A stretch of DNA of 64,000 nucleotides, from positions 213,280,001 through 213,344,000 of the forward strand of contig NC_091288.1 in assembly GCF_032444005.1 (NCBI RefSeq). The letters are read 5' to 3'. Shown piece after piece: positions 1-64,000 of the stretch. The DNA is from Ranitomeya imitator. Lineage: Eukaryota. The position numbers and the translations under genes are program-made. Under the pieces are notes generated by a model that worked only from the letters and a program-made list of their open reading frames with translations, was not told the DNA's origin and searched no databases. Within the stretch, counting starts at the first letter, position 1. Every line of letters starts with the position of its first letter.

Positions 1-494
1 AATGAGCAGAAGCAACTACCAGTTAGATAATTTCTGTAAGTTTCTCCTCTTTATTTTATACTGTTTTGCATAAGTTGTATGTCTTTTTATTATATTTTTA
101 TACATTTTTCTTATTGTAAGCATTGAACCTTTTGTTATTAAAGTATAAAACTTTAACAAGTTGAACCTTGAATGTTCTAAAAGAATCCATAGCCTAAGGT
201 GTGTGAGCCTTATGAGTGATAGACATTATTAGTATTATTAGTTCCGGGACTCATCGCCCGTGTATTCGATGAGTGGTGGCAGCGTGTATGAACGGGTGTG
301 TGGCCTGGGTCGGTGTGTGATTTATGCTCCCATTACAGCATAAGACAGAGGTTGAATGCTGGACTGAGAGTGGGGAGATAGATTAACCCTTGCAGGCACA
401 ACCCCAAGTCACGTGTGAGCACAGGCACGTGACGAATAAGTTACACCACGGAGAAGGGATCCGTAACAGACAGCATCTACGAAGTATGAGAGAC

Positions 495-1143
495 AGGACA
501 CTTCCTCTATATACTACACCACACGGGACACATCCTCTATATACTGCACCACACGGGACACATCCTCTATATACTACACCGCACCAGACACATCCTCTAT
601 ATACACCGCACCGGACACATCCTCTATATACAACACCGCACGGGACACATCCTCTATATACTACACCACAGAGGACACATCCTCTATATACTACACCACA
701 CGGGATACATCCTCTGTATACTACACCACATGGGACACATCCTCTGTATACTACACCACACGGGACACATCCTATATATACTGCACCACACGGGACACAT
801 CCTCTCTATACTGCACCACACGAGACACATCCTCTATAAATACACCACACGGGACACATCCTCTATATACACCACACTGGACACATTCTCTATATACTAC
901 ACCACACGGGACACATCCTCTATATACTACACAACATGTCCTCTATATACTACACCACAAGGGACACATCCTCTATATACTACACCACACGGGACACACT
1001 CTCTATATACTGCACCACACCGGACACATCCTCTATATACTACACCACACGGGACACATCCTCTATATACTACACCACACTGGACACATTCTCTATATAC
1101 TGCACCACACGGGACACATCCTCTATATACTACACCACTCGGG
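495..1143. repeat. 30-bp minisatellite (consensus ACGGGACACATCCTCTATATACTACACCAC)
   Basis: About 21 tandem units, seen directly. The 10-aa periodicity (HPLYTTPHGT) of the overlapping ORFs is a by-product. Confidence 0.95.
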
Positions 1144-1620
1144 AGGTATGATGATAAAGCATAATTTTTTGCCTCGTCTTTTATTATTTCTTTTATTGTG
1201 TTCACTAAAGGGGTTAACTAGTGGGACAGTTTTATAGGTCGGGGCATTATGGACGCCGCGCTTCCAAATATTTGTAAATTTTTTTCATAAATATATTGTA
1301 CCCATGAATAAATATTTGTATTATTATTTTTATTATTTTTTTTTTAGCTTTTTTACTTAGTCCCACTATGGGGCTTTCAATTTCTGCAGTCTGATCGTTG
1401 TTATAAAGCATTGCAATGCTCCTGCAATGATACATCCAAGGTTGTGAAGAGGTTAATTTATCAACAGATTTATTAATCTCCGGAGAATAAATCACGGTGG
1501 TAGAAAAGGAACCAAAACGAGGATGTAATGCAATTCATGATTACAGAAACATTTAGAAGTTTTAATGGATTCTTGATATTTATTAATAATAGCAAATTCA
1601 GCTAATGATAGATGTTCCAC

Positions 1621-2170
1621 TCAGACAGGTTGATGATGAGACACATAACACCGAAGATATTGCTCGAGTGTTTGATTAGTACATTCTGTCTGACCGTTGG
1701 ACTTTGGGTGGTAGGCAAAAGAAAAAGACAACTCAATATTTTTTTTTTTTACAGAATACCCTCCAAAATCTGGAAGTGAACTGGGTCCCCTGGTTGGAAA
1801 CAACTTAAGGTTTCAGAGTTAGGCAACAAAGAGACAAAATGACAGTTTACTAAACCTGTCAACCACCACCCAGATAACAGTCTTCTCTTCTGAGGGTGGG
1901 AGGTCAGTAACAAAGTATATGGAGAAATGGGTCCAAGAACTCCTAGGAGCAGGTAGAGGCTGTAGAAAACCAGTAGGACAGGTTAGGGGCGTCTTGGCTT
2001 GAGCACATATTTCCGACAGTCTTTAACTATGGTTGGCCACCAAAAGTTCCTGGTTACCAGTCGATGGTATTGTTAATACCAGGGTGACCTGTAGGCATAG
2101 AATCATGAAACCCATGAAGAATACATAGGCGAAACTGGGGAGGAACAAATAGCTTTTGGGTAGGAGTCGT
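1621..2170 (-). mobile_element. Degraded Ty3/Gypsy LTR-retrotransposon integrase fragment
   Basis: Minus-strand translation across frameshifts gives [23 protein letters not shown] (zinc-binding region), [30 protein letters not shown] and AYHPKSNGQTECTNQTLEQYLRCYV. These are typical Gypsy integrase motifs. The relic may extend to about 2560. Confidence 0.85.
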
Positions 2171-2677
2171 GTCAGGGGCTAACTCTTGGGATCTACGGCT
2201 CTTTTCTACAAGATCTAAGAAACATAAGACACAACTATACCATCAGCTGGAATAGGAACTGGAACAGAGTGGGGAGAATGGGTCAGTTTTCATGTCTTTA
2301 GTACCAGGTCTGAAAGTTACAAATTCACAAAACTATATCTGGCAGCTTCCAGCAGTAAGCTGGAAGATAAGTAGGGTGTGGTGCTCTCCATTTGGCGGGA
2401 GCATGGAGCTGATAACTCCAGCTGCACAGAACACAACCTATTCTGTCAGAATTGGACGGCACTGCAGGTCCCAACCACCCTAATTAAGATGTCTGGATAG
2501 AGCCTGCGTCGTCCAGAACCTTTGGTCCCAACATCTCTTCTATTACCAGCGCTGTCCATATAATGAATACGGCAGCGCTTGTTGACATTGCAGGAACAGG
2601 TCCTGGTGGCGATGTGACAACAGTATGTTTCATGGCATTGAGTGAATGTTAGATCAGCTGCTTTCTTTCTTTTTCAG

Positions 2678-5600
2678 CTTGACCCAGATAACACAGGTTT
2701 TGTATGTGCCGAAACCTTTGCCGCTCTGGTAAATAACAATGAGCTGCCCCTGGACCCCGCTAAGTTGGAGATGTTATTTGCTCTGTCACAGGGCAATGAA
2801 GAGGGGCAAATCTGCTACCCGCAGCTTGTGGACCTGGTGAGCAATGTAATATCCCTTTAACAAAAATCTTCTATAACTTTGAAGTATATTTTGTGTTAAA
2901 ATCTCTAATCGTTTTCCAGATTTCTGCTTGCTGTCAGTTTTCCTTACCTTCGTATTACTGGTTGTTCTGAAATAAGAGAATTATTTACTGTCTTAAATTG
3001 TGAGAAGATTAGTAACCTGCTTGGTGGTGGTTTCCACGAGACACCAAGGGAATGGATTAGGCTACTTTCACACTAGCGTTTTTTGCAATGCGTCGTTTAG
3101 GGGAAAAAACGCATCCTGCAAAGTTTTTTGCAGGGTGCGTTTTTGCCCCATAGATTAACATTAGCGACGCATTGCAACGCATTGACACACGTTGCAACCG
3201 TCGTGCGACGGTTGCACCGTGTTGTGGCGGACCGCTGGGAGCAAAAAACGTTACATGTAACGTTTTTTGCTGCCAACGGACCGCGTTTTCCCGACTGCGC
3301 ATGCGTGGCCGGAACTCCGCCCCCACCTCCCCGCACCTTACAATGGGGCAGCGGATGCGCAGGAAAAATGCATCCGCTGCCTCCGTTTCTCTGCTAGCGT
3401 CAGAACCTCGGCCCGACGCACTGCGACGGGCCAAGTCCGACGCTAGTGTGAAAGTAGCCTTAGGGGATGAATGCATAATAGATAGCATCTGAAAATTATC
3501 AATGACTTTCTGATATGGAAACGTTACTGTGACTCCACAGATAAGCAGCAAAAGGTCCAGTAGTTTCCGCAGAGCCATTAGCAGCGGCCAGAGAGCGCTC
3601 CCTCGCGATGTGCTGCTGGATCAAGCTGGGCTGGGCGTCTATAAAAGATTTGTACGTTATGTGGCATATGAGATCCTGCCCGGGGAGATGGAGAGGCGGT
3701 GGTACTTCTACCAGCATCGCCCATGTCCACCACCTGTATTCATGGCAGCCGTGACTTTGACACAGGCAAGTATTCACTAGGAACAGGTGTAGATGGTAAA
3801 TGCGTCTGTTTCCTAACATAACCTTTTCTCTATCTCTCATCCATCAATGTATGTATCACTCTCATATCTATCTACACTCGTCCACATTGGAATTACAATA
3901 CCAAGAAGTTCTTGAATTGTGGAAATCTCCGTACGGAGACATTACTGATCTGGAAAGAAATATTCAAAACATCTGGAATTCTTCAGTTTGGAGTAGGAGC
4001 CACGTGCAGAAATCCTGGCACTTTCAGCCTCGGCTGCTATCACTGAGGTCTTTTATCTTTGCCTGAGGAAGGTTCTGCTGCTGCATGCGTTTGGACAAAT
4101 CATCAAGATCAGCTGCTGGCATCTCCTGTGTAATCAGCCACCAATAATGTCACAGATGTGCTCGATGGGAGACAAGTCTGGAGAGGCTGCAGCCATGGGA
4201 GCATGTTCAAGCCACCGCAGGCTGCTCACAGCCACGACTGGTTCCAGCAACTAATCAATGTAACGTTGAGTTCTTAGTGTACCTGGAAATAAGACTAGAG
4301 GGGTCCGGCTACTGTACATTGTCACCCCACCCCATAATCCCAGGAACTGGACCGATGTGACATTCCCTAGTGAAGGCCTCTTCATGGTGTTGTCCATGTG
4401 GTCTTCAGACCAATCTTTGGCTATCATTTCATCCAAGGCAAAAACGTAACTCGTCACTGAGAGACTTCCATTCCAGCCTCTGACATTCATTAGGAGTCAA
4501 CACATGGGCAACTCCATGAAGAGGCTTTCCTTATGGATTGTCATACTGGTCCTACTCCCAGGATTATGGTGTATAGTGGCATACCATCCTGTAATCATTG
4601 ATTACACAGGAGCTGCCAGCAGCGGATCCTGATGATTTGCACAAGTGAATTCAGCTGCAGAACCTTCCTCAGACGGCCATTAATAACTCACTGATAGCAA
4701 CCGAGGCTGGAAGTGCAGTGTGTCACTCATACTCCAGCCGGAAAAAATTCAGATGTTTTGAAAATGTTGTTTCCAACCTGTTAATAACAGGTCTATCCAT
4801 GCTGTGATTGCATCATTCCACGATGATCAAGGCTATCTCATATACAGTACTGTGCAAAAGTCTAAAGAAGGTGTGGAAAAACTGCAAAGTAAGAAGCTTT
4901 CATTTATACAAGTATTACTTTATTTTGTATCTATTAACAAGTTACAATTAAGTGAATGAATAAAAGAGAAATGTAAATTCTCTGTCTGTCGCCTCCATCA
5001 TCAGTATCTGGTGAGCGCCCATCACCTTCATCATCAAAATCTAGTGACCTCCCGTCTCCTCCATCATCAGTATCTGGTGAGCGCCCGGCTCCTTCATCAT
5101 CAGCACCTGGTGACCGCTTGTTGCCTTCCTCATCAGTTTCTGGTGAGCGCCTGTTGTCTCCATCATCAGTATCTGGTGAGCGCCTGTTGTCTCCATCATC
5201 AGTATCTGGTGAGCGCCTATTGTCTCCATCATCAGTATCTGGTGAGCGCTTGTTGCCTCCCTCATCAGTATCTGGTGACCGCCTGTTGTCTCCATCATCA
5301 TCTGGTGAGCGCCTGTTGTCTCCATCATCAGTATCTGGTGAGCGCCTGTTGCCTCCCTCATCAGTATCTGGTGAGCGCCTGTTGTCTCCATCATCAGTAT
5401 CTGGTGAGCGCCTGTTGTCTCCATCAGTTTCTGGTGAGCGCCTGTTGTCTCCATCATCATCTGGTGAGCGCCTGTTGTCTCCATCATCAGTATCTGGTGA
5501 GTGCCTGTTGCCTCCATCATCAGTATCTGGTGAGCGCCTGTTGTCTCCATCATCAGTATCTGGTGAGCGCTTGTTGCCTCCCTCATCAGTATCTGGTGAG

Positions 5601-8600
5601 CGCCTGTTGTCTCCATCAGTTTCTGGTGAGCGCCTGTTGTCTCCATCAGTATCTGGTGAGCGCCTGTTGTCTCCATCAGTTTCTGGTGAGCGCCTGTTGT
5701 CTCCATCATCAGTATCTGGTGAGCGCCTGTTGTCTCCATCATCAGTTTCTGGTGAGCGCCTGTTGTCTCCATCATCAGTTTCTGGTGAGCGCTTGTTGCC
5801 TCCCTCATCAGTATCTGGTGAGCGCCCATCTCCTCCTTCATCAGTATCTGGTGACTGCTTGTTGCTTCCCTCATCAGTATCTGGTGAGCGCCTGTTGTCT
5901 CCATCATCAGTATCTGGTGAGCGCCTGTTGTCTCCATCATCAGTATCTGGTGAGCGCCTGTTGTCTCCATCATCAGTATCTGGTGAGCACTTTTTGCCTC
6001 CCTCATCAGTATCTGGTGAGCGGCTGTTGTCTCCATCATCAGCACCTGGTGACCGCTTGTTGCCTCCCTCATCAGTATCTGGTGACCGCCCGTCACCTCC
6101 ATCATCAGTATCTTGTGACCGCTCCTTGTCTCCATCATCAGTATCTGGTGAGCACCTGTTGTCTCCATCAGTATCTGGTGAGCGCCTGTTGTCTCTATCA
6201 TCAGTATCTGGTGAGCACTTGTTGCCTCCCTCATCAGTATCTGGTGAGCGGCTGTTGTCTCCATCATCAGTATCTGGTGAGCGCCCGACACCTTCATCAT
6301 CAGCACCTGGTGACCGCTTGTTGCCTCCCTCATCAGTATCTGGTGACCGCCCGTCACCTCCATCATCAGTATCTGGTGACCGCTCCTTGTCTCCATCATC
6401 AGTATCTGGTGAGCGCCCGTTGTCTCCATCATCAGTATCTGGTGAGCGCCTGTTGTCTCCATCATCAGTATCTGGTGAGCACTTGTTGCCTCCCTCATCA
6501 GTATCTGGTGACCGTCCGTCACCTCCATCATCAGTATCTGGTGACCGCCCATCACCTCCATCATCAGTATCTGGTGACCGCCCATCACCTCCATCATCAG
6601 TATCTGGTGACCGCTCCTTGTCTCCATCATCAGTATCTGGTGACCGCCCGTCACCTCCATCATCAGTATTTGGTGACCGCTCCTTGTCTCTATCATCAGT
6701 AGTTGGGGACTGCCTGTCGCCTTCATCATCAGTAGCTGGTGACCTCCTGTCGCCATCATCATCAGTAGCTGATGACCGCCCATCACCTACATCATCATTA
6801 TCTGGTCAATGCCCATCGCCTCCATTATCAGAATCTAGTGACAGCCCGTCACCTCCATCACTTCTGCTCGTCTCTTGTACTCATGTTATGGAGGATCTCG
6901 GCAGGAGGTTCTATTAAACATCTTGGAGAGCTGACCCCAGATCTTCTGTGTATGAGGCTTGTGCGGATCCTTCTGTCAAGTGATCCCAGACAGACGGGAT
7001 GATGTGAGATCAGGGCTCTGTGGGGCCGGATCGTCACCTCCAGGACTCCACGTTCTTCTTTACACTGATGATCGCTCTTAATGACATTTTGCCCTATTCA
7101 TCATTTGTGATATATTGATGTCACTTTTGTTTTTTTTCCACTTAATATTCGCTGATGTTTTTTGAGGCAGTTTCTTCAAAATGACACACACTGTCCATGA
7201 ATTTAGTGCAAAAAACCCCCCCAAAAAGCTCTTTATTTTTTATCTTTAGCAGGTTTTTACGTGTTTTTACCTCCAAAAGTCACAAATCCATTAAAAAGTA
7301 GCAAAACCGTGCCACAATTGAAAACTCCTTCAAAAACCTCACTCCAGGCAGAGACTGAAGATGTTCACCTTCCAAAAAAAGGCGACATTTGATGAAAGTC
7401 ATATTTCCAGAATCTGTCCAAAACATCCAGATAATAAAAGTTGAGGAAAAAATAAAACAAAGACTTATAAAAACAAACAAACTGAAAAAGTGGCACATAA
7501 TGTGTTGAAAATAATGGGGCCAAATACTAAAGCTGTTGAAAAGGAGAAAATTACGCCAAAAAAATTGGAGAAACAGCAATGATGAGTTGGGGCCATTAAG
7601 TTGGTTGTTGTCCGGCTGCAGAATCAGACGCCTCCGTGATGTATCACATGATGGAGAAGCATCGGCCTCATTTTCTCGGCCCTTTTTTTTTTGGCCACAA
7701 TTCTCTCATGAAGATGACTTCTCCGAACAGTAGATGGGTGTAGCTGGGTTCCACCGGTTGCTGCTAGCTCCGAGCCATTGCTGGATATCTGCCGATTTAG
7801 ACAAGTAACACGATGTGACTTTCATCTGCTGCCAATTTCATGGCGTTCTAATTGCGGAAAGATCCCGGAAGATACTTATCCATCATACAATACCATCCGG
7901 GAGGCATCTGATTGTCACCAAATTTATTCTGCAGCCTGACAACGACCCCTCATTTTGCGGGTGATGATCTGGTCTCACATCATCCAGTCTGTCTGGGGTC
8001 ATAAGAAGATCTGGGGTCAGTTCTCCAAGATGTTTGGGACCTCCTCCTGACAGCAGGGCTTTGTTTAGTAGTTGAATGAGAGTGCAGGATCCTGCCCGGC
8101 TACCTTAGTGGTTAATAGTCCACTGGCCTTCTTCTGCTGTTCTTAGGCCTGTCTCATCCACTCTAGATCATCGTGTTCCTGTGTTACGGCATCAAATTGA
8201 ACAAGTGGGTGTTACAGACGTACCACCCCGAGTACATGAAGAGCCCCCTGGTATACCACCCGGGACATCGAGCCAGAGCCTGGCGCTTCCTCACGTATAT
8301 GTTCATGCACGTTGGGTAAGTGCCGCCCTCAGCTGACTCCATAAGGGTTCTTTGGGGTAGGCGGTGTTGGAAAAAGCGACAACTGGAGCTCTACTTATGA
8401 TATATGTACAGAGAGGTTGTCAGAAGGCATAAAATGGGGCAGGTATATCCAAAATGGCACCCTTACAGACCGCCTTTCAGCTCCATAACCTAAAAAGTGA
8501 TGCAGTCATCATTGTGGGAGTGTTGACCCAACGTGTCATTGGCAGCTACCCTGCTTGTTGACGGTTTCCACAAAGCACTAGGAGGAGGCTAAAGTAACCG

Positions 8601-11600
8601 ATAATGCAGATAATATAGGTTAGCCGTTTTTTTTTTTTTAACACTTCTTTGGCGTCACGGTGCAGTATTTTCTCCGCCACAATCTCTGTTCCTCTCCTGC
8701 GGGTTTTACTGAAGGATGGAGATTTCGTGAGGCAAATCTGCTCGGAGATACAGGAGATATTTTTTTAATGTAATTTCCATGGTAACCAGGTACTTGAGAT
8801 CGTACGTGGAGGACTCTATAGATGTTTTTGAAGGATCCTGGTGCATTAAACCTCAATCCTCGGCTAGAAAACAAAAAAACAAAAAAAACAAGTCGCTTCC
8901 TCTGTAAATCAGGCAGAAAGCAAAATGAAGACATAATAGTGGAAAATTTGCACAACAAATTTCTTAATATTTATTTCTTTGCAGTCACCTAAAAATAACA
9001 ACAAAACATTTGACGTCCCTTAAAGGGGTGTGGTCACATTTAGGCTAAGCCCCGCCCAGTTTGTTACATGGAGGGAGCGTAAATACTTTTGCGGCACTGA
9101 TGTAATATCACTGGATGAAGGGTAAAGAGGGGAACTTATTCGGACATTGCACAAGAGGATCTGTCAGAAGTTGCCTGCTTGTTGACGGTTTCCAGTACTG
9201 GATACGGACAGTAAGTCTTTTCTCAGCCAAAACCTTAATGGACAAACAGAGGAATGGTTTTGGGTGGTTGAGAGGTTAAATGAGACCGGCGTCAGATCCC
9301 GTGCCAGATTTGCAGTTTAGGAGTCCGGGAAAGCCAGGTGACAACCTCGCGGCAGCGGTAATGGAGGCCGTGTGCAGCCTATATGGCGGTGAAACGTTTC
9401 CCTGTGTAGTACGTTAATTCCCATTTCTCCGCGCTCCCTCGCTCTTCTGCTTTATTGAACCACCCAGGGCCTTGTTCTGTGCATTGATCCCAAGGCCGTA
9501 GTGGTGGTTGCCATGGTATCACAAGAGCGTAACTGTGACATCCTAATTATATGACTCGCAATGGTTCATCCTCATCTTAGGAGGGGCGAGAAATGTGTGA
9601 GCCGCCACCGCCAGGTCTTCATATAGCAGTAGTATTATTATTAGTGTAGGCCGGTGGAGGTTGTACGGACCTGAAGCCTCTACCACATCCATCAGCCCCA
9701 GCTCCTGAGCACGGTCTTCAGCCTGCCGGGACTTCTTGACCACTACATTGTGCACCACTAGGCGGCGCTCTGGAACTTCCTGGTGTTATTTTCACGTCAT
9801 TTCCTGTATACGTTGGAGGGGATGGCGGAATACAGATCTGACTTTAAAGGGGACCTCTGCTATTTAGAACCGGCTCTGTAAATGTAAAAATTCAGCATCC
9901 GTGTAAACATATCTTCGGTATTTTTATGTGCCTTTAAAGTAAAGTCCTGATAAATGGAAGATCAGCGTTCACATCGGCAGTGTAAACACGCCGCCAAACG
10001 ATCTTTTTATCATGCGACGTGTTTCTGACAAGCACCGAACGATCACGTTAATGATCCCTTTTGTGAACGGGGCCATAAACGATCGACTTGTACATAGTAA
10101 GTGTATGGGCCTGTACTTTCCACCCTGATTTTACTCTGTTTATACACTGAATTAGTCATCATGCTGCTGTTGACAGACCTTCTTGTTTTACTTTCTAGCT
10201 CGTGTGAACGTATATAGCTCATCGCAGCTATACAAGCTACCGAAATTGGGAATGTGTGTGTTAAAGGGACATTGCCATCATAGTAAAATCGGTTGTCAGG
10301 TGACCCGGGGCTACTACCCTGTCCCTAATACTAGGGGGCGCCCTATTCCTCGGGATACTTCTGAAGGTGAAGATGCCGGGGCCTCCACCCTTGCTTTATC
10401 TCCTGAATCAGCCCTCCATCTGTTCCCTTCCCCCACCCAGGGAAGAGGGGAGCAACCGTGCACCGCAGTACACCAACCAAACAAAAAAGGCACTTGAAAA
10501 TACCAGGCATATAAATATTCACTCACATATAATAGAAGAATGCACGGGGAGTGGAGGATGGGGAAAAAAAAACAAAGAAAGAGGGAATGGAATTATCACA
10601 CTTCGAAACCACGCAACACATCACAGATAATTCCACCAAACACCTCTCCTCCAAGCCATGCAGCATAAGCTAGCTCTGACAATGTATTTCAGTCAGGACC
10701 TAGGTTATATAGGTGATAGGAGTGGCTAACCGAGCTCAGCTGAGAGCCCAGAGTCGCCAACATGACAGATTAACCCCTGTACTGCCAAATAAAATTAACA
10801 CCATTAAAAAAAAAAGGTGAAGTGCTTATTTTCAGCGCAGGAGTAGGAGCAATCAAACGCTGCGGTCTTCTGGCTCCTCACCGAGACAGGCGGTCTGATG
10901 TCCGAATTTCTAACTGATCCAAAAGATGAAAGGACTGCAGTGGTGAGCGAGCGCTGCAGCTTCTTTAATGTTTTTCCTTCTCCACAACCCTCTGTGCAGA
11001 GATTTCCGCTAAATTACATCCCCGCACAGCTGGAAATTCAAGAGGCAAAAGTTAGTAGTCCGTGGCAGCCAGACCCCAGTCCGGCAAACTGTTTCCACCT
11101 GTCGACATCTCCGATATTTCCTCTGATTAGCAGCCCTGATGCTGCTTCATGTGTGTGTCACACTGGGCCGACTAATTAGAAGAGGAATGGAGATAAAAGC
11201 CGGTTCGCAGCGCTCTGGTCCAGTGGCCACGGACTACGAACTTAGGCCCTGGACCAGGGTCCTGCAAATATTTTGTGCTTCTAGATAGTGAAAATTTGGA
11301 AGGGGGGGGGGGAAATCAAGGCCAAATTAATTGAAACCTTCATTTTCAGAATGCAGGGTGTCACAGAGGTCGGACCTCAAGGCTGAAAATGTTTCCATCG
11401 TTAGATATTTTAGTCCAAATATCAAAAAAACAAAACAATCGATAGCAGCTTGCGGACAGTTTCCATGAACAGTTTTATTAACTAGCACACGACACTGAAG
11501 TGGATTTCACATTGCTGTAATTACTAACCGTGGGTTATGGGATATTTCTCCGCCGCCATCGAAGGTGGAAGCGATTTTTTAACATCTTGTGCTTAATGCA

Positions 11601-14600
11601 AATAGAGGCGGATTATTTCAGAAATACGACCACTTGCCAAAGCGAATAGATGTTTCTGAAGGAACTGCGGCGACGATGGCTCCGGGCGCTCAGCCAGGAA
11701 ATACGACTTTACTCTCACACTTAGAGATGACGCCAGGAGTCATTTTTAATGGCGCACGCAATAACAAAACTCCTGAACCTGAAAAGGCTTCACTCAGCAA
11801 AGCCCCCGCCGCCGTTCACAGGGGATCAGACAAGAGCACGTAGAGGCTTAATAGAGGCTTCCGTGACCGGGGGTGAAATCACTGAGTCGCAGCTTCATAT
11901 TCGTGCTCGGTGTTTACTTGGTTAAGTTTTTTGTTAAAGAAATGGCGCATTAATCGGACGATGGATCAGCGAGTCGCAGAGAAATCTAGAATATTTTCTA
12001 CAGAGGTAAAGGAAAGAAATGCAGAGGAGGAGAATGTGGAGAAGGTAGAACATGATGGCTGCAGACAATTCCGATAAATAAGATCGATAGTTAGAAAGTG
12101 ACAACCACTCTCACCACAGGTATCAGATCAGAGTAGTCAGACTTTCTGGCCATTGCATGAGAATGAATGTGGCTGAAAACAAAAGCACTAACGAATTTAC
12201 TAATTACTGACATCACCTCGATCTGCTCTACAATTGACCCTTTATGTGACATTTCCAGCTTGGAGCAGCTCGGCTTTAACACCCTCCTCCAGCTAATGAT
12301 TGGCGTGCCGCTAGAGATGGTTCACGGGGTGCTGAGGATCAGCTTCCTGTACCTGGCCGGGGTGCTGGCGGGTGAGTCCATCATCTTACCAGCTACAGAA
12401 ACAATATTTTTAATCAGAGACAAAAATTAGTGTTCATTGTAACCTCAAGTCAAGGGAAGTGAAAACTGTTCTATGCACATTTCTGTCTCACAGGCACAGT
12501 TGTCACCTTTCAAGACATTCAACTATTGCTCGACAAAACCGTGAAAAATATCTCTACTGTACTAACTAATACTGTCCCCCATGTACAATAATATAACTAC
12601 TATAATACTGCCCCTATGTACAAGAATATAACTACTATAATACTGCTCCTATGTACAAGAATATAACTACTATAATACTGCCCCTATGTACAAGAATATA
12701 ACTACTATAATACTGCCCCTATGTACAAGAATATAACTACTATAATACTGCCCCTATGTACAAGAATATAACTACTATAATACTGCCCCTATGTACAAGA
12801 ATATAACTACTATAATACTGCCCCTATGTACAAGAATATAACTACTATAATACTGCTCCTATGTACAAGAATATAACTACTATAATACTGCTCCTATGTA
12901 CAAGAATATAACTACTATAATACTGCCCCTATGTACAAGAATATAACTACTAACTAATACTGTCCCCCATGTACAATAATATAACTACTATAATACTGCC
13001 CCTATGTACAAGAATATAACTACTATAATACTGCTCCTATGTACAAGAATATAACTACTATAATACTCCTCCTATGTACAAGAATATAACTACTATAATA
13101 CTGCCCCCTATGTACAAGAATATAACTACTATAATGCTGCCCCTATGTACAAGAATATAACTACTATAATACTGCTCCTATGTACAAGAATATAACTACT
13201 ATAATACTGCCCCCTATGTACAAGAATATAACTACTATAATACTGCCCCTATGTACAAGAATATAACTACTATAATACTGCCCCCTATGTACAAGAATAT
13301 AACTACTATAATGCTGCCCCTATGTACAAGAATATAACTACTATAATACTGCTCATATGTACAAGAATATAACTACAATACTGCCCCCTATGTACAAGAA
13401 TATAACTACTATAATACTGCCCCCTATGTACAAGAATATAACTACTATAATACTGCCCCCTATGTACAAGAATATAACTACTATAATGCTGCCCCTATGT
13501 ACAAGAATATAACTACTATAATACTGCTCATATGTACAAGAATATAACTACAATACTGCCCCCTATGTACAAGAATATAACTACTATAATACTGCCCCCT
13601 ATGTACAAGAATATAACTACTATAATACTGCTCCTATGTACAAGAATATAACTACTATAATACTGCCCCCTATGTACAAGAATATAACTACTATAATACT
13701 GCCCCCTATGTACAAGAATATAACTACTATAATACTGCTCCTATGTACAAGAATATAACTACTATAATACTGCCCCCTATGTACAAGAATATAACTACTA
13801 TAATACTGCTCCTATGTACAAGAATATAACTACTATAATACTGCTCCTATGTACAAGAATATAACTACTATAATACTGCTCCTATGTACAAGAATATAAC
13901 TACTATAATACTGCCCCTATGTACAAGAATATAACTACTATAATACTGCCCCTATGTACAAGAATATAACTACTATAATACTGCCCCTATGTACAAGAAT
14001 ATAACTACTATAATACTGCCCCTATGTACAAGAATATAACTACTATAATACTGCCCCTATGTACAAGAATATAGCTACTATAATACTGCTCCTATGTACA
14101 AGAATATAACTACTATAGTACTGCTCCTATGTACAAGAATATAACTACTATAATACCGCCCCCTCTGTACAAGAATGTAACTATTATAATACTGCCCCTA
14201 TGTACAAGAATATAACTACTGTAATACTGCCCCCTATGTACAAGAATATAACTACTATAATACTGCTCCCTATGTACAAGAATATAACTACTATAATACT
14301 GCTCCTATGTACAAGAATATAACTACTATAATACTGCTCCCTATGTACAAGAATATAACTACTATAATACTGCTCCTATGTACAAGAATATAACTGCTAT
14401 AATACTGCCCCTATGTACAAGAATATAACTACTATAATACTGCTCCTATGTACAAGAATATAACTACTATAATACTGCCCCTATATACAAGAATATAACT
14501 ACTATAATACTGCCCCCTATTTACAAGAATATAACTACTATAATACTGTCATGTAGGTACAAGAATATAACTACTACTAGATGGTGGCCCGATTCTAACG

Positions 14601-17600
14601 CATCGGGTATTCTAGAATATGCATGTCCACATAGTATATTGCCCAGCCACGTAGTATATTGCCCAGCCACGTAGTATATTGCCCAGCCACGTAGTATATT
14701 GCCCAGCCACGTAGTATATTGCCCAGCCACGTAGTATATTGCCCAGTCACGTAGTATATTGCCCAGCCACGTAGTATATTGCCCAGCCACGTAGTATATT
14801 GCCCAGTCACGTAGTATATTGCCCAGCCACGTAGTATATTGCCCAGCCACGTAGTATATTGCCCAGTCACGTAGTATATTGCCCAGTCACGTAGTATATT
14901 GCCCAGCCACGTAGTATATTGCCCAGCCACGTAGTATATTGCCCAGTCACATAGTATATTGCCCAGTGACGTAGTATATTGCCCAGCCACGTAGTATATT
15001 GCCCAGACATGTAGTATATTGCCCAGTTACGTAGTATATTGCCCAAACACGTAGTATATTGCCCAGCCACGTAGTATATTGCCCAGTTATGTAGTATATT
15101 GCCCAGTTATGCAGTATATTGCCCAGTCACGTAGTATATTGCCCAGCCACGTAGTATATTGCCCAGTTATGTAGTATATTGCCCAGTCACGCAGTATATT
15201 GCCCAGTCACGTAGTATATTGCCCAGCCACGTAGTATATTGCCCAGTTATGTAGTATATTGCCCAGTCACGTAGTATATTGCCCAGTCACGTAGTATATT
15301 GCCCAGTCACGCAGTATATTGCCCAGTTACGCAGTATATTGCCCAGTTATGTAGTATATTGCCCAGTGACGTAGTTTACAGCACAGAGCCACGTAGTATA
15401 TTGCCCAGTCACGTAGTATATTGCCCAGTCACGTAGTATATTGCCCAGCCACGTAGTATATTGCCCAGCCACGTAGTATATTGCCCAGTCACGTAGTATA
15501 TTGCCCAGTCACGCAGTATATTGCCCAGTTATGTAGTATATTGCCCAGTGACGTAGTTTACAGCACAGAGCCACGTAGTATATTGCCCAGCCAGGTTTGT
15601 CACAGGTAAAAAAATAAACATATACTCACCTTTCCGAGGGAGCTCTTGTAGTCCACGGCAGCTTCCGGTCCCAGGGTTGGTATTAGCGCAGGACCTGTGA
15701 TGACGTAGCGGTCACATGACCGTGACGTCATGGCAGGTCCTTCTGCCACCGGAACCTGCAACGGAAGATGGCGGCCGGCACGAGTATAGCAGTTTTTTTT
15801 ATTATTATTTTTAACATTACATTTTTTACTATTGATGCCGCATAGGCAGCGTCAATAGTAAAAAGTTGGGGACACACAGGGTTAATAACGGCGGTAACGG
15901 AGTGCGTTACCCGCGGCATAACGCGGTCCGTTACCGCTGGCATTAACCCTGTGTTAGCGGTGACTGGAGGGGAGTATGCGGGCGACAGGCACTGACTTCG
16001 GGGAGTAAGGAGCGGCCATTTTGTTCCGGACTGTGCCCGTTGCTGATAGGTCGCGGCAGCCATGACAGGCAGCTGGCGAGGCCAATCAGCGAATGAATAA
16101 CCAAGACAGAAGGACGGACAGACAGACAGAAGTGACCCTTAGATAATTATATATAAGATAATTGTGCCCCTATATACAAGAATATAACTACTATAATACT
16201 TCCCCTATGTACAGGAATATAACTACTATAATACTGCCCCTATGTACAAGAATATAACTACTATAATACTGCCCCTATGTACAAGAATATAACTACTATA
16301 ATACTGCCCCTATGTACAGGAATATAACTACTATAATACTGCCTCCTATGTACAAGAATATAACTACTATAATACTGCCCCTATATACAAGAATATAACT
16401 ACTATAATACTGCTCCTATGTACAAGAATATAACTACTATAATACTGCTCCTATGTACAAGAATATAACTACTATAATACAGCTCCTATGTGCAAGAATA
16501 TAACTACTATAATACTGCTCCTATGTACAAGAATATAACTACTATAATACTGCCCCTATGTACAAGAATATAACTACTATAATACTGCCCCTATGTACAA
16601 GAATATATCTACTATAATACTGCCCCTATGTACAAGAATATAACTACTATAATACTGCCCCTATGTACAAGAATATAACTACTATAATACTGCCCCCTAT
16701 GTACAAGAATATAACTACTATAATACTGCTCCTATGTACAAGAATATAACTACTATAATACTGCCCCTATGTACAAGAATATAACTACTATAATACTGCC
16801 CCTATGTACAAGAATATATCTACTATAATACTGCCCCTATGTACAAGAATATAACTACTATAATACTGCCCCTATGTACAAGAATATAACTACTATAATA
16901 CTGCCCCCTATGTACAAGAATATAACTACTATAATACTGCCCCTATGTACAAGAATATAACTACTATAATACTGCCTCCTATGTACAAGAATATATCTAC
17001 TATAATACTGCCCCTATGTACAAGAATATATCTACTATAATACTGCCCCTATGTACAAGAATATAACTACTATAATACTGCCCCTATGTACAAGAATATA
17101 ACTACTATAATACTGCCCCCTATGTACAAGAATATAACTACTATAATACTGCCCCTATGTACAAGAATATAACTACTATAATACTGCCCCTATGTACAAG
17201 AATATATCTACTATAATACTGCCCCTATGTACAAGAATATAACTACTATAATACTGCTCCTATGTACAAGAATATAACTACTATAATACTGCCCCTATGT
17301 ACAAGAATATAACTACTATAATACTGCCCCTATGTACAAGAATATATCTACTATAATACTGCCCCTATGTACAAGAATATAACTACTATAATACTGCCCC
17401 TATGTACAAGAATATAACTACTATAATACTGCCCCCTATGTACAAGAATATAACTACTATAATACTGCCCCTATGTACAAGAATATAACTACTATAATAC
17501 TGCCTCCTATGTACAAGAATATAACTACTATAATACTGCTCCTATGTACAAGAATGTAACTACTATAATACTGCCCCCTATGTACAAGAATGTAACTACT

Positions 17601-20600
17601 ATAATACTGCTCCTATGTACAGGAATATAACTACTATAATACTGCTCCTATGTACAAGAATATAACTACTATAATACTGCCTCCTATGTACAAGAATATA
17701 ACTACTATAATACTGCCCCTATGTACAAGAATATAACTACTATAATACTGCCCCTATGTACAAGAATATAACTACTATAATACTGCCCCTATGTACAAGA
17801 ATATAACTACTATAATACTGCTCCTATGTACAAGAATATAACTACTATAATACTGCTCCTATGTACAAGAATATAACTACTATAATACTGCTCCTATGTA
17901 CAAGAATATAACTACTATAATACTGCTCCTATGTACAAGAATATAACTACTATAATACTGCCCCCTATGTACAAGAATATAACTACTATAATACCGCCCC
18001 CTATGTACAAGACTATAACCACTATAATACTGCCCCCTATGTACAAGAATATAACTACTATAATACTGCTCCTATGTACAAGAATATAACTACTATAATA
18101 CTGCTCCTATGTACAGGAATATAACTACTATAATACTGTCCCTATGTACAAGAATATAGCTACTATAATACTGCCCCTATTTACAAGAATATAACTACTA
18201 TAATACTGCTCCTATATACAAGAATATAACTACTATAATACTGTCCCTATGTACAAGAATATAGCTACTATAATACTGCCCCTATTTACAAGATTACTAC
18301 TACTATAATACTGCCCCCTATGTACAAGAATATAACTACTATAATACTGCCCCTATGTACAAGAATATAACTACTATAATACTGCCCCTATTTACAAGAT
18401 TACTACTACTATAATACTGCCCCCTATGTACAAGAATATTACTACTATAATACTGCCCCTATGTACAAGAATATAACTACTATAATACTGCCCCTATGTA
18501 CAAGAATATAACTACTATAATACTGCCCCTATTTACAAGAATATTACTACTATAATACTGCCCCTATGTACAAGAATATAACTACTATAATACTGCCCCT
18601 ATGTACAAGAATATAACTACTATAATACTGCCCCTATTTACAAGAATATTACTACTATAATACTGCCCCTATGTACAAGAATATAACTACTATAATACTG
18701 CCCCTATGTACAAGAATATAACTACTATAATACTGCCCCTATGTACAAGAATATAACTACTATAATACTGCCCCTATGTACAAGAATATAACTACTATAA
18801 TACTGCCCCTATGTACAAGAATATAACTACTATAATACTGCCTCCTATGTATAAGAATATAACTACTATAATACTGCCCCTATGTACAAGAATATAACTA
18901 CTATAATACTGCCCCTATGTACAAGAATATAACTACTATAATACTGCCCCTATGTACAAGAATATAACTACTATAATACTGCCCCTATGTACAAGAATAT
19001 AACTACTATAATACTGCCTCCTATGTATAAGAATATAACTACTATAATACTGCCCCTATGTACAAGAATATAACTACTATAATACTGCCCCTATGTACAA
19101 GAATATAACTACTATAATACTGCCCCCTATGGGGGAAGACTATAGGAATTGTACGATAACATGTCTGTCTTTTCCCAGGATCCCTTGCAGTGTCAGTCAC
19201 AGACATGAGAGCCCCATTGGTGGGGGGCTCGGGCGGTGTATATGCGCTGTGTTCTGCCCATCTCGCTAACGTTGTTATGGTGAGTTATTACCTCATACTG
19301 TACATTATATATATCTCGTATATTTTAGCTTATGTCCGCCGGCCTCCTCGCCTGTGAGGCGCCTGATGCAGAGAAATCACTGCAGTGACATCAGTATTAA
19401 AGGACATTTATGAAGGTTATATGAGAAGAATGAATGTGGGCTGAGTCTTCGTCTCTGCGCCCTTCTGCTACCGCCTGTGACACCAGTGACCTGAGGGGAG
19501 GCGACAGCTCGGCACTAGTGACACGGGCGGTGAGGAGCGGAGCTGACGGCGCACAGAGGATTTTCCTCCGCTGGAGGATTATTCTGTGACACGGGGCCGG
19601 AGCGGCGGCATACGGGATGGGGGTCCTGTCATTACAGGGAGGCTCGGCTGCAGTCACGGCGCCCTCAGTAACAGGGAGGCATGAGAACAGGACAAGGCCT
19701 AGTCATGGTTACCATAGCAACCACATCCTGACCTAAATTCACTTACAAGTCAAAGCCCGGCCTGAAATATTAACGGTCACAATTCCGAAATGTAGAAACC
19801 ACCATGCCTGTGCGTCAGGACTCCGATGGCCTCACATGTCGCTGTGCAGCCCTAGTGTTTAGGGGGTATTTCCATCTCCAAGATCTGATCCCAATATGTA
19901 GTGGGTAGAATAATATTAGCAAATACCTTCAAATACAAATGTAGTATAGTTCTTCTGATTAGCTATCTTGCTTACTCCATGTGCAGAGCATTGCATTAGC
20001 TTAGGCATCCATGGTTACTACCACTCATACACTGACAGTTAGTTGCTAGTGGCCATAACCATGGATACCTAAGCTACTGCAGTGCCCCGCACATGGGGTA
20101 AATGGCATAGCTAATCAGAAGAACTATACATTTCTAATTGGAGGTATTTTTTGCTAAATTTTATACCTACTATATATTGGGATAGGATCTTGGGGATGGG
20201 ACAACCAACATGTCCCTGTACACCGGCTGGCTCCCGATAACCTCTCACTTCTCTTCCTGGCAGAACTGGGCCGGGATGCGCTGTCCGTACAAGGTTCTCC
20301 GAATGGTTCTTGCGTTGGTCTGCAGTAAGTATTCACCCCGCTAGAAAAGATTTTACTCCTTTAATCTTCCGTCTTATGAGTGAATATCGTGACCAAATAA
20401 TATCGTGGCCAAATAATGGCGTTTAAAGGGATTCTCCGTGGGGTGCCGATGAGTTCTCATGGCACCAGGGGACCATTGCGGCCATTATTTTCCTCCTGTG
20501 AAGCCCTTGGCAGGAGAACGTCACTTCTAATATATATTGCAATACTGTAGTATAGAAGTATATATAAAAAAAATTGATCAAAATGATCACGTTAAAAAAA

Positions 20601-21899
20601 TAAAAAAAATAAATAAAAAATAAAATCCAAACAAAAGAAATAAAGCAAATCTGGCATCACTGCGCCCATAAAAGTCCAATCTACCATAAGACACAATAAA
20701 AAAAAAATAAATTGTGATTTTTCCATTCATACACCTTGCCCAATTTTTTTTTTTTTTTTTTTTTAAATACAATAAAAAGTGATCCAAACATAGTATATAC
20801 CCCAAAATGTTATCAATAAGAACATCAGGTTATTGTGCAAAAAAAAAAAAAAAAAAAAAAACAAACCCTCACGAAGCTGCATCAAGGAAAAATAAATAAC
20901 AGATATTAGAAAAAAATCAAAAATAGAAAGTAGATATCATTTTTTTTTTTTTACCACTTAGGCTGTGTACGCACATTGCGTTTTTTTCCGATAAAAACGC
21001 TATAAAACCGCAAAAAAAAAACGCATACAATAAGCATCCCATCATTTAGAATGAATTCCGCATGTTTTGTGCACATGATGCGTTTTTTTTTCCGCGAAAA
21101 AAAACGCATCGCGGTAAAAACCGCAGCATGTTCATTAATTTTGCGGTTTTCCCACTACAAAATGCATTGGGAAATGTCCGGAAAAAAACGCGGCAAAACC
21201 GCATGCAGATTTCTTGCAGAAAATGTCCGTTTTTTCTCAGGAATTTTCTGCGGGAAATCCTGAACGTGTGCACATAGCCTAAGGCTGTGTGCACACGTTG
21301 CGTTTTTTCCCCTCGATAAAAACGCATACGTATGCATCCTATCATTTAGAATCCATTCTGCAATTTTTGTGCACATGATGCATCTTTTTCCACGAAAAAA
21401 AAACGCATTGCGGTAAAAAAAAGCAGCATGTTCATTAATTTTGAGGATTTTTCGCGTTTATCCCGCTATTTAATGCATTGGGAAAGCTCTAGAAAGAAAA
21501 AAAAAAAAAAAGAAGTAAAAACCGGATAAAAAAACGCATGCGGATTTCTGGCAGAAATGTCCGTTTTTTGTCCTGAACGTGTGCACGTACCCTGAATCCA
21601 GAGTGACGCTCTTCTCTTTCTCCGCAGTGAGCTCGGAGGTGGGCCGCGCAGTCTGGCTTCGTTTCTCCCCTCCTTTACCGGCCGCTGGCCCTCAGCCCAG
21701 TTTCATGGCGCACCTGGCGGGCGCGGCGGTCGGGGTCAGCATGGGACTCACCATCTTGCGGAGTTACGAGGAGAACCTCCAGGACCAGTGCGGATGGTGG
21801 GTGATCTTGCTTTGCTACGCCACCTTCCTGGCGTTCGCCATTTTCTGGAATGTGTTCGCTTACGACTTGCTCGGAGTCCAGATCCCGCACCCTCCGTGA
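2678..21899 (+). CDS. RHBDL1: Rhomboid-related protein 1 (intramembrane serine protease); 5'-partial, first coding exon upstream of the window
   Basis: Exons 2678-2836, 3541-3765 (GC donor), 8167-8315, 12259-12371, 19179-19279, 20264-20324 and 21628-21899 (TGA). Phases join in frame. The translation ([70 protein letters not shown]) closely matches vertebrate RHBDL1. Catalytic Ser codon at 19229-19231 and His codon at 21711-21713 are intact. Confidence 0.97.
3060..3459. mobile_element. MITE with 19-bp TIRs and TTA target duplication (PIF/Harbinger-like)
   Basis: TTA|GGCTACTTTCACACTAGCG ... CGCTAGTGTGAAAGTAGCC|TTA. 400 bp, internally palindromic, no coding capacity. Confidence 0.9.
4040..4800 (-). 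mobile_element. Degraded Tc1/mariner transposase relic
   Basis: Minus-strand remnants [28 protein letters not shown] and [10 protein letters not shown] (4155-4184) resemble the Tc1 catalytic domain, with many frameshifts. TA|CAGTACTGTGCAAAAGT near 4845 looks like a Tc1-type end. Boundaries are approximate. Confidence 0.65.
4991..6860. repeat. 33-bp minisatellite (CATCATCAGTATCTGGTGAGCGCCTGTTGTCTC) with 30-bp variants
   Basis: Direct tandem periodicity that decays towards the right end. Unit lengths divisible by 3 explain the three ORFs of over 560 aa. Confidence 0.95.
6899..8050. repeat. Inverted-repeat-bounded segment of about 1.15 kb (putative non-autonomous DNA transposon)
   Basis: 6900-7012 (AAACATCTTGGAGAGCTGACCCCAGATCTTC...CCCAGACAGACGGGATGATGTGAGA) is the reverse complement, with one indel, of 7970-8048. 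Confidence 0.55.
12559..19130. repeat. 35-bp (35/36) satellite CTATGTACAAGAATATAACTACTATAATACTGCCC, split by a Helitron
   Basis: Arrays at 12559-14576 and 16159-19130, about 140 units in total, filling most of the RHBDL1 intron 12372-19178. Confidence 0.97.
14577..16158 (-). mobile_element. Non-autonomous Helitron carrying an internal 20-bp VNTR
   Basis: On the minus strand it begins A|TC (16158) and ends with the hairpin CCCGAT-N8-ATCGGG, then 7 nt, then CTAG|T (14577). Inserted at an A|T site with no target duplication. Internal array of GTAGTATATTGCCCAGCCAC at about 14628-15590. Confidence 0.85.
19861..20206. mobile_element. Fold-back MITE (about 345-bp hairpin; AGGGG-type end, T2/Kolobok-like)
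   Basis: The left arm (CCATCTCCAAGATCTGATCCCAATATGTAG...GTTCTTCTGATTAGCTAT) pairs with the right arm. The inner arms (AGCTTAGGCATCCATGGTTA / TAACCATGGATACCTAAGCT) also pair. Confidence 0.75.
20961..21279. mobile_element. MITE (GGCTGTGT..CAC TIR family), first of a tandem pair
   Basis: TTA|GGCTGTGTACGCACATTGCG ... ACGTGTGCACATAGCC|TAA. Confidence 0.85.
21283..21592. mobile_element. MITE of the same family, second of the pair
   Basis: TAA|GGCTGTGTGCACACGTTGCG ... ACGTGTGCACGTACCC|TGA. Internal sequence is colinear with the first copy. It ends 35 bp before the last RHBDL1 exon. Confidence 0.85.
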
Positions 21900-24343
21900 C
21901 CGTCGCCACCCTCCCTACACCCATCGCGCCCTCGACAGCGGACATTATTCTGGTGCTGAATCGGAGCTTGGTCGACAAAATGGCCGAAGCCTCCTCCGGC
22001 GGGACGGAGGAGGAGATCGACAAGGGGAAAGCAGGACGACTAAGAGCCGGGGGGGAGGAGAAGAGCCGCCTTCTCACCTCCGTCCAGTACAGCAGAGTCA
22101 TGTGATGTTTGCTATATATGTGGTTAGGTGACTTTTTTTTTTTTTATAATCAAATTTTTTTTCTCCTTCTGCTGCCTGTAGATTGAGCTAAAACAATAGG
22201 TGGGTTATCGTCGGGCGAGTATACCCCGCCCAAAAATATTTACACTGTGATGTCATAGCGGATACAAGGCTACTGGCCCTTTAAGGCACAGTGGGCGCCA
22301 GTACAATTCAGGCAAGATGGCGGTCGCGGTTACTACTGATGCTAGCGTATACTGCCCACTAGAGGCCGACGGCGGTAATATAACTTTAGAGCACCGATTT
22401 CCTCTACCAGTGGACGGCGCCAATTTTCTGCTTCTTTTAAGAGTATTTACCCCCTAAACGCTCCAAAAAAACCATTTCCAAGAGCCAAAAGTTTTTTTTT
22501 TTTCCCCCGTTACTAGAGTTGCATCTGGGATTTTCTTGTTTTTTTTTTTTTTTTTTTTTAGAATTACCATTTTTGGGTCCGTACGACTTTTCTTTCTGAA
22601 AACAGCATTTTGTATTTTTTTTATTTTTCTACCCCCCGCTCCACATTGTGACAAGAATATATTTTATCAGTTCTGAAAATTACGCGAGCGCCGATCGTTC
22701 GTGTTATATAGAATTTAAAAAATAAAATAAAAATTAAATTGACATTTTTCCCCCCTAAAAAAATGAGGCAATAGGAACTTTTATATATTTTGGGAGGCAG
22801 ACACAGGGGTGCCGTTATTACTGTATTTGCCCCTTCTACCAAGGTGCCATTTGCCAAGTACTGGCGCTCAACCCCTGCTTACCGGTATTTTTTAATTATT
22901 ATTTAAAGGGGAAGTGCCGTTTTTTAATAAATGCCTTAAATTTCCTGTTTATTATGAACCATTTACCTCGGACGAGCAACTAAAAAAAATATTAAAATAA
23001 ATAATAAAAAAAAAAAAAAAAAAAAAAGAGGGGCAACATGGAAGAAGCCGATGCATCCTTTCATCTAATCCAGACTTTCTAGTCGCGGATTTACATAATA
23101 ATCTGCGGGAGTCGGGTTACCATGGTAACGACAAAGCGCATCTGATTATTACGACTCCATCGTTCTTTAATTAGAAATCTTATTATGTTTTAATTTAAAG
23201 GAACAAACTCCTGCTCCGGAGCAGAAATTTCTTTATTTTTCCTGAATATTCCTTCAGAGCTGCATTCAGAATTCAGCAGTACAAAGTCTGACCAAAATCG
23301 CTGTCTGTTTCCAACGGCAACCAGAAGAATTATGAATTCAGCTCCGGATATCACAAAAAAAAAAAAAAAAAGGATTAGTCATGGATTTTGCAGATTACAC
23401 TCTTGCCTGATGATAACCCATCTCCCGACATTTTGTAGCGCTCACAATGTTGCCTCAGTTTTGCGCCTCTCAAAATTTATCCAATTTTTTTTTTTTTTAG
23501 TTTTTTTTTTCTACCGGCCTTTCAGCCTTATAAAGAATGACACAAAGGAGAAGAGAACATGGCGCCAATCTGTCTACAACTTACCAGGGGGAAATGTTTT
23601 GACAGGACACACATGAATGTTATTTGGGTTTTTATAACTTCTCTCAATCTGCATGGAGAATCCTGTCACGTTACAATTTTTAACATCTGACCTAGAAAAT
23701 GGGATAAAAAATAATAATTTCCGATCACAATATGAAATATTTAGAAAATAGACGCAACCTAAAAAATATTTTACCTCACATTTTGATATTCAAGACAATG
23801 GGCGGCCATTTCTGGTGCCAGAAGGATGACTGGCGGCCATTTTAGAACAGAAAACTACCACTTGTGTTCTTCTTCACAGAGCAACCAATCAGATCCTACA
23901 TTTCATTTCTCCCATTGCATTTTACAAATGAAAGCTAAGCTCCGATTGGTTGATATGGGAACTAATCCAAACGCACTTAAGCCTCATTCCTAAATCGGCC
24001 TTGCTGCTCACAGCAACCAATCGCAGTGCTGCTTTTATTTTACCACAGAACCAACAGAAATGAAACCTGAGCTCTCATTGGTTACTATAGGCAACAATGA
24101 CAAGAAGAGGAGATAAAAAAAAAAAATGACTGGCAGCCATTTTGTATAAGCCAACCAGTATAACGTAATGGCAGCCATTTTGAATAACACACAAATGGTG
24201 TCAGATTCCAAAATAAATATATATAAAATGTAATAAAAAGGCAAAAATCTATGTTATAAAGAAAAAAATATATATATATATTTCACAATAGGCAAATTTA
24301 CCGACCAAAAGGAAGAGATTATAAAAAGTAAATTATAAGCATA

Positions 24344-24349
24344 TTTATT
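24344..24349 (-). terminator. Candidate poly(A) signal of the HhH gene
   Basis: AATAAA on the minus strand, about 550 nt after the stop codon. Usage not demonstrated. Confidence 0.4.
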
Positions 24350-24897
24350 ATTCAGAGTATAATACAATGATGGTGTATCTATTATATCGCCCCCTTAACC
24401 CTTGAAAAGACGTCCGAAGTGCCAAAAATGATGAATTTCAGTCCAAATGTAGTGAACAGGGATAATTTTCTACTGACGGAGATTGTGCCACAACGCTTTT
24501 TTATGTTATTTATATTTTGTTCTTATTTGGGAAGATTGTATGAGGAAAATAACAATGGCTTGAAAAAAAAAAAAGACTGAATAAAATCAACATGCTGTAC
24601 ATGACTGAGCCGGTATTATTCTGCACAGCAGTGATATTATGTCTCCGGAGCTGCATTTACACTTCTGCTGTCAGTGAGCGCCTGACTTGTTCAGGGTCAG
24701 TGTCAGGGTGAACACTACAGCTCACAGCGCAGCGGAGTCAGACAAGGCTGCAAAGTGCACAAATACCCCCTAACAAATGTGACCCCTCTGCCCAACGGAT
24801 GTGACAAGTATTCCGAACTATCACTATACAGTGGAGGCCACCACCATCGTACGAAAGCATGAAGAGGTGAACGGGAACAACTATCCTGCTCTAGGGC

Positions 24898-27800
24898 TCA
24901 TCGCTGGATCTTCTGCCTCTTAGGAGGATTTTCTTCCTCATCGTCTGAGAACTCCAGGAGTTTGGGGCACAGTTGTTGGGCTACTTTCCAAGTCCACAGA
25001 CATAGTTCCACACGGTGAGGCGTCCATTCTTCATCCGAGGCTGCAACACACATCGTCTCAGATTATTGGTACTGAAAGAAGATCCTAATCCTGTACGGAT
25101 CCTGAGTTACCTCCTGTATTATACTCCAGAGCTGCACTCACTATTCTGCTGGTGCAGTCACTGTGTACATACATTACTGATCCTGAGTTACATCCTGTAT
25201 TATACCCCAGAGCTGCACTCACTATTCTGCTGGTGCAGTCACTGTGTACATACATTACATTACTGATCCTGAGTTACCTCCTGTATTATACTCCAGAGCT
25301 GCACTCACTATTCTGCTGGTGCAGTCACTGTGTACATACATTACATTACTGATCCTGAGTTACCTCCTGTATTATACCCCAGAGCTGCACTCACTATTCT
25401 GCCGGTGCAGTCACTGTGTACATACATTACATTACTGATCCTGAGTTACATCCTGTATTATACCCCAGAGCTGCACTCACTATTCTGCTGGTGCAGTCAC
25501 TGTGTACATACATTACATTACTGATCCTGAGTTACCTCCTGTATTATACCCCAGAGCTGCACTCACTATTCTGCCGGTGCAGTCACTGCGTACATATATT
25601 ACTGATCCTGTGTTACATCTTGTATTATACCCCAGAGCTGCATTCACTATTCTGCTGGAGCAGTCACTGTGTACATACATTACTGATCCTGAGTTACATT
25701 CTGTATTATACCCCAGAGCTGCACTCACTATTCTGCTGGTGCAGTCACTGTGTACATACATTACATTACTGATCCTGAGTTACATCCTGTATTATATCCC
25801 AGAGCTGCACTCACTATTCTGCTGGTGCAGTCACTGTGTACATACATTACATTACTGATCCTGAGTTACATCCTGTATTATACCCCAGAGCTGCACTCAC
25901 TATTCTGCTGGTGCAGTCACTGTGTACATACATTACATTACTGATCCTGAGTTACAGCCTGTATTATACTCCAGAGCTGCACTCACTATTCTGCTGGTGC
26001 AGTCACTGTGTACATACATTACATTACTGATCCTGAGTTACCTCCTGTATTATACTCCAGAGCTGCACTCACTATTCTGCTGGTGCAGTCACTGTGTACA
26101 TACATTACATTACTGATCCTGAGTTACATTCTGTATTATACCCCAGAGCTGCACTCACTATTCTGCTGGTGCAGTCACTGTGTACATACATTACATTACT
26201 GATCCTGAGTTACATCCTGCATTATACCCCAGAGCAGCACTCACTATTCTGCTGGTGCAGTCACTGTGTACATAAATTACTGATCCTGAGTTACCTCCTG
26301 TATTATACCCCAGAGCTGCACTCACTATTCTGCTGGTGCAGTCACTGTGTACATACATTACATTACTGATCCTGAGTTACAGCCTGTATTATACTCCAGA
26401 GCTGCACTCACTATTCTGCTGGTGCAGTCACTGTGTAACATAGTAACATAGTTAGTAAGGCCGAAAAAAGACATTTGTCCATCCAGTTCAGCCTATATTC
26501 CATCATAATAAATCCCCAGATCTACGTCCTTCTACAGAACCTAATAATTGTATGATACAATATTGTTCTGCTCCAGGAAGACATCCAGGCCTCTCTTGAA
26601 CCCCTCGACTGAGTTCGCCATCACCACCTCCTCAGGCAAGCAATTCCAGATTCTCACTGCCCTAACAGTAAAGAATCCTCTTCTATGTTGGTGGAAAAAC
26701 CTTCTCTCCTCCAGACGCAAAGAATACCCCCTTGTGCCCGTCACCTTCCTTGGTATAAACAGATCCTCAGCGAGATATTTGTATTGTCCCCTTATATACT
26801 TATACATGGTTATTAGATCGCCCCTCAGTCGTCTTTTTTCTAGACTAAATAATCCTAATTTCGCTAATCTATCTGGGTATTGTAGTTCTCCCATCCCCTT
26901 TATTAATTTTGTTGCCCTCCTTTGTACTCTCTCTAGTTCCATTATATCCTTCCTGAGCACCGGTGCCCAAAACTGGACACAGTACTCCATGTGCGGTCTA
27001 ACTAGGGATAATGTACATACATTACATTACTGATCCTGGGTTACATCCTGTATTATACCCTAGAGCTGCACTCACTATTCTGCTGGTGCAGTCACTGTGC
27101 ACATACATTACAATACTGATCCTGAGTTACCTCCTGTATTATACTCCAGAGCTGCACTCACTATTCTGCTGGTGCAGTCACTGTGTACATACATTACAAT
27201 ACTGATCCTGAGTTACCTCCTGTATTATACTCCAGAGCTGCACTCACTATTCTGCTGGTGCAGTCACTGTGCACATACATTACAATACTGATCCTGAGTT
27301 ACCTCCTGTATTATACTCCAGAGCTGTACTCACTATTCTGCTGGTGCAGTCACTGTGTACATACATTACAATACTGATCCTGAGTTACCTCCTGTATTAT
27401 ACTCCAGAGCTGCACTCACTATTCTGCTGGTGCAGTCACTGTGTGCATACATTACATTACTGATCCTGAGTTCCATCCTGTATTATACCCCAGAGCTGCA
27501 CTCACTATTCTGCTGGTGCAGTCACTGTGTACATACATTACATTACTGATCCTGAGTTACATCCTGTATTATACTCCAGAGCTGCAATCACTATTCTGCT
27601 GGTGCAGTCACTGTGTACATACATTACTGATCCTGAGTTACCTCCTGTATTATACTCCGGAGCTGCAATCACTATTCTGCTGGTGCAGTCACTGTGTACA
27701 TACATTACATTACTGATCCTGAGTTACATCCTGTATTATACCCCAGAGCTGCAATCACTATTCTGCTGGTGCAGTCACTGTGTACATACATTACTGATCC

Positions 27801-30800
27801 TGAGTTACCTCCTGTATTATACTCCGGAGCTGCACTCACTGTGTACACACATTACTGTTACACTCCGGAGCTGCACTCACTGTGTACATACATTACTGTT
27901 ACACTCCGGAGCTGCGCTCACTGTGTACATACATTTCTGTTACACTCCGGAGCTGCACTCACTGTGTACATACATTACTGTTACACTCCGGAGCTGCTCT
28001 CACTGTGTACATACATTACTGTAACACTCCGGAGCTGCGCTCACTGTGTACATACATTACTGTTACACTCCGGAGCTGCGCTGTGTACATACATTACTGT
28101 AACACTCCGGAGATGCACTCACTGTGTCCATACATTACTGTTACACTCCGGAGCTGCGCTCACTGTGTCCATACATTACTGTTACACTCCGGAGCTACAC
28201 TCACTGTGTACATACATTCCTGTTACACTCCGGAGCTGCACTCACTGTGTACATACATTACTGTAACACTCCGGAGCTGCGCTCACTGTGTACATACATT
28301 ACTGTTACACTCCGGAGCTGCGCTCACTGTGTCCATACATTACTGTTACACTCCGGAGCTACACTCACTGTGTCCATACATTACTGTTACACTCCGGAGA
28401 TGCACTCACTGTGTACATACATTACTGTTACACTCCGGAGCTGCACTCACTGTGTCCATACATTACTGTTACACTCCGGAGCTGCGCTCACTGTGTCCAT
28501 ACATTACTGTTACACTCCGGAGCTGCGCTCACTGTGTCCATACATTACTGTTACACTCCGGAGCTGCACTCACTGTGTACATACATTCCTGTTACACTCC
28601 GGAGCTGCACTCACTGTGTACATACATTCCTGTTACACTCCGGAGCTGCACTCACTGTGTACATACATTACTGTTACACTCCGGAGCTGCGCTCACTGTG
28701 TACATACATTCCTGTTACACTCCGGAGGTGCACTCACTGTGTCCATACATTCCTGTTACACTCCGGAGGTGCACTCACTGTGTCCATACATTACTGTTAC
28801 ACTCCGGAGCTGCACTCACTGTGTACATACATTACTGTTACACTCCGGAGCTGCACTCACTGTGTACATACATTACTGTTACACTCCGGAGCTGCACTCA
28901 CTGTGTCCATACATTACTGTTACACTCCGGAGCTGCTCTCACTGTGTACATACATTACTGTAACACTCCGGAGCTGCGCTCACTGTGTCCATACATTACT
29001 GTTACACTCCGGAGCTGCGCTCACTGTGTCCATACATTACTGTTACACTCCGGAGCTGCGCTCACTGTGTCCATACATTACTGTTACACTCCGGAGCTGC
29101 GCTCACTGTGTACATACATTACTGTAACACTCCGGAGATGCACTCACTGTGTACATACATTACTGTTACACTCCGGAGCTGCGCTCACTGTGTCCATACA
29201 TTACTGTTACACTCCGGAGATGCACTCACTGTGTACATACATTACTGTTACACTCCGGAGCTGCACTCACTGTGTCCATACATTACTGTTACACTCCGGA
29301 GCTGCTCTCACTGTGTACATACATTACTGTAACACTCCGGAGCTGCGCTCACTGTGTCCATACATTACTGTTACACTCCGGAGCTGCGCTCACTGTGTCC
29401 ATACATTACTGTTACACTCCGGAGCTGCGCTCACTGTGTCCATACATTACTGTTACACTCCGGAGCTGCACTCACTGTGTACATACATTCCTGTTACACT
29501 CCGGAGCTGCACTCACTGTGTACATACATTCCTGTTACACTCCGGAGCTGCACTCACTGTGTACATACATTACTGTTACACTCCGGAGCTGCGCTCACTG
29601 TGTACATACATTCCTGTTACACTCCGGAGGTGCACTCACTGTGTACATACATTACTGTTACACTCCGGAGCTGCGCACATACATTACTGTTACACTCCGG
29701 AGCTGCACTCACTGTGTACATACATTCCTGTTACACTCCGGAGCTGCTCTCACTGTGTACATACATTACTGTTACACTCCGGAGCTGCGCTCACTGTGTA
29801 CATACATTACTGTTACACTCCGGAGCTGCGCTCACTGTGTACATACATTACTGTTACACTCCGGAGATGCACTCACTGTGTCCATACATTACTGTTACAC
29901 TCCGGAGCTACACTCACTGTGTCCATACATTACTGTTACACTCCGGAGCTGCACTCACTGTGTACATACATTCCTGTTACACTTCGGAGCTACACTCACT
30001 GTGTACCTACATTACTGTTACACTCCGGAGCTGCGCTCACTGTGTCCATACATTACTGTTACACTCCGGAGCTGCGCTCACTGTGTCCATACATTACTGT
30101 TACACTCCGGAGCTGCGCTCACTGTGTACATACATTACTGTTACACTCCGGAGCTGCGCTGTGTACATACATTACTGTAACACTCCGGAGCTGCGCTCAC
30201 TGTGTCCATACATTACTGTTACACTCCGGAGCTGCACTCACTGTGTACATACATTACTGTTACACTCCGGAGCTGCACTCACTGTGTACATACATTACTG
30301 TTACACTCCGGAGCTGCGCTGTGTACATACATTCCTGTTACACTCCGGAGCTGCGCTCACTGTGTACATACATTACTGTTACACTCCGGAGCTGCGCTCA
30401 CTGTGTACATACATTACTGTTACACTCCGGAGCTGTGCTCACTGTGTACATACATTACTGTTACACTCCGGAGCTGCGCTCACTGTGTACATACATTACT
30501 GTTACACTCCGGAGCTGCACTCACTGTGTACATACATTACTGTTACACTCCGGAGCTGCACTCACTGTGTACATACATTCCTGTTACACTTCGGAGCTAC
30601 ACTCACTGTGTACCTACATTACTGTTACACTCCGGAGCTGCACTCACTGTGTACATACATTACTGTTACACTCCGGAGCTGCACTCACTGTGTACATACA
30701 TTCCTGTTACACTCCGGAGCTGCACTCACTGTGTCCATACATTCCTGTTACACTCCGGAGCTGCACTCACTGTGTACATACATTCCTGTTACACTCCGGA

Positions 30801-32722
30801 GCTGCACTCACTGTGTACATACATTACTGTTACACTCCGGAGCTGCACTCACTGTGTACATACATTACTGTTACACTCCGGAGCTGCTCTCACTGTGTAC
30901 ATACATTACTGTTACACTCCGGAGCTGCGCTGTGTCCATACATTACTGTTACACTCCGGAGCTGCGCTCACTGTGTCCATACATTCCTGTTACACTCCGG
31001 AGCTGCGCTCACTGTGTCCATACATTACTGTTACACTCCGGAGCTGCTCTCACTGTGTCCATACATTCCTGTTACACTCCGGAGCTGCACTCACTGTGTC
31101 CATACATTCCTGTTACACTCCGGAGCTGCACTCACTGTGTACATACATTCCTGTTACACTCCGGAGCTGCACTCACTGTGTACATACATTACTGTTACAC
31201 TCCGGAGCTGCACTCACTGTGTACATACATTACTGTTACACTCCGGAGCTGCTCTCACTGTGTACATACATTACTGTTACACTCCGGAGCTGCGCTGTGT
31301 CCATACATTACTGTTACACTCCGGAGCTGCGCTCACTGTGTCCATACATTCCTGTTACACTCCGGAGCTGCGCTCACTGTGTCCATACATTACTGTTACA
31401 CTCCGGAGCTGCTCTCACTGTGTCCATACATTCCTGTTACACTCCGGAGCTGCACTCACTGTGTCCATACATTACTGTTACACTCCGGAGCTGCTCTCAC
31501 TGTGTCCATACATTCCTGTTACACTCCGGAGCTGCACTCACTGTGTCCATACATTACTGTTACACTCCGGAGCTGCTCTCACTGTGTCCATACATTCCTG
31601 TTACACTCCGGAGCTGCGCTCACTGTGTCCATACATTACTGTTACACTCCGGAGCTGCGCTCACTGTGTCCATACATTCCTGTTACACTCCGGAGCTGCA
31701 CTCACTGTGTACATACATTACTGTTACACTCCGGAGCTGCACTCACTGTGTACATACATTACTGTTACACTCCAGAGCTGCGCTCACTGTGTCCATACAT
31801 TACTGTTACACTCCGGAGCTGCGCTCACTGTGTCCATATATTACTGTTACACTCCGGAGCTGCGCTCACTGTGTCCATACATTCCTGTTACACTCCGGAG
31901 CTGCGCTCACCGTTGCTCAGGGCCTCGGCCTTCCGCTGCAGCGCCCCCAGGTACCTCAGGTAGTGCTTGGCGTTGTACTGCACAGGTGACAGGCCCGGGA
32001 CGCTCTCCACGGCTTCGTCTGCCATGAACGCCGCCATGTCCGGGGCGCCGGCTGACAGCACCGCTGGATTTGGGGGGGAAGGCAGAGGATTCTCAGTCAC
32101 ACCACGGTGGCACCGGGCTAACGTCACCATGGTAACCGCGGTGGGCGGGCCGCACTCACCGGACGCCGTGGCCGGGCCGACGCCCTTCAGCTGGCACAGC
32201 TCCTGGATGGCGGCGGACACGTCTGGCAGCAGCAGGAAGGCTCTCCCGGAGCAGCGCTCCACCGCACCCGCCGAGTTACACGACACCAGCTGCTTCAGGC
32301 GCGGACGAAACTTCCCCCTCTGCCGGACACAAAGGGGAAACCATGAGCGTCCTTAAAGGGGCGGTCACTCACCATGGCGACCGTGGGAAGAGGCCGGCGC
32401 TCACCGTCAGCTTCCACTCCATCAGCTTCTCCAGCTCCTCCAGCGTCAGGGACCTGTGCGGGCGAGCGGCCATGGCGGCCGGCAGCTCCTCCCGACACCT
32501 GCGCACATAACACAACCTTGTTATTTTTAACTCTTTCCCTCCGCAGCCATTCTTTTTGTGACTGACCCCCACGATGGCCGCCGCCGCCTCTCACCATTTC
32601 TCCAGCTCCAGGAGACGCTTCTGCTTCGCCGCCTTCGCCGCCACCACCTCCCAGTACACGGCGGACACGCGCTGCCACTTTTTCGGATCGCTGCAGTGGT
32701 AAAGGTCGGACCCGGAAGCCAT
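24898..32722 (-). CDS. Uncharacterised 225-aa helix-hairpin-helix (HhH-GPD-like) putative DNA glycosylase, probably nuclear (Amun-like family, from recall)
   Basis: Exons 32722-32595, 32498-32405, 32319-32160, 32063-31911 and 25040-24898 (678 nt). All introns are GT-AG, phases are consistent, and the start context is AAAATGG. Protein: MASGSDLYHCSDPKKWQRVSAVYWEVVAAKAAKQKRLLELEKWCREELPAAMAARPHRSLTLEELEKLMEWKLTRGKFRPRLKQLVSCNSAGAVERCSGRAFLLLPDVSAAIQELCQLKGVGPATASAVLSAGAPDMAAFMADEAVESVPGLSPVQYNAKHYLRYLGALQRKAEALSNASDEEWTPHRVELCLWTWKVAQQLCPKLLEFSDDEEENPPKRQKIQR. It contains the HhH motif LKGVGPATA and an NLS-like PPKRQK. Confidence 0.9.
25097..27830. repeat. 86-bp satellite (81-bp variants) in intron 4 of the HhH gene
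   Basis: Unit GATCCTGAGTTACCTCCTGTATTATACTCCAGAGCTGCACTCACTATTCTGCTGGTGCAGTCACTGTGTACATACATTACATTACT. ORF starts recur every 86 nt. Interrupted by a CR1 fragment. Confidence 0.95.
26438..27011 (-). mobile_element. 5'-truncated CR1-clade LINE (ORF2 C-terminus, 3' UTR and ACTATGTT tail)
   Basis: ORF 26541-26990 (EYCVQFWAP..KDIMELERVQRRATKLI..LGLFSLEKRRLRGDLITMYK..FFTVRAVRIWNCLP) is the typical CR1 ORF2 end. The short repeated tail lies at 26438-26455, and TGTA flanks both junctions. Confidence 0.92.
27826..31910. repeat. 41-bp satellite (CTCACTGTGTACATACATTACTGTTACACTCCGGAGCTGCA), about 100 units
   Basis: Direct periodicity. It abuts exon 4 of the HhH gene with no spacer and is a deletion derivative of the 86-bp unit. 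Confidence 0.97.
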
Positions 32723-33380
32723 TTTTGGTGGGATTTTTCTTTATTCACAGTAACAATAAGAAAAAAAATGTGGGAAAAAAAGGTAGAAAAACAATCACAA
32801 GATTATCCTGCGAGACAATGTCGCTAAGAATCTGCATAATCGGCGCCTCAATAGTGAAACCCCTGATGTTTACCTAATACTGCGCCACAGCAGCGTAGTC
32901 GGAAAAGTAAAGGGGAATTTTTTTTTTTTTTTTAAATAAAAAAAATGACGAATAACCGATTCCCCTGCACGTCCACACACAGAGCAGCCGCCTGTCACCG
33001 GCAAGGTCCTTCTCCCGCGCTCCTGAGCTGGCTCCTTAGTTTGGTTGGGTCACATGACTGCGTTCCAGCTCAGCTTTGCGTTCCACAAGAGGCCGAATGC
33101 TGATTGGCGTCTCCTGTTGCTTGTTTAGAAATCTGACCAATCAAAGACGAAGTAAGTCTAAACGCCAGAGGTTGCGCATTGCGAGCAAAAATTGTCGCCT
33201 TCTCCAAGGTCATTTTTGTTCAGACATTTTACCTATTGTTTTACGGATTATTTGCTCTACGACAAAATGGCCGCAACTGTACAAAGCACTGTTGTAAACG
33301 AGGACACGAATGTCAATGTTGTCAAATACGCTGTGTCAGTCGGCGGATGCCCCGGAAGTTCCGGCTGGAGGTTGTAGGTT
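32723..33380. promoter_or_regulatory. Putative CpG-rich bidirectional promoter (HhH gene / STUB1)
   Basis: Lies between divergent genes. Opposed CCAAT boxes (ATTGG 33103-33107, CCAAT 33137-33141), YY1-like AAAATGGCCGC (33264-33274) and ETS/GABP CCGGAAGT (33352-33359). Transcription start sites are not determinable from sequence. Confidence 0.65.
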
Positions 33381-33635
33381 CCAGAGACCCTGGGGCTGTC
33401 CGGGTCGGAGCTGTGTCAGTGCGGGAAGCCTGAGGGGGACAGGAAAAGCGGAATGCCATGTGACTGAGGACTGCGGGAGGTCAGGAGGGGGACATCCTTG
33501 CCGAATGTGACAGGGGGCACTGTAGGCAGCCCGGGACCCTCTGCATAGGGCCCTCCCCCTATTAGACTGTGTGAAGGGTGAGCTGTAGGGTCCCCCTCTG
33601 TAATACGCAGTCTACAGGTTCATAAATAGTCTCCT

Positions 33636-34165
33636 CCCCTTTTATATACAGTGTATAAGGTGTTATATAGTGTCCTCCCCTCTTATATACAGTGTATAAG
33701 GTGTTATATAGTGTCCTCCCCTCTTATATACAGTGTATAAGGTGTTATATAGTGTCCTCCCCTCTTATATACAGTGTATAAGGTGTCATATAGTGTCCTC
33801 CCCTCTTATATACAGTGTGTAAGGTGCTGTATAGTGTCCTCCTCTCTGATATAGTGTATAAGGTGCTGTATAGTGTCCTCTCCTCTTATATACAGTGTGT
33901 TATAGTGTCCTCCCCTCTTATATACAGTGTGTAGTGTGTTATATAGTGTCCTCCCCTGTTATATACAGTGTATAGGGTGTTGTATACTGTCCTCCCCTCT
34001 TATATACAGTGTGTTATATAGTGTCCTCCCCTTTTATATACAGTGTATAAGGTGTTATATAGTGTCCTCCCCTCTTATATACGGTGTATAGGGTGTTGTA
34101 TATTGTCCTCTCTTATATAGTGTATAAGGTTCTGTATAGTGTCCTCCCCTGTATTACACAGTGTA
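33636..34165. repeat. 41-bp minisatellite (GTGTTATATAGTGTCCTCCCCTCTTATATACAGTGTATAAG), probably in a 5'-UTR intron of STUB1
   Basis: About 13 degenerate units, unrelated to the other 41-bp array. Confidence 0.9.
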
Positions 34166-34434
34166 TAGGTTGTATTGAGATCTGAGCCTCTGGGGTCCTA
34201 CTTGCAACCCCCCGTGCTTTCTGGCTGCTATTATGAGGGTGTAGGGGGCCTTCGTCCTCCTGTCATGGTGCCCGCGACTTCTTATTAATTGTCCCCTGGA
34301 GGATAGACTTTGACTCTTGACATCACTGATAGAAGGGGGTCCCCTCCAGATTTAGGGGTCCCGTCTCTGCAGTGAAATTGGGGGTGGCACCAAGCATCCC
34401 CAGGTTTGGAGGGGTGACCCCCGGAGGTCCTGGG

Positions 34435-37400
34435 ATGAAGGGGAAGGAGGAGAGCGGGAGCGGCGGAGGTCGTCTATCTGGAGTCAGCGGCAGTCCGGGG
34501 GGCATTGGGGGGAGTCCAGAGAAGAGTGTCAGTGCCCAGGAGCTGAAGGAACAGGGCAACAGGCTGTTCGTAGCCAGAAAATACCAAGAAGCAGTTTCCT
34601 GCTACAGCAAAGCCATCGTAAGTGTCCACACAAGGAAAATACTCTGTGCTGCTGTGAGACCAGTATATGTGACCACTGACACCCACTTCTCATATGACAC
34701 CATCCTGTCCTCATCATGGTCACACGGGAATGGTCCCGACTTCACATTATCAATACCCTCACTCCCTGTAACACTCTGTGCTGCCGGGGACCCTCAGGAC
34801 ACCCCCTCTGTCATGTGCAGCCTTATCCTCCACATCATACACCTCTGCTGTAACACTCTGTGCTGCTGGGGACCCTCAGGACACCCCCCTCTGTCATGTG
34901 CAGCCTTATCCTCCACATCATACACCTCTGCTGTAACACTCTGTGCTGCTGGGGACCCTAAGGACACCCCCTCTGTCATGTGCAGCCTTATCCTCCACAT
35001 CATACACCTCTGCTGTAACACTCTGTGCTGCTGGGGACCCTCAGGACACCCCCTCTGTCATGTGCAGCCTTATCCTCCACATCATACACCTCTGCTGTAA
35101 CGCTCTGTGCTGCTGGGGACCCTCAGGACACCCCATCTGTCATGTGCAGCCTTATCCTCCACATTATACACCTCTGCTGTAACACTCTGTGCTGCTGGGG
35201 ACTCTCAGGACACCCCCTCTGTCATGTGCAGCGTTATCCTCTACATCATACACCTCTGCTGTAACACTCTGTGCTGCTGGGGACCCTCAGGACACCCCCT
35301 CTGTCATGTGCAGCCTTATCCTCCACATCATACACCTCTGCTGTAACACTCTGTGCTGCTGGGGACCCTAAGGACACCCCCTCTGTCATGTGCAGCCTTA
35401 TCCTCCACATCATACACCTCTGCTGTAACACTCTGTGCTGCTGGGGACCCTCAGGACACCCCCTCTGTCATGTGCAGCCTTATCCTCCACATCATACACC
35501 TCTGCTGTAACACTCTGTGCTGCTGGGGACCCTCAGGACACCCCCTCTGTCATGTGCAGCCTTATCCTCCACATCAAACACCTCTGCTGTAACACTCTGT
35601 GCTGCTGGGGACCCTCAGGACACCCCCTCTGTCATGTGCAGCCTTATCCTCCACATCATACACCTCTGCTGTAACACTCTGTGCTGCTGGGGACCCTCAG
35701 GACACCCCCTCTGTCATGTGCAGCCTTATCCTCCACATCAAACACCTCTGCTGTAACACTCTGTGCTGCTGGGGACCCTCAGGACACCCCCTCTGTCATG
35801 TGCAGCGTTATCCTCTACATCATACACCTCTGCTGTAACACTCTGTGCTGCTGGGGACCCTCAGGACACCCCCTCTGTCATGTGCAGCCTTATCCTCCAC
35901 ATTATACACCTCTGCTGTAACACTCTGTGCTGCTGGGGACCCTCAGGACACCCCATCTGTCATGTGCAGCCTTATCCTCCACATCTTACACCTCTGCTGT
36001 AACACTCTGTGCTGCCGGGGACCCTCAGGACACCCCCCTCTGTCATGTGCAGCCTTATCCTCCACATCATACACCTCTGCTGTAACACTCTGTGCTGCTG
36101 GGGACCCTAAGGACACCCCCTCTGTCATGTGCAGCCTTATCCTCCACATCATACACCTCTGCTGTAACACTCTGTGCTGCTGGGGACCCTCAGGACACCC
36201 CCTCTGTCATGTGCAGCCTTATCCTCCACATCATACACCTCTGCTGTAACACTCTGTGCTGCTGGGGACCCTCAGGACACCCCCTCTGTCATGTGCAGCC
36301 TTATCCTCCACATTATACACCTCTGCTGTAACACTCTGTGCTGCTGGGGACCCTAAGGACACCCCCTCTGTCATGTGCAGCCTTATCCTCCACATCATAC
36401 ACCTCTGCTGTAACACTCTGTGCTGCTGGGGACCCTCAGGACACCCCCTCTGTCATGTGCAGCCTTATCCTCCACATCATACACCTCTGCTGTAACACTC
36501 TGTGCTGCTGGGGACCCTAAGGACACCCCCTCTGTCATGTGCAGCCTTATCCTCCACATCATACACCTCTGCTGTAACACTCTGTGCTGCTGGGGACCCT
36601 CAGGACACCCCCTCTGTCATGTGCAGCCTTATCCTCCACATCATACACCTCTGCTGTAACACTCTGTGCTGCTGGGGACCCTCAGGACACCCCCTCTGTC
36701 ATGTGCAGCCTTATCCTCCACATCATACACCTCTGCTGTAACACTCTGTGCTGCCGGGGACCCTCAGGACACCCCCCTCTGTCATGTGCAGCCTTATCCT
36801 CCACATCAAACACCTCTGCTGTAACACTCTGTGCTGCTGGGGACCCTCAGGACACCCCCTCTGTCATGTGCAGCCTTATCCTCCACATCATACACCTCTG
36901 CTGTAACACTCTGTGCTGCTGGGGACCCTCAGGACACCCCCTCTGTCATGTGCAGCCTTATCCTCCACATCAAACACCTCTGCTGTAACACTCTGTGCTG
37001 CTGGGGACCCTCAGGACACCCCCTCTGTCATGTGCAGCGTTATCCTCTACATCATACACCTCTGCTGTAACACTCTGTGCTGCTGGGGACCCTCAGGACA
37101 CCCCCTCTGTCATGTGCAGCCTTATCCTCCACATTATACACCTCTGCTGTAACACTCTGTGCTGCTGGGGACCCTCAGGACACCCCATCTGTCATGTGCA
37201 GCCTTATCCTCCACATCTTACACCTCTGCTGTAACACTCTGTGCTGCTGGGGACCCTCAGGACACCCCCTCTGTCATGTGCAGCCTTATCCTCTACATCA
37301 TACACCTCTGCTGTAACACTCTGTGCTGCTGGGGACCCTCAGGACACCCCCTCCGTCATGTGCAGCCTTATCCTCCACATCATACACCTCTGCTGTAACA

Positions 37401-40400
37401 CTCTGTGCTGATGGGGACCCTCAGGACACCCCCCTCTGTCATGTGCAGCCTTATCCTCTACATCATACACCTCTGCTGTAACACTCTGTGCTGATGGGGA
37501 CCCTCCGTACACCCCCCTCTGTCATGTGCAGCCTTATCCTCCACATTATACACCTCTGCTGTAACACTCTGTGCTGCTGGGGACTCTCAGGACACCCCCT
37601 CTGTCATGTGCAGCGTTATCCTCTACATCATACACCTCTGCTGTAACACTCTGTGCTGCTGGGGACCCTCAGGACACCCCCTCTGTCATGTGCAGCCTTA
37701 TCCTCCACATTATACACCTCTGCTGTAACACTCTGTGCTGCTGGGGACTCTCAGGACACCCCCTCTGTCATGTGCAGCCTTATCCTCCACATTATACACC
37801 TCTGCTGTAACACTCTGTGCTGCTGGGGACCCTCAGGACACCCCCTCTGTCATGTGCAGCCTCATCTGTCACATTATCTTGATTTTGTGCTGAAATCCTC
37901 TGCGCTGCTGTGTCGGTTCTGATTTCTTTCTCTGTGCACTGTTCAGACCCGGAACCCCTCCATCGCGGTGTACTACACCAACCGCGCGCTGTGCTACCTG
38001 AAGATGCAGCAGCTGGACAAGGCGCTGGCGGACTGTAAGCACGCGCTGGAGCTGGACTGCCAGTCCGTCAAGGCGCACTTCTTCCTGGGGCAGTGCCAGA
38101 TGGAGATGGAGAACTACGACGAGGCCATCGCCAACCTGCAGAGAGGTGCGAGCCCAGCGGGCAGGAGGGAGAATTCCAATAATCCGGAATCTTGACAATC
38201 CCTTTAAATTACTGTTATAGTGATAAAAGCTTCCATACGTGTAGTTGTAGGAAAATAAATTATCTGGAAACCATCAGCAAGCAGGTCGATTGCTGCCAAG
38301 AAGCCTGATCAGTGTCTCCCCTATGGAGATGAGATCCGGCCATACTTGCTGATGGTTTCCACAGTAAATTTGACGCTAATGGTCTGTTTTCCGCAGCGTA
38401 CAGTCTGGCCAAGGAGCAGAGGCTGAACTTCGGAGACGACATCCCCAGCGCCTTGCGGATCGCCAAGAAGAAGCGGTGGAACAACATCGAGGAGCGGAGG
38501 ATCAACCAGGAGAACGAGCTGCACGCCTATCTCACCAAGCTGATCCTGGTGGAGAAGGAGAGGTGAGGAGCCGCCATCGCATGCACCGCCCTGTGCAGCG
38601 CCCCCCGCCGCCGATCACCCCTATAACCCTTTAGATGCCGCCTCCGACCTCTCGCCTGTTTCCACTTCACAGGGAGCTGGAAGAGACGAAGAGGAAACAC
38701 GAGGAGGAGAACGTGGAGGAGACCCGGAGCCGGGTCCAGCTGTCCGGAGTGGCCACCAAGCACGTAAGTCCCAGGGTGTACAGACGTCTGCCCCTCCCCC
38801 CCTGCACTGCGGAGCGCGCGGACCTGATTACGTGGCATGGGGTTAAACATTAATGAAGGTCGGAGGATAGACCTGCGTGTACCTGGTACGAGACAGGCGG
38901 CGGGCAACGCGCTCAGCGGTGCATATGAATACAGGCTATTGTTCACTGTTATCAGCCATTCTCTACACTGCTGCCCTTCTCGATTAGTGGTGTATATAAT
39001 ACAGGCTATTGTTCCCTGTTATCAGCCATTCTCTACACTGCAGCTCCTCTCTATTCTCTGACTCCCTGTGAACCCAGATAGTGCAAAATTACAGAGTTTC
39101 ACCCTTCCACTGACTTTCCGGGATTAAAGTAGCTGCAACTTCGGGGCTTCCAGGGCCGACTACGCCCCAACGGTGTCACCCCTTTTTGGCGGTCACCCAC
39201 AGAGAAGAGGTAACAACAAGCTTAGGGAAGCAGACAGTCCATTGAGGTACATGGCCAGGTGACCAGAGGGTCACAACCTGGCTTCTCCGAACATCTCCAT
39301 GGGGTCAGTTGACCGGATGGTCCCAATTCTGGCTTACTGAAACGTATCTATGGCTGCATAGTTCATCCTTCTCTGTTTTGCAGGTCAGCAAACCAGGTGG
39401 ACTTATACAATGGGTAATCAACATATTAGCAAACATGTATTCTTCAACATCCCTGTCCTCTAAAGATAGCAATACAATAAACGGTAGGAGCTGATATAAG
39501 TCAACTGTGACTCGTATGACAACAGTCTATGGTTCTTGACCCACTGAAGAAAAACACATAAATTCAATAGTCAACATTCAGACAGTAGCCTATGCCTCAT
39601 GGGCGACTGAAAATAGACATCTGGCCTAATTAAGATTGAATGCTGTGTTGTCACATTACTCCCCCATCTTGATTAGCCAGACATGATGGGATTATACTCA
39701 CCCTTCTCCTGGTCCTCGGCCTGACCTGGGTAACTTCTCATGTAATTGACGTGTCATTGTGTCCACACATGGCGTGCTCCGCATCCCGATTCCTGTATCA
39801 AATCCGACCGAGTGTTGGTGGTCTTGTATTCGAGCCGTCGAAGCAAGCACAACTCCTGTAGTTGAGTTTCCCGTTGAGGCTTTATATCCTCTCTGATCTT
39901 CTTCTCAAGGCTGAACTGGTGGGGTTAGATATATTGGTGTTTGAAACCTGCTGAGCATGCCTCACCTATGGTCTGTGTGTATGCCTCGCTGGTTGAGGAG
40001 CCCTTGGACAGTGTCTACAAACACCAGTCTTCTGCAGCTTCTCCGGGCTGAATAGTATCCCACTGCTGCAACAAAATGTGGAGACACGGGGGTCAGTGGG
40101 TGCTCACGTCCGCAGGCCCGAGAACGCATAGACCAGGGCTCATCCCACCACTCTCCTTTTCTGTGGGCAAAATACTACTCGGACAACACAGGGTGAGGGG
40201 AAAACAGCGTGGCAATACTTTATTGAACCACCAAACGGACAATAACACATAGAACAGTCCAAGAAAATAACCCAAGATGGCGCACACATTGAGTCGCCAG
40301 GATTAGAGCAGCTGGGACTTCTGGGCTTCCAGGGCTGACTACCCTACCTACTGCACCCCACTTTTGGCGGATGCCCACAGAGAGGAGGTGTCGACAAGCT

Positions 40401-43400
40401 TAGGAAGCTGACCATCCATTGAAGCACGTGGCCAGGTGACCTTAGGGTCACAACCTGGCCTCTCTGAACATCTCCGTGGGGCCAGGTGACCGGAGCGTCT
40501 CAATCCTGGCTTCCCAAAATGTCTCCATAGATTTAGTGATAGTCAATGGAGCAGATCTGTATCCTCCCAGCTAGTGCCATGGTGCTTAAGCTGGCATCCT
40601 GTAGAATGTCAAATGTGTTCCCCTTGATGATGCCTTGATTGTTCTGTAGAGAGACTTGGTGTCCTGGCAGCTGTTCTGCAGAGTCCCTCTTGATGGGGCC
40701 ATGGTGTTTTGCAGCTGTTCTGCAGAGTCCCTCTTGATGGGGCCATGGTGTTTTGCAGCTGTTCTGCAGAGTCCCTCTTGATGGGGCCATGGTGTTTTGC
40801 AGCTGTTCTGCAGAGTCCCTCTTGATGGGGCCATGGTGTTTTGCAGCTGTTCTGCAGAGTCCCTCTTGATGGGGCCATAGTGTTTTGCAGCTGTTCTGCA
40901 GAGTCCCTCTTGATGGGGCCATGGTGTCCTGGCAGCTGTTCTGCCGAATCTCTCTTGATGGGGCCATGGTGTCCCGGCAGCTGTTCTGCAGAGTCCCTCT
41001 TGATGGTGCCATGGTGTTATGCAGCTGTTCTGCAGAGTCCCTCTTGATGGGGCCATGGTGTCCCGGCAGCTGTTCTGCAGAATCCCTCTTGATGGGGCCA
41101 TGGTGTCCCGGCAGCTGTTCTGCAGAGTCCCTCTTGATGGGGCCATGGTGTCCTGGCAGCTGTTCTGCAGAGTCCCTCTTGATGGCGCCATGGTGTTTTG
41201 CAGCTGTTCTGCAGAGTCCCTCTTGATGGGGCCATGGTGTCCCGGCAGCTGTTCTGCAGAGTCCCTCTTGATGGGGCCATGGTGTCCTGGCAGCTGTTCT
41301 GCAGAGTCCCTCTTGATGGGGCCATGGTGTCCCGGCAGCTGTTCTGCAGAGTCCCTCTTGATGGTGCCATGATGTTATGCAGCTGTTCTGCAGAGTCCCT
41401 CTTGATGGGGCCATGGTGTCCCGGCAGCTGTTCTGCAGAATCCCTCTTGATGGGGCCATGGTGTCCCGGCAGCTGTTCTGCAGAGTCCCTCTTGATGGGG
41501 CCATGGTGTTTTGCAGCTGTTCTGCAGAGTCCCTCTTGATGGTGCCATGGTGTTATGCAGCTGTTCTGCAGAGTCCCTCTTGATGGGGCCATGGTGTCCC
41601 GGCAGCTGTTCTGCAGAATCCCTCTTGATGGGGCCATGGTGTCCCGGCAGCTGTTCTGCAGAGTCCCTCTTGATGGGGCCATGGTGTCCTGGCAGCTGTT
41701 CTGCAGAGTCCCTCTTGATGGCGCCATGGTGTTTTGCAGCTGATCTGCAGAGTCCCTCTTGATGGGGCCATGGTGTCCCGGCAGCTGTTCTGCAGAGTCC
41801 CTCTTGATGGGGCCATGATGTCCCGGCAGCTGTTCTGCAGAGTCCCTCTTGATGGGGCCATGGTGTCCTGGCAGCTGTTCTGCAGAGTCCCTCTTGATGG
41901 GGCCATGGTGTCCCGGCAGCTGTTCTGCAGAGTCCCTCTTGATGGTGCCATGATGTTATGCAGCTGTTCTGCAGAGTCCCTCTTGATGGGGCCATGGTGT
42001 CCCGGCAGCTGTTCTGCAGAATCCCTCTTGATGGGGCCATGGTGTCCCGGCAGCTGTTCTGCAGAGTCCCTCTTGATGGGGCCATGGTGTCCCGGCAGCT
42101 GTTCTGCAGAGTCCCTCTTGATGGGGCCATGGTGTCCCGGCAGCTGTTCTGCAGAGTCCCTCTTGATGGGGCCATGGTGTCCCGGCAGCTGTTCTGCAGA
42201 GTCCCTCTTGATGGGGCCATGGTGTCCCGGCAGCTGTTCTGCAGAGTCCCTCTTGATGGGGCCATGGTGTCCTGGCAGCTGTTCTGCAGAGTCCCTCTTG
42301 ATGGGGCCATGGTGTCCCGGCAGCTGTTCTGCAGAGTCCCTCTTGATGGTGCCATGATGTTATGCAGCTGTTCTGCAGAGTCCCTCTTGATGGGGCCATG
42401 GTGTCCCGGCAGCTGTTCTGCAGAATCCCTCTTGATGGGGCCATGGTGTCCCGGCAGCTGTTCTGCAGAGTCCCTCTTGATGGGGCCATGGTGTCCCGGC
42501 AGCTGTTCTGCAGAGTCCCTCTTGATGGGGCCATGGTGTCCCGGCAGCTGTTCTGCAGAGTCCCTCTTGATGGGGCCATGGTGTCCCGGCAGCTGTTCTG
42601 CAGAGTCCCTCTTGATGGGGCCATGGTGTCCCGGCAGCTGTTCTGCAGAGTCCCTCTTGATGGGGCCATGGTGTCCCGGCAGCTGTTCTGCAGAGTCCCT
42701 CTTGATGGGGCCATGGTGTCCCGGCAGCTGTTCTGCAGAGTCCCTCTTGATGGGGCCATGGTGTCCCGGCAGCTGTTCTGCAGAGTCCCTCTTGATGGGG
42801 CCATGGTGTCCCGGCAGCTGTTCTGCAGAGTCCCTCTTGATGGGGCCATGGTGTCCCGGCAGCTGTTCTGCAGAGTCCCTCTTGATGGGGACATGGTGTC
42901 CCGGCAGCTGTTCTGCAGAGTCCCTCTTGATGGGGCCATGGTGTCCCGGCAGCTGTTCTGCAGAGTCCCTCTTCATGCGGCCATGGTGTCCCGGCAGCTG
43001 TTCTGTAGATTGTTCCTGGAAACAGAGGCAGATCACCTTTTATAGTTCACAGCTCTTATTAAATCATTTCTCCACAGGATTGGGGGAACTTGGCATGAGA
43101 TAATTTCGCATTGTTGGAGGGTTCATAGTTTATGCTTCAGTGTTTGAGGGTCAACAAACTGCATGGCCCGGTACAATGGGTAATCAACATATTATCAAAC
43201 ATCGATTGTTCAATGTCCCTGTCCTCCAAAGATGGCAGACAATAACCTCTAGGCGCTGATATAAGAGGTAAACAGCAGCCATTCACAAACCTCAATTCAA
43301 GAATTAACTTTTACGAACAATAGTCTGTGTTTATTGACCAACTGAAGAAAAACAGAAATTCAACAGTCAACGTTGAACCAATAGCCTATGTCTCCTGGCT

Positions 43401-43942
43401 TAATTATGATTAATTGCTGTGTTGTCACACTCCCCTTTCTTTTGTGAGCAGGACAAACATTTGGCAGAAATGGACGAACTCTTCTCCCAAGTGGATGAGA
43501 GACGTAAGGTGAGATCCCGAGGGCTGGGAGGCCGGCGGCCATGTTGGTTGACCCCACCTTCCCAGCTCGCCCCATTGTCACTCACCCCATTGTTTCTCTT
43601 TGTGACTAGAAGCGAGACATCCCGGACTACCTCTGCGGGAAGATCAGCTTTGAGCTGATGCGGGAGCCGTGTATAACCCCCAGCGGAATCACCTACGACA
43701 GGAAGGACATCGAGGAGCACCTCCAGGTAAGAGGGATGATGGGGGGGGGGATGAACCGGGGTCAGCGTGGACCCCCCCACTTCCTGACTGATGGTAAATC
43801 ATCTATTTTCCTGCAGAGAGTGGGACACTTTGATCCGGTGACCCGGAGCCCCCTGACCCAGGATCAGCTGATCCCGAACCTCGCCATGAAGGAGGTGATC
43901 GACGCCTTCATATCGGAGAACGGTTGGGTGGAGGACTATTAG
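34435..43942 (+). CDS. STUB1: E3 ubiquitin-protein ligase CHIP (TPR + U-box), 312 aa
   Basis: Exons 34435-34617, 37947-38145, 38397-38562, 38673-38763, 43452-43508, 43610-43726 and 43817-43942 (TAG), 939 nt, GT-AG, in phase. [86 protein letters not shown] matches CHIP. An acceptor at 34371-34372 suggests an upstream non-coding exon. Confidence 0.98.
34766..37870. repeat. 82-bp satellite in the first coding intron of STUB1, about 38 units
   Basis: ORF starts recur every 82 nt (34943, 35025, 35107...). Unit CTGTAACACTCTGTGCTGCTGGGGACCCTCAGGACACCCCCTCTGTCATGTGCAGCCTTATCCTCCACATCATACACCTCTG. Confidence 0.97.
39790..40295 (-). mobile_element. Decayed LTR-retrotransposon 5' fragment (LTR end, primer-binding site, start of gag)
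   Basis: Minus strand: AATAAA in an LTR-like segment, a ..CA end at 40077, then the PBS-like TTTTGTTGCAGCAGTGGGAT (40076-40057), then [23 protein letters not shown], which resembles Gypsy gag N-termini. Confidence 0.5.
40655..43010. repeat. 45-bp (44/45) satellite GAGTCCCTCTTGATGGGGCCATGGTGTCCCGGCAGCTGTTCTGCA in STUB1 intron 4
   Basis: About 52 units. Degenerate proto-units at 40570-40655. Confidence 0.97.
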
Positions 43943-44785
43943 CGGGGCGCTCCCCCAGCGGTGGCTCATATTCGGAGGTGTCCGGCAGTGGCGGCGGAGC
44001 GACGTAACGTGCCTGTTTTGCCTTCATGCCTTACTTGTCCCGCTCACGCCCATCGCTGTCCACCCGTCGTAGATCACAAACCCGGACCTCTTCTCGGGGC
44101 CGTTCTCATCTCTCTCCTCTCCGGGGCTGCTCTCGTTTCATCTCTCTCCTCGCTGCTGGTCACCAATGAATCCAAGCGAGAGATCAGACATGGATTTCTG
44201 CAGAGCGCGAGGACTACGCCAATATGGCCGCCGGCATACCCAGTGTTATTATGCTTTGTGGATGAAAACTCGACACTAGATGGCACCACAGATAATTATT
44301 TACAGCCCAGTTGCATCCTGGGACAGACATGCTGGAAATTGTAGTTCCACAACAGGCGGTCACTAACCTGCTATAGACAGTGCCCCCACCCCCCACTATA
44401 TCTCTCTTCCTTGTACATAGGTGATGTAAATAGGTCCCAGTGTCCGTGCGGCTGCAGGACCGTCCACCTTTACGACCGATGAGTATCCGGACACGCAGGG
44501 TCTGGCGGGAGGGTCGGGGTAGTGTGTCGGCTTCTCCTGTGAATGCACAGTGCAAATATTAAAGCGGTTATGCGGATGCTTTGCGGCTGGAGAGTCCCGT
44601 TGTTTCTGGAGGTGGGGGGTGTCCTCGGAGGAGACAGTCAGTATGGCCGCACATCCCTGCCGACTGTCACCACTGCCCATACACGGTCATGCGATGATCC
44701 CTTTAAGCTGTCGGTGACCAAAACCTCGTTCACTCCGAGACTTTTTTTTAAATTCATTTTTACTACAGAAGAAAATTCCGTCATC

Positions 44786-44791
44786 AATAAA
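44786..44791 (+). terminator. Candidate STUB1 poly(A) signal
   Basis: AATAAA about 840 nt after the stop codon. An alternative ATTAAA lies at 44558-44563. Confidence 0.55.
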
Positions 44792-45016
44792 AATCCTTAA
44801 ACTTTAAAACCTGAAAACCGAAAAATCCAAACTAAAAAAAAGTGCAAAAGTTGTTCGCTATGAGCAGCCACCATGTCAGTCCGGGGGGCCTCGGTGCTTC
44901 CCCCCGCCGGTCAGCATGAAGGGGACTCCGCTGATCACGCCGCTCGTCGCAGTGGTCAGCCTGCGCTCTGAGGTCTCTGGTTGTCGTACAGCAGAACGGT
45001 GGTAATGGGGGAGTCT

Positions 45017-48000
45017 CTACCCCAGGAACGTGGAGATGAAGACGCTAGTGTCCAGGTTCAGGGTGGCGTGCCACCAGCGGTCCGGGAAGTAGAGGACCTG
45101 AGGGAAGGACGAGAGCGGAGATCACTGGCCAAATACAAGACCCCAAGGGTTTCCGCCTGCACTGCATTCCCCATCCCCCGCCATCCATACAATAATGCCC
45201 TCACCTCTTCACTGCCCACAATCATCCCACCCGCTCTCTATGACCCACCATACTGCCGTCATCCTACTCGCTCTCTACACCACCATACTGCCGTCATCCT
45301 ACTCGCTCTCTACACCACCATACTGCCGTCATCCTACTCGCTCTCTACACCACCATACTGCCGTCATCCTACTCGCTCTCTACACCACCATACTGCCGTC
45401 ATCCTGCTCGCTCTCTACACCACCATACTGCCGTCATCCTACTCGCTCTCTACACCACCATACTGCCGTCATCCTGCTCGCTCTCTACACCACCATACTG
45501 CCGTCATCCTGCTCGCTCTCTACACCACCATACTGCTGTCATCCTGCTCGCTATTTATGACACCATACTGCCGTCATCCTACTCGCTCTCTACACCACCA
45601 TACTGCCGTCATCCTACTCGCTCTCTACACCACCATACTGCCGTCATCCTGCTCGCTCTCTACACCACCATACTGCCGTCATCCTGCTCGCTCTCTACAC
45701 CACCATACTGCTGTCATCCTGCTCGCTATTTATGACACCATACTGCCGTCATCCTGCTCGCTCTCTACACCACCATACTGCCGTCATCCTGCTCGCTCTC
45801 TACACCACCATACTGCCGTCATCCTGCTCGCTCTCTACTCCACCATACTGCCGTCATCCTGCTCGCTCTCTACACCACCATACTGCCGTCTTCCTGCTCG
45901 CTCTCTACACCACCATACTGCCGTCATCCTGCTCGCTCTCTACACCACCATACTGCCGTCTTCCTGCTCGCTCTCTACACCACCATACTGCCGTCATCTT
46001 GTTCGCTATTTACGACACCATACTGCCATCATCTTACTCGCTCTTTGGGACACAACCATACTGCCATCATCCTACTCGCTCTCTACACCACCATACTGCC
46101 ATCATCCTACTCGCTCTCTACACCACCATACTGCCGTCTTCCTACTCGCTCTCTACACCACCATACTGCCGTCTTCCTACTCGCTCTCTACACCACCATA
46201 CTGCCGTCATCCTACTCGCTCTCTACACCACCATACTGCCGTCATCCTGCTCGCTCTCTACACCACCATACTGCCGTCATCCTGCTCGCTCTCTACACCA
46301 CCATGCTGCCGTCATCTTGTTCGCTATTTACGACACCATACTGCCATCATCTTACTCGCTCTTTGGGACACAACCATACTGCCATCATCCTACTCGCTCT
46401 CTACACCACCATACTGCCATCATCCTACTCGCTCTCTACACCACCATACTGCCGTCATCCTGCTCGCTCTCTACTCCACCATACTGCCGTCATCCTACTC
46501 GCTCTCTACACCACCATACTGCCGTCATCCTGCTCGCTCTCTACACCACCATACTGCCGTCATCCTGCTCGCTCTCTACACCACCATGCTGCCGTCATCT
46601 TGTTCGCTATTTACGACACCATACTGCCATCATCTTACTCGCTCTTTGGGACACAACCATAATGCCATCATCCTACTCGCTCTCTACTCCACCATACTGC
46701 CATCATCTTACTCGCTCTCTACACCACCATACTGCCGTCTTCCTACTCGCTCTCTACACCACCATACTGCCGTCATCCTACTCGCTCTCTACACCACCAT
46801 ACTGCCATCATCTTACTCGCTCTCTACACCACCATACTGCCGTCTTCCTACTCGCTCTCTACACCACCATACTGCCGTCATCCTACTCGCTCTCTACACC
46901 ACCATACTGCCATCATCCTACTCGCTCTCTACACCACCATACTGCCGTCTTCCTACTCGCTCTCTACACCACCATGCTGCCGTCTTCCTACTCGCTCTCT
47001 ACACCACCATGCTGCCGTCTTCCTACTCGCTCTCTACACCACCATGCTGCCGTCTTCCTACTCGCTCTCTACACCACCATACTGCCGTCATCCTGCTCGC
47101 TCTCTACACCACCATACTGCCGTCTTCCTGCTCGCTCTCTACACCACCATACTGCCGTCATCCTACTCGCTCTCTACACCACCATGCTGCCGTCTTCCTA
47201 CTCGCTCTCTACACCATAATGCGGCAGGCATCCTGCTCGTTCTTTATGCTGTCATCCTACTCGCTTTCTAGGATCCCACCATACTGCCGTCATCCTGTTT
47301 GCAACACCACCATACTGCCGACATCACGCTCGCTTTCTACGACCCCACCACATTGCCGTTGTCCGGCTCGCTCTTTACGACCTCACCATACTGCCGTCGT
47401 CCCTCTCGCTCTCTACGACCCCTCACATCCTGGTGTTATACAGCTCGCGCTCTACGACCCCACTACACTGCCATCATCCCGTTCCTCTCTACAACCCCAC
47501 CATACTGCCGTCATCCCACTTGCTCTCTACAACCCCCCATCCTGCCCTCATCCAGCTTGCTCTTTGACCCCCCTATCCTGCGTCATCCCGTACGCTCTCT
47601 ACAACCTAACCATACTGCCGTCATCCCACTTGCTCTCTACGAGCCCCCATCCAGCTTGCTCTCTATGACTCCACTATCCTGCTGTTGTCTCACTCGCTCT
47701 ACTGACCCCCGCATCTTGCAAGTCATCCCGCTAGCTTTCTACGACCTCTCGCATCTTGGCGTCATCCCACTCGCTCTCTACGACCCCACCATACTGCCAT
47801 CATTTCAGTCACTCTCTATGACCCCCAAATTCTGCCTTCATCCTGCTCACTCTGTACAACCCCTCCATCCTGCTGTCATCCCGGTCCCTCTCTACATCCC
47901 ACCCATCCTGCTGTCCTCCCGCTTGCTCTCTACGAACCCCCCATCCTTTTGTCATTCTGTTCGCTCTCTACCATACTGCCATCATCACATTCGCTTTCTA

Positions 48001-51000
48001 CGACCCCTCACATCCTGGCATCATCCCGCTCACGTTCTACAACCCCTCACATCTTGGTGTCATCCCGCTCTACGACCCCACCATACTGCTGTCATCCCGC
48101 TCGCTCTCTACATCCCACCCATGCTGTTGTCATCCCGCTTGCTCGCTACATCCCCCCCATCCTGCCGTTATCCCACCTGCTTTCTGCCCCCTCCTCACAT
48201 CCAGACACTATGTTGCCTCCTTGCGCTCTCCTTCACCCCTCGCCCTCCGGTCCTCACCTCTCCGGGTCGGATCGTGCACTCTATAGGACGTTCTGCTGCC
48301 GGTAGTAGCGGGTACGTCTCCAGCATCCAGGACAGTGTGGTCCTGTTAGGGTTAAATTCGGGGGTCTTGTCGGGTGGGTAAAGGAACCAGCGCTGCGGGA
48401 AGGAAGGACTTTAATTAATCTGTAAGACATAATTGGAGCAGCTCCCGGTGTGGGGGGCACTCACCTTCCTGCCGTATATCACCTCGGAGTACCCTGGCCC
48501 GTGCCAGTGGAAGGGAACGCCCGTGCCCGAACCTGTGGGAGAGCCGGGGTCATTTATTTGTTCATAGCACATGGGTGCCATAACTTCCCGGGAGTCTCCC
48601 GGCCGCCAGCGTTTGTCGGGGGCCCTGGATTTGTGGTTCTCGGTGCCATTTTTTTTATCACGTCACTTACCAGCTATCCCAAAGCTGTAGGCCCCGGCCG
48701 TGCCAGGCAGGGTGAACGGAGGAGGGGCGTATTTCTGAAACAGAGACCCCCATTCTGTGAAGTTATTGTCACCAAAGAAATACAAAGTATCTGCAGGGTA
48801 AACGAGGATTTGTTAGTGGTGACCGGGGGTCCTGTGCATGTCTCCCATACCCTACAGTCATCACGTCACCGGTACGGGTATAACTCACCCACACCCAGAG
48901 AGTCCAGGTCCTGGGGGCCGAGGAGGCGAGAGACGTAATCCTGGAAAGGGACATCCACTGGGGAGAAGGGAGGCCGACGTTATACATACACGAGACCCCC
49001 GAGGAGGCTGGGACACAAGATCATGAGGCCCCTTCCTCCAACGTATCCTCTGTTATACACGCTCCTGTACGCTACGGCCACCTCCATTATACTCCTGTCC
49101 TGTATTCTGCGGCCCCCTCTTCTATTATATCCCGGTCCTGTACACTGCGACCCCCCCTCCTCTATTATACCCCGGTCCTGTACACTGCGGCCCCCTCCTC
49201 TATTATACCCCGGTCCTGTACACTGTGGCCCCCTCCTCTATTATACCCCGGTCCTGTACACTGCGGCCCCCCTCCTCTATTATACTTCTGTCCTGTACAC
49301 TGCGGCCCCCCTCCTCTATTATACCCCGGTCCTGTATTCTGCGGCCCCCTCCTCTATTATACTTCTGTCCTGTACACTGCGGCCCCCCTCCTCTATTATA
49401 CCCCGGTCCTGTACACTGCGGCCCCCCTCCTCTATTATACTTCTGTCCTGTACACTGCGGCCCCCCTCCTCTATTATACCCCGGTCCTGTATTCTGCGGC
49501 CCCCTCCTCTATTATACTTCTGTCCTGTACACTGCGGCCCCCCTCCTCTATTATACCCCGGTCCTGTACACTGCGGCCCCCTCCTCTATTATACCCCGGT
49601 CCTGTACACTGCGGCCCCCTCCTCTATTATACCCCGGTCCTGTACACTGCGGCCCCCCTCCTCTATTATACTCCTGTCCTGTACACTCTCTATTACCTCT
49701 ATTATACCCGGTCCTGTACACTGCGACCCCCCTCCTTTATTATACCCCGGTCCTGTACACTGCGACCCCCTCCTCTATTATACCCTGGTCCTGTACACTG
49801 CGGCCCCCTCCTCCATTATACTCCTGTCCTGTACACTGCGGCCCCCCTCCTCTATTATACCCGGTCCTGTATTCTGCGGCCCCCTCCTCCATTATACCCC
49901 GGTCCTGTATTCTGCGGCCCCCATCTCCATTATACCCCAGTCCTGTATTCTGCGGCCCCCTCTTCCATTATACCCCGGTCCTGTATTATGCGGCCCCCTC
50001 CTCTATTATACCCCGGTCCTGTACACTGCGGCCCCCTCCTCTATTATACCCCGGTCCTGTACACTGCGGCCCCCTCCTCTATTATACCCCGGTCCTGTAC
50101 ACTGCGGCCCCCTCCTCTATTATACCCCGGTCCTGTACACTGCGGCCCCCCTCCTCTATTATACTCCTGTCCTGTACACTGCGGCCCCCCTCCTCTATTA
50201 TACCCCGGTCCTGTACACTGCGGCCCCCTCCTCTATTATACCCCGGTCCTGTACACTGCGGCCCCCTCCTCTATTATACCCCGGTCCTGTACACTGCGGC
50301 CCCCTCCTCTATTATACCCCGGTCCTGTACACTGCGGCCCCCTCCTCTATTATACCCCGGTCCTGTACACTGCGGCCCCCCTCCTCTATTATACCCCGGT
50401 CCTGTACACTGCGGCCCCCCTCCTCTATTATACCCCGGTCCTGTACACTGCGGCCCCCCTCCTCTATTATACCCCGGTCCTGTACACTGCGGCCCCCCTC
50501 CTCTATTATACCCCGGTCCTGTACACTGCGGCCCCCCTCCTCTATTATACCCCGGTCCTGTACACTGCGGCCCCCCTCCTCTATTATACTCCTGTCCTGT
50601 ACACTGCGGCCCCCCTCCTCTATTATACTCCTGTCCTGTACACTCTCTATTACCTCTATTATACCCGGTCCTGTACACTGCGACCCCCCTCCTTTATTAT
50701 ACCCCGGTCCTGTACACTGCGACCCCCTCCTCTATTATACCCTGGTCCTGTACACTGCGGCCCCCTCCTCCATTATACTCCTGTCCTGTACACTGCGGCC
50801 CCCCTCCTCTATTATACCCGGTCCTGTATTCTGCGGCCCCCTCCTCCATTATACCCCGGTCCTGTATTCTGCGGCCCCCATCTCCATTATACCCCAGTCC
50901 TGTATTCTGCGGCCCCCTCTTCCATTATACCCCGGTCCTGTATTATGCGGCCCCCTCCTCTATTATACCCCGGTCCTGTACACTGCGGCCCCCTCCTCTA

Positions 51001-54000
51001 TTATACCCCGGTCCTGTACACTGCGGCCCCCTCCTCTATTATACCCCGGTCCTGTACACTGCGGCCCCCCTCCTCTATTATACTTCTGTCCTGTACACTG
51101 CGGCCCCCCTCCTCTATTATACCCCGGTCCTGTACACTGCGGCCCCCTCCTCTATTATACTCCTGTCCTGTACACTGCGGCCCCCCTCCTCTATTATACC
51201 CCGGTCCTGTACACTGCGGCCCCCTCCTCTATTATACCCCGGTCCTGTACACTGCGGCCCCCCTCCTCTATTATACTCCTGTCCTGTACACTGCGGCCCC
51301 CCTCCTCTATTATACCCCGGTCCTGTACACTGCGGCCCCCTCCTCTATTATACCCCGGTCCTGTACACTGCGGCCCCCTCCTCTATTATACCCCGGTCCT
51401 GTACACTGCGGCCCCCTCCTCTATTATACCCCGGTCCTGTACACTGCGGCCCCCTCCTCTATTATACCCCGGTCCTGTACACTGCGGCCCCCCTCCTCTA
51501 TTATACCCCGGTCCTGTACACTGCGGCCCCCCTCCTCTATTATACCCCGGTCCTGTACACTGCGGCCCCCTCCTCTATTATACCCCGGTCCTGTACACTG
51601 CGGCCCCCTCCTCTATTATACCCCGGTCCTGTACACTGCGGCCCCCCTCCTCTATTATACCCCGGTCCTGTACACTGCGGCCCCCCTCCTCTATTATACT
51701 CCTGTCCTGTACACTCTCTATTACCTCTATTATACCCGGTCCTGTATTCTGCGGCCCCCTCCTCCATTATACCCCGGTCCTGTATTCTGCGGCCCCCTCT
51801 TCCATTATACCCCGGTCCTGTATTATGCGGCCCCCTCCTCCATTATACACTGGTCCTGTACGTTGAGCCCCCCTTATAGTGTTGGGGGTATCACCTGTGA
51901 TCGGTATCTCACCTTTCTCGTAGGAATACGTGTTTGCGGTGCTCAGCCGGACGCTGCGATCTCCGTACGTCCGGAGCAGCTGCTCTTTCCTGCACAGCGA
52001 CCGGAACTCCTGCCATAGATGACATGTGAGAACCGCACAACATGAGTTCTGTATGGGGGGACGGGGACCAAAAATGCACTCACCGAATTATCTGTGAGTC
52101 CCTCAATAATGACCGGCCTCTTGTATGCATACCTGTTAAGAACAAGATCAGGGGCTCAGTGCATGTGCTGCAGGGAGCAGGGGGCTCAGTGCATGTGCTG
52201 CGGGGAGCTGGGGGCTCAGGACATGTGCTGCAGGGAGCAGGGGGCTCAGGGTATGTGCTGCTTGGAGAAGGGCTCAGTGCATGTGCTGCGGGGAGCAGGG
52301 GGCTCAGTGCATGTGCTGCGGGGTGCAGGGGGCTCAGGACGTGCTGCGGGGAGCTGGGGGCTCAGGATGTGCTGCGGGGAGCAGGGGGCTCAGGACAAGT
52401 GCTGAGGGGAGCAGGGGGCTCAGGGCATGTGCTGCTTGGAGACGGGCTCAGTGCATGTGCTGCTTGGAGAAGGGGGCTCAGTGCATGTGCTGCGGGGAGC
52501 AGGGGGCTCAGTGCATGTGCTGCGGGGAGCAGGGGGCTCAGTGCATGTGCTGTGGGGAGCTGGGGGCTTAGGACATGTGCTGCGGGGAGCAGGGGGCTCA
52601 GTGCATGTGCTGCTTGGAGAAGGGGGCTCAGTGCATGTGCTGCTTGGAGAAGGGGGCTCAGTGCATGTGCTGCTTGGAGAAGGGCTCAGTGCATGTGCTG
52701 CAGGGGGCTCAGTGCATGTGCTGCGGGGTGCAGGGGGCTCAGGACGTGCTGCGGGGAGCTGGGGGCTCAGGATGTGCTGCGGGGAGCAGGGGGCTCAGGA
52801 CAAGTGCTGAGGGGAGCAGGGGGCTCAAGGCATGTGCTGCTTGGAGACGGGCTCAGTGCATGTGCTGCTTGGAGAAGGTGGCTCAGTGCATGTGCTGCGG
52901 GGAGCAGGGGGCTCAGTGCATGTGCTGCGGGGAGCAGGGGGCTCAGTGCATGTGCTGCGGGGAGCAGGGGGCTCAGTGCATGTGCTGTGGGGAGCTGGGG
53001 GCTTAGGACATGTGCTGCGGGGAGCAGGGGGCTCAGTGCATGTGCTGCTTGGAGAAGGGGGCTCAGTGCATGTGCTGCTTGGAGAAGGGGGCTCAGTGCA
53101 TGTGCTGCTTGGAGAAGGGCTCAGTGCATGTGCTGCAGGGGGCTCAGTGCATGTGCTGCGGGGTGCAGGGGGCTCAGGACGTGCTGCGGGGAGCTGGGGG
53201 CTCAGGATGTGCTGCGGGGAGCAGGGGGCTCAGGACAAGTGCTGAGGGGAGCAGGGGGCTCAAGGCATGTGCTGCTTGGAGACGGGCTCAGTGCATGTGC
53301 TGCTTGGAGAAGGTGGCTCAGTGCATGTGCTGCGGGGAGCAGGGGGCTCAGTGCATGTGCTGCGGGGAGCAGGGGGCTCAGTGCATGTGCTGCGGGGAGC
53401 AGGGGGCTCAGTGCATGTGCTGCGGAGAGCTGGGGGCTCAGGACATGTGCTGCGGGGAGCAGGGAGCTCGGCCTGTGCTGCTTGGAGAAGGGGGCTCAGG
53501 ACATGTGCTGCGAGGAGCAGGTGGCTCAGGACATGTGCTACGGGGAGCAGGTGGCTCAGGACATGTGCTGCGGGGAGCAGGTGGCTCAGGACATGTGCTG
53601 CGGGGAGCAGGTGGCTCAGGACATGTGCTGCAGGGGGCTCGGCCTATGCTGCTTGGAGAAGGGGGCTCAGGACATGTGCTGCGGGGAGCAGGTGGCTCAG
53701 GACATGTGCTACGGGGAGCAGGTGGCTCAGGACATGTGCTGCGGGGAGCAGGGGGCTCAGTGCATGTGCTGCGGGGAGCAGGGAGCTCGGCCTGTGCTGC
53801 TTGGAGAAGGGGGCTCAGGACATGTGCTGCGAGGAGCAGGTGGCTCAGGACATGTGCTACGGGGAGCAGGTGGCTCAGGACATGTGCTGCAGGGGGCTCG
53901 GCCTATGCTGCTTGGAGAAGGGGGCTCAGGACATGTGCTGCGGGGAGCAGGTGGCTCAGGACATGTGCTACGGGGAGCAGGTGGCTCAGGACATGTGCTG

Positions 54001-57000
54001 TGGGGAGCAGGTGGCTCAGGACGTGCTGCGGGGAGTAGGGGGCTCGGCCTGTGCTGCTTGGAGAAGGGGGCTCAGGACATGTGCTGCGGGGAGCAGGTGG
54101 CTCAGGACATGTGCTGCGGGGAGCAGGTGGCTCAGGACATGTGCTGCGGGGAGCAGGTGGCTCAGGACATGTGCTGCGGGGAGAAGGTGGCTCAGGACAT
54201 GTGCTGCGGGGAGCAGGGGGCTCATGACATGTGCTGCGGGGAGCAGGGGGCTCATGACATGTGCTGCGGGGAGCAGGGGGCTCATGACATGTGCTGCGGG
54301 GAGCAGGGGGCTCATGACATGTGCTGCGGGGAGCAGGGGGCTCGGCCTGTGCTGCTTGGAGAAGGGGGCTCAGGACATGTGCTGCGGGGAGCAGGTGGCT
54401 CAGGACATGTGCTGCGGGGAGCAGGTGGCTCAGGACATGTGCTGCGGGGAGCAGGTGGCTCAGGACATGTGCTGCGGGGAGCAGGTGGCTCAGGACATGT
54501 GCTGCGGGGAGCAGGGGTCTCATGACATGTGCTGCGGGGAGCAGGTGGCTCAGGACATGTGCTGCGGGGAGCAGGTGGCTCAGGACATGTGCTGCGGGGA
54601 GCAGGTGGCTCAGGACATGTGCTGCGGGGAGCAGGTGGCTCAGGACATGTGCTGCGGGGAGCAGGTGGCTCAGGACATGTGCTGCGGGGAGCAGGTGGCT
54701 CAGGACATGTGCTGCGGGGAGCAGGGGGCTCAGGACATGTGCTGCGGGGAGCAGGGGGCTCATGACATGTGCTGCGGGGAGCAGGGGGCTCATGACATGT
54801 GCTGCGGGGAGCAGGTGGCTCAGGGCATGTGCTGCGGGGAGCAGGGGGCTCATGACATGTGCTGCGGGGAGCAGGGGGCTCATGACATGTGCTGCGGGGA
54901 GCAGGGGGCTCATGACGTGCTGCGGGGAGCAGGTGGCTCAGGGCATGTGCTGCGGGGAGCAGGGGGCTCATGACATGTGCTGCGGGGAGCAGGTGGCTCA
55001 GGACATGTGCTGCGGGGAGCAGGTGGCTCAGGACATGTGCTGCGGGGAGCAGGGGGCTCAGGACATGTGCTGCGGGGAGCAGGGGGCTCAGGACATGTGC
55101 TGCGGGGAGCAGGGGGCTCATGACATGTGCTGCGGGGAGCAGGGGGCTCATGACATGTGCTGCGGGGAGCAGGGGGCTCATGACATGTGCTGCGGGGAGC
55201 AGGGGGCTCATGACATGTGCTGCGGGGAGCAGGGGGCTCATGACATGTGCTGCGGGGAGCAGGTGGCTCAGGGCATGTGCTGCGGGGAGCAGGGGGCTCA
55301 TGACATGTGCTGCGGGGAGCAGGCGGCTCATGACATGTGCTGCGGGGAGCAGGGGGCTCATGACATGTGCTGCGGGGAGCAGGGGGCTCATACGATACGA
55401 TACACTTTATTGATCCCGTGGGAAATTATGGTATCACAGCAGCACAACTAAGGCTACGTTCACACTAGCGTTATGCTAGTGTGCGTCGGGTTAGCGTCGG
55501 GCGACGCAGCGGCGACGCATGCGTCATGCGCCCCTATATTTAACATGGTGGACGCATGCGTTATTGTTTGTTGCGTTGTGCGACGCATGCGTCTTTTTTG
55601 CCGCTAGCGTCGGACCAAGAAAACGCAACAAGTTGCATTTTTCTTGCGTCCGATTTTCGGCAAAAAACGACGCATGCGTCGCAAAACGCAGCGTTTTTGC
55701 GTGCGTTTTGCTGCGTTTTTGCGTGCGTTGTGCCGCCGACGCAGCGGTGCACAACGCTAGTGTGAATGTAGCCTTAAATCATAAAAATCATAAAGGAATG
55801 ACATAGTTGACATGACAGTTTGTTGACAGAAGAACATTATACATTAGAATAGGACATACACAACGAGTGAACTGAAATGTAGAGAAATGAGTAGACATTC
55901 ACCTTGGTGGTTTAACCCTAATGTTATTGTTGTACATTCCCATGGCAGTTGGCACAAACGATTTCCTATATTTTTCCTTCTTACACCTCAGAAGTATTAG
56001 CCGGTTGCTGAAGGTGCTCTTCTGTCTCATGAATAGCTCATATAATGGATGTGCATTATTGTTCATAATTGCCATACACTTTCTCAGAGTTCTTCTCTCC
56101 ACTACCTCCCCAAGAGTCCAGATTACAGCCGACAGCAGAACTTGCCTTCTTAATAATCTTATTCAGCTTATTAGCATCAGAGGCCCGCACACTACTACCC
56201 CAGCACGTGATTGCAAAAAAGATGGCACTTGCCACCACAGATTGGTAGAACATTTCTAACATTTTGCTACACACATTAAAAGACCTCAGTTTCCTTAGGA
56301 AATACAATCTGCTCATCCCCTTCTTGTAGACAAACTCTGAGTGGCATCTCCAGTCCAGTTTGCTATCCAAATGGACCCCCAAATATTTGTAACTCTCCAC
56401 CTGCTCGACCTCCTGACCTGCAATAGTGATCGGTAAGCATTCCAACTTTATCCTGCTATAGTTGGCCACCAACTCCTTGGTTTTCTTAACATTTAGTTGT
56501 AGATAGTTACCATTGCACCAATCCACGAAATTCGACACCACCCTTCTGTATTCCTCATCCCCCTGATCCCCCCTAATGCATCCCACAACCACGGAGTCAT
56601 CCGAAAATTTTTGAAGATGGCAAAGTTCAGATTTATACTGAAAGTCTGAAGTATACAGTATGAATAGAAAGGGCGCAAGCACCGTTCCCTGGGGGGCACC
56701 TACACTGCTCAATAATCTGCTTGACACCACTGCTCCCATCTGTACAAACTGTGGCCGATCTGATAGGTCGTCAGTTATCCAATTTCTCATCCCCTCCTCC
56801 ACCTTCATATCAGTCATCTTTTTGTGTAGTAAAAGTGGCTGCAGGGAGTTAAATGCACTCGAGAAATCGAAGAACATCGCTCGCACCGTGGTTCCGTCAG
56901 TCTCCAGAAATGAATGTACCCTATGTAACAGAGAAAGGATAGCATCGTCCACCCCCAATCTATGTCGGTACGCAAACTGAAGGGGATCGATGACGTGCTG

Positions 57001-60000
57001 CGGGGAGCAGAGGGCTCATGACATGCTGCTTGGAGAAGGGGGCTCAGGATATGTGCTGCGGGGAGCAGGGGGCTCAGTGCATGTGCTGCGGGGAGCTGGG
57101 GGCTCATGGTTTTAGGGCATGTACTGTGGGGGAGCAGAGTGCTTAGTGCATGGGCTGTAGAGGGCTTGGTGCATGTGCTGCGGAGGTGCATGGAGTTCAG
57201 TGTATGTGCTGTGGTTGTGCAGAGGGGGCTTGGTACCAGTGTTGCTGGCATGTATAGGGTTCGGAACACGGGGGGCAGATTGCTCGGAGCACGTGTTACA
57301 GAGGTGATGGAGACATGGCGGAGCACACAGGCAACCACTCACCGCTCGATGAATTCTGAGTAGGTGATGGAGGCGTCCCTCCTCTCCACTGTGCAGCGTT
57401 CCTCCTCTTGGACCGGGGAGTAATTGTTCCTTTGCCTGCAGACAAAAACAAGAGAACGTCATGTTTCCTGCAGAAGACGGGACCTGAAGTATCCGGATAA
57501 TAACTGCCAGCTATTCTTCACTCCCCCTTATCCATAGAAACGCTCGTTTTGTCTGAGTGTGCATGTGTTCTTAATAGGAAGAGGGGAGTAAGCTGCAGGT
57601 AGAAAACTCTTGAGATGATCTATTCCCCCACCGCAAAAATAATGGATATGATGCCTTAAAGGAGATTTCTACTATTATTAAACACTTTATAAATGCACCA
57701 ATGGGCCTGAGGGTAGTGCCAAAGTCAAAATATTTTCCCTGCACCCTCTGATAAACATTCTCCCTGGGCTCCTCTGATAAAGCGTCGGTGGAGCGTGCAC
57801 ACTGCTGCCCCATAGATGAGGGATGGAGCGACGGTGGAGCGTGCACACTGCTGCCCCATAGATGAGGGATGGAGCGACGGTGGAGCGTGCACACTGCTGC
57901 CCCATAGATTAGGGATGGAGCGACGGTGGAGCGTGCACACTGCTGCCCCATAGATTAGGGATGGAGCGACGGTGGAGCGTGCACATTGCTGCCCCATAGA
58001 TAAGGAATGGAGCGTCGGTGGAGCGTGCACACTGCTGCCCCATAGATAAGGGATGGAGCGACGGTGGAGCGTGCACACTGCTGCCCCATAGATTAGGGAT
58101 GGAGCGACGGTGGAGCGTGCACACTGCTGCCCCATAGATAAGGAATGGAGCGTCGGTGGAGCGTGCACACTGCTGCCCCATAGATAAGGGATGGAGCGAC
58201 GGTGGAGCGTGCACACTGCTGCCCCATAGATAAGGGATGGAGCGTCGGTATAGCGTGCACACTGCTGTCCCATAGATAAGGGATGGAGCGTCGGTATAGC
58301 GTGCACACTGCTGCCCCATAGATAAGGGATGGAGCGACGGTGGAGCGTGCACACTGCTGCCCCATAGATAAGGGATGGAGCGACGGTGGAGCGTGCACAC
58401 TGCTGCCCCATAGATGAGGGATGGAGCGTCGGTGGAGCGTGCACACTGCTGCCCCATAGATAAGGAATGGAGCGTCGGTGGAGTGTGCACACTGCTGCCC
58501 CATAGATGAGGGATGGAGCGTCGGTGGAGCGTGCACACTGCTGCCCCATAGATAAGGGATGGAGCGACGGTGGAGCGTGCACACTGCTGCCCCATAGATG
58601 AGGGATGGAGCGACGGTGGAGCGTGCACACTGCTGCCCCATAGATAAGGGATGGAGTGACGGTGGAGCGTGCACACTGCTGCCCCATAGATGAGGGATGG
58701 AGCGACGGTGGAGCGTGCACACTGCTGCCCCATAGATGAGGGATGGAGCGTTGGTGGAGCGTGCACACTGCTGCCCCATAGATGAGGGATGGAGCGTCGG
58801 TGGAGCGTGCACACTGCTGCCCCATAGATGAGGGATGGAGCGACGGTGGCGTGTGCACACTGCTGCCCCATAGATAAGGGATGGAGCGTCGGTGGAGCGT
58901 GCACATTGCTGCCCCATAGATAAGGGATGGAGTGACGGTGGAGCGTGCACACTGCTGCCCCATAGATGAGGGATGGAGCGACGGTGGAGCGTGCACACTG
59001 CTGCCCCATAGATAAGGGATGGAGCGTCGGTATAGCGTGCACACTGCTGCCCCATAGATAAGGGATGGAGCGTTGGTGGAGCGTGCACACTGCTGCCCCA
59101 TAGATGAGGGATGGAGCGTTGGTGGAGCGTGCACACTGCTGCCCCATAGATGAGGGATGGAGCGTCGGTGGAGCGTGCACACTGCTGCCCCATAGATGAG
59201 GGATGGAGCGACGGTGGAGCGTGCACACTGCTGCCCCATAGATGAGGGATGGAGCGTTGGTGGAGCGTGCACACTGCTGCCCCATAGATGAGGGATGGAG
59301 CGTCGGTGGAGCGTGCACACTGCTGCCCCATAGATAAGGGATGGAGCGTCGGTGGAGCGTGCACACTGCTGCCCCATAGATAAGGGATGGAGCGTCGGTG
59401 GAGCGTGCACACTGCTGCCCCATAGATGAGGGATGGAGCGTCGGTGGAGCGTGCACACTGCTGCCCCATAGATGAGGGATGGAGCGACGGTGGCGTGTGC
59501 ACACTGCTGCCCCATAGATGAGGGATGGAGCGACGGTGGAGCGTGCACACTGCTGTCCCGTTTTGCCGATCGCTGTGGTTCCCGGCGGTCAGACCCCTGC
59601 AGATCTATAACTATCATCTATCCTCTGGATTGGTGACAACTTGCTTTCTCTGGACAGCCCCTTTAATTGTGTGACACATTAGACGTCGTCTGGTCCTTCC
59701 ACAGCACGGGAGCGGGACCCAGCCGACCCTTCTGTTATTTGTCCAGGCCACAATTCGATGCCGAATTCATGGAGAACTGGACGTCTGCTGCTGGCGAATG
59801 TGCCTTATTAATTCTCCACAGATGTCGGGATGCTGGGAGTTGTAGTTGATGGCTTTTCCAAGGCTGTTTGTCCAGTGAGGCGATGACATCATAGCTGGTG
59901 ATGACATCATAGCTGGTGATGACATCAGTCACGCTGTCGGCCATAACTAGGACCCACCATCCTCCGCCGTCACATGCTGTGTAGTCGCTCCGCTCCTGCA

Positions 60001-60055
60001 GTGACAGCGCTACGATGACCTGGAGCAGGAGGTAACGGAGGGGGACAGACGCCAT
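45017..60055 (-). CDS. JMJD8: JmjC domain-containing protein 8, 269 aa, N-terminal signal peptide
   Basis: Exons 60055-59958, 57435-57343, 52132-52084, 52009-51913, 48957-48889, 48790-48671, 48532-48465, 48392-48258 and 45097-45017 (TAG), 810 nt, GT-AG, in phase. EEERCTVERR..RLSTANTYSY..DTLYFFGDNNFTEW..GVPFHWHGPGYSEVIYGRKRWFLYPP..VLYFPDRWWHATLNLDTSVFISTFLG matches JMJD8, including its HxH motif. Confidence 0.97.
45236..48180. repeat. 35-bp minisatellite (CACCATACTGCCGTCATCCTACTCGCTCTCTACAC) in JMJD8 intron 8
   Basis: Homogeneous from 45236 to 47220 and progressively degenerate to about 48180. Confidence 0.95.
49060..51862. repeat. 37/38-bp minisatellite (CCCCCTCCTCTATTATACCCCGGTCCTGTACACTGCGG) in JMJD8 intron 4
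   Basis: Direct periodicity, with variant blocks repeated at about 1-kb spacing. Confidence 0.96.
55392..56989 (-). mobile_element. 5'-truncated Rex1/Babar-type LINE (reverse transcriptase, one frameshift near 56090)
   Basis: DPLQFAYR..GVDDAI..MFFDFSSAFN..GAPQGTVLAPFLFILYTSDF..LQKFSDD..LNVKKTKE, continuing in a shifted frame as ERRTLRK..SFVPTAM. The 3' end has AATAAA and a (GTATC)n tail. The FSDD motif and microsatellite tail point to Rex1. Confidence 0.9.
55452..55773. mobile_element. MITE nested in the LINE 3' UTR, same TIR family as 3060-3459
   Basis: TAA|GGCTACGTTCACACTAGCG ... CGCTAGTGTGAATGTAGCC|TTA. Confidence 0.88.
57781..59558. repeat. 46-bp satellite (GCGTGCACACTGCTGCCCCATAGATAAGGGATGGAGCGACGGTGGA) in JMJD8 intron 1
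   Basis: About 38 units, flanked by TTAA-AGG (57656) and CCT-TTAA (59666) MITE-like ends. Confidence 0.95.
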
Positions 60056-60826
60056 GTGGTCCCGGGCCCCCGCAGCACCGCTTTCTTCACCTCCTCGCCC
60101 ACACCTGCAGTTATAGATACCACAGGTTATAAACTCCAGTGCGTAATAAACATTATATATAGAGCATCAATATCACAATATATAGAGGGCCAATATCGCA
60201 ATACACTTTATATATAGAGGGCGAATATCGTGATATGCATTATTTATATAGTGCCAATATCACGATATACACACGGTGTCAATAAAGTTTATTGATAGCC
60301 CACACAAGGCTGTACCAAGTACTGGATAGGCCTGTTGCTCCTGGCAACCAATCAGCTTCCTTTCCTCATTTTAGAAGCTGGAATCTGATTGGTTACTATA
60401 AACAATAAGCTCATTGGAAGAGGGCCATGTGCGCACTACGTCACCAATCACACTCCAGTTCATATGGCAGCTTAGAAAGCATTCTATGTAATGAATCTAT
60501 GGCGCTGTCAATAAACTTTATTTACAAAAAACACATATTGCGCTACATACATCTGGGCATGCTGGGAGCTGTAGTTCCGTCATTCAGCGCTCTCTCCGCC
60601 CGTGCATACAGTATGACAGACCTGACTGCCGGCTCCGGGGTTCTCCGTGTCCGGGAACTGATGATGTGTAAGAAAGAAATCACATTCACTCTCCGCCCGG
60701 CCACTCACTGCCGTCCACACGTCTGTAGCCGCACTGCACTGTGGGAGATGTAGTTCCTGATCGTCACACAGTAGGAATAACCGACCGGAAGTAAGAGAGC
60801 GAGAGAACTACATTACCCGACATGCA
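59829..60826. promoter_or_regulatory. JMJD8 promoter region with four ACTACA-nn-TCCCA (ZNF143/THAP11-type) motifs and an ETS site
   Basis: Motifs at 59829-59847, 60557-60577 and 60740-60756 (minus strand) and a more degenerate one at 60805-60826 (plus strand). CCGGAAGT at 60785-60792. Confidence 0.6.
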
Positions 60827-60980
60827 ACGCTGCCATATAAGAAACAGCCATTCAGATTACAGCTCACATTTTAACACAGCACGGTCTGGGATGGAAGAAG
60901 CAATCTGATTGGTTGTTAAAAATCAGGTTAGGGATTCAAGACAGGAGTCCTTTGGTAGCTAGGGGCGACGGCCTTACTAG

Positions 60981-61696
60981 GGCCGCTTTCACACCTCCGT
61001 TTTTCCTGGTACCAGAGATGTCAGTGTCCGTGTGTGTAAATTATGCTGCACATGTGTGCCGCATCAGTACCACACGCATCGGCGCCTGAGAAACAGCGGT
61101 ACAGTGAGCGCCGTTCCCCGGCGCCGGGTGATGAACACGGTTCTCATCATTCTTCCCTACCGGCGGTCAGGGGAGAATGACGAGAGTTATATTCAAGTGA
61201 TAAGTGACAGCAGGAGCGGCTGATGGGAGTAGTCCTCACCCGCCGTCTGTGATGTAAATAAATAAATAAAATCATGTTTCTCACCATGATCTGCAGTGAA
61301 GTCACTGAGCTTGAAATGCGGTGACCTCATCACTGACTTTTTCCCACGGTGCTGAGGTCACTGCAGTTCAGCCCGGCTGGGAACGCAGCCGCAGTGACCG
61401 GAGATAACCTCGATGACATCACCGCCGGTCACTGAGGCTGCGCCCGCTGCAGCTCATTCACCAGTGGTTCTCACTCAGTCTGGACGGTCGCATCTTGGCA
61501 CCGTCCTGGTTGAAAACTGTTTATCCCTCAGACATGGATTACGACATGGGACAGAATGATGGACAGGTGTGGTATATTGCTCTTTTTTATTTTACTTTTA
61601 TTACAGGAGACGAGGGCTTCGGTGGAATTAGGCGTTAGGTGAGTATAACTGTGTTTGTTATTTTTAAATAAAAAATTAAAAGTGTGTTTTGTTTTA
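60981..61696. mobile_element. Probable left part of a non-autonomous DNA element (GGCCGCTTTCACAC end), interrupted by a Helitron
   Basis: The start resembles the TIR of the MITEs at 3060 and 55452. No matching right end is in the window. Confidence 0.4.
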
Positions 61697-62501
61697 TCTA
61701 CTATATAATGGTCTAAGGGTCACTTCCGGCTTTCTGTCTGTCCTTCTGTCTGTCACGGATATTCATTGGTCGCGGCCTCTGTCTGTCATGGAAATCCAAG
61801 TCGCTGATTGGTCGTGGCAAAACGCCCACGACCAATCAGCGACGGGCACAGTCCGGCGGCAAAATGGCCGCTCCTTCCTCCCCGCAGTCAGTGCCCGCTC
61901 CGTACTCCCCTCCAGTCAGCCCTCACACAGGGTTAATGGCAGCGCTAATGGACCGCGGTGTAACGCACTCCGGTAATGCAGCTATTAACCCCGTGTGACC
62001 AAGTTTTTACTATTGATGCTGCGTATGCAGCATCAATAGTAAAAAGATCTAATGTTACAAATAAAAATAATTAAAAAAAACGTTATTCTCACCCTCCGCC
62101 GTCGCGTCCTGTCCTCGGCAGTGCAGGCGGCAGGTTCCGGTGCCAAGGATGCTATGCGAGAAGGACCTGCCATGATATCACGGTCATGTGACCGCGACGT
62201 CATCACAGGTCCTGCGCTCATACCAACCCTGGGACCGGAAGCTGCCGTAAACTACAAGGGGCCCTCGGAAGGTGAGTATATGTTTATTTTTTATTTTAAG
62301 CCTTTTTTAACCACGCATATAGTGCCCACATTGCTATATACTATGTGGGCTGTTACATACTGTGTGGGCTCTGTTATATACTACATGGCTGCTATGTACT
62401 ACGTGGCAGTGTTATATACTATGTGGGCAATGTTATATACTGCATGGGCTGCGTTATATACTACATGGCTGCTATATACTACGTGGGCAGTGTTATACAT
62501 A
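61697..62501 (+). mobile_element. Non-autonomous Helitron of the same family as 14577-16158, interrupted by Tc1
   Basis: Starts A|TCTACTATATAATGGTCTAAGGGTCACTT. Colinear with the reverse complement of about 15600-16158. It has a related but different internal VNTR, and its 3' end lies beyond the Tc1. Confidence 0.85.
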
Positions 62502-64000
62502 CAGTGGGGCAAAAAAGTATTTAGTCAGTCAGCAATAGTGCAAGTTCCACCACTTAAAAAGATGAGAGGCGTCTGTAATTTACATCATAGGTAGACCTCA
62601 ACTATGGGAGACAAACTGAGAAAAAAAAATCCAGAAAATCACATTGTCTGTTTTTTTAACATTTTATTTGCATATTATGGTGGAAAATAAGTATTTGGTC
62701 AGAAACAAAATTTCATCTCAATACTTTGTAATATATCCTTTGTTGGCAATGACAGAGGTCAAACGTTTTCTGTAAGTCTTCACAAGGTTGCCACACACTG
62801 TTGTTGGTATGTTGGCCCATTCCTCCATGCAGATCTCCTCTAGAGCAGTGATGTTTTTGGCTTTTCGCTTGGCAACACGGACTTTCAACTCCCTCCAAAG
62901 GTTTTCTATAGGGTTGAGATCTGGAGACTGGCTAGGCCACTCCAGGACCTTGAAATGCTTCTTACGAAGCCACTCCTTCGTTGCCCTGGCGGTGTGCTTT
63001 GGATCATTGTCATGTTGAAAGACCCAGCCACGTTTCATCTTCAATGCCCTTGCTGATGGTAGGAGGTTTGCACTCAAAATCTCACGATACATGGCGCCAT
63101 TCATTCTTTCATGTACCCGGATCAGTCGTCCTGGCCCCTTTGCAGAGAAACAGCCCCAAAGCATGATGTTTCCACCACCATGCTTTACAGTAGGTATGGT
63201 GTTTGATGGATGCAACTCAGTATTCTTTTTCCTCCAAACACGACAAGTTGTGTTTTTACCAAACAGTTCCAGTTTGGTTTCATCAGACCATAGGACATTC
63301 TCCCAAAACTCCTCTGGATCATCCAAATGCTCTCTAGCAAACTTCAGACGGGCCCGGACATGTACTGGCTTAAGCAGTGGGACACGTCTGGCACTGCAGG
63401 ATCTGAGTCCATGGTGGCGTAGTGTGTTACTTATGGTAGGCCTTGTTACATTGGTCCCAGCTCTCTGCAGTTCATTCACTAGGTCCCCCCGCGTGGTTCT
63501 GGGATTTTTGCTCACCGTTCTTGTGATCATTCTGACCCCACGGGGTGGGATTTTGCGTGGAGCCCCAGATCGAGGGAGATTATCAGTGGTCTTGTATGTC
63601 TTCCATTTTCTAATTATTGCTCCCACTGTTGATTTCTTAACTCCAAGCTGGTTGGCTATTGCAGATTCAGTCTTCCCAGCCTGGTGCAGGGCTACAATTT
63701 TGTTTCTGGTGTCCTTTGACAGCTCTTTGGTCTTCACCATAGTGGAGTTTGAAGTCAGACTGTTTGAGGGTGTGCACAGGTGTCTTTTTATACTGATAAC
63801 AAGTTTAAACAGGTGCCATTACTACAGGTAATGAGTGGAGGAAAGAGGAGACTCTTAAAGAAGAAGTTACAGGTCTGTGAGAGCCAGAAATCTTGATTGT
63901 TTGTTTCTGACCAAATACTTATTTTCCACCATAATAAGCAAATAAAATGTTAAAAAAACAGACAATGTGATTTTCTGGATTTTTTTTTCTCAGTTTGTCT
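62502..64000 (-). mobile_element. Tc1-family DNA transposon with long IR/DR-type TIRs (right end cut by the window edge)
   Basis: TA|CAGTGGGGCAAAAAAGTATTTAGTCAG at 62502. The left TIR (about 62502-62708) contains an inner repeat AAATAAGTATTTGGTCAG. Its mirror image begins at about 63900. Confidence 0.97.
62718..63740 (-). CDS. Intact Tc1 DD34E transposase, 340 aa
   Basis: Uninterrupted ORF with a paired-like HTH N-terminus, a GAPRK linker, [14 protein letters not shown] and [12 protein letters not shown] count exactly 34 residues between the second D and the E. Confidence 0.97.

What the first reader, a model, noticed from the sequence alone, without database searches (positions are those of the whole stretch)
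24898..32722. Unnamed, intact HhH DNA-glycosylase-like gene between RHBDL1 and STUB1, absent from the human gene order
Seen: five exons splice with canonical sites into a stop-free 225-aa protein. It has an HhH motif (LCQLKGVGPATA), a W-K-L-T-R-G-K-F-R-P block, an acidic patch and a terminal PPKRQK NLS. The ORF track shows only fragments and misses the last exon 6.9 kb away. Established: human 16p13.3 runs RHBDL1-STUB1-JMJD8 with no such protein gene that I know of. Recall, unverified: the sequence resembles the Drosophila Amun / Arabidopsis At3g12210 family of poorly characterised nuclear HhH proteins. Inference: an ancient eukaryotic DNA-repair or DNA-demodification enzyme of unknown substrate, kept in amphibians and lost on the mammalian line.
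Basis: partly seen in the sequence, partly recalled or inferred. Interest (0 to 1): 0.9.

Follow-up and report, generated by a model that had tools for sequence, protein, structure and literature searches.

The report
Frog orthologue of Amun, HhH-GPD protein
The five-exon gene is real, expressed and under purifying selection, but it is the frog copy of a widely annotated, functionally uncharacterised glycosylase-like gene (fly Amun, fish zgc:112496) that many mammals also keep in the same place, so it was not lost on the mammalian line.

Summary
Observation confirmed. On the minus strand, five exons (32722-32595, 32498-32405, 32319-32160, 32063-31911, 25040-24898) join through GT..AG into a 225-aa ORF. 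RNA contigs from several public runs span all four coding junctions, including 31911|25040.

The protein is 93% identical to a RefSeq protein of Ranitomeya variabilis. It belongs to a pan-eukaryotic family with 2785 representatives at 50% identity, which includes fish zgc:112496 and insect Amun. Frog dN/dS is 0.1-0.2.

An AlphaFold model (pLDDT 88.8) is closest to the Ogg2 8-oxoguanine glycosylases (Z 9-10), then to EndoIII, OGG1 and MutY (Z about 7). The canonical HhH-GPD Asp (D143) is invariant. The position of the lyase lysine is an invariant Ala (A124). I therefore read it as a monofunctional glycosylase, or a non-catalytic reader of flipped bases. Its substrate is unknown.

The evolutionary claim fails. 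Monotremes, marsupials and many placentals carry an annotated orthologue with the same exon sizes between STUB1 and RHBDL1. A colobine monkey has a decayed copy. RefSeq labels the hedgehog protein STUB1-DT, which suggests decay in some lineages, probably including primates.

The same window carries three related first-stage notes; the scan found nothing like it on other DNA. The gene itself is ordinary, but its family is still an open biochemical question.

The parts
32874..32903 (-). 3' end of a non-coding 5'UTR exon; its upstream limit was not determined
   Evidence: Loose ends of RNA contigs beyond 32769 in four runs match window 32874-32903 exactly. A GT donor follows at 32873-32872.
32595..32769 (-). 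Exon with the start codon: 5'UTR 32769-32723, CDS 32722-32595 (128 nt, residues 1-42 plus 2 nt)
   Evidence: RNA contigs cover 32592-32769. Frogs and mammals have the same 128-nt first coding exon.
32405..32498 (-). Coding exon 2 (94 nt). It ends with W71-K72-L73-T74, the start of the invariant WK..RGKFRPRL block
   Evidence: RNA joints on both sides. The 94-nt size is conserved.
32160..32319 (-). Coding exon 3 (160 nt): R75-GKFRPRL, then the helix-hairpin-helix L115-S127 at 32199-32161, with A124 where bifunctional enzymes have the lyase lysine
   Evidence: Pfam HHH PF00633 is at its gathering score in the near-identical P0001. A124 and G122 are invariant in 59 diverse representatives.
32064..32159 (-). 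Intron 3: 96 nt, in frame and free of stops; possibly retained in some transcripts
   Evidence: The ORF 31888-32286 reads through it. Spliced out in X1 and X5, but a 155-nt X10 contig reads through. The database model P0008 starts at an ATG inside it.
31911..32063 (-). Coding exon 4 (153 nt). It holds the invariant Asp143 (32019-32017) and Glu144 of the FMADE motif
   Evidence: D143 is invariant. It aligns with the catalytic D138 of E. coli MutY.
25041..31910 (-). Intron 4 (6870 nt), almost wholly tandem repeats: an 86-bp unit at 25094-26442 and 27012-27840, and a 41-bp unit in about 100 copies at 27817-31910 that abuts the donor
   Evidence: RNA contigs skip it.
24898..25040 (-). Last coding exon (143 nt including TGA): W184-TPH..E190..W194 helix, acidic patch, and basic C-terminal PPKRQK (24927-24910), a putative NLS
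   Evidence: The RNA contig runs from 25041 downwards.
23810..24897 (-). 3'UTR, with a poly(A) site near 24319 and a longer form reaching about 23810 or beyond
   Evidence: X10 and X5 contigs end at 24319 and 24311. X10 has a T-run loose end there, which is poly(A) on the minus strand. The X1 contig reaches 23810 and X9 reaches 23502.
34372..43942 (+). Neighbour STUB1/CHIP, head to head with the gene
   Evidence: ORFs with CHIP-like TPR and U-box sequence. Pfam TPR_1 at 1.4e-14 and U-box at 1.3e-21.
2642..21899 (+). Neighbour RHBDL1-like rhomboid gene, tail to tail with the gene
   Evidence: ORFs. Pfam Rhomboid at 1.8e-06. The neighbours are the same in R. variabilis, reindeer, cattle, zebra and a monkey.

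Best explanation
This is the poison-frog orthologue of the Amun / zgc:112496 gene, probably from Ranitomeya imitator. It is transcribed divergently from STUB1 and spliced from one UTR exon and five coding exons. It encodes a 225-aa protein that is probably nuclear. The whole structured part (residues about 5-205) is a two-lobed, all-helical HhH-GPD DNA-glycosylase fold, closest to the small Ogg2 enzymes.

Shown here: the gene model, its expression, its orthology, purifying selection, the fold, and conservation of the motifs.

Inferred: the helix-hairpin-helix (L115-S127) holds the DNA backbone, and the invariant basic/aromatic loop W71-K72..R75-G-K-F-R-P-R-L82 reaches into the helix while a base is flipped into the cleft. 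The invariant Asp143, which sits 21 residues after the hairpin Gly as in EndoIII, MutY and OGG1, then promotes hydrolysis of the N-glycosidic bond. Because the lyase lysine position is an invariant alanine (A124), the protein cannot act as a glycosylase/AP-lyase through the usual Schiff base. If it is active, it is a monofunctional glycosylase that leaves an AP site. The substrate base is unknown.

My odds: about 0.97 that it is a real gene and an Amun orthologue with an HhH-GPD fold, and about 0.45 that it is a catalytically active monofunctional glycosylase.
For: Gene model. RNA contigs cross all junctions. The protein is 93% identical to RefSeq LOC143785416 of R. variabilis and 60-88% identical to other frog proteins. 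Exon sizes 128/94/160/153 are identical in Engystomops, Xenopus laevis, Spea, cattle, zebra and reindeer. dN/dS is 0.11-0.20 between the window and other frogs, and 0.18-0.28 between cattle and zebra. A profile of the vertebrate proteins finds 2785 representatives, among them a Drosophila protein at 1.5e-53 whose close relatives are named Amun. It also finds choanoflagellate, rhizarian and amoebozoan proteins. The AF2 model has pLDDT 88.8 and pTM 0.85. The Foldseek top hits are all HhH-GPD glycosylases, with probabilities up to 0.93-0.96. VIA-align gives Ogg2 3n0u Z 10.3, 3knt 10.1 and 3fhg 9.2 over residues 5-200, followed by a step down to Z 7.0. K72, G76, G122, A124 and D143 are invariant in 59 representatives that share under 50% identity. 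The profile aligns GVGpATA..FmaD with MutY GVGRSTA..PILD, so A124 matches S120 and D143 matches D138. PF21790 'OGG-like' matches 10 of 28 members weakly, best E 6.8e-05.
Against: No activity has been shown for any member. The one genetic study I could trace (Shalaby et al. 2009, PMID 19448274, known here only through citing papers) describes Amun as a nuclear protein with a putative glycosylase domain that acts in Notch and bristle development. That fits a regulatory role as well. Pfam HhH-GPD (PF00730) does not match, and sequence matches to solved glycosylases are not significant (E 0.1-1). Foldseek E-values are weak (0.09-1) and global TM is only 0.39-0.46. A Z of 10 for an all-helical model lies inside the range where VIA-align's notes advise caution. 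Cetartiodactyls carry Glu in place of the 'invariant' Asp yet remain under constraint. HhH-GPD homologues without activity exist, for example S. pombe Mag2 (4b21, Z 6.5-6.8).
Confidence: 0.55

Rival explanations
1. The protein is a non-catalytic DNA-binding or chromatin regulator that only reuses the glycosylase fold. It would recognise AP sites, a lesion or a modified base, or simply bind DNA, and would act through partners. This would resemble S. pombe Mag2, and it matches how Amun is described in fly development.
For: Amun was found as a modifier of Notch signalling and is described as a nuclear transcriptional regulator (citing Shalaby 2009). At3g12210, if it is a member, is described as a DNA-binding protein and a two-hybrid partner of TERT and POT1a. 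Cetartiodactyls carry Asp-to-Glu. Structural kin of the fold in bacteria are fused to nuclease domains (FokI, PLD, NucS, McrB), where such a domain would act as a sensor rather than an enzyme. Mag2 is among the fold matches.
Against: The canonical Asp is invariant across 59 representatives that share under 50% identity. The neighbouring Glu144 is nearly invariant there and invariant in alignment A2. That pattern is expected for a catalytic residue and is less necessary for a binder. Ala at the lysine position is what monofunctional enzymes such as MutY (Ser) show.
Confidence: 0.35
2. It is a true Ogg2-type bifunctional 8-oxoguanine glycosylase/AP lyase.
For: The Ogg2 structures are the best fold matches, and there is a weak PF21790 'OGG-like' signal.
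Against: The catalytic lysine of the HhH is an invariant alanine. There is no significant sequence match to Ogg2, to Pfam HhH-GPD or to any NCBIfam glycosylase model.
Confidence: 0.03
3. One reading: the gene is kept in amphibians and was lost on the mammalian line.
For: No human protein appeared in any search. RefSeq names the hedgehog orthologue 'STUB1-DT', the symbol of a human divergent non-coding transcript. A colobine monkey has a damaged copy. The elephant sequence looks degenerate.
Against: Intact orthologues are annotated in monotremes, marsupials, afrotherians (manatee), ungulates, bats, a rodent (beaver), a shrew and a hedgehog. Synteny was confirmed in three species. Exon structure is identical. 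dN/dS between cattle and zebra is 0.18-0.28.
Confidence: 0.02
4. It is a chance ORF or a pseudogene, not a functional gene in this frog.
For: Intron 4 is filled with satellites carrying about 100 donor-like words. The 5'UTR intron ends in AC in this assembly. The species' own database model is a truncated 120-aa protein.
Against: Spliced RNA is found in several independent studies. The ORF is intact, dN/dS is low and every family-invariant residue is kept.
Confidence: 0.01

Closest known systems
Drosophila Amun (CG2446) and its insect orthologues
   Same: The N-terminal 210-220 residues align end to end with the frog protein: the vertebrate profile hits a Drosophila member at E 1.5e-53 over positions 5-211 of 228. 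The same motifs recur: WK..RGKF.P.L, LKGVG...AS and FMADE. Amun is reported as nuclear with a putative glycosylase domain.
   Different: Insect proteins are 300-590 aa and carry a long low-complexity C-terminal tail that vertebrates lack. The vertebrate protein is just the domain plus an acidic patch and a basic tail. No vertebrate phenotype is known.
Vertebrate 'uncharacterized protein zgc:112496 / LOC...' genes (RefSeq), including mammalian copies next to STUB1
   Same: These are orthologues. They share length (225-240 aa), five coding exons of 128/94/160/153 plus a last exon, and position between STUB1 and RHBDL1.
   Different: Only detail differs. Intron 4 here is inflated to 6.9 kb by satellites. 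Cetartiodactyls have Glu for Asp143. The primate and elephant copies look decayed.
Ogg2 family 8-oxoguanine DNA glycosylase/AP lyases (Thermotoga Tm1821 3n0u, M. jannaschii 3knt, Sulfolobus 3fhg)
   Same: They are of similar size (about 205 aa) and have a two-lobed HhH-GPD fold without an extra N-terminal domain. They are the best structural matches over nearly the whole length (Z 9.2-10.3). The Asp follows the HhH.
   Different: Sequence identity is 14-18%, with no significant sequence match. The catalytic Lys is replaced by an invariant Ala, so lyase chemistry is not expected. The WK..RGKFRPRL block is specific to the Amun family.
Monofunctional HhH-GPD glycosylases (MutY, AlkA, Mag1)
   Same: The HhH, loop and Asp are arranged the same way. 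A non-lysine residue occupies the lyase position: MutY S120 matches A124 and MutY D138 matches D143. Fold matches score Z 6.4-6.8.
   Different: There is no Fe-S cluster motif and no MutY C-terminal domain. There is no significant sequence similarity outside the HhH.
Pfam PF21790 'Putative 8-oxoguanine DNA glycosylase OGG-like protein' (bacterial and archaeal, often fused to nucleases)
   Same: It gives a weak but recurrent profile match over most of the domain (10 of 28 members, best E 6.8e-05). Predicted structures of such proteins are the Atlas's structural neighbours of the family.
   Different: All scores are below the gathering cut-off (27 bits). Those proteins are prokaryotic, and many are parts of nuclease fusions.

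Membership tests
Amun / zgc:112496 family | Full-length sequence similarity to proteins named Amun | tested here: met
   Profile A1 hits Drosophila ficusphila P0173 at 1.5e-53 over positions 5-211. P0173's nearest relatives are named Amun in D. takahashii, pseudoobscura, virilis, busckii, Glossina and others.
Amun / zgc:112496 family | Family-invariant residues K72, G76, G122, A124 and D143, plus W71, R79, P80, L82, the P123-A128 run, F140 and E144 | tested here: met
   All are present in the window's translation. Invariance was measured on 59 representatives.
Amun / zgc:112496 family | Orthologous position in vertebrates (between STUB1 and RHBDL1) and the same exon structure | tested here: met
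   window; other species; exon sizes.
Amun / zgc:112496 family | Nuclear localisation | not testable with these tools
   Only a conserved basic C-terminal patch (PPKRQK here, RPxKKxKTK in the consensus) is seen.
HhH-GPD DNA glycosylase superfamily | Helix-hairpin-helix followed by a Gly/Pro-rich loop and an Asp about 20 residues after the hairpin | tested here: met
   LKGVGPATASAVLSAGAPDMAAFMAD: the Asp is 21 residues after G122. The alignment to MutY puts D143 on D138.
HhH-GPD DNA glycosylase superfamily | Two-lobed all-helical fold with the cleft between the lobes | tested here: met
   AF2 pLDDT 88.8. 138 of 503 compared chains score Z 5 or more, and all 50 entries listed are HhH-GPD enzymes, best Z 10.3. 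Foldseek probability is up to 0.96. The global TM is low, at 0.39-0.46.
HhH-GPD DNA glycosylase superfamily | Match to the Pfam HhH-GPD model PF00730 | tested here: not met
   There was no PF00730 hit at E up to 10 for five proteins, or up to 1 for 28 members. Only HHH and HHH_5 matched.
HhH-GPD DNA glycosylase superfamily | N-glycosylase activity on DNA | not testable with these tools
   No paper with a biochemical assay of any family member was found.
Ogg2 (8-oxoG glycosylase/AP lyase) | Catalytic lysine two residues after the second hairpin glycine | tested here: not met
   Ala124, invariant across the family.
Ogg2 (8-oxoG glycosylase/AP lyase) | Single-domain Ogg2-type fold | tested here: met
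   3n0u, 3knt and 3fhg are the top three matches, covering residues 5-200 against whole chains. Archaeal Ogg2 entries top the Swiss-Prot models.
Ogg2 (8-oxoG glycosylase/AP lyase) | 8-oxoG-specific pocket residues | not tested
   The tools return neither a residue-level structural alignment nor model coordinates.
Pfam PF21790 OGG-like | Score above the gathering cut-off (27 bits) | tested here: inconclusive
   Scores are 13-15 bits for single vertebrate proteins. Ten of 28 members match at E up to 1, best 6.8e-05.

The most novel reading that the evidence does not exclude
The Amun / zgc:112496 clade is an active, so far unassayed, monofunctional DNA glycosylase family. It is present across eukaryotes and acts on a base that no known enzyme covers: a damaged, telomeric or epigenetically modified base. 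Primates, and so probably humans, have lost it, leaving only the STUB1 divergent transcript. Most other vertebrates, many mammals among them, still use it.
Probability: 0.3. Interest if true: 0.65.

Novelty: already known. Interest (0 to 1): 0.33.

Why it matters
For this genome the result is an annotation fix. The only database model that appears to come from this species (P0008, R. imitator) is a 120-aa truncation that starts inside intron 3. The full 225-aa, five-exon gene is supported by RNA.

More broadly, the work shows that a highly conserved, pan-eukaryotic HhH-GPD family still has no known substrate. Its canonical Asp is invariant, and the lyase-lysine position is an invariant Ala. 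The gene is easy to study in Xenopus, in zebrafish (zgc:112496) and in many mammals.

The gene appears to have decayed in at least one primate, and its mammalian locus carries the label STUB1-DT. That may explain why it has escaped attention in human-centred DNA-repair catalogues. This is a modest lead for DNA-repair biochemists, not a new kind of system.

Tried and rejected
- The first reference calls had reversed coordinates or the wrong frame and failed.
- A sequence search of the PDB gave only insignificant HhH matches, to MutY, ComEA and EndoIII. This held for both the vertebrate profile and the broad profile.
- NCBIfam gave only sub-threshold HhH noise from IS110, ComEA, RuvA and MutY models.
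- Literature searches found no paper on function. 'zgc 112496' returned 0 papers. 'STUB1-DT' returned one expression list. 'CG2446' returned mostly methylation-array probe names. The Ogg2/HhH-GPD query returned 0.
- The Amun paper (PMC2728848) is not held, so its content is cited only through papers that cite it.
- The look-up of encoding contigs gave no DNA for R. variabilis because the file is too large. It had no record for Phyllobates.
- My spliced mapper failed on the X. tropicalis isoform X1, which has a different first exon, so that species is left out of the dN/dS table.
- NG86 dS was saturated (-1 or above 2) for the deep frog pairs and for frog-mammal pairs. Only the closer pairs are used.
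- I considered whether the 32-aa in-frame intron 3 is coding. I rejected this because X1 and X5 splice it out and no orthologue has the insert.
- I rejected a bifunctional Ogg2 reading because A124 is invariant.
- Presence or absence in human, mouse, birds and crocodilians was not tested. None appeared among the 240 listed hits, but those lists are truncated.

Full report
**1. The observation**

On the minus strand the coding exons are 32722-32595, 32498-32405, 32319-32160, 32063-31911 and 25040-24898. Each intron starts GT and ends AG. The five pieces total 678 nt and translate without a stop into 225 residues, ending at a TGA at 24900-24898. All the quoted features are present: the hairpin ELCQLKGVGPATAS, the WKLTRGKFRPRL block, the DDEEE patch and the terminal PPKRQK. 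The ORF list does show the gene only in fragments. Intron 3 (96 nt) is in frame and free of stops, which let me use window:31912-32319 as a search query.

**2. Expression and junctions**

Runs found with exons 1-4 hold assembled RNA contigs of 1876 nt (X1), 1388 nt (X5), and 901 and 458 nt (X10). These lie on the exons and skip the introns. The joints are 32063|32160, 32319|32405 and 32495-8|32592-5, each CT..AC on the plus strand, which is GT..AG on the gene's strand.

- The sequence hanging off 31911 is identical to window 25011-25040.
- Conversely, the sequence hanging off 25041 is the end of exon 4.
- The 6.9-kb junction 31911|25040 is therefore confirmed in X1, X5 and X10, which come from three studies. 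X9, from a fourth study, confirms the joints of introns 1 and 2.

The contigs also reveal a non-coding upstream exon ending at 32874 and joined to 32769. They show a poly(A) site near 24319 and a longer 3'UTR reaching at least 23810.

The runs differ from the window at a few bases. Two of these changes turn the window's Q202 and I223 into the K and T seen in the database proteins. This is ordinary polymorphism.

**3. Surroundings**

- Downstream of the gene's 3' end, on the plus strand, lie rhomboid exons. The Pfam Rhomboid matches lie at 12167-21899.
- Upstream, head to head, lie CHIP/STUB1 exons with TPR and U-box domains, at 34372-43942.
- Intron 4 is almost entirely tandem repeat. There is an 86-bp unit, and a 41-bp unit in about 100 copies that ends exactly at the exon-4 donor.

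**4. Identity**

- The exon 3-4 query found 169 proteins. The spliced model is 93% identical over all 225 residues to 'uncharacterized protein LOC143785416' of Ranitomeya variabilis. It is 88% identical to Phyllobates and 60-80% to other frogs.
- A 120-aa 'unnamed protein product' of R. imitator is identical over exon 4 but starts at an ATG inside intron 3. That model is truncated, and the window probably comes from that species or a very close one. This last point is an inference.
- The R. variabilis gene has the same neighbours.
- Fish orthologues are named zgc:112496. Lizards, snakes, turtles, caecilians, gar and coelacanth also have the gene.
- A profile of 28 vertebrate sequences, searched against 1.84 billion representatives, found 2785 proteins at E up to 0.001 and 300 at E up to 1e-30.
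- Those I looked up are from a crinoid, a snail, an ostracod, a choanoflagellate, Bigelowiella, Phalansterium and Artemidia. One is a 558-aa Drosophila ficusphila protein.
- That fly protein's close relatives carry the name Amun in many flies and other insects.
- The Arabidopsis locus could not be checked. Papers call it an uncharacterised DNA-binding protein, a two-hybrid partner of TERT and POT1a.

**5. Mammals**

One representative was from reindeer. Its locus reads WDR24 - JMJD8 - STUB1 - this gene - RHBDL1 - RHOT2. Searching with the reindeer protein listed annotated orthologues in many mammals:

- cattle, musk deer, deer, hippopotamus, horse and zebra, pig and warthog, camelids, beluga and dolphin;
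- two bat families, manatee, dugong, beaver, shrew and hedgehog;
- five marsupials, platypus and echidna.

Cattle and zebra loci show the same STUB1 and RHBDL1 neighbours. My spliced mapping reproduces each annotated protein exactly. The first four coding exons are 128, 94, 160 and 153 nt in four frogs and two mammals, the same sizes as in the window.

The gene is thus not lost on the mammalian line. Decay is lineage-specific:

- The elephant protein lacks the RGKFRPRL block and has His for Asp143.
- The colobine monkey Pygathrix has, in the syntenic place, a copy with ATG changed to ATA, a 6-nt deletion in exon 2, Thr for Ala124, and damaged 5' parts of exons 4 and 5.
- RefSeq calls the hedgehog protein 'STUB1-DT', the symbol of the human divergent transcript of STUB1. 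This suggests, but does not prove, that the human remnant is that non-coding RNA. I did not examine human sequence.

**6. Selection**

| Pair | dN/dS (NG86) | dN/dS (ML) |
|---|---|---|
| Window vs a frog transcript (Logan contig, intact 225-aa CDS) | 0.20 | 0.17 |
| Window vs Engystomops | 0.16 | 0.11 |
| Engystomops vs that transcript | 0.13 | 0.14 |
| Cattle vs zebra | 0.28 | 0.18 |
| Cattle vs reindeer (very short branch) | 0.54 | 0.45 |

Deeper pairs are saturated at synonymous sites. The frog gene is clearly under purifying selection, and the ungulate copies somewhat less so.

**7. Fold and active site**

- Pfam sees only the HHH motif, at its gathering score. There is also a weak, recurrent match to PF21790 'OGG-like'. 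PF00730 does not match.
- The AlphaFold model, built on the 93%-identical P0001 with a 28-row alignment, has pLDDT 88.8 and pTM 0.85. It is all-helical to residue 207.
- Foldseek's best PDB and Swiss-Prot matches are all HhH-GPD glycosylases, led by archaeal Ogg2. Probabilities reach 0.96, but E-values are poor and TM is about 0.4-0.46.
- VIA-align on the same candidates puts three Ogg2 structures first: 3n0u at Z 10.3, 3knt at 10.1 and 3fhg at 9.2, covering residues 5-200. A step down follows to EndoIII, OGG1, Mag1/Mag2 and MutY at Z 6.3-7.0.
- The tool's own caution applies: helical models often reach such Z values. However, the ranking is coherent and covers the whole domain.
- AFDB clusters contain many uncharacterised eukaryotic proteins with this fold. 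Some are auto-named HhH-GPD or DNA glycosylase.
- Across 59 representatives that share under 50% identity, the invariant columns are K72, G76, G122, A124 and D143.
- The profile aligns GVGpATA...FmaD with E. coli MutY GVGRSTA...PILD. That alignment is insignificant as a search hit. From established knowledge of the superfamily, it places D143 on the catalytic Asp138, and A124 on Ser120, the position of the Schiff-base lysine in EndoIII (K120) and OGG1 (K249).
- D143 lies 21 residues after the second hairpin glycine, as in OGG1.

**8. Mechanism**

Shown: the fold class and the motif conservation.

Inferred: a base-flipping HhH-GPD protein in which Asp143 is the catalytic residue and no lyase lysine is available. 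If it is active, it is a monofunctional glycosylase. The invariant WK..RGKFRPRL loop is a candidate DNA-intercalating or phosphate-binding element. The basic C-terminus is a candidate NLS.

The main rival is a non-catalytic reader or regulator. It is supported by the developmental genetics of Amun, by Glu for Asp in cetartiodactyls, by the existence of inactive homologues such as Mag2, and by bacterial structural kin fused to nuclease domains. No paper with an enzymatic assay of the family was found.

**9. Verdict**

It is wrong on novelty and on mammalian loss. The gene is an orthologue of widely annotated genes, so the kind is already known. What remains open is the biochemical function of the family.

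Noticed in passing
window 32770-32873 (minus strand): RNA contigs of four runs join the 5'UTR exon at 32874 to 32769. In this assembly the intron ends ...CCCAC, that is AC rather than AG. This could be a SNP or assembly error at 32770, or a non-canonical acceptor.
   Followed up: partly
window 27817-31910: A 41-bp satellite in about 100 copies ends exactly at the exon-4 splice donor. Every unit carries a GTGAG-type donor-like word, yet RNA contigs show only the 31911|25040 joint. An 86-bp satellite fills 25094-26442 and 27012-27840. Word depth over 25096-25200 in RNA runs is enormous, so that unit is dispersed genome-wide.
   Followed up: partly
window 26541-26990 (minus strand): A 149-aa ORF interrupts the 86-bp satellite inside intron 4. 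It resembles the C-terminal end of a LINE/CR1-type reverse transcriptase. It had no Pfam match at E up to 0.01.
   Followed up: partly
window 32064-32159: Intron 3 is 96 nt, in frame and without a stop. One X10 contig reads through it. Retention would insert 32 residues between the HhH and the catalytic Asp. The R. imitator database protein P0008 starts at an ATG inside this intron.
   Followed up: partly
window 34700-37900, 40500-43100, 45000-55400 and 57700-59600: Long tandem-repeat arrays (units of about 82 bp and others) fill the STUB1 introns and the region beyond. They produce very long spurious ORFs on both strands.
   Followed up: no
window 62718-63740 (minus strand): An intact 340-aa ORF looks like a Tc1/mariner-type transposase.
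   Followed up: no
window 56056-56958 (minus strand): A 300-aa ORF looks like a fragment of a LINE reverse transcriptase.
   Followed up: no
L009:5000-6500 (Pygathrix nigripes): The syntenic primate copy of the gene has ATG changed to ATA, a 6-nt deletion in exon 2, Thr for Ala124, and disrupted 5' parts of exons 4 and 5. The annotated 271-aa 'hypothetical protein' there is probably a pseudogene product.
   Followed up: yes
L003 (Engystomops pustulosus): The orthologue lies inside the span of a 1845-aa WDR90-like gene model on the same strand. This is either a nested gene or a merged annotation.
   Followed up: no
AFDB clusters A0A1E4TTH7 and A0A1Y2TSW2: In some fungi the same fold appears in one predicted protein together with a BUD32/KEOPS-type kinase. 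This is either a real fusion or merged neighbouring genes.
   Followed up: no
alignment A2, column of D143: Cattle, reindeer, hippopotamus and pig have Glu in place of the otherwise invariant Asp (FMSEEAV). Other placentals have FMSDEAV. Monotremes, marsupials and non-mammals have FMADEAV.
   Followed up: partly

What the first reader, a model, noticed from the sequence alone, without database searches (positions are those of the whole stretch)
32017..32190. Active-site signature predicts a monofunctional glycosylase
Seen: G-P-A124-T-A, then F-M-A-D143-E. Established: bifunctional HhH-GPD enzymes have a catalytic Lys at the hairpin position and an Asp 18-19 residues later (EndoIII K120/D138, OGG1 K249/D268). 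Monofunctional enzymes such as MutY and AlkA lack the Lys but keep the Asp. Here Ala replaces Lys and the Asp sits at +19, the OGG1 spacing. No Fe-S cysteine cluster is evident. Inference: base excision without AP-lyase activity, with D143 catalytic.
Basis: partly seen in the sequence, partly recalled or inferred. Interest (0 to 1): 0.7.

Follow-up and report, generated by a model that had tools for sequence, protein, structure and literature searches.

The report
Frog Amun-type glycosylase-like gene, no lysine
The stretch encodes the DNA-binding hairpin and the conserved aspartate of a small, expressed frog protein that is the vertebrate counterpart of the fly nuclear protein Amun; it has the fold of DNA-repair glycosylases but, like its whole family, lacks the lysine needed to cut the DNA backbone, and no enzyme activity has been shown.

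Summary
G-P-A124-T-A (codons 32178-32164) and F-M-A-D143-E (32028-32014) lie on the minus strand in exons 3 and 4. They belong to an intact, spliced, expressed 5-exon gene of 225 aa in a Ranitomeya poison frog. The 96-nt intron 3 lies inside the reported range.

The protein is not an orphan. It is 40% identical over 195 aa to Drosophila Amun, which papers call a nuclear regulator with a glycosylase domain. The family is large and spans eukaryotes and some bacteria: 2719 cluster representatives at E<=1e-3.

An AlphaFold model (pLDDT 94.6) matches only HhH-GPD superfamily structures. The best match is the Ogg2 enzyme TM1821 (Z 10.2). OGG1, MutY, EndoIII, Mag1 and AlkA score Z 4-7.

Across 184 homologues no sequence has a Lys anywhere in the hairpin. 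Position 143 is Asp in 172 of 179, and position 144 is Glu in 177 of 179. No Cys is conserved.

Catalysis and the absence of lyase activity remain untested. Two other lysines (K72, K77) are highly conserved, and I could not place them in 3D.

Verdict: a new vertebrate member of a known but biochemically uncharacterised kind. The scan has noted this only on this same window.

The parts
32595..32722 (-). Exon 1 (ATG at 32722-32720), residues 1-43
   Evidence: Splice-site enumeration against P0001; spliced contigs in 4 runs join 32595 to 32498 (joint reported with cut +3)
32405..32498 (-). Exon 2, residues 43-74, includes the family-wide W71-K72
32160..32319 (-). Exon 3, residues 75-128: the R-G-K77-F-R-P loop and the helix-hairpin-helix L-K-G-V-G-P-A124-T-A-S
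   Evidence: Pfam HHH PF00633 24.6 bits against a cut-off of 24 on the orthologue P0001
32064..32159 (-). Intron 3 (96 nt, GT..AG), inside the finding's range; it is an open frame, so it reads through as a false 32-residue insert
   Evidence: skipped in contigs of all four runs
31911..32063 (-). Exon 4, residues 128-179: the Gly/Pro loop A-G133-A-P135, F-M-A-D143-E144, Y157, Y162
32170..32172 (-). Codon of A124, at the hairpin position that holds the Schiff-base Lys in bifunctional HhH-GPD enzymes
32014..32019 (-). Codons of D143 and E144, the near-invariant acidic pair at the N-terminus of helix 143-147
25041..31910 (-). Intron 4 (6870 nt), filled by a 41-bp satellite (27817-31910, about 100 copies) and an 86-bp satellite (25094-27840)
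   Evidence: the contigs' loose ends at 31911 read on into the exon 5 sequence
24898..25040 (-). Exon 5, residues 179-225 plus stop: the last helices (W-T-P-H...L-W) and an acidic then basic tail (K-R-Q-K), NLS-like
   Evidence: the tail is modelled with low confidence

Best explanation
The stretch encodes the catalytic-centre motifs of a 225-aa frog orthologue of Drosophila Amun. The Amun family is a distinct branch of the HhH-GPD DNA-glycosylase superfamily. It is found across eukaryotes and in some bacteria, and its fold is closest to the small Ogg2 enzymes. Shown here: the gene is intact, spliced and transcribed; the fold assignment; the family-wide absence of a hairpin Lys; and the near-invariance of Asp143-Glu144 at the canonical Asp site. 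Inferred: the hairpin G120-V-G122 binds the DNA backbone and a nucleotide is flipped into the cleft between the two helical domains. D143, perhaps with E144, would then promote hydrolysis of the N-glycosidic bond. Without an amine at position 124 the product would be an intact abasic site passed to an AP endonuclease. That would make it a monofunctional glycosylase of unknown substrate. The R-G-K-F-R-P loop 45 residues upstream may be the DNA wedge or phosphate clamp.
For: Gene: five exons, all GT-AG, 225 aa. Spliced contigs in four runs from four studies confirm introns 1-3 and the exon 4 to exon 5 junction. Family: 40% identity over 195 aa, E 4e-36, to the Amun protein of the D. melanogaster subgroup; relatives in many flies and ticks are named Amun. 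The profile finds 2719 representatives at E<=1e-3, from animals, a plant, an oomycete, algae and a foraminifer. It also finds 35-41% identical genes in Gemmatimonadota and Chloroflexota genomes. Fold: model pLDDT 94.6, pTM 0.89, all five models above 93. VIA-align against 48,161 chains: TM1821 Ogg2 Z 10.2, 169 aa, 4.2 A. The next 20 rows are all HhH-GPD superfamily at Z 4.9-6.8. The earlier shallower model agrees, and the three Ogg2 structures score Z 9.3-10.1. Active site: A124 aligns with the EndoIII Lys, and the hairpin is identical to that of a MutY-type enzyme. No K occurs at positions 120-128 in 184 sequences. D143 is conserved in 172/179 and E144 in 177/179. Bacterial members keep G-V-G-P-A-T-A-S and F-F-D-E. 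No Cys is conserved. The Lys-plus-Asp rule for bifunctional OGG enzymes is stated in PMC3397491.
Against: No activity has been reported for any family member in the papers I could search. Amun is described only as a nuclear transcriptional regulator with a glycosylase domain. Sequence matches to solved glycosylases are limited to the hairpin, and Pfam HhH-GPD (PF00730) does not match at all. Z of 10 with rmsd 4 A is a distant match for an all-helical protein, and Foldseek E-values are only 0.04. The Asp of this fold also caps a helix, so its conservation may be structural. I had no model coordinates, so the pocket, the orientation of D143 and the positions of the conserved K72 and K77 are unknown. 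HhH-GPD folds with other jobs also appear among the matches.
Confidence: 0.55

Rival explanations
1. A non-catalytic DNA or chromatin binder (pseudo-enzyme). The glycosylase fold would only recognise DNA structures or abasic sites, and the protein would act as a transcriptional regulator, as proposed for fly Amun.
For: Amun is described as a nuclear transcriptional regulator in the Notch pathway and co-purifies with Rad50 and chromatin factors. No enzymatic activity is reported. The inactive homologue S. pombe Mag2 is among the structural matches at Z 6.5. The Asp may be conserved as a helix cap.
Against: From my own knowledge, Mag2 has lost the catalytic Asp. This family keeps Asp-Glu in 172-177 of 179 sequences, from bacteria to vertebrates, which is more than a structural cap usually requires. 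Bacterial members have no Notch-type regulation to serve.
Confidence: 0.25
2. An enzyme with this fold that does not act on a DNA base lesion. It could be a nucleotide or nucleoside hydrolase like the queuosine salvage enzyme Qng1 (DUF2419), or a base-modifying transferase like phage gp46.
For: Qng1 (7u07, 7ugk; Z 5.2-5.5) and gp46 PUGT (8z2m; Z 4.7-5.0) appear among the matches. The substrate is unknown, and no conserved gene neighbourhood in bacteria points to repair.
Against: These matches score below about fifteen true DNA glycosylases. The canonical DNA-binding hairpin passes the Pfam threshold and is the best-conserved part of the family. The animal proteins carry NLS-like tails, and fly Amun is described as nuclear.
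Confidence: 0.12
3. A bifunctional glycosylase/lyase that uses a lysine outside the hairpin (K72 or K77) as the Schiff-base nucleophile.
For: K72 is present in 162/172 sequences, bacteria included, and K77 in 155/176. Their position relative to D143 could not be measured.
Against: Every bifunctional HhH-GPD enzyme I know of uses the hairpin Lys (own knowledge; for the OGG enzymes, PMC3397491). K77 is Val in the bacterial members. K119 is often Arg, which suggests phosphate contact rather than a nucleophile.
Confidence: 0.06

Closest known systems
Drosophila Amun (CG2446; Shalaby et al. 2009, Genetics 182:1061)
   Same: Homologous over the whole globular domain (40% identity, 195 aa, E 4e-36). 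It has the same R-G-K-F motif, hairpin, P-F-M-A-D-E, Y-T, and W-x-P-H...L-W motifs, and the hairpin Lys is also absent (G-V-G-T-T-M-A in flies).
   Different: Insect proteins are 300-590 aa with a long low-complexity tail, whereas the vertebrate protein is the bare 225-aa domain plus a short tail. Fly genetics (Notch modifier, bristle development) has no tested counterpart in vertebrates. The original paper was not available here.
Ogg2 8-oxoguanine glycosylase/lyases (TM1821 3n0u, MjaOgg 3knt, SsoOgg 3fhg)
   Same: Best structural matches, Z 9.3-10.2 over 156-169 residues. They have the same size, the same two helical domains without the OGG1 A-domain, no Fe-S cluster, and an Asp after the hairpin.
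   Different: Ogg2 enzymes have the hairpin Lys and a strictly conserved C-terminal Lys that senses 8-oxoG (PMC3397491). The frog protein has Ala at the hairpin position and a disordered acidic/basic tail. Sequence identity is only 14-18%, and there is no significant sequence match.
MutY-type and AlkA/Mag-type monofunctional HhH-GPD glycosylases
   Same: No hairpin Lys, and the Asp is kept. A clusterless MutYX (8uuc) has the same G-I-G-P-A-T-A hairpin. Structural Z is 6-7 for MutY, Mag1 and D. radiodurans AlkA.
   Different: There is no MutY C-terminal domain, no Fe-S cluster and no AlkA N-terminal domain. The acidic pair D-E and the R-G-K-F-R-P loop are specific to the Amun family.
Pfam PF21790 (OGG-like, putative) and PF19827 (DUF6308)
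   Same: These are the only non-hairpin Pfam matches. PF21790 matches nearly full length in one alga (13-188 of the protein to 15-200 of 201, E 1.4e-3). DUF6308 matches 14 of 66 members.
   Different: All matches are below the curated cut-offs, so the Amun family has no Pfam model of its own in this library.

Membership tests
HhH-GPD DNA glycosylase superfamily | Helix-hairpin-helix motif with a Gly-hydrophobic-Gly hairpin | tested here: met
   PF00633 scores 24.6 bits (cut-off 24) on P0001 and matches 57 of 66 family members at E<=1. Helices 108-115 and 123-133 flank L-K-G-V-G.
HhH-GPD DNA glycosylase superfamily | Gly/Pro-rich loop followed by a conserved Asp about 18-20 residues after the hairpin | tested here: met
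   A-G133-A-P135...D143. P135 is conserved in 157/174 and D143 in 172/179. The spacing is 19 in 144 sequences and 18 in 23.
HhH-GPD DNA glycosylase superfamily | Two-domain all-helical fold shared with EndoIII, MutY, OGG and AlkA | tested here: met
   The top 21 of 48,161 chains are all of this superfamily, Z 4.9-10.2. The result is the same with an independent shallower model.
HhH-GPD DNA glycosylase superfamily | Match to the Pfam HhH-GPD domain model PF00730 | tested here: not met
   No hit, even at E<=10 for P0001 or E<=1 for the 66 members.
HhH-GPD DNA glycosylase superfamily | N-glycosidic bond cleavage | not testable with these tools
   A biochemical assay is needed; none was found in the literature searched.
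Bifunctional glycosylase/lyases (EndoIII, OGG1, Ogg2) | Lys at the hairpin position as Schiff-base nucleophile | tested here: not met
   Ala124. No Lys occurs at positions 120-128 in any of 184 sequences.
Ogg2 | Strictly conserved C-terminal Lys at the chain end acting as 8-oxoG sensor (PMC3397491) | tested here: not met
   The structural alignment ends at model residue 200. Residues 205-225 are an acidic then basic tail modelled with low confidence.
Amun family | Significant full-domain sequence similarity to Drosophila Amun | tested here: met
   E 4e-36, 40% identity over 195 aa. The vertebrate profile hits a fly Amun at 8e-52.
Amun family | Nuclear localisation | not tested
   Only an NLS-like K-R-Q-K / K-K-x-K-T-K tail is seen in vertebrate members.
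MutY / EndoIII Fe-S subfamily | Four-Cys [4Fe-4S] cluster loop | tested here: not met
   No Cys column reaches 50% conservation.

The most novel reading that the evidence does not exclude
The Amun family is a catalytically active, strictly monofunctional N-glycosylase clade with an Asp-Glu catalytic pair and a still unknown, possibly regulatory or epigenetic, base substrate. It would be conserved from Gemmatimonadota to vertebrates and would explain Amun's developmental phenotypes through base excision. It is present as a coding gene in frogs, reptiles, fish and marsupials, while the syntenic locus carries a non-coding label (STUB1-DT / LINC02867) in the names given to marsupial orthologues.
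Probability: 0.25. Interest if true: 0.7.

Novelty: new member of a known kind. Interest (0 to 1): 0.4.

Why it matters
Vertebrate base excision repair is usually described with a fixed set of glycosylases. This gene is an additional protein of the same fold, under strong constraint at the canonical active-site positions. It is present in most vertebrate classes and across eukaryotes, yet no substrate is known for it. Linking the unnamed vertebrate genes (zebrafish zgc:112496 and the frog LOC entries) to fly Amun and to the Ogg2-like fold gives a concrete, testable hypothesis: monofunctional base excision dependent on D143/E144. It also offers tractable models in Xenopus, zebrafish and Drosophila. 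The prediction itself is a standard inference from known rules, and the 'putative glycosylase domain' of Amun has been in the literature since 2009.

Tried and rejected
- **Sequence searches against solved structures.** A single protein and two profiles matched only the hairpin, so no residue-level alignment to Ogg2 was obtained.
- **Family libraries.** Pfam and NCBIfam have no family model for this protein; only hairpin motifs and sub-threshold OGG-like and DUF6308 hits appeared.
- **Foldseek.** Only weak E-values (0.04-0.05); the fold call rests on VIA-align.
- **ESM Atlas.** Both routes were closed.
- **Model coordinates.** They are not exposed. I could not test pocket shape, D143 orientation, superposition on OGG1/AlkA/MBD4 residue by residue, or distances from K72 and K77. 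MBD4 never appeared in any match list.
- **The original Amun paper.** Not held by PMC id or PubMed id, nor was Faucher 2009 on Ogg2. What I say about the 2009 paper beyond searches is from memory.
- **Bacterial gene neighbourhoods.** In 29 loci no neighbour was conserved in more than 3 loci, apart from overlapping spurious ORFs, so there is no functional hint.
- **Ogg2 membership.** Rejected because the hairpin Lys and the C-terminal Lys are both missing.
- **Human sequence.** None was examined or searched. The statement about the human locus rests only on the names given to marsupial orthologues.

Full report
**Observation.** On the minus strand the window reads L118-K-G-V-G-P-A124-T-A-S at 32190-32161 and F140-M-A-D143-E144 at 32028-32014. 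The two motifs sit in different exons. A 96-nt intron (32159-32064, GT..AG) lies inside the reported range. It is an open frame, so one mechanical ORF of 132 codons spans both motifs.

**The gene.** I enumerated splice sites against the orthologue of Ranitomeya variabilis (P0001). This gives five exons on the minus strand:
- exon 1: 32722-32595
- exon 2: 32498-32405
- exon 3: 32319-32160
- exon 4: 32063-31911
- exon 5: 25040-24898

All introns are GT-AG, and the product is 225 aa. It differs from P0001 at 15 positions, none of them in a conserved motif. Intron 4 is 6870 nt long and is filled by a 41-bp and an 86-bp satellite.

Contigs from four public runs in four studies carry the spliced form. 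Introns 1, 2 and 3 are skipped exactly as predicted. At 31911 the contigs continue into the exon 5 sequence. The runs are only guessed to be RNA, but spliced contigs of 1.3-1.5 kb are transcripts. The gene is therefore real and expressed, and it is spliced across the satellite-filled intron.

**Family.** The word search found about 225-aa 'uncharacterized' proteins in many frogs, crocodilians, lizards, a skate and cyprinid fish (zgc:112496). The window is closest to Ranitomeya imitator (99% over the part annotated there). A 27-sequence vertebrate alignment has these invariant motifs: G-K-F-R-P, L-K-x-x-G-P-A-T-A-S, A-F-M-A-D-E-A-V-E-S and K-H-Y.

A profile search of 1.84 billion cluster representatives gave 2719 hits at E<=1e-3 and 1617 at E<=1e-10. 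Cluster names show these groups:
- ticks, labelled 'protein amun'
- Drosophila and mosquitoes
- an ostracod, a coral, an annelid, molluscs, a crinoid and a rotifer
- an ichthyosporean, a sundew, an oomycete, a prasinophyte and a foraminifer
- marsupials, a shrew and a reindeer

The Drosophila relatives are named Amun in many species. The frog-type protein is 40% identical to the Amun of the D. melanogaster subgroup over 195 residues (E 4e-36). Bacterial genomes also hold full-length relatives at 35-41% identity. They are mostly Gemmatimonadota, Longimicrobia and Chloroflexota, including two complete chromosomes. These keep G-V-G-P-A-T-A-S and F-F-D-E.

[quoted passage not shown] It is also called a genetic repressor of Notch signalling that co-purifies with Rad50 (PMC13076223). 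The founding paper (Shalaby 2009) is cited there but was not readable here. I found no report of enzymatic activity.

**Fold.** Sequence methods see only the hairpin. Pfam HHH is just over threshold. PF00730 does not match. PF21790 (OGG-like) and DUF6308 give faint hits. PDB sequence searches find only ComEA, EndoIII and MutY hairpins.

A first AlphaFold model from 27 sequences had pLDDT 86, but its five models were uneven. A second model from 66 diverse sequences had pLDDT 94.6 and pTM 0.89, with all five models above 93. Both are all-helical, and D143 opens the short helix 143-147 after the Gly/Pro loop.

VIA-align against 48,161 chains gave TM1821 (an Ogg2 enzyme) at Z 10.2, with 169 residues aligned at 4.2 A. 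The next twenty rows all belong to the HhH-GPD superfamily at Z 4.9-6.8: Mag1, EndoIII, OGG1, AlkA, MutY, NTHL1, MagIII, AGOG, MIG, MUTYH, Qng1 and gp46 (same picture). Among Foldseek's candidates the three Ogg2 structures stand about 3 Z units above the rest. Foldseek's own E-values are weak (0.04-0.05).

The tool warns that Z near 10 can be trivial for helical proteins. Here three things make the superfamily assignment firm:
- the match list contains only one superfamily
- the alignments cover nearly the full length
- the hairpin motif is in register

Ogg2 membership fails, however. The hairpin Lys and the strictly conserved C-terminal Lys that define that group (PMC3397491) are both absent.

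**Active-site columns.** In 184 homologues aligned to the family profile:

| Position | Residues observed |
|---|---|
| 124 | A 160, T 9 (flies), S 3, Q 3, G 2; never K |
| 120-128 | no Lys in any sequence |
| 143 | D 172, E 5, N 1, C 1 |
| 144 | E 177 of 179 |

The 124-to-143 spacing is 19 residues in 144 sequences and 18 in 23. A profile alignment to Deinococcus EndoIII-1 places A124 on the Lys of 'G-V-G-V-K-T-A-S'. A clusterless MutY-type enzyme has the same 'G-I-G-P-A-T-A' hairpin. No Cys is conserved.

**Caveats.**
- The Asp of this fold also caps a helix, so its conservation alone does not prove catalysis.
- K72 (94%, bacteria included) and K77 (88%, Val in bacteria) are conserved lysines.
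- Folds of this kind also serve other chemistry (Qng1, gp46) or no chemistry (Mag2). All of these appear among the matches.
- Bacterial gene neighbourhoods give no hint.

**Mechanism proposed.** Shown: the fold, the hairpin, the missing Lys, the conserved Asp-Glu pair, and expression. Inferred:
- backbone binding by the hairpin
- nucleotide flipping into the interdomain cleft
- hydrolysis of the glycosidic bond promoted by D143, perhaps with E144
- release of an intact abasic site
- the R-G-K-F-R-P loop acting as wedge or clamp, by analogy with the wedge loops of OGG1 and EndoIII (recalled from memory, so a lead only)

I give this reading about 0.55. The rivals are a non-catalytic binder or regulator (0.25), another substrate or chemistry (0.12), and a lyase using another Lys (0.06).

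**Context.** A TPR plus U-box gene (the STUB1/CHIP architecture) lies head to head on the plus strand from about 34435 to 43939. Opossum orthologues of the frog protein are named 'STUB1-DT' and 'LINC02867' by their sources. This suggests that the syntenic human locus is annotated as non-coding. I did not look at any human sequence. The reindeer protein has D143E, and one shrew isoform lacks the hairpin, which may mean relaxed constraint in placentals; I did not test this.

**Verdict.** The gene is a vertebrate member of the already named Amun family within the HhH-GPD superfamily. The monofunctional prediction is reasonable, holds family-wide and is testable, but it is unproven and only modestly novel. 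The scan's other notes on this gene are all on this same window.

Noticed in passing
window 25094-31910: Intron 4 of the gene consists almost entirely of two tandem arrays: a 41-bp unit in about 100 copies (27817-31910) that abuts the exon 4 splice donor at 31910, and an 86-bp unit (25094-27840). Transcripts are nevertheless spliced correctly from 31911 to exon 5.
   Followed up: partly
window 34435-43939 (+): A STUB1/CHIP-like gene (TPR repeats, then a U-box, Pfam E 3e-29) lies head to head with the Amun-like gene, about 1.7 kb between the start codons. Its introns also hold long tandem arrays (about 34900-37900 and 40800-43100).
   Followed up: partly
window 32770-32873 (-): Transcript contigs from three runs skip a 104-nt 5'UTR intron whose ends in this assembly read GT..AC on the gene's strand, a non-canonical acceptor after a good pyrimidine tract. 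A fourth run places the joint one base away with two extra letters, next to a T run.
   Followed up: no
window 32064-32130 (-) / P0002: The GenBank product of Ranitomeya imitator (P0002, 120 aa) starts with 22 residues that are a translation of intron 3. That public gene model is therefore truncated and mis-started, and the true protein has 225 aa.
   Followed up: partly
P0045, P0145, P0042, P0333: Marsupials keep an intact orthologue, named STUB1-DT / LINC02867 by its sources. The reindeer protein has Glu in place of D143, and a shrew isoform lacks the hairpin. This may be decay of the gene in placental mammals.
   Followed up: no
L001-L035 (bacterial loci): Gemmatimonadota, Longimicrobia and Chloroflexota genomes encode 190-205-aa proteins that are 35-41% identical to the frog protein, which is unusually close for a bacterium-vertebrate pair. 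No neighbouring genes are conserved. L036 and L037 (50-52% identity, in MAGs labelled bacterial) look like eukaryotic contamination.
   Followed up: partly
window 32224 and 32641: Transcript contigs differ from the window at two coding sites. 32224 is synonymous (P106) in all four runs. 32641 (in two runs) gives A28T, the residue found in R. variabilis.
   Followed up: no
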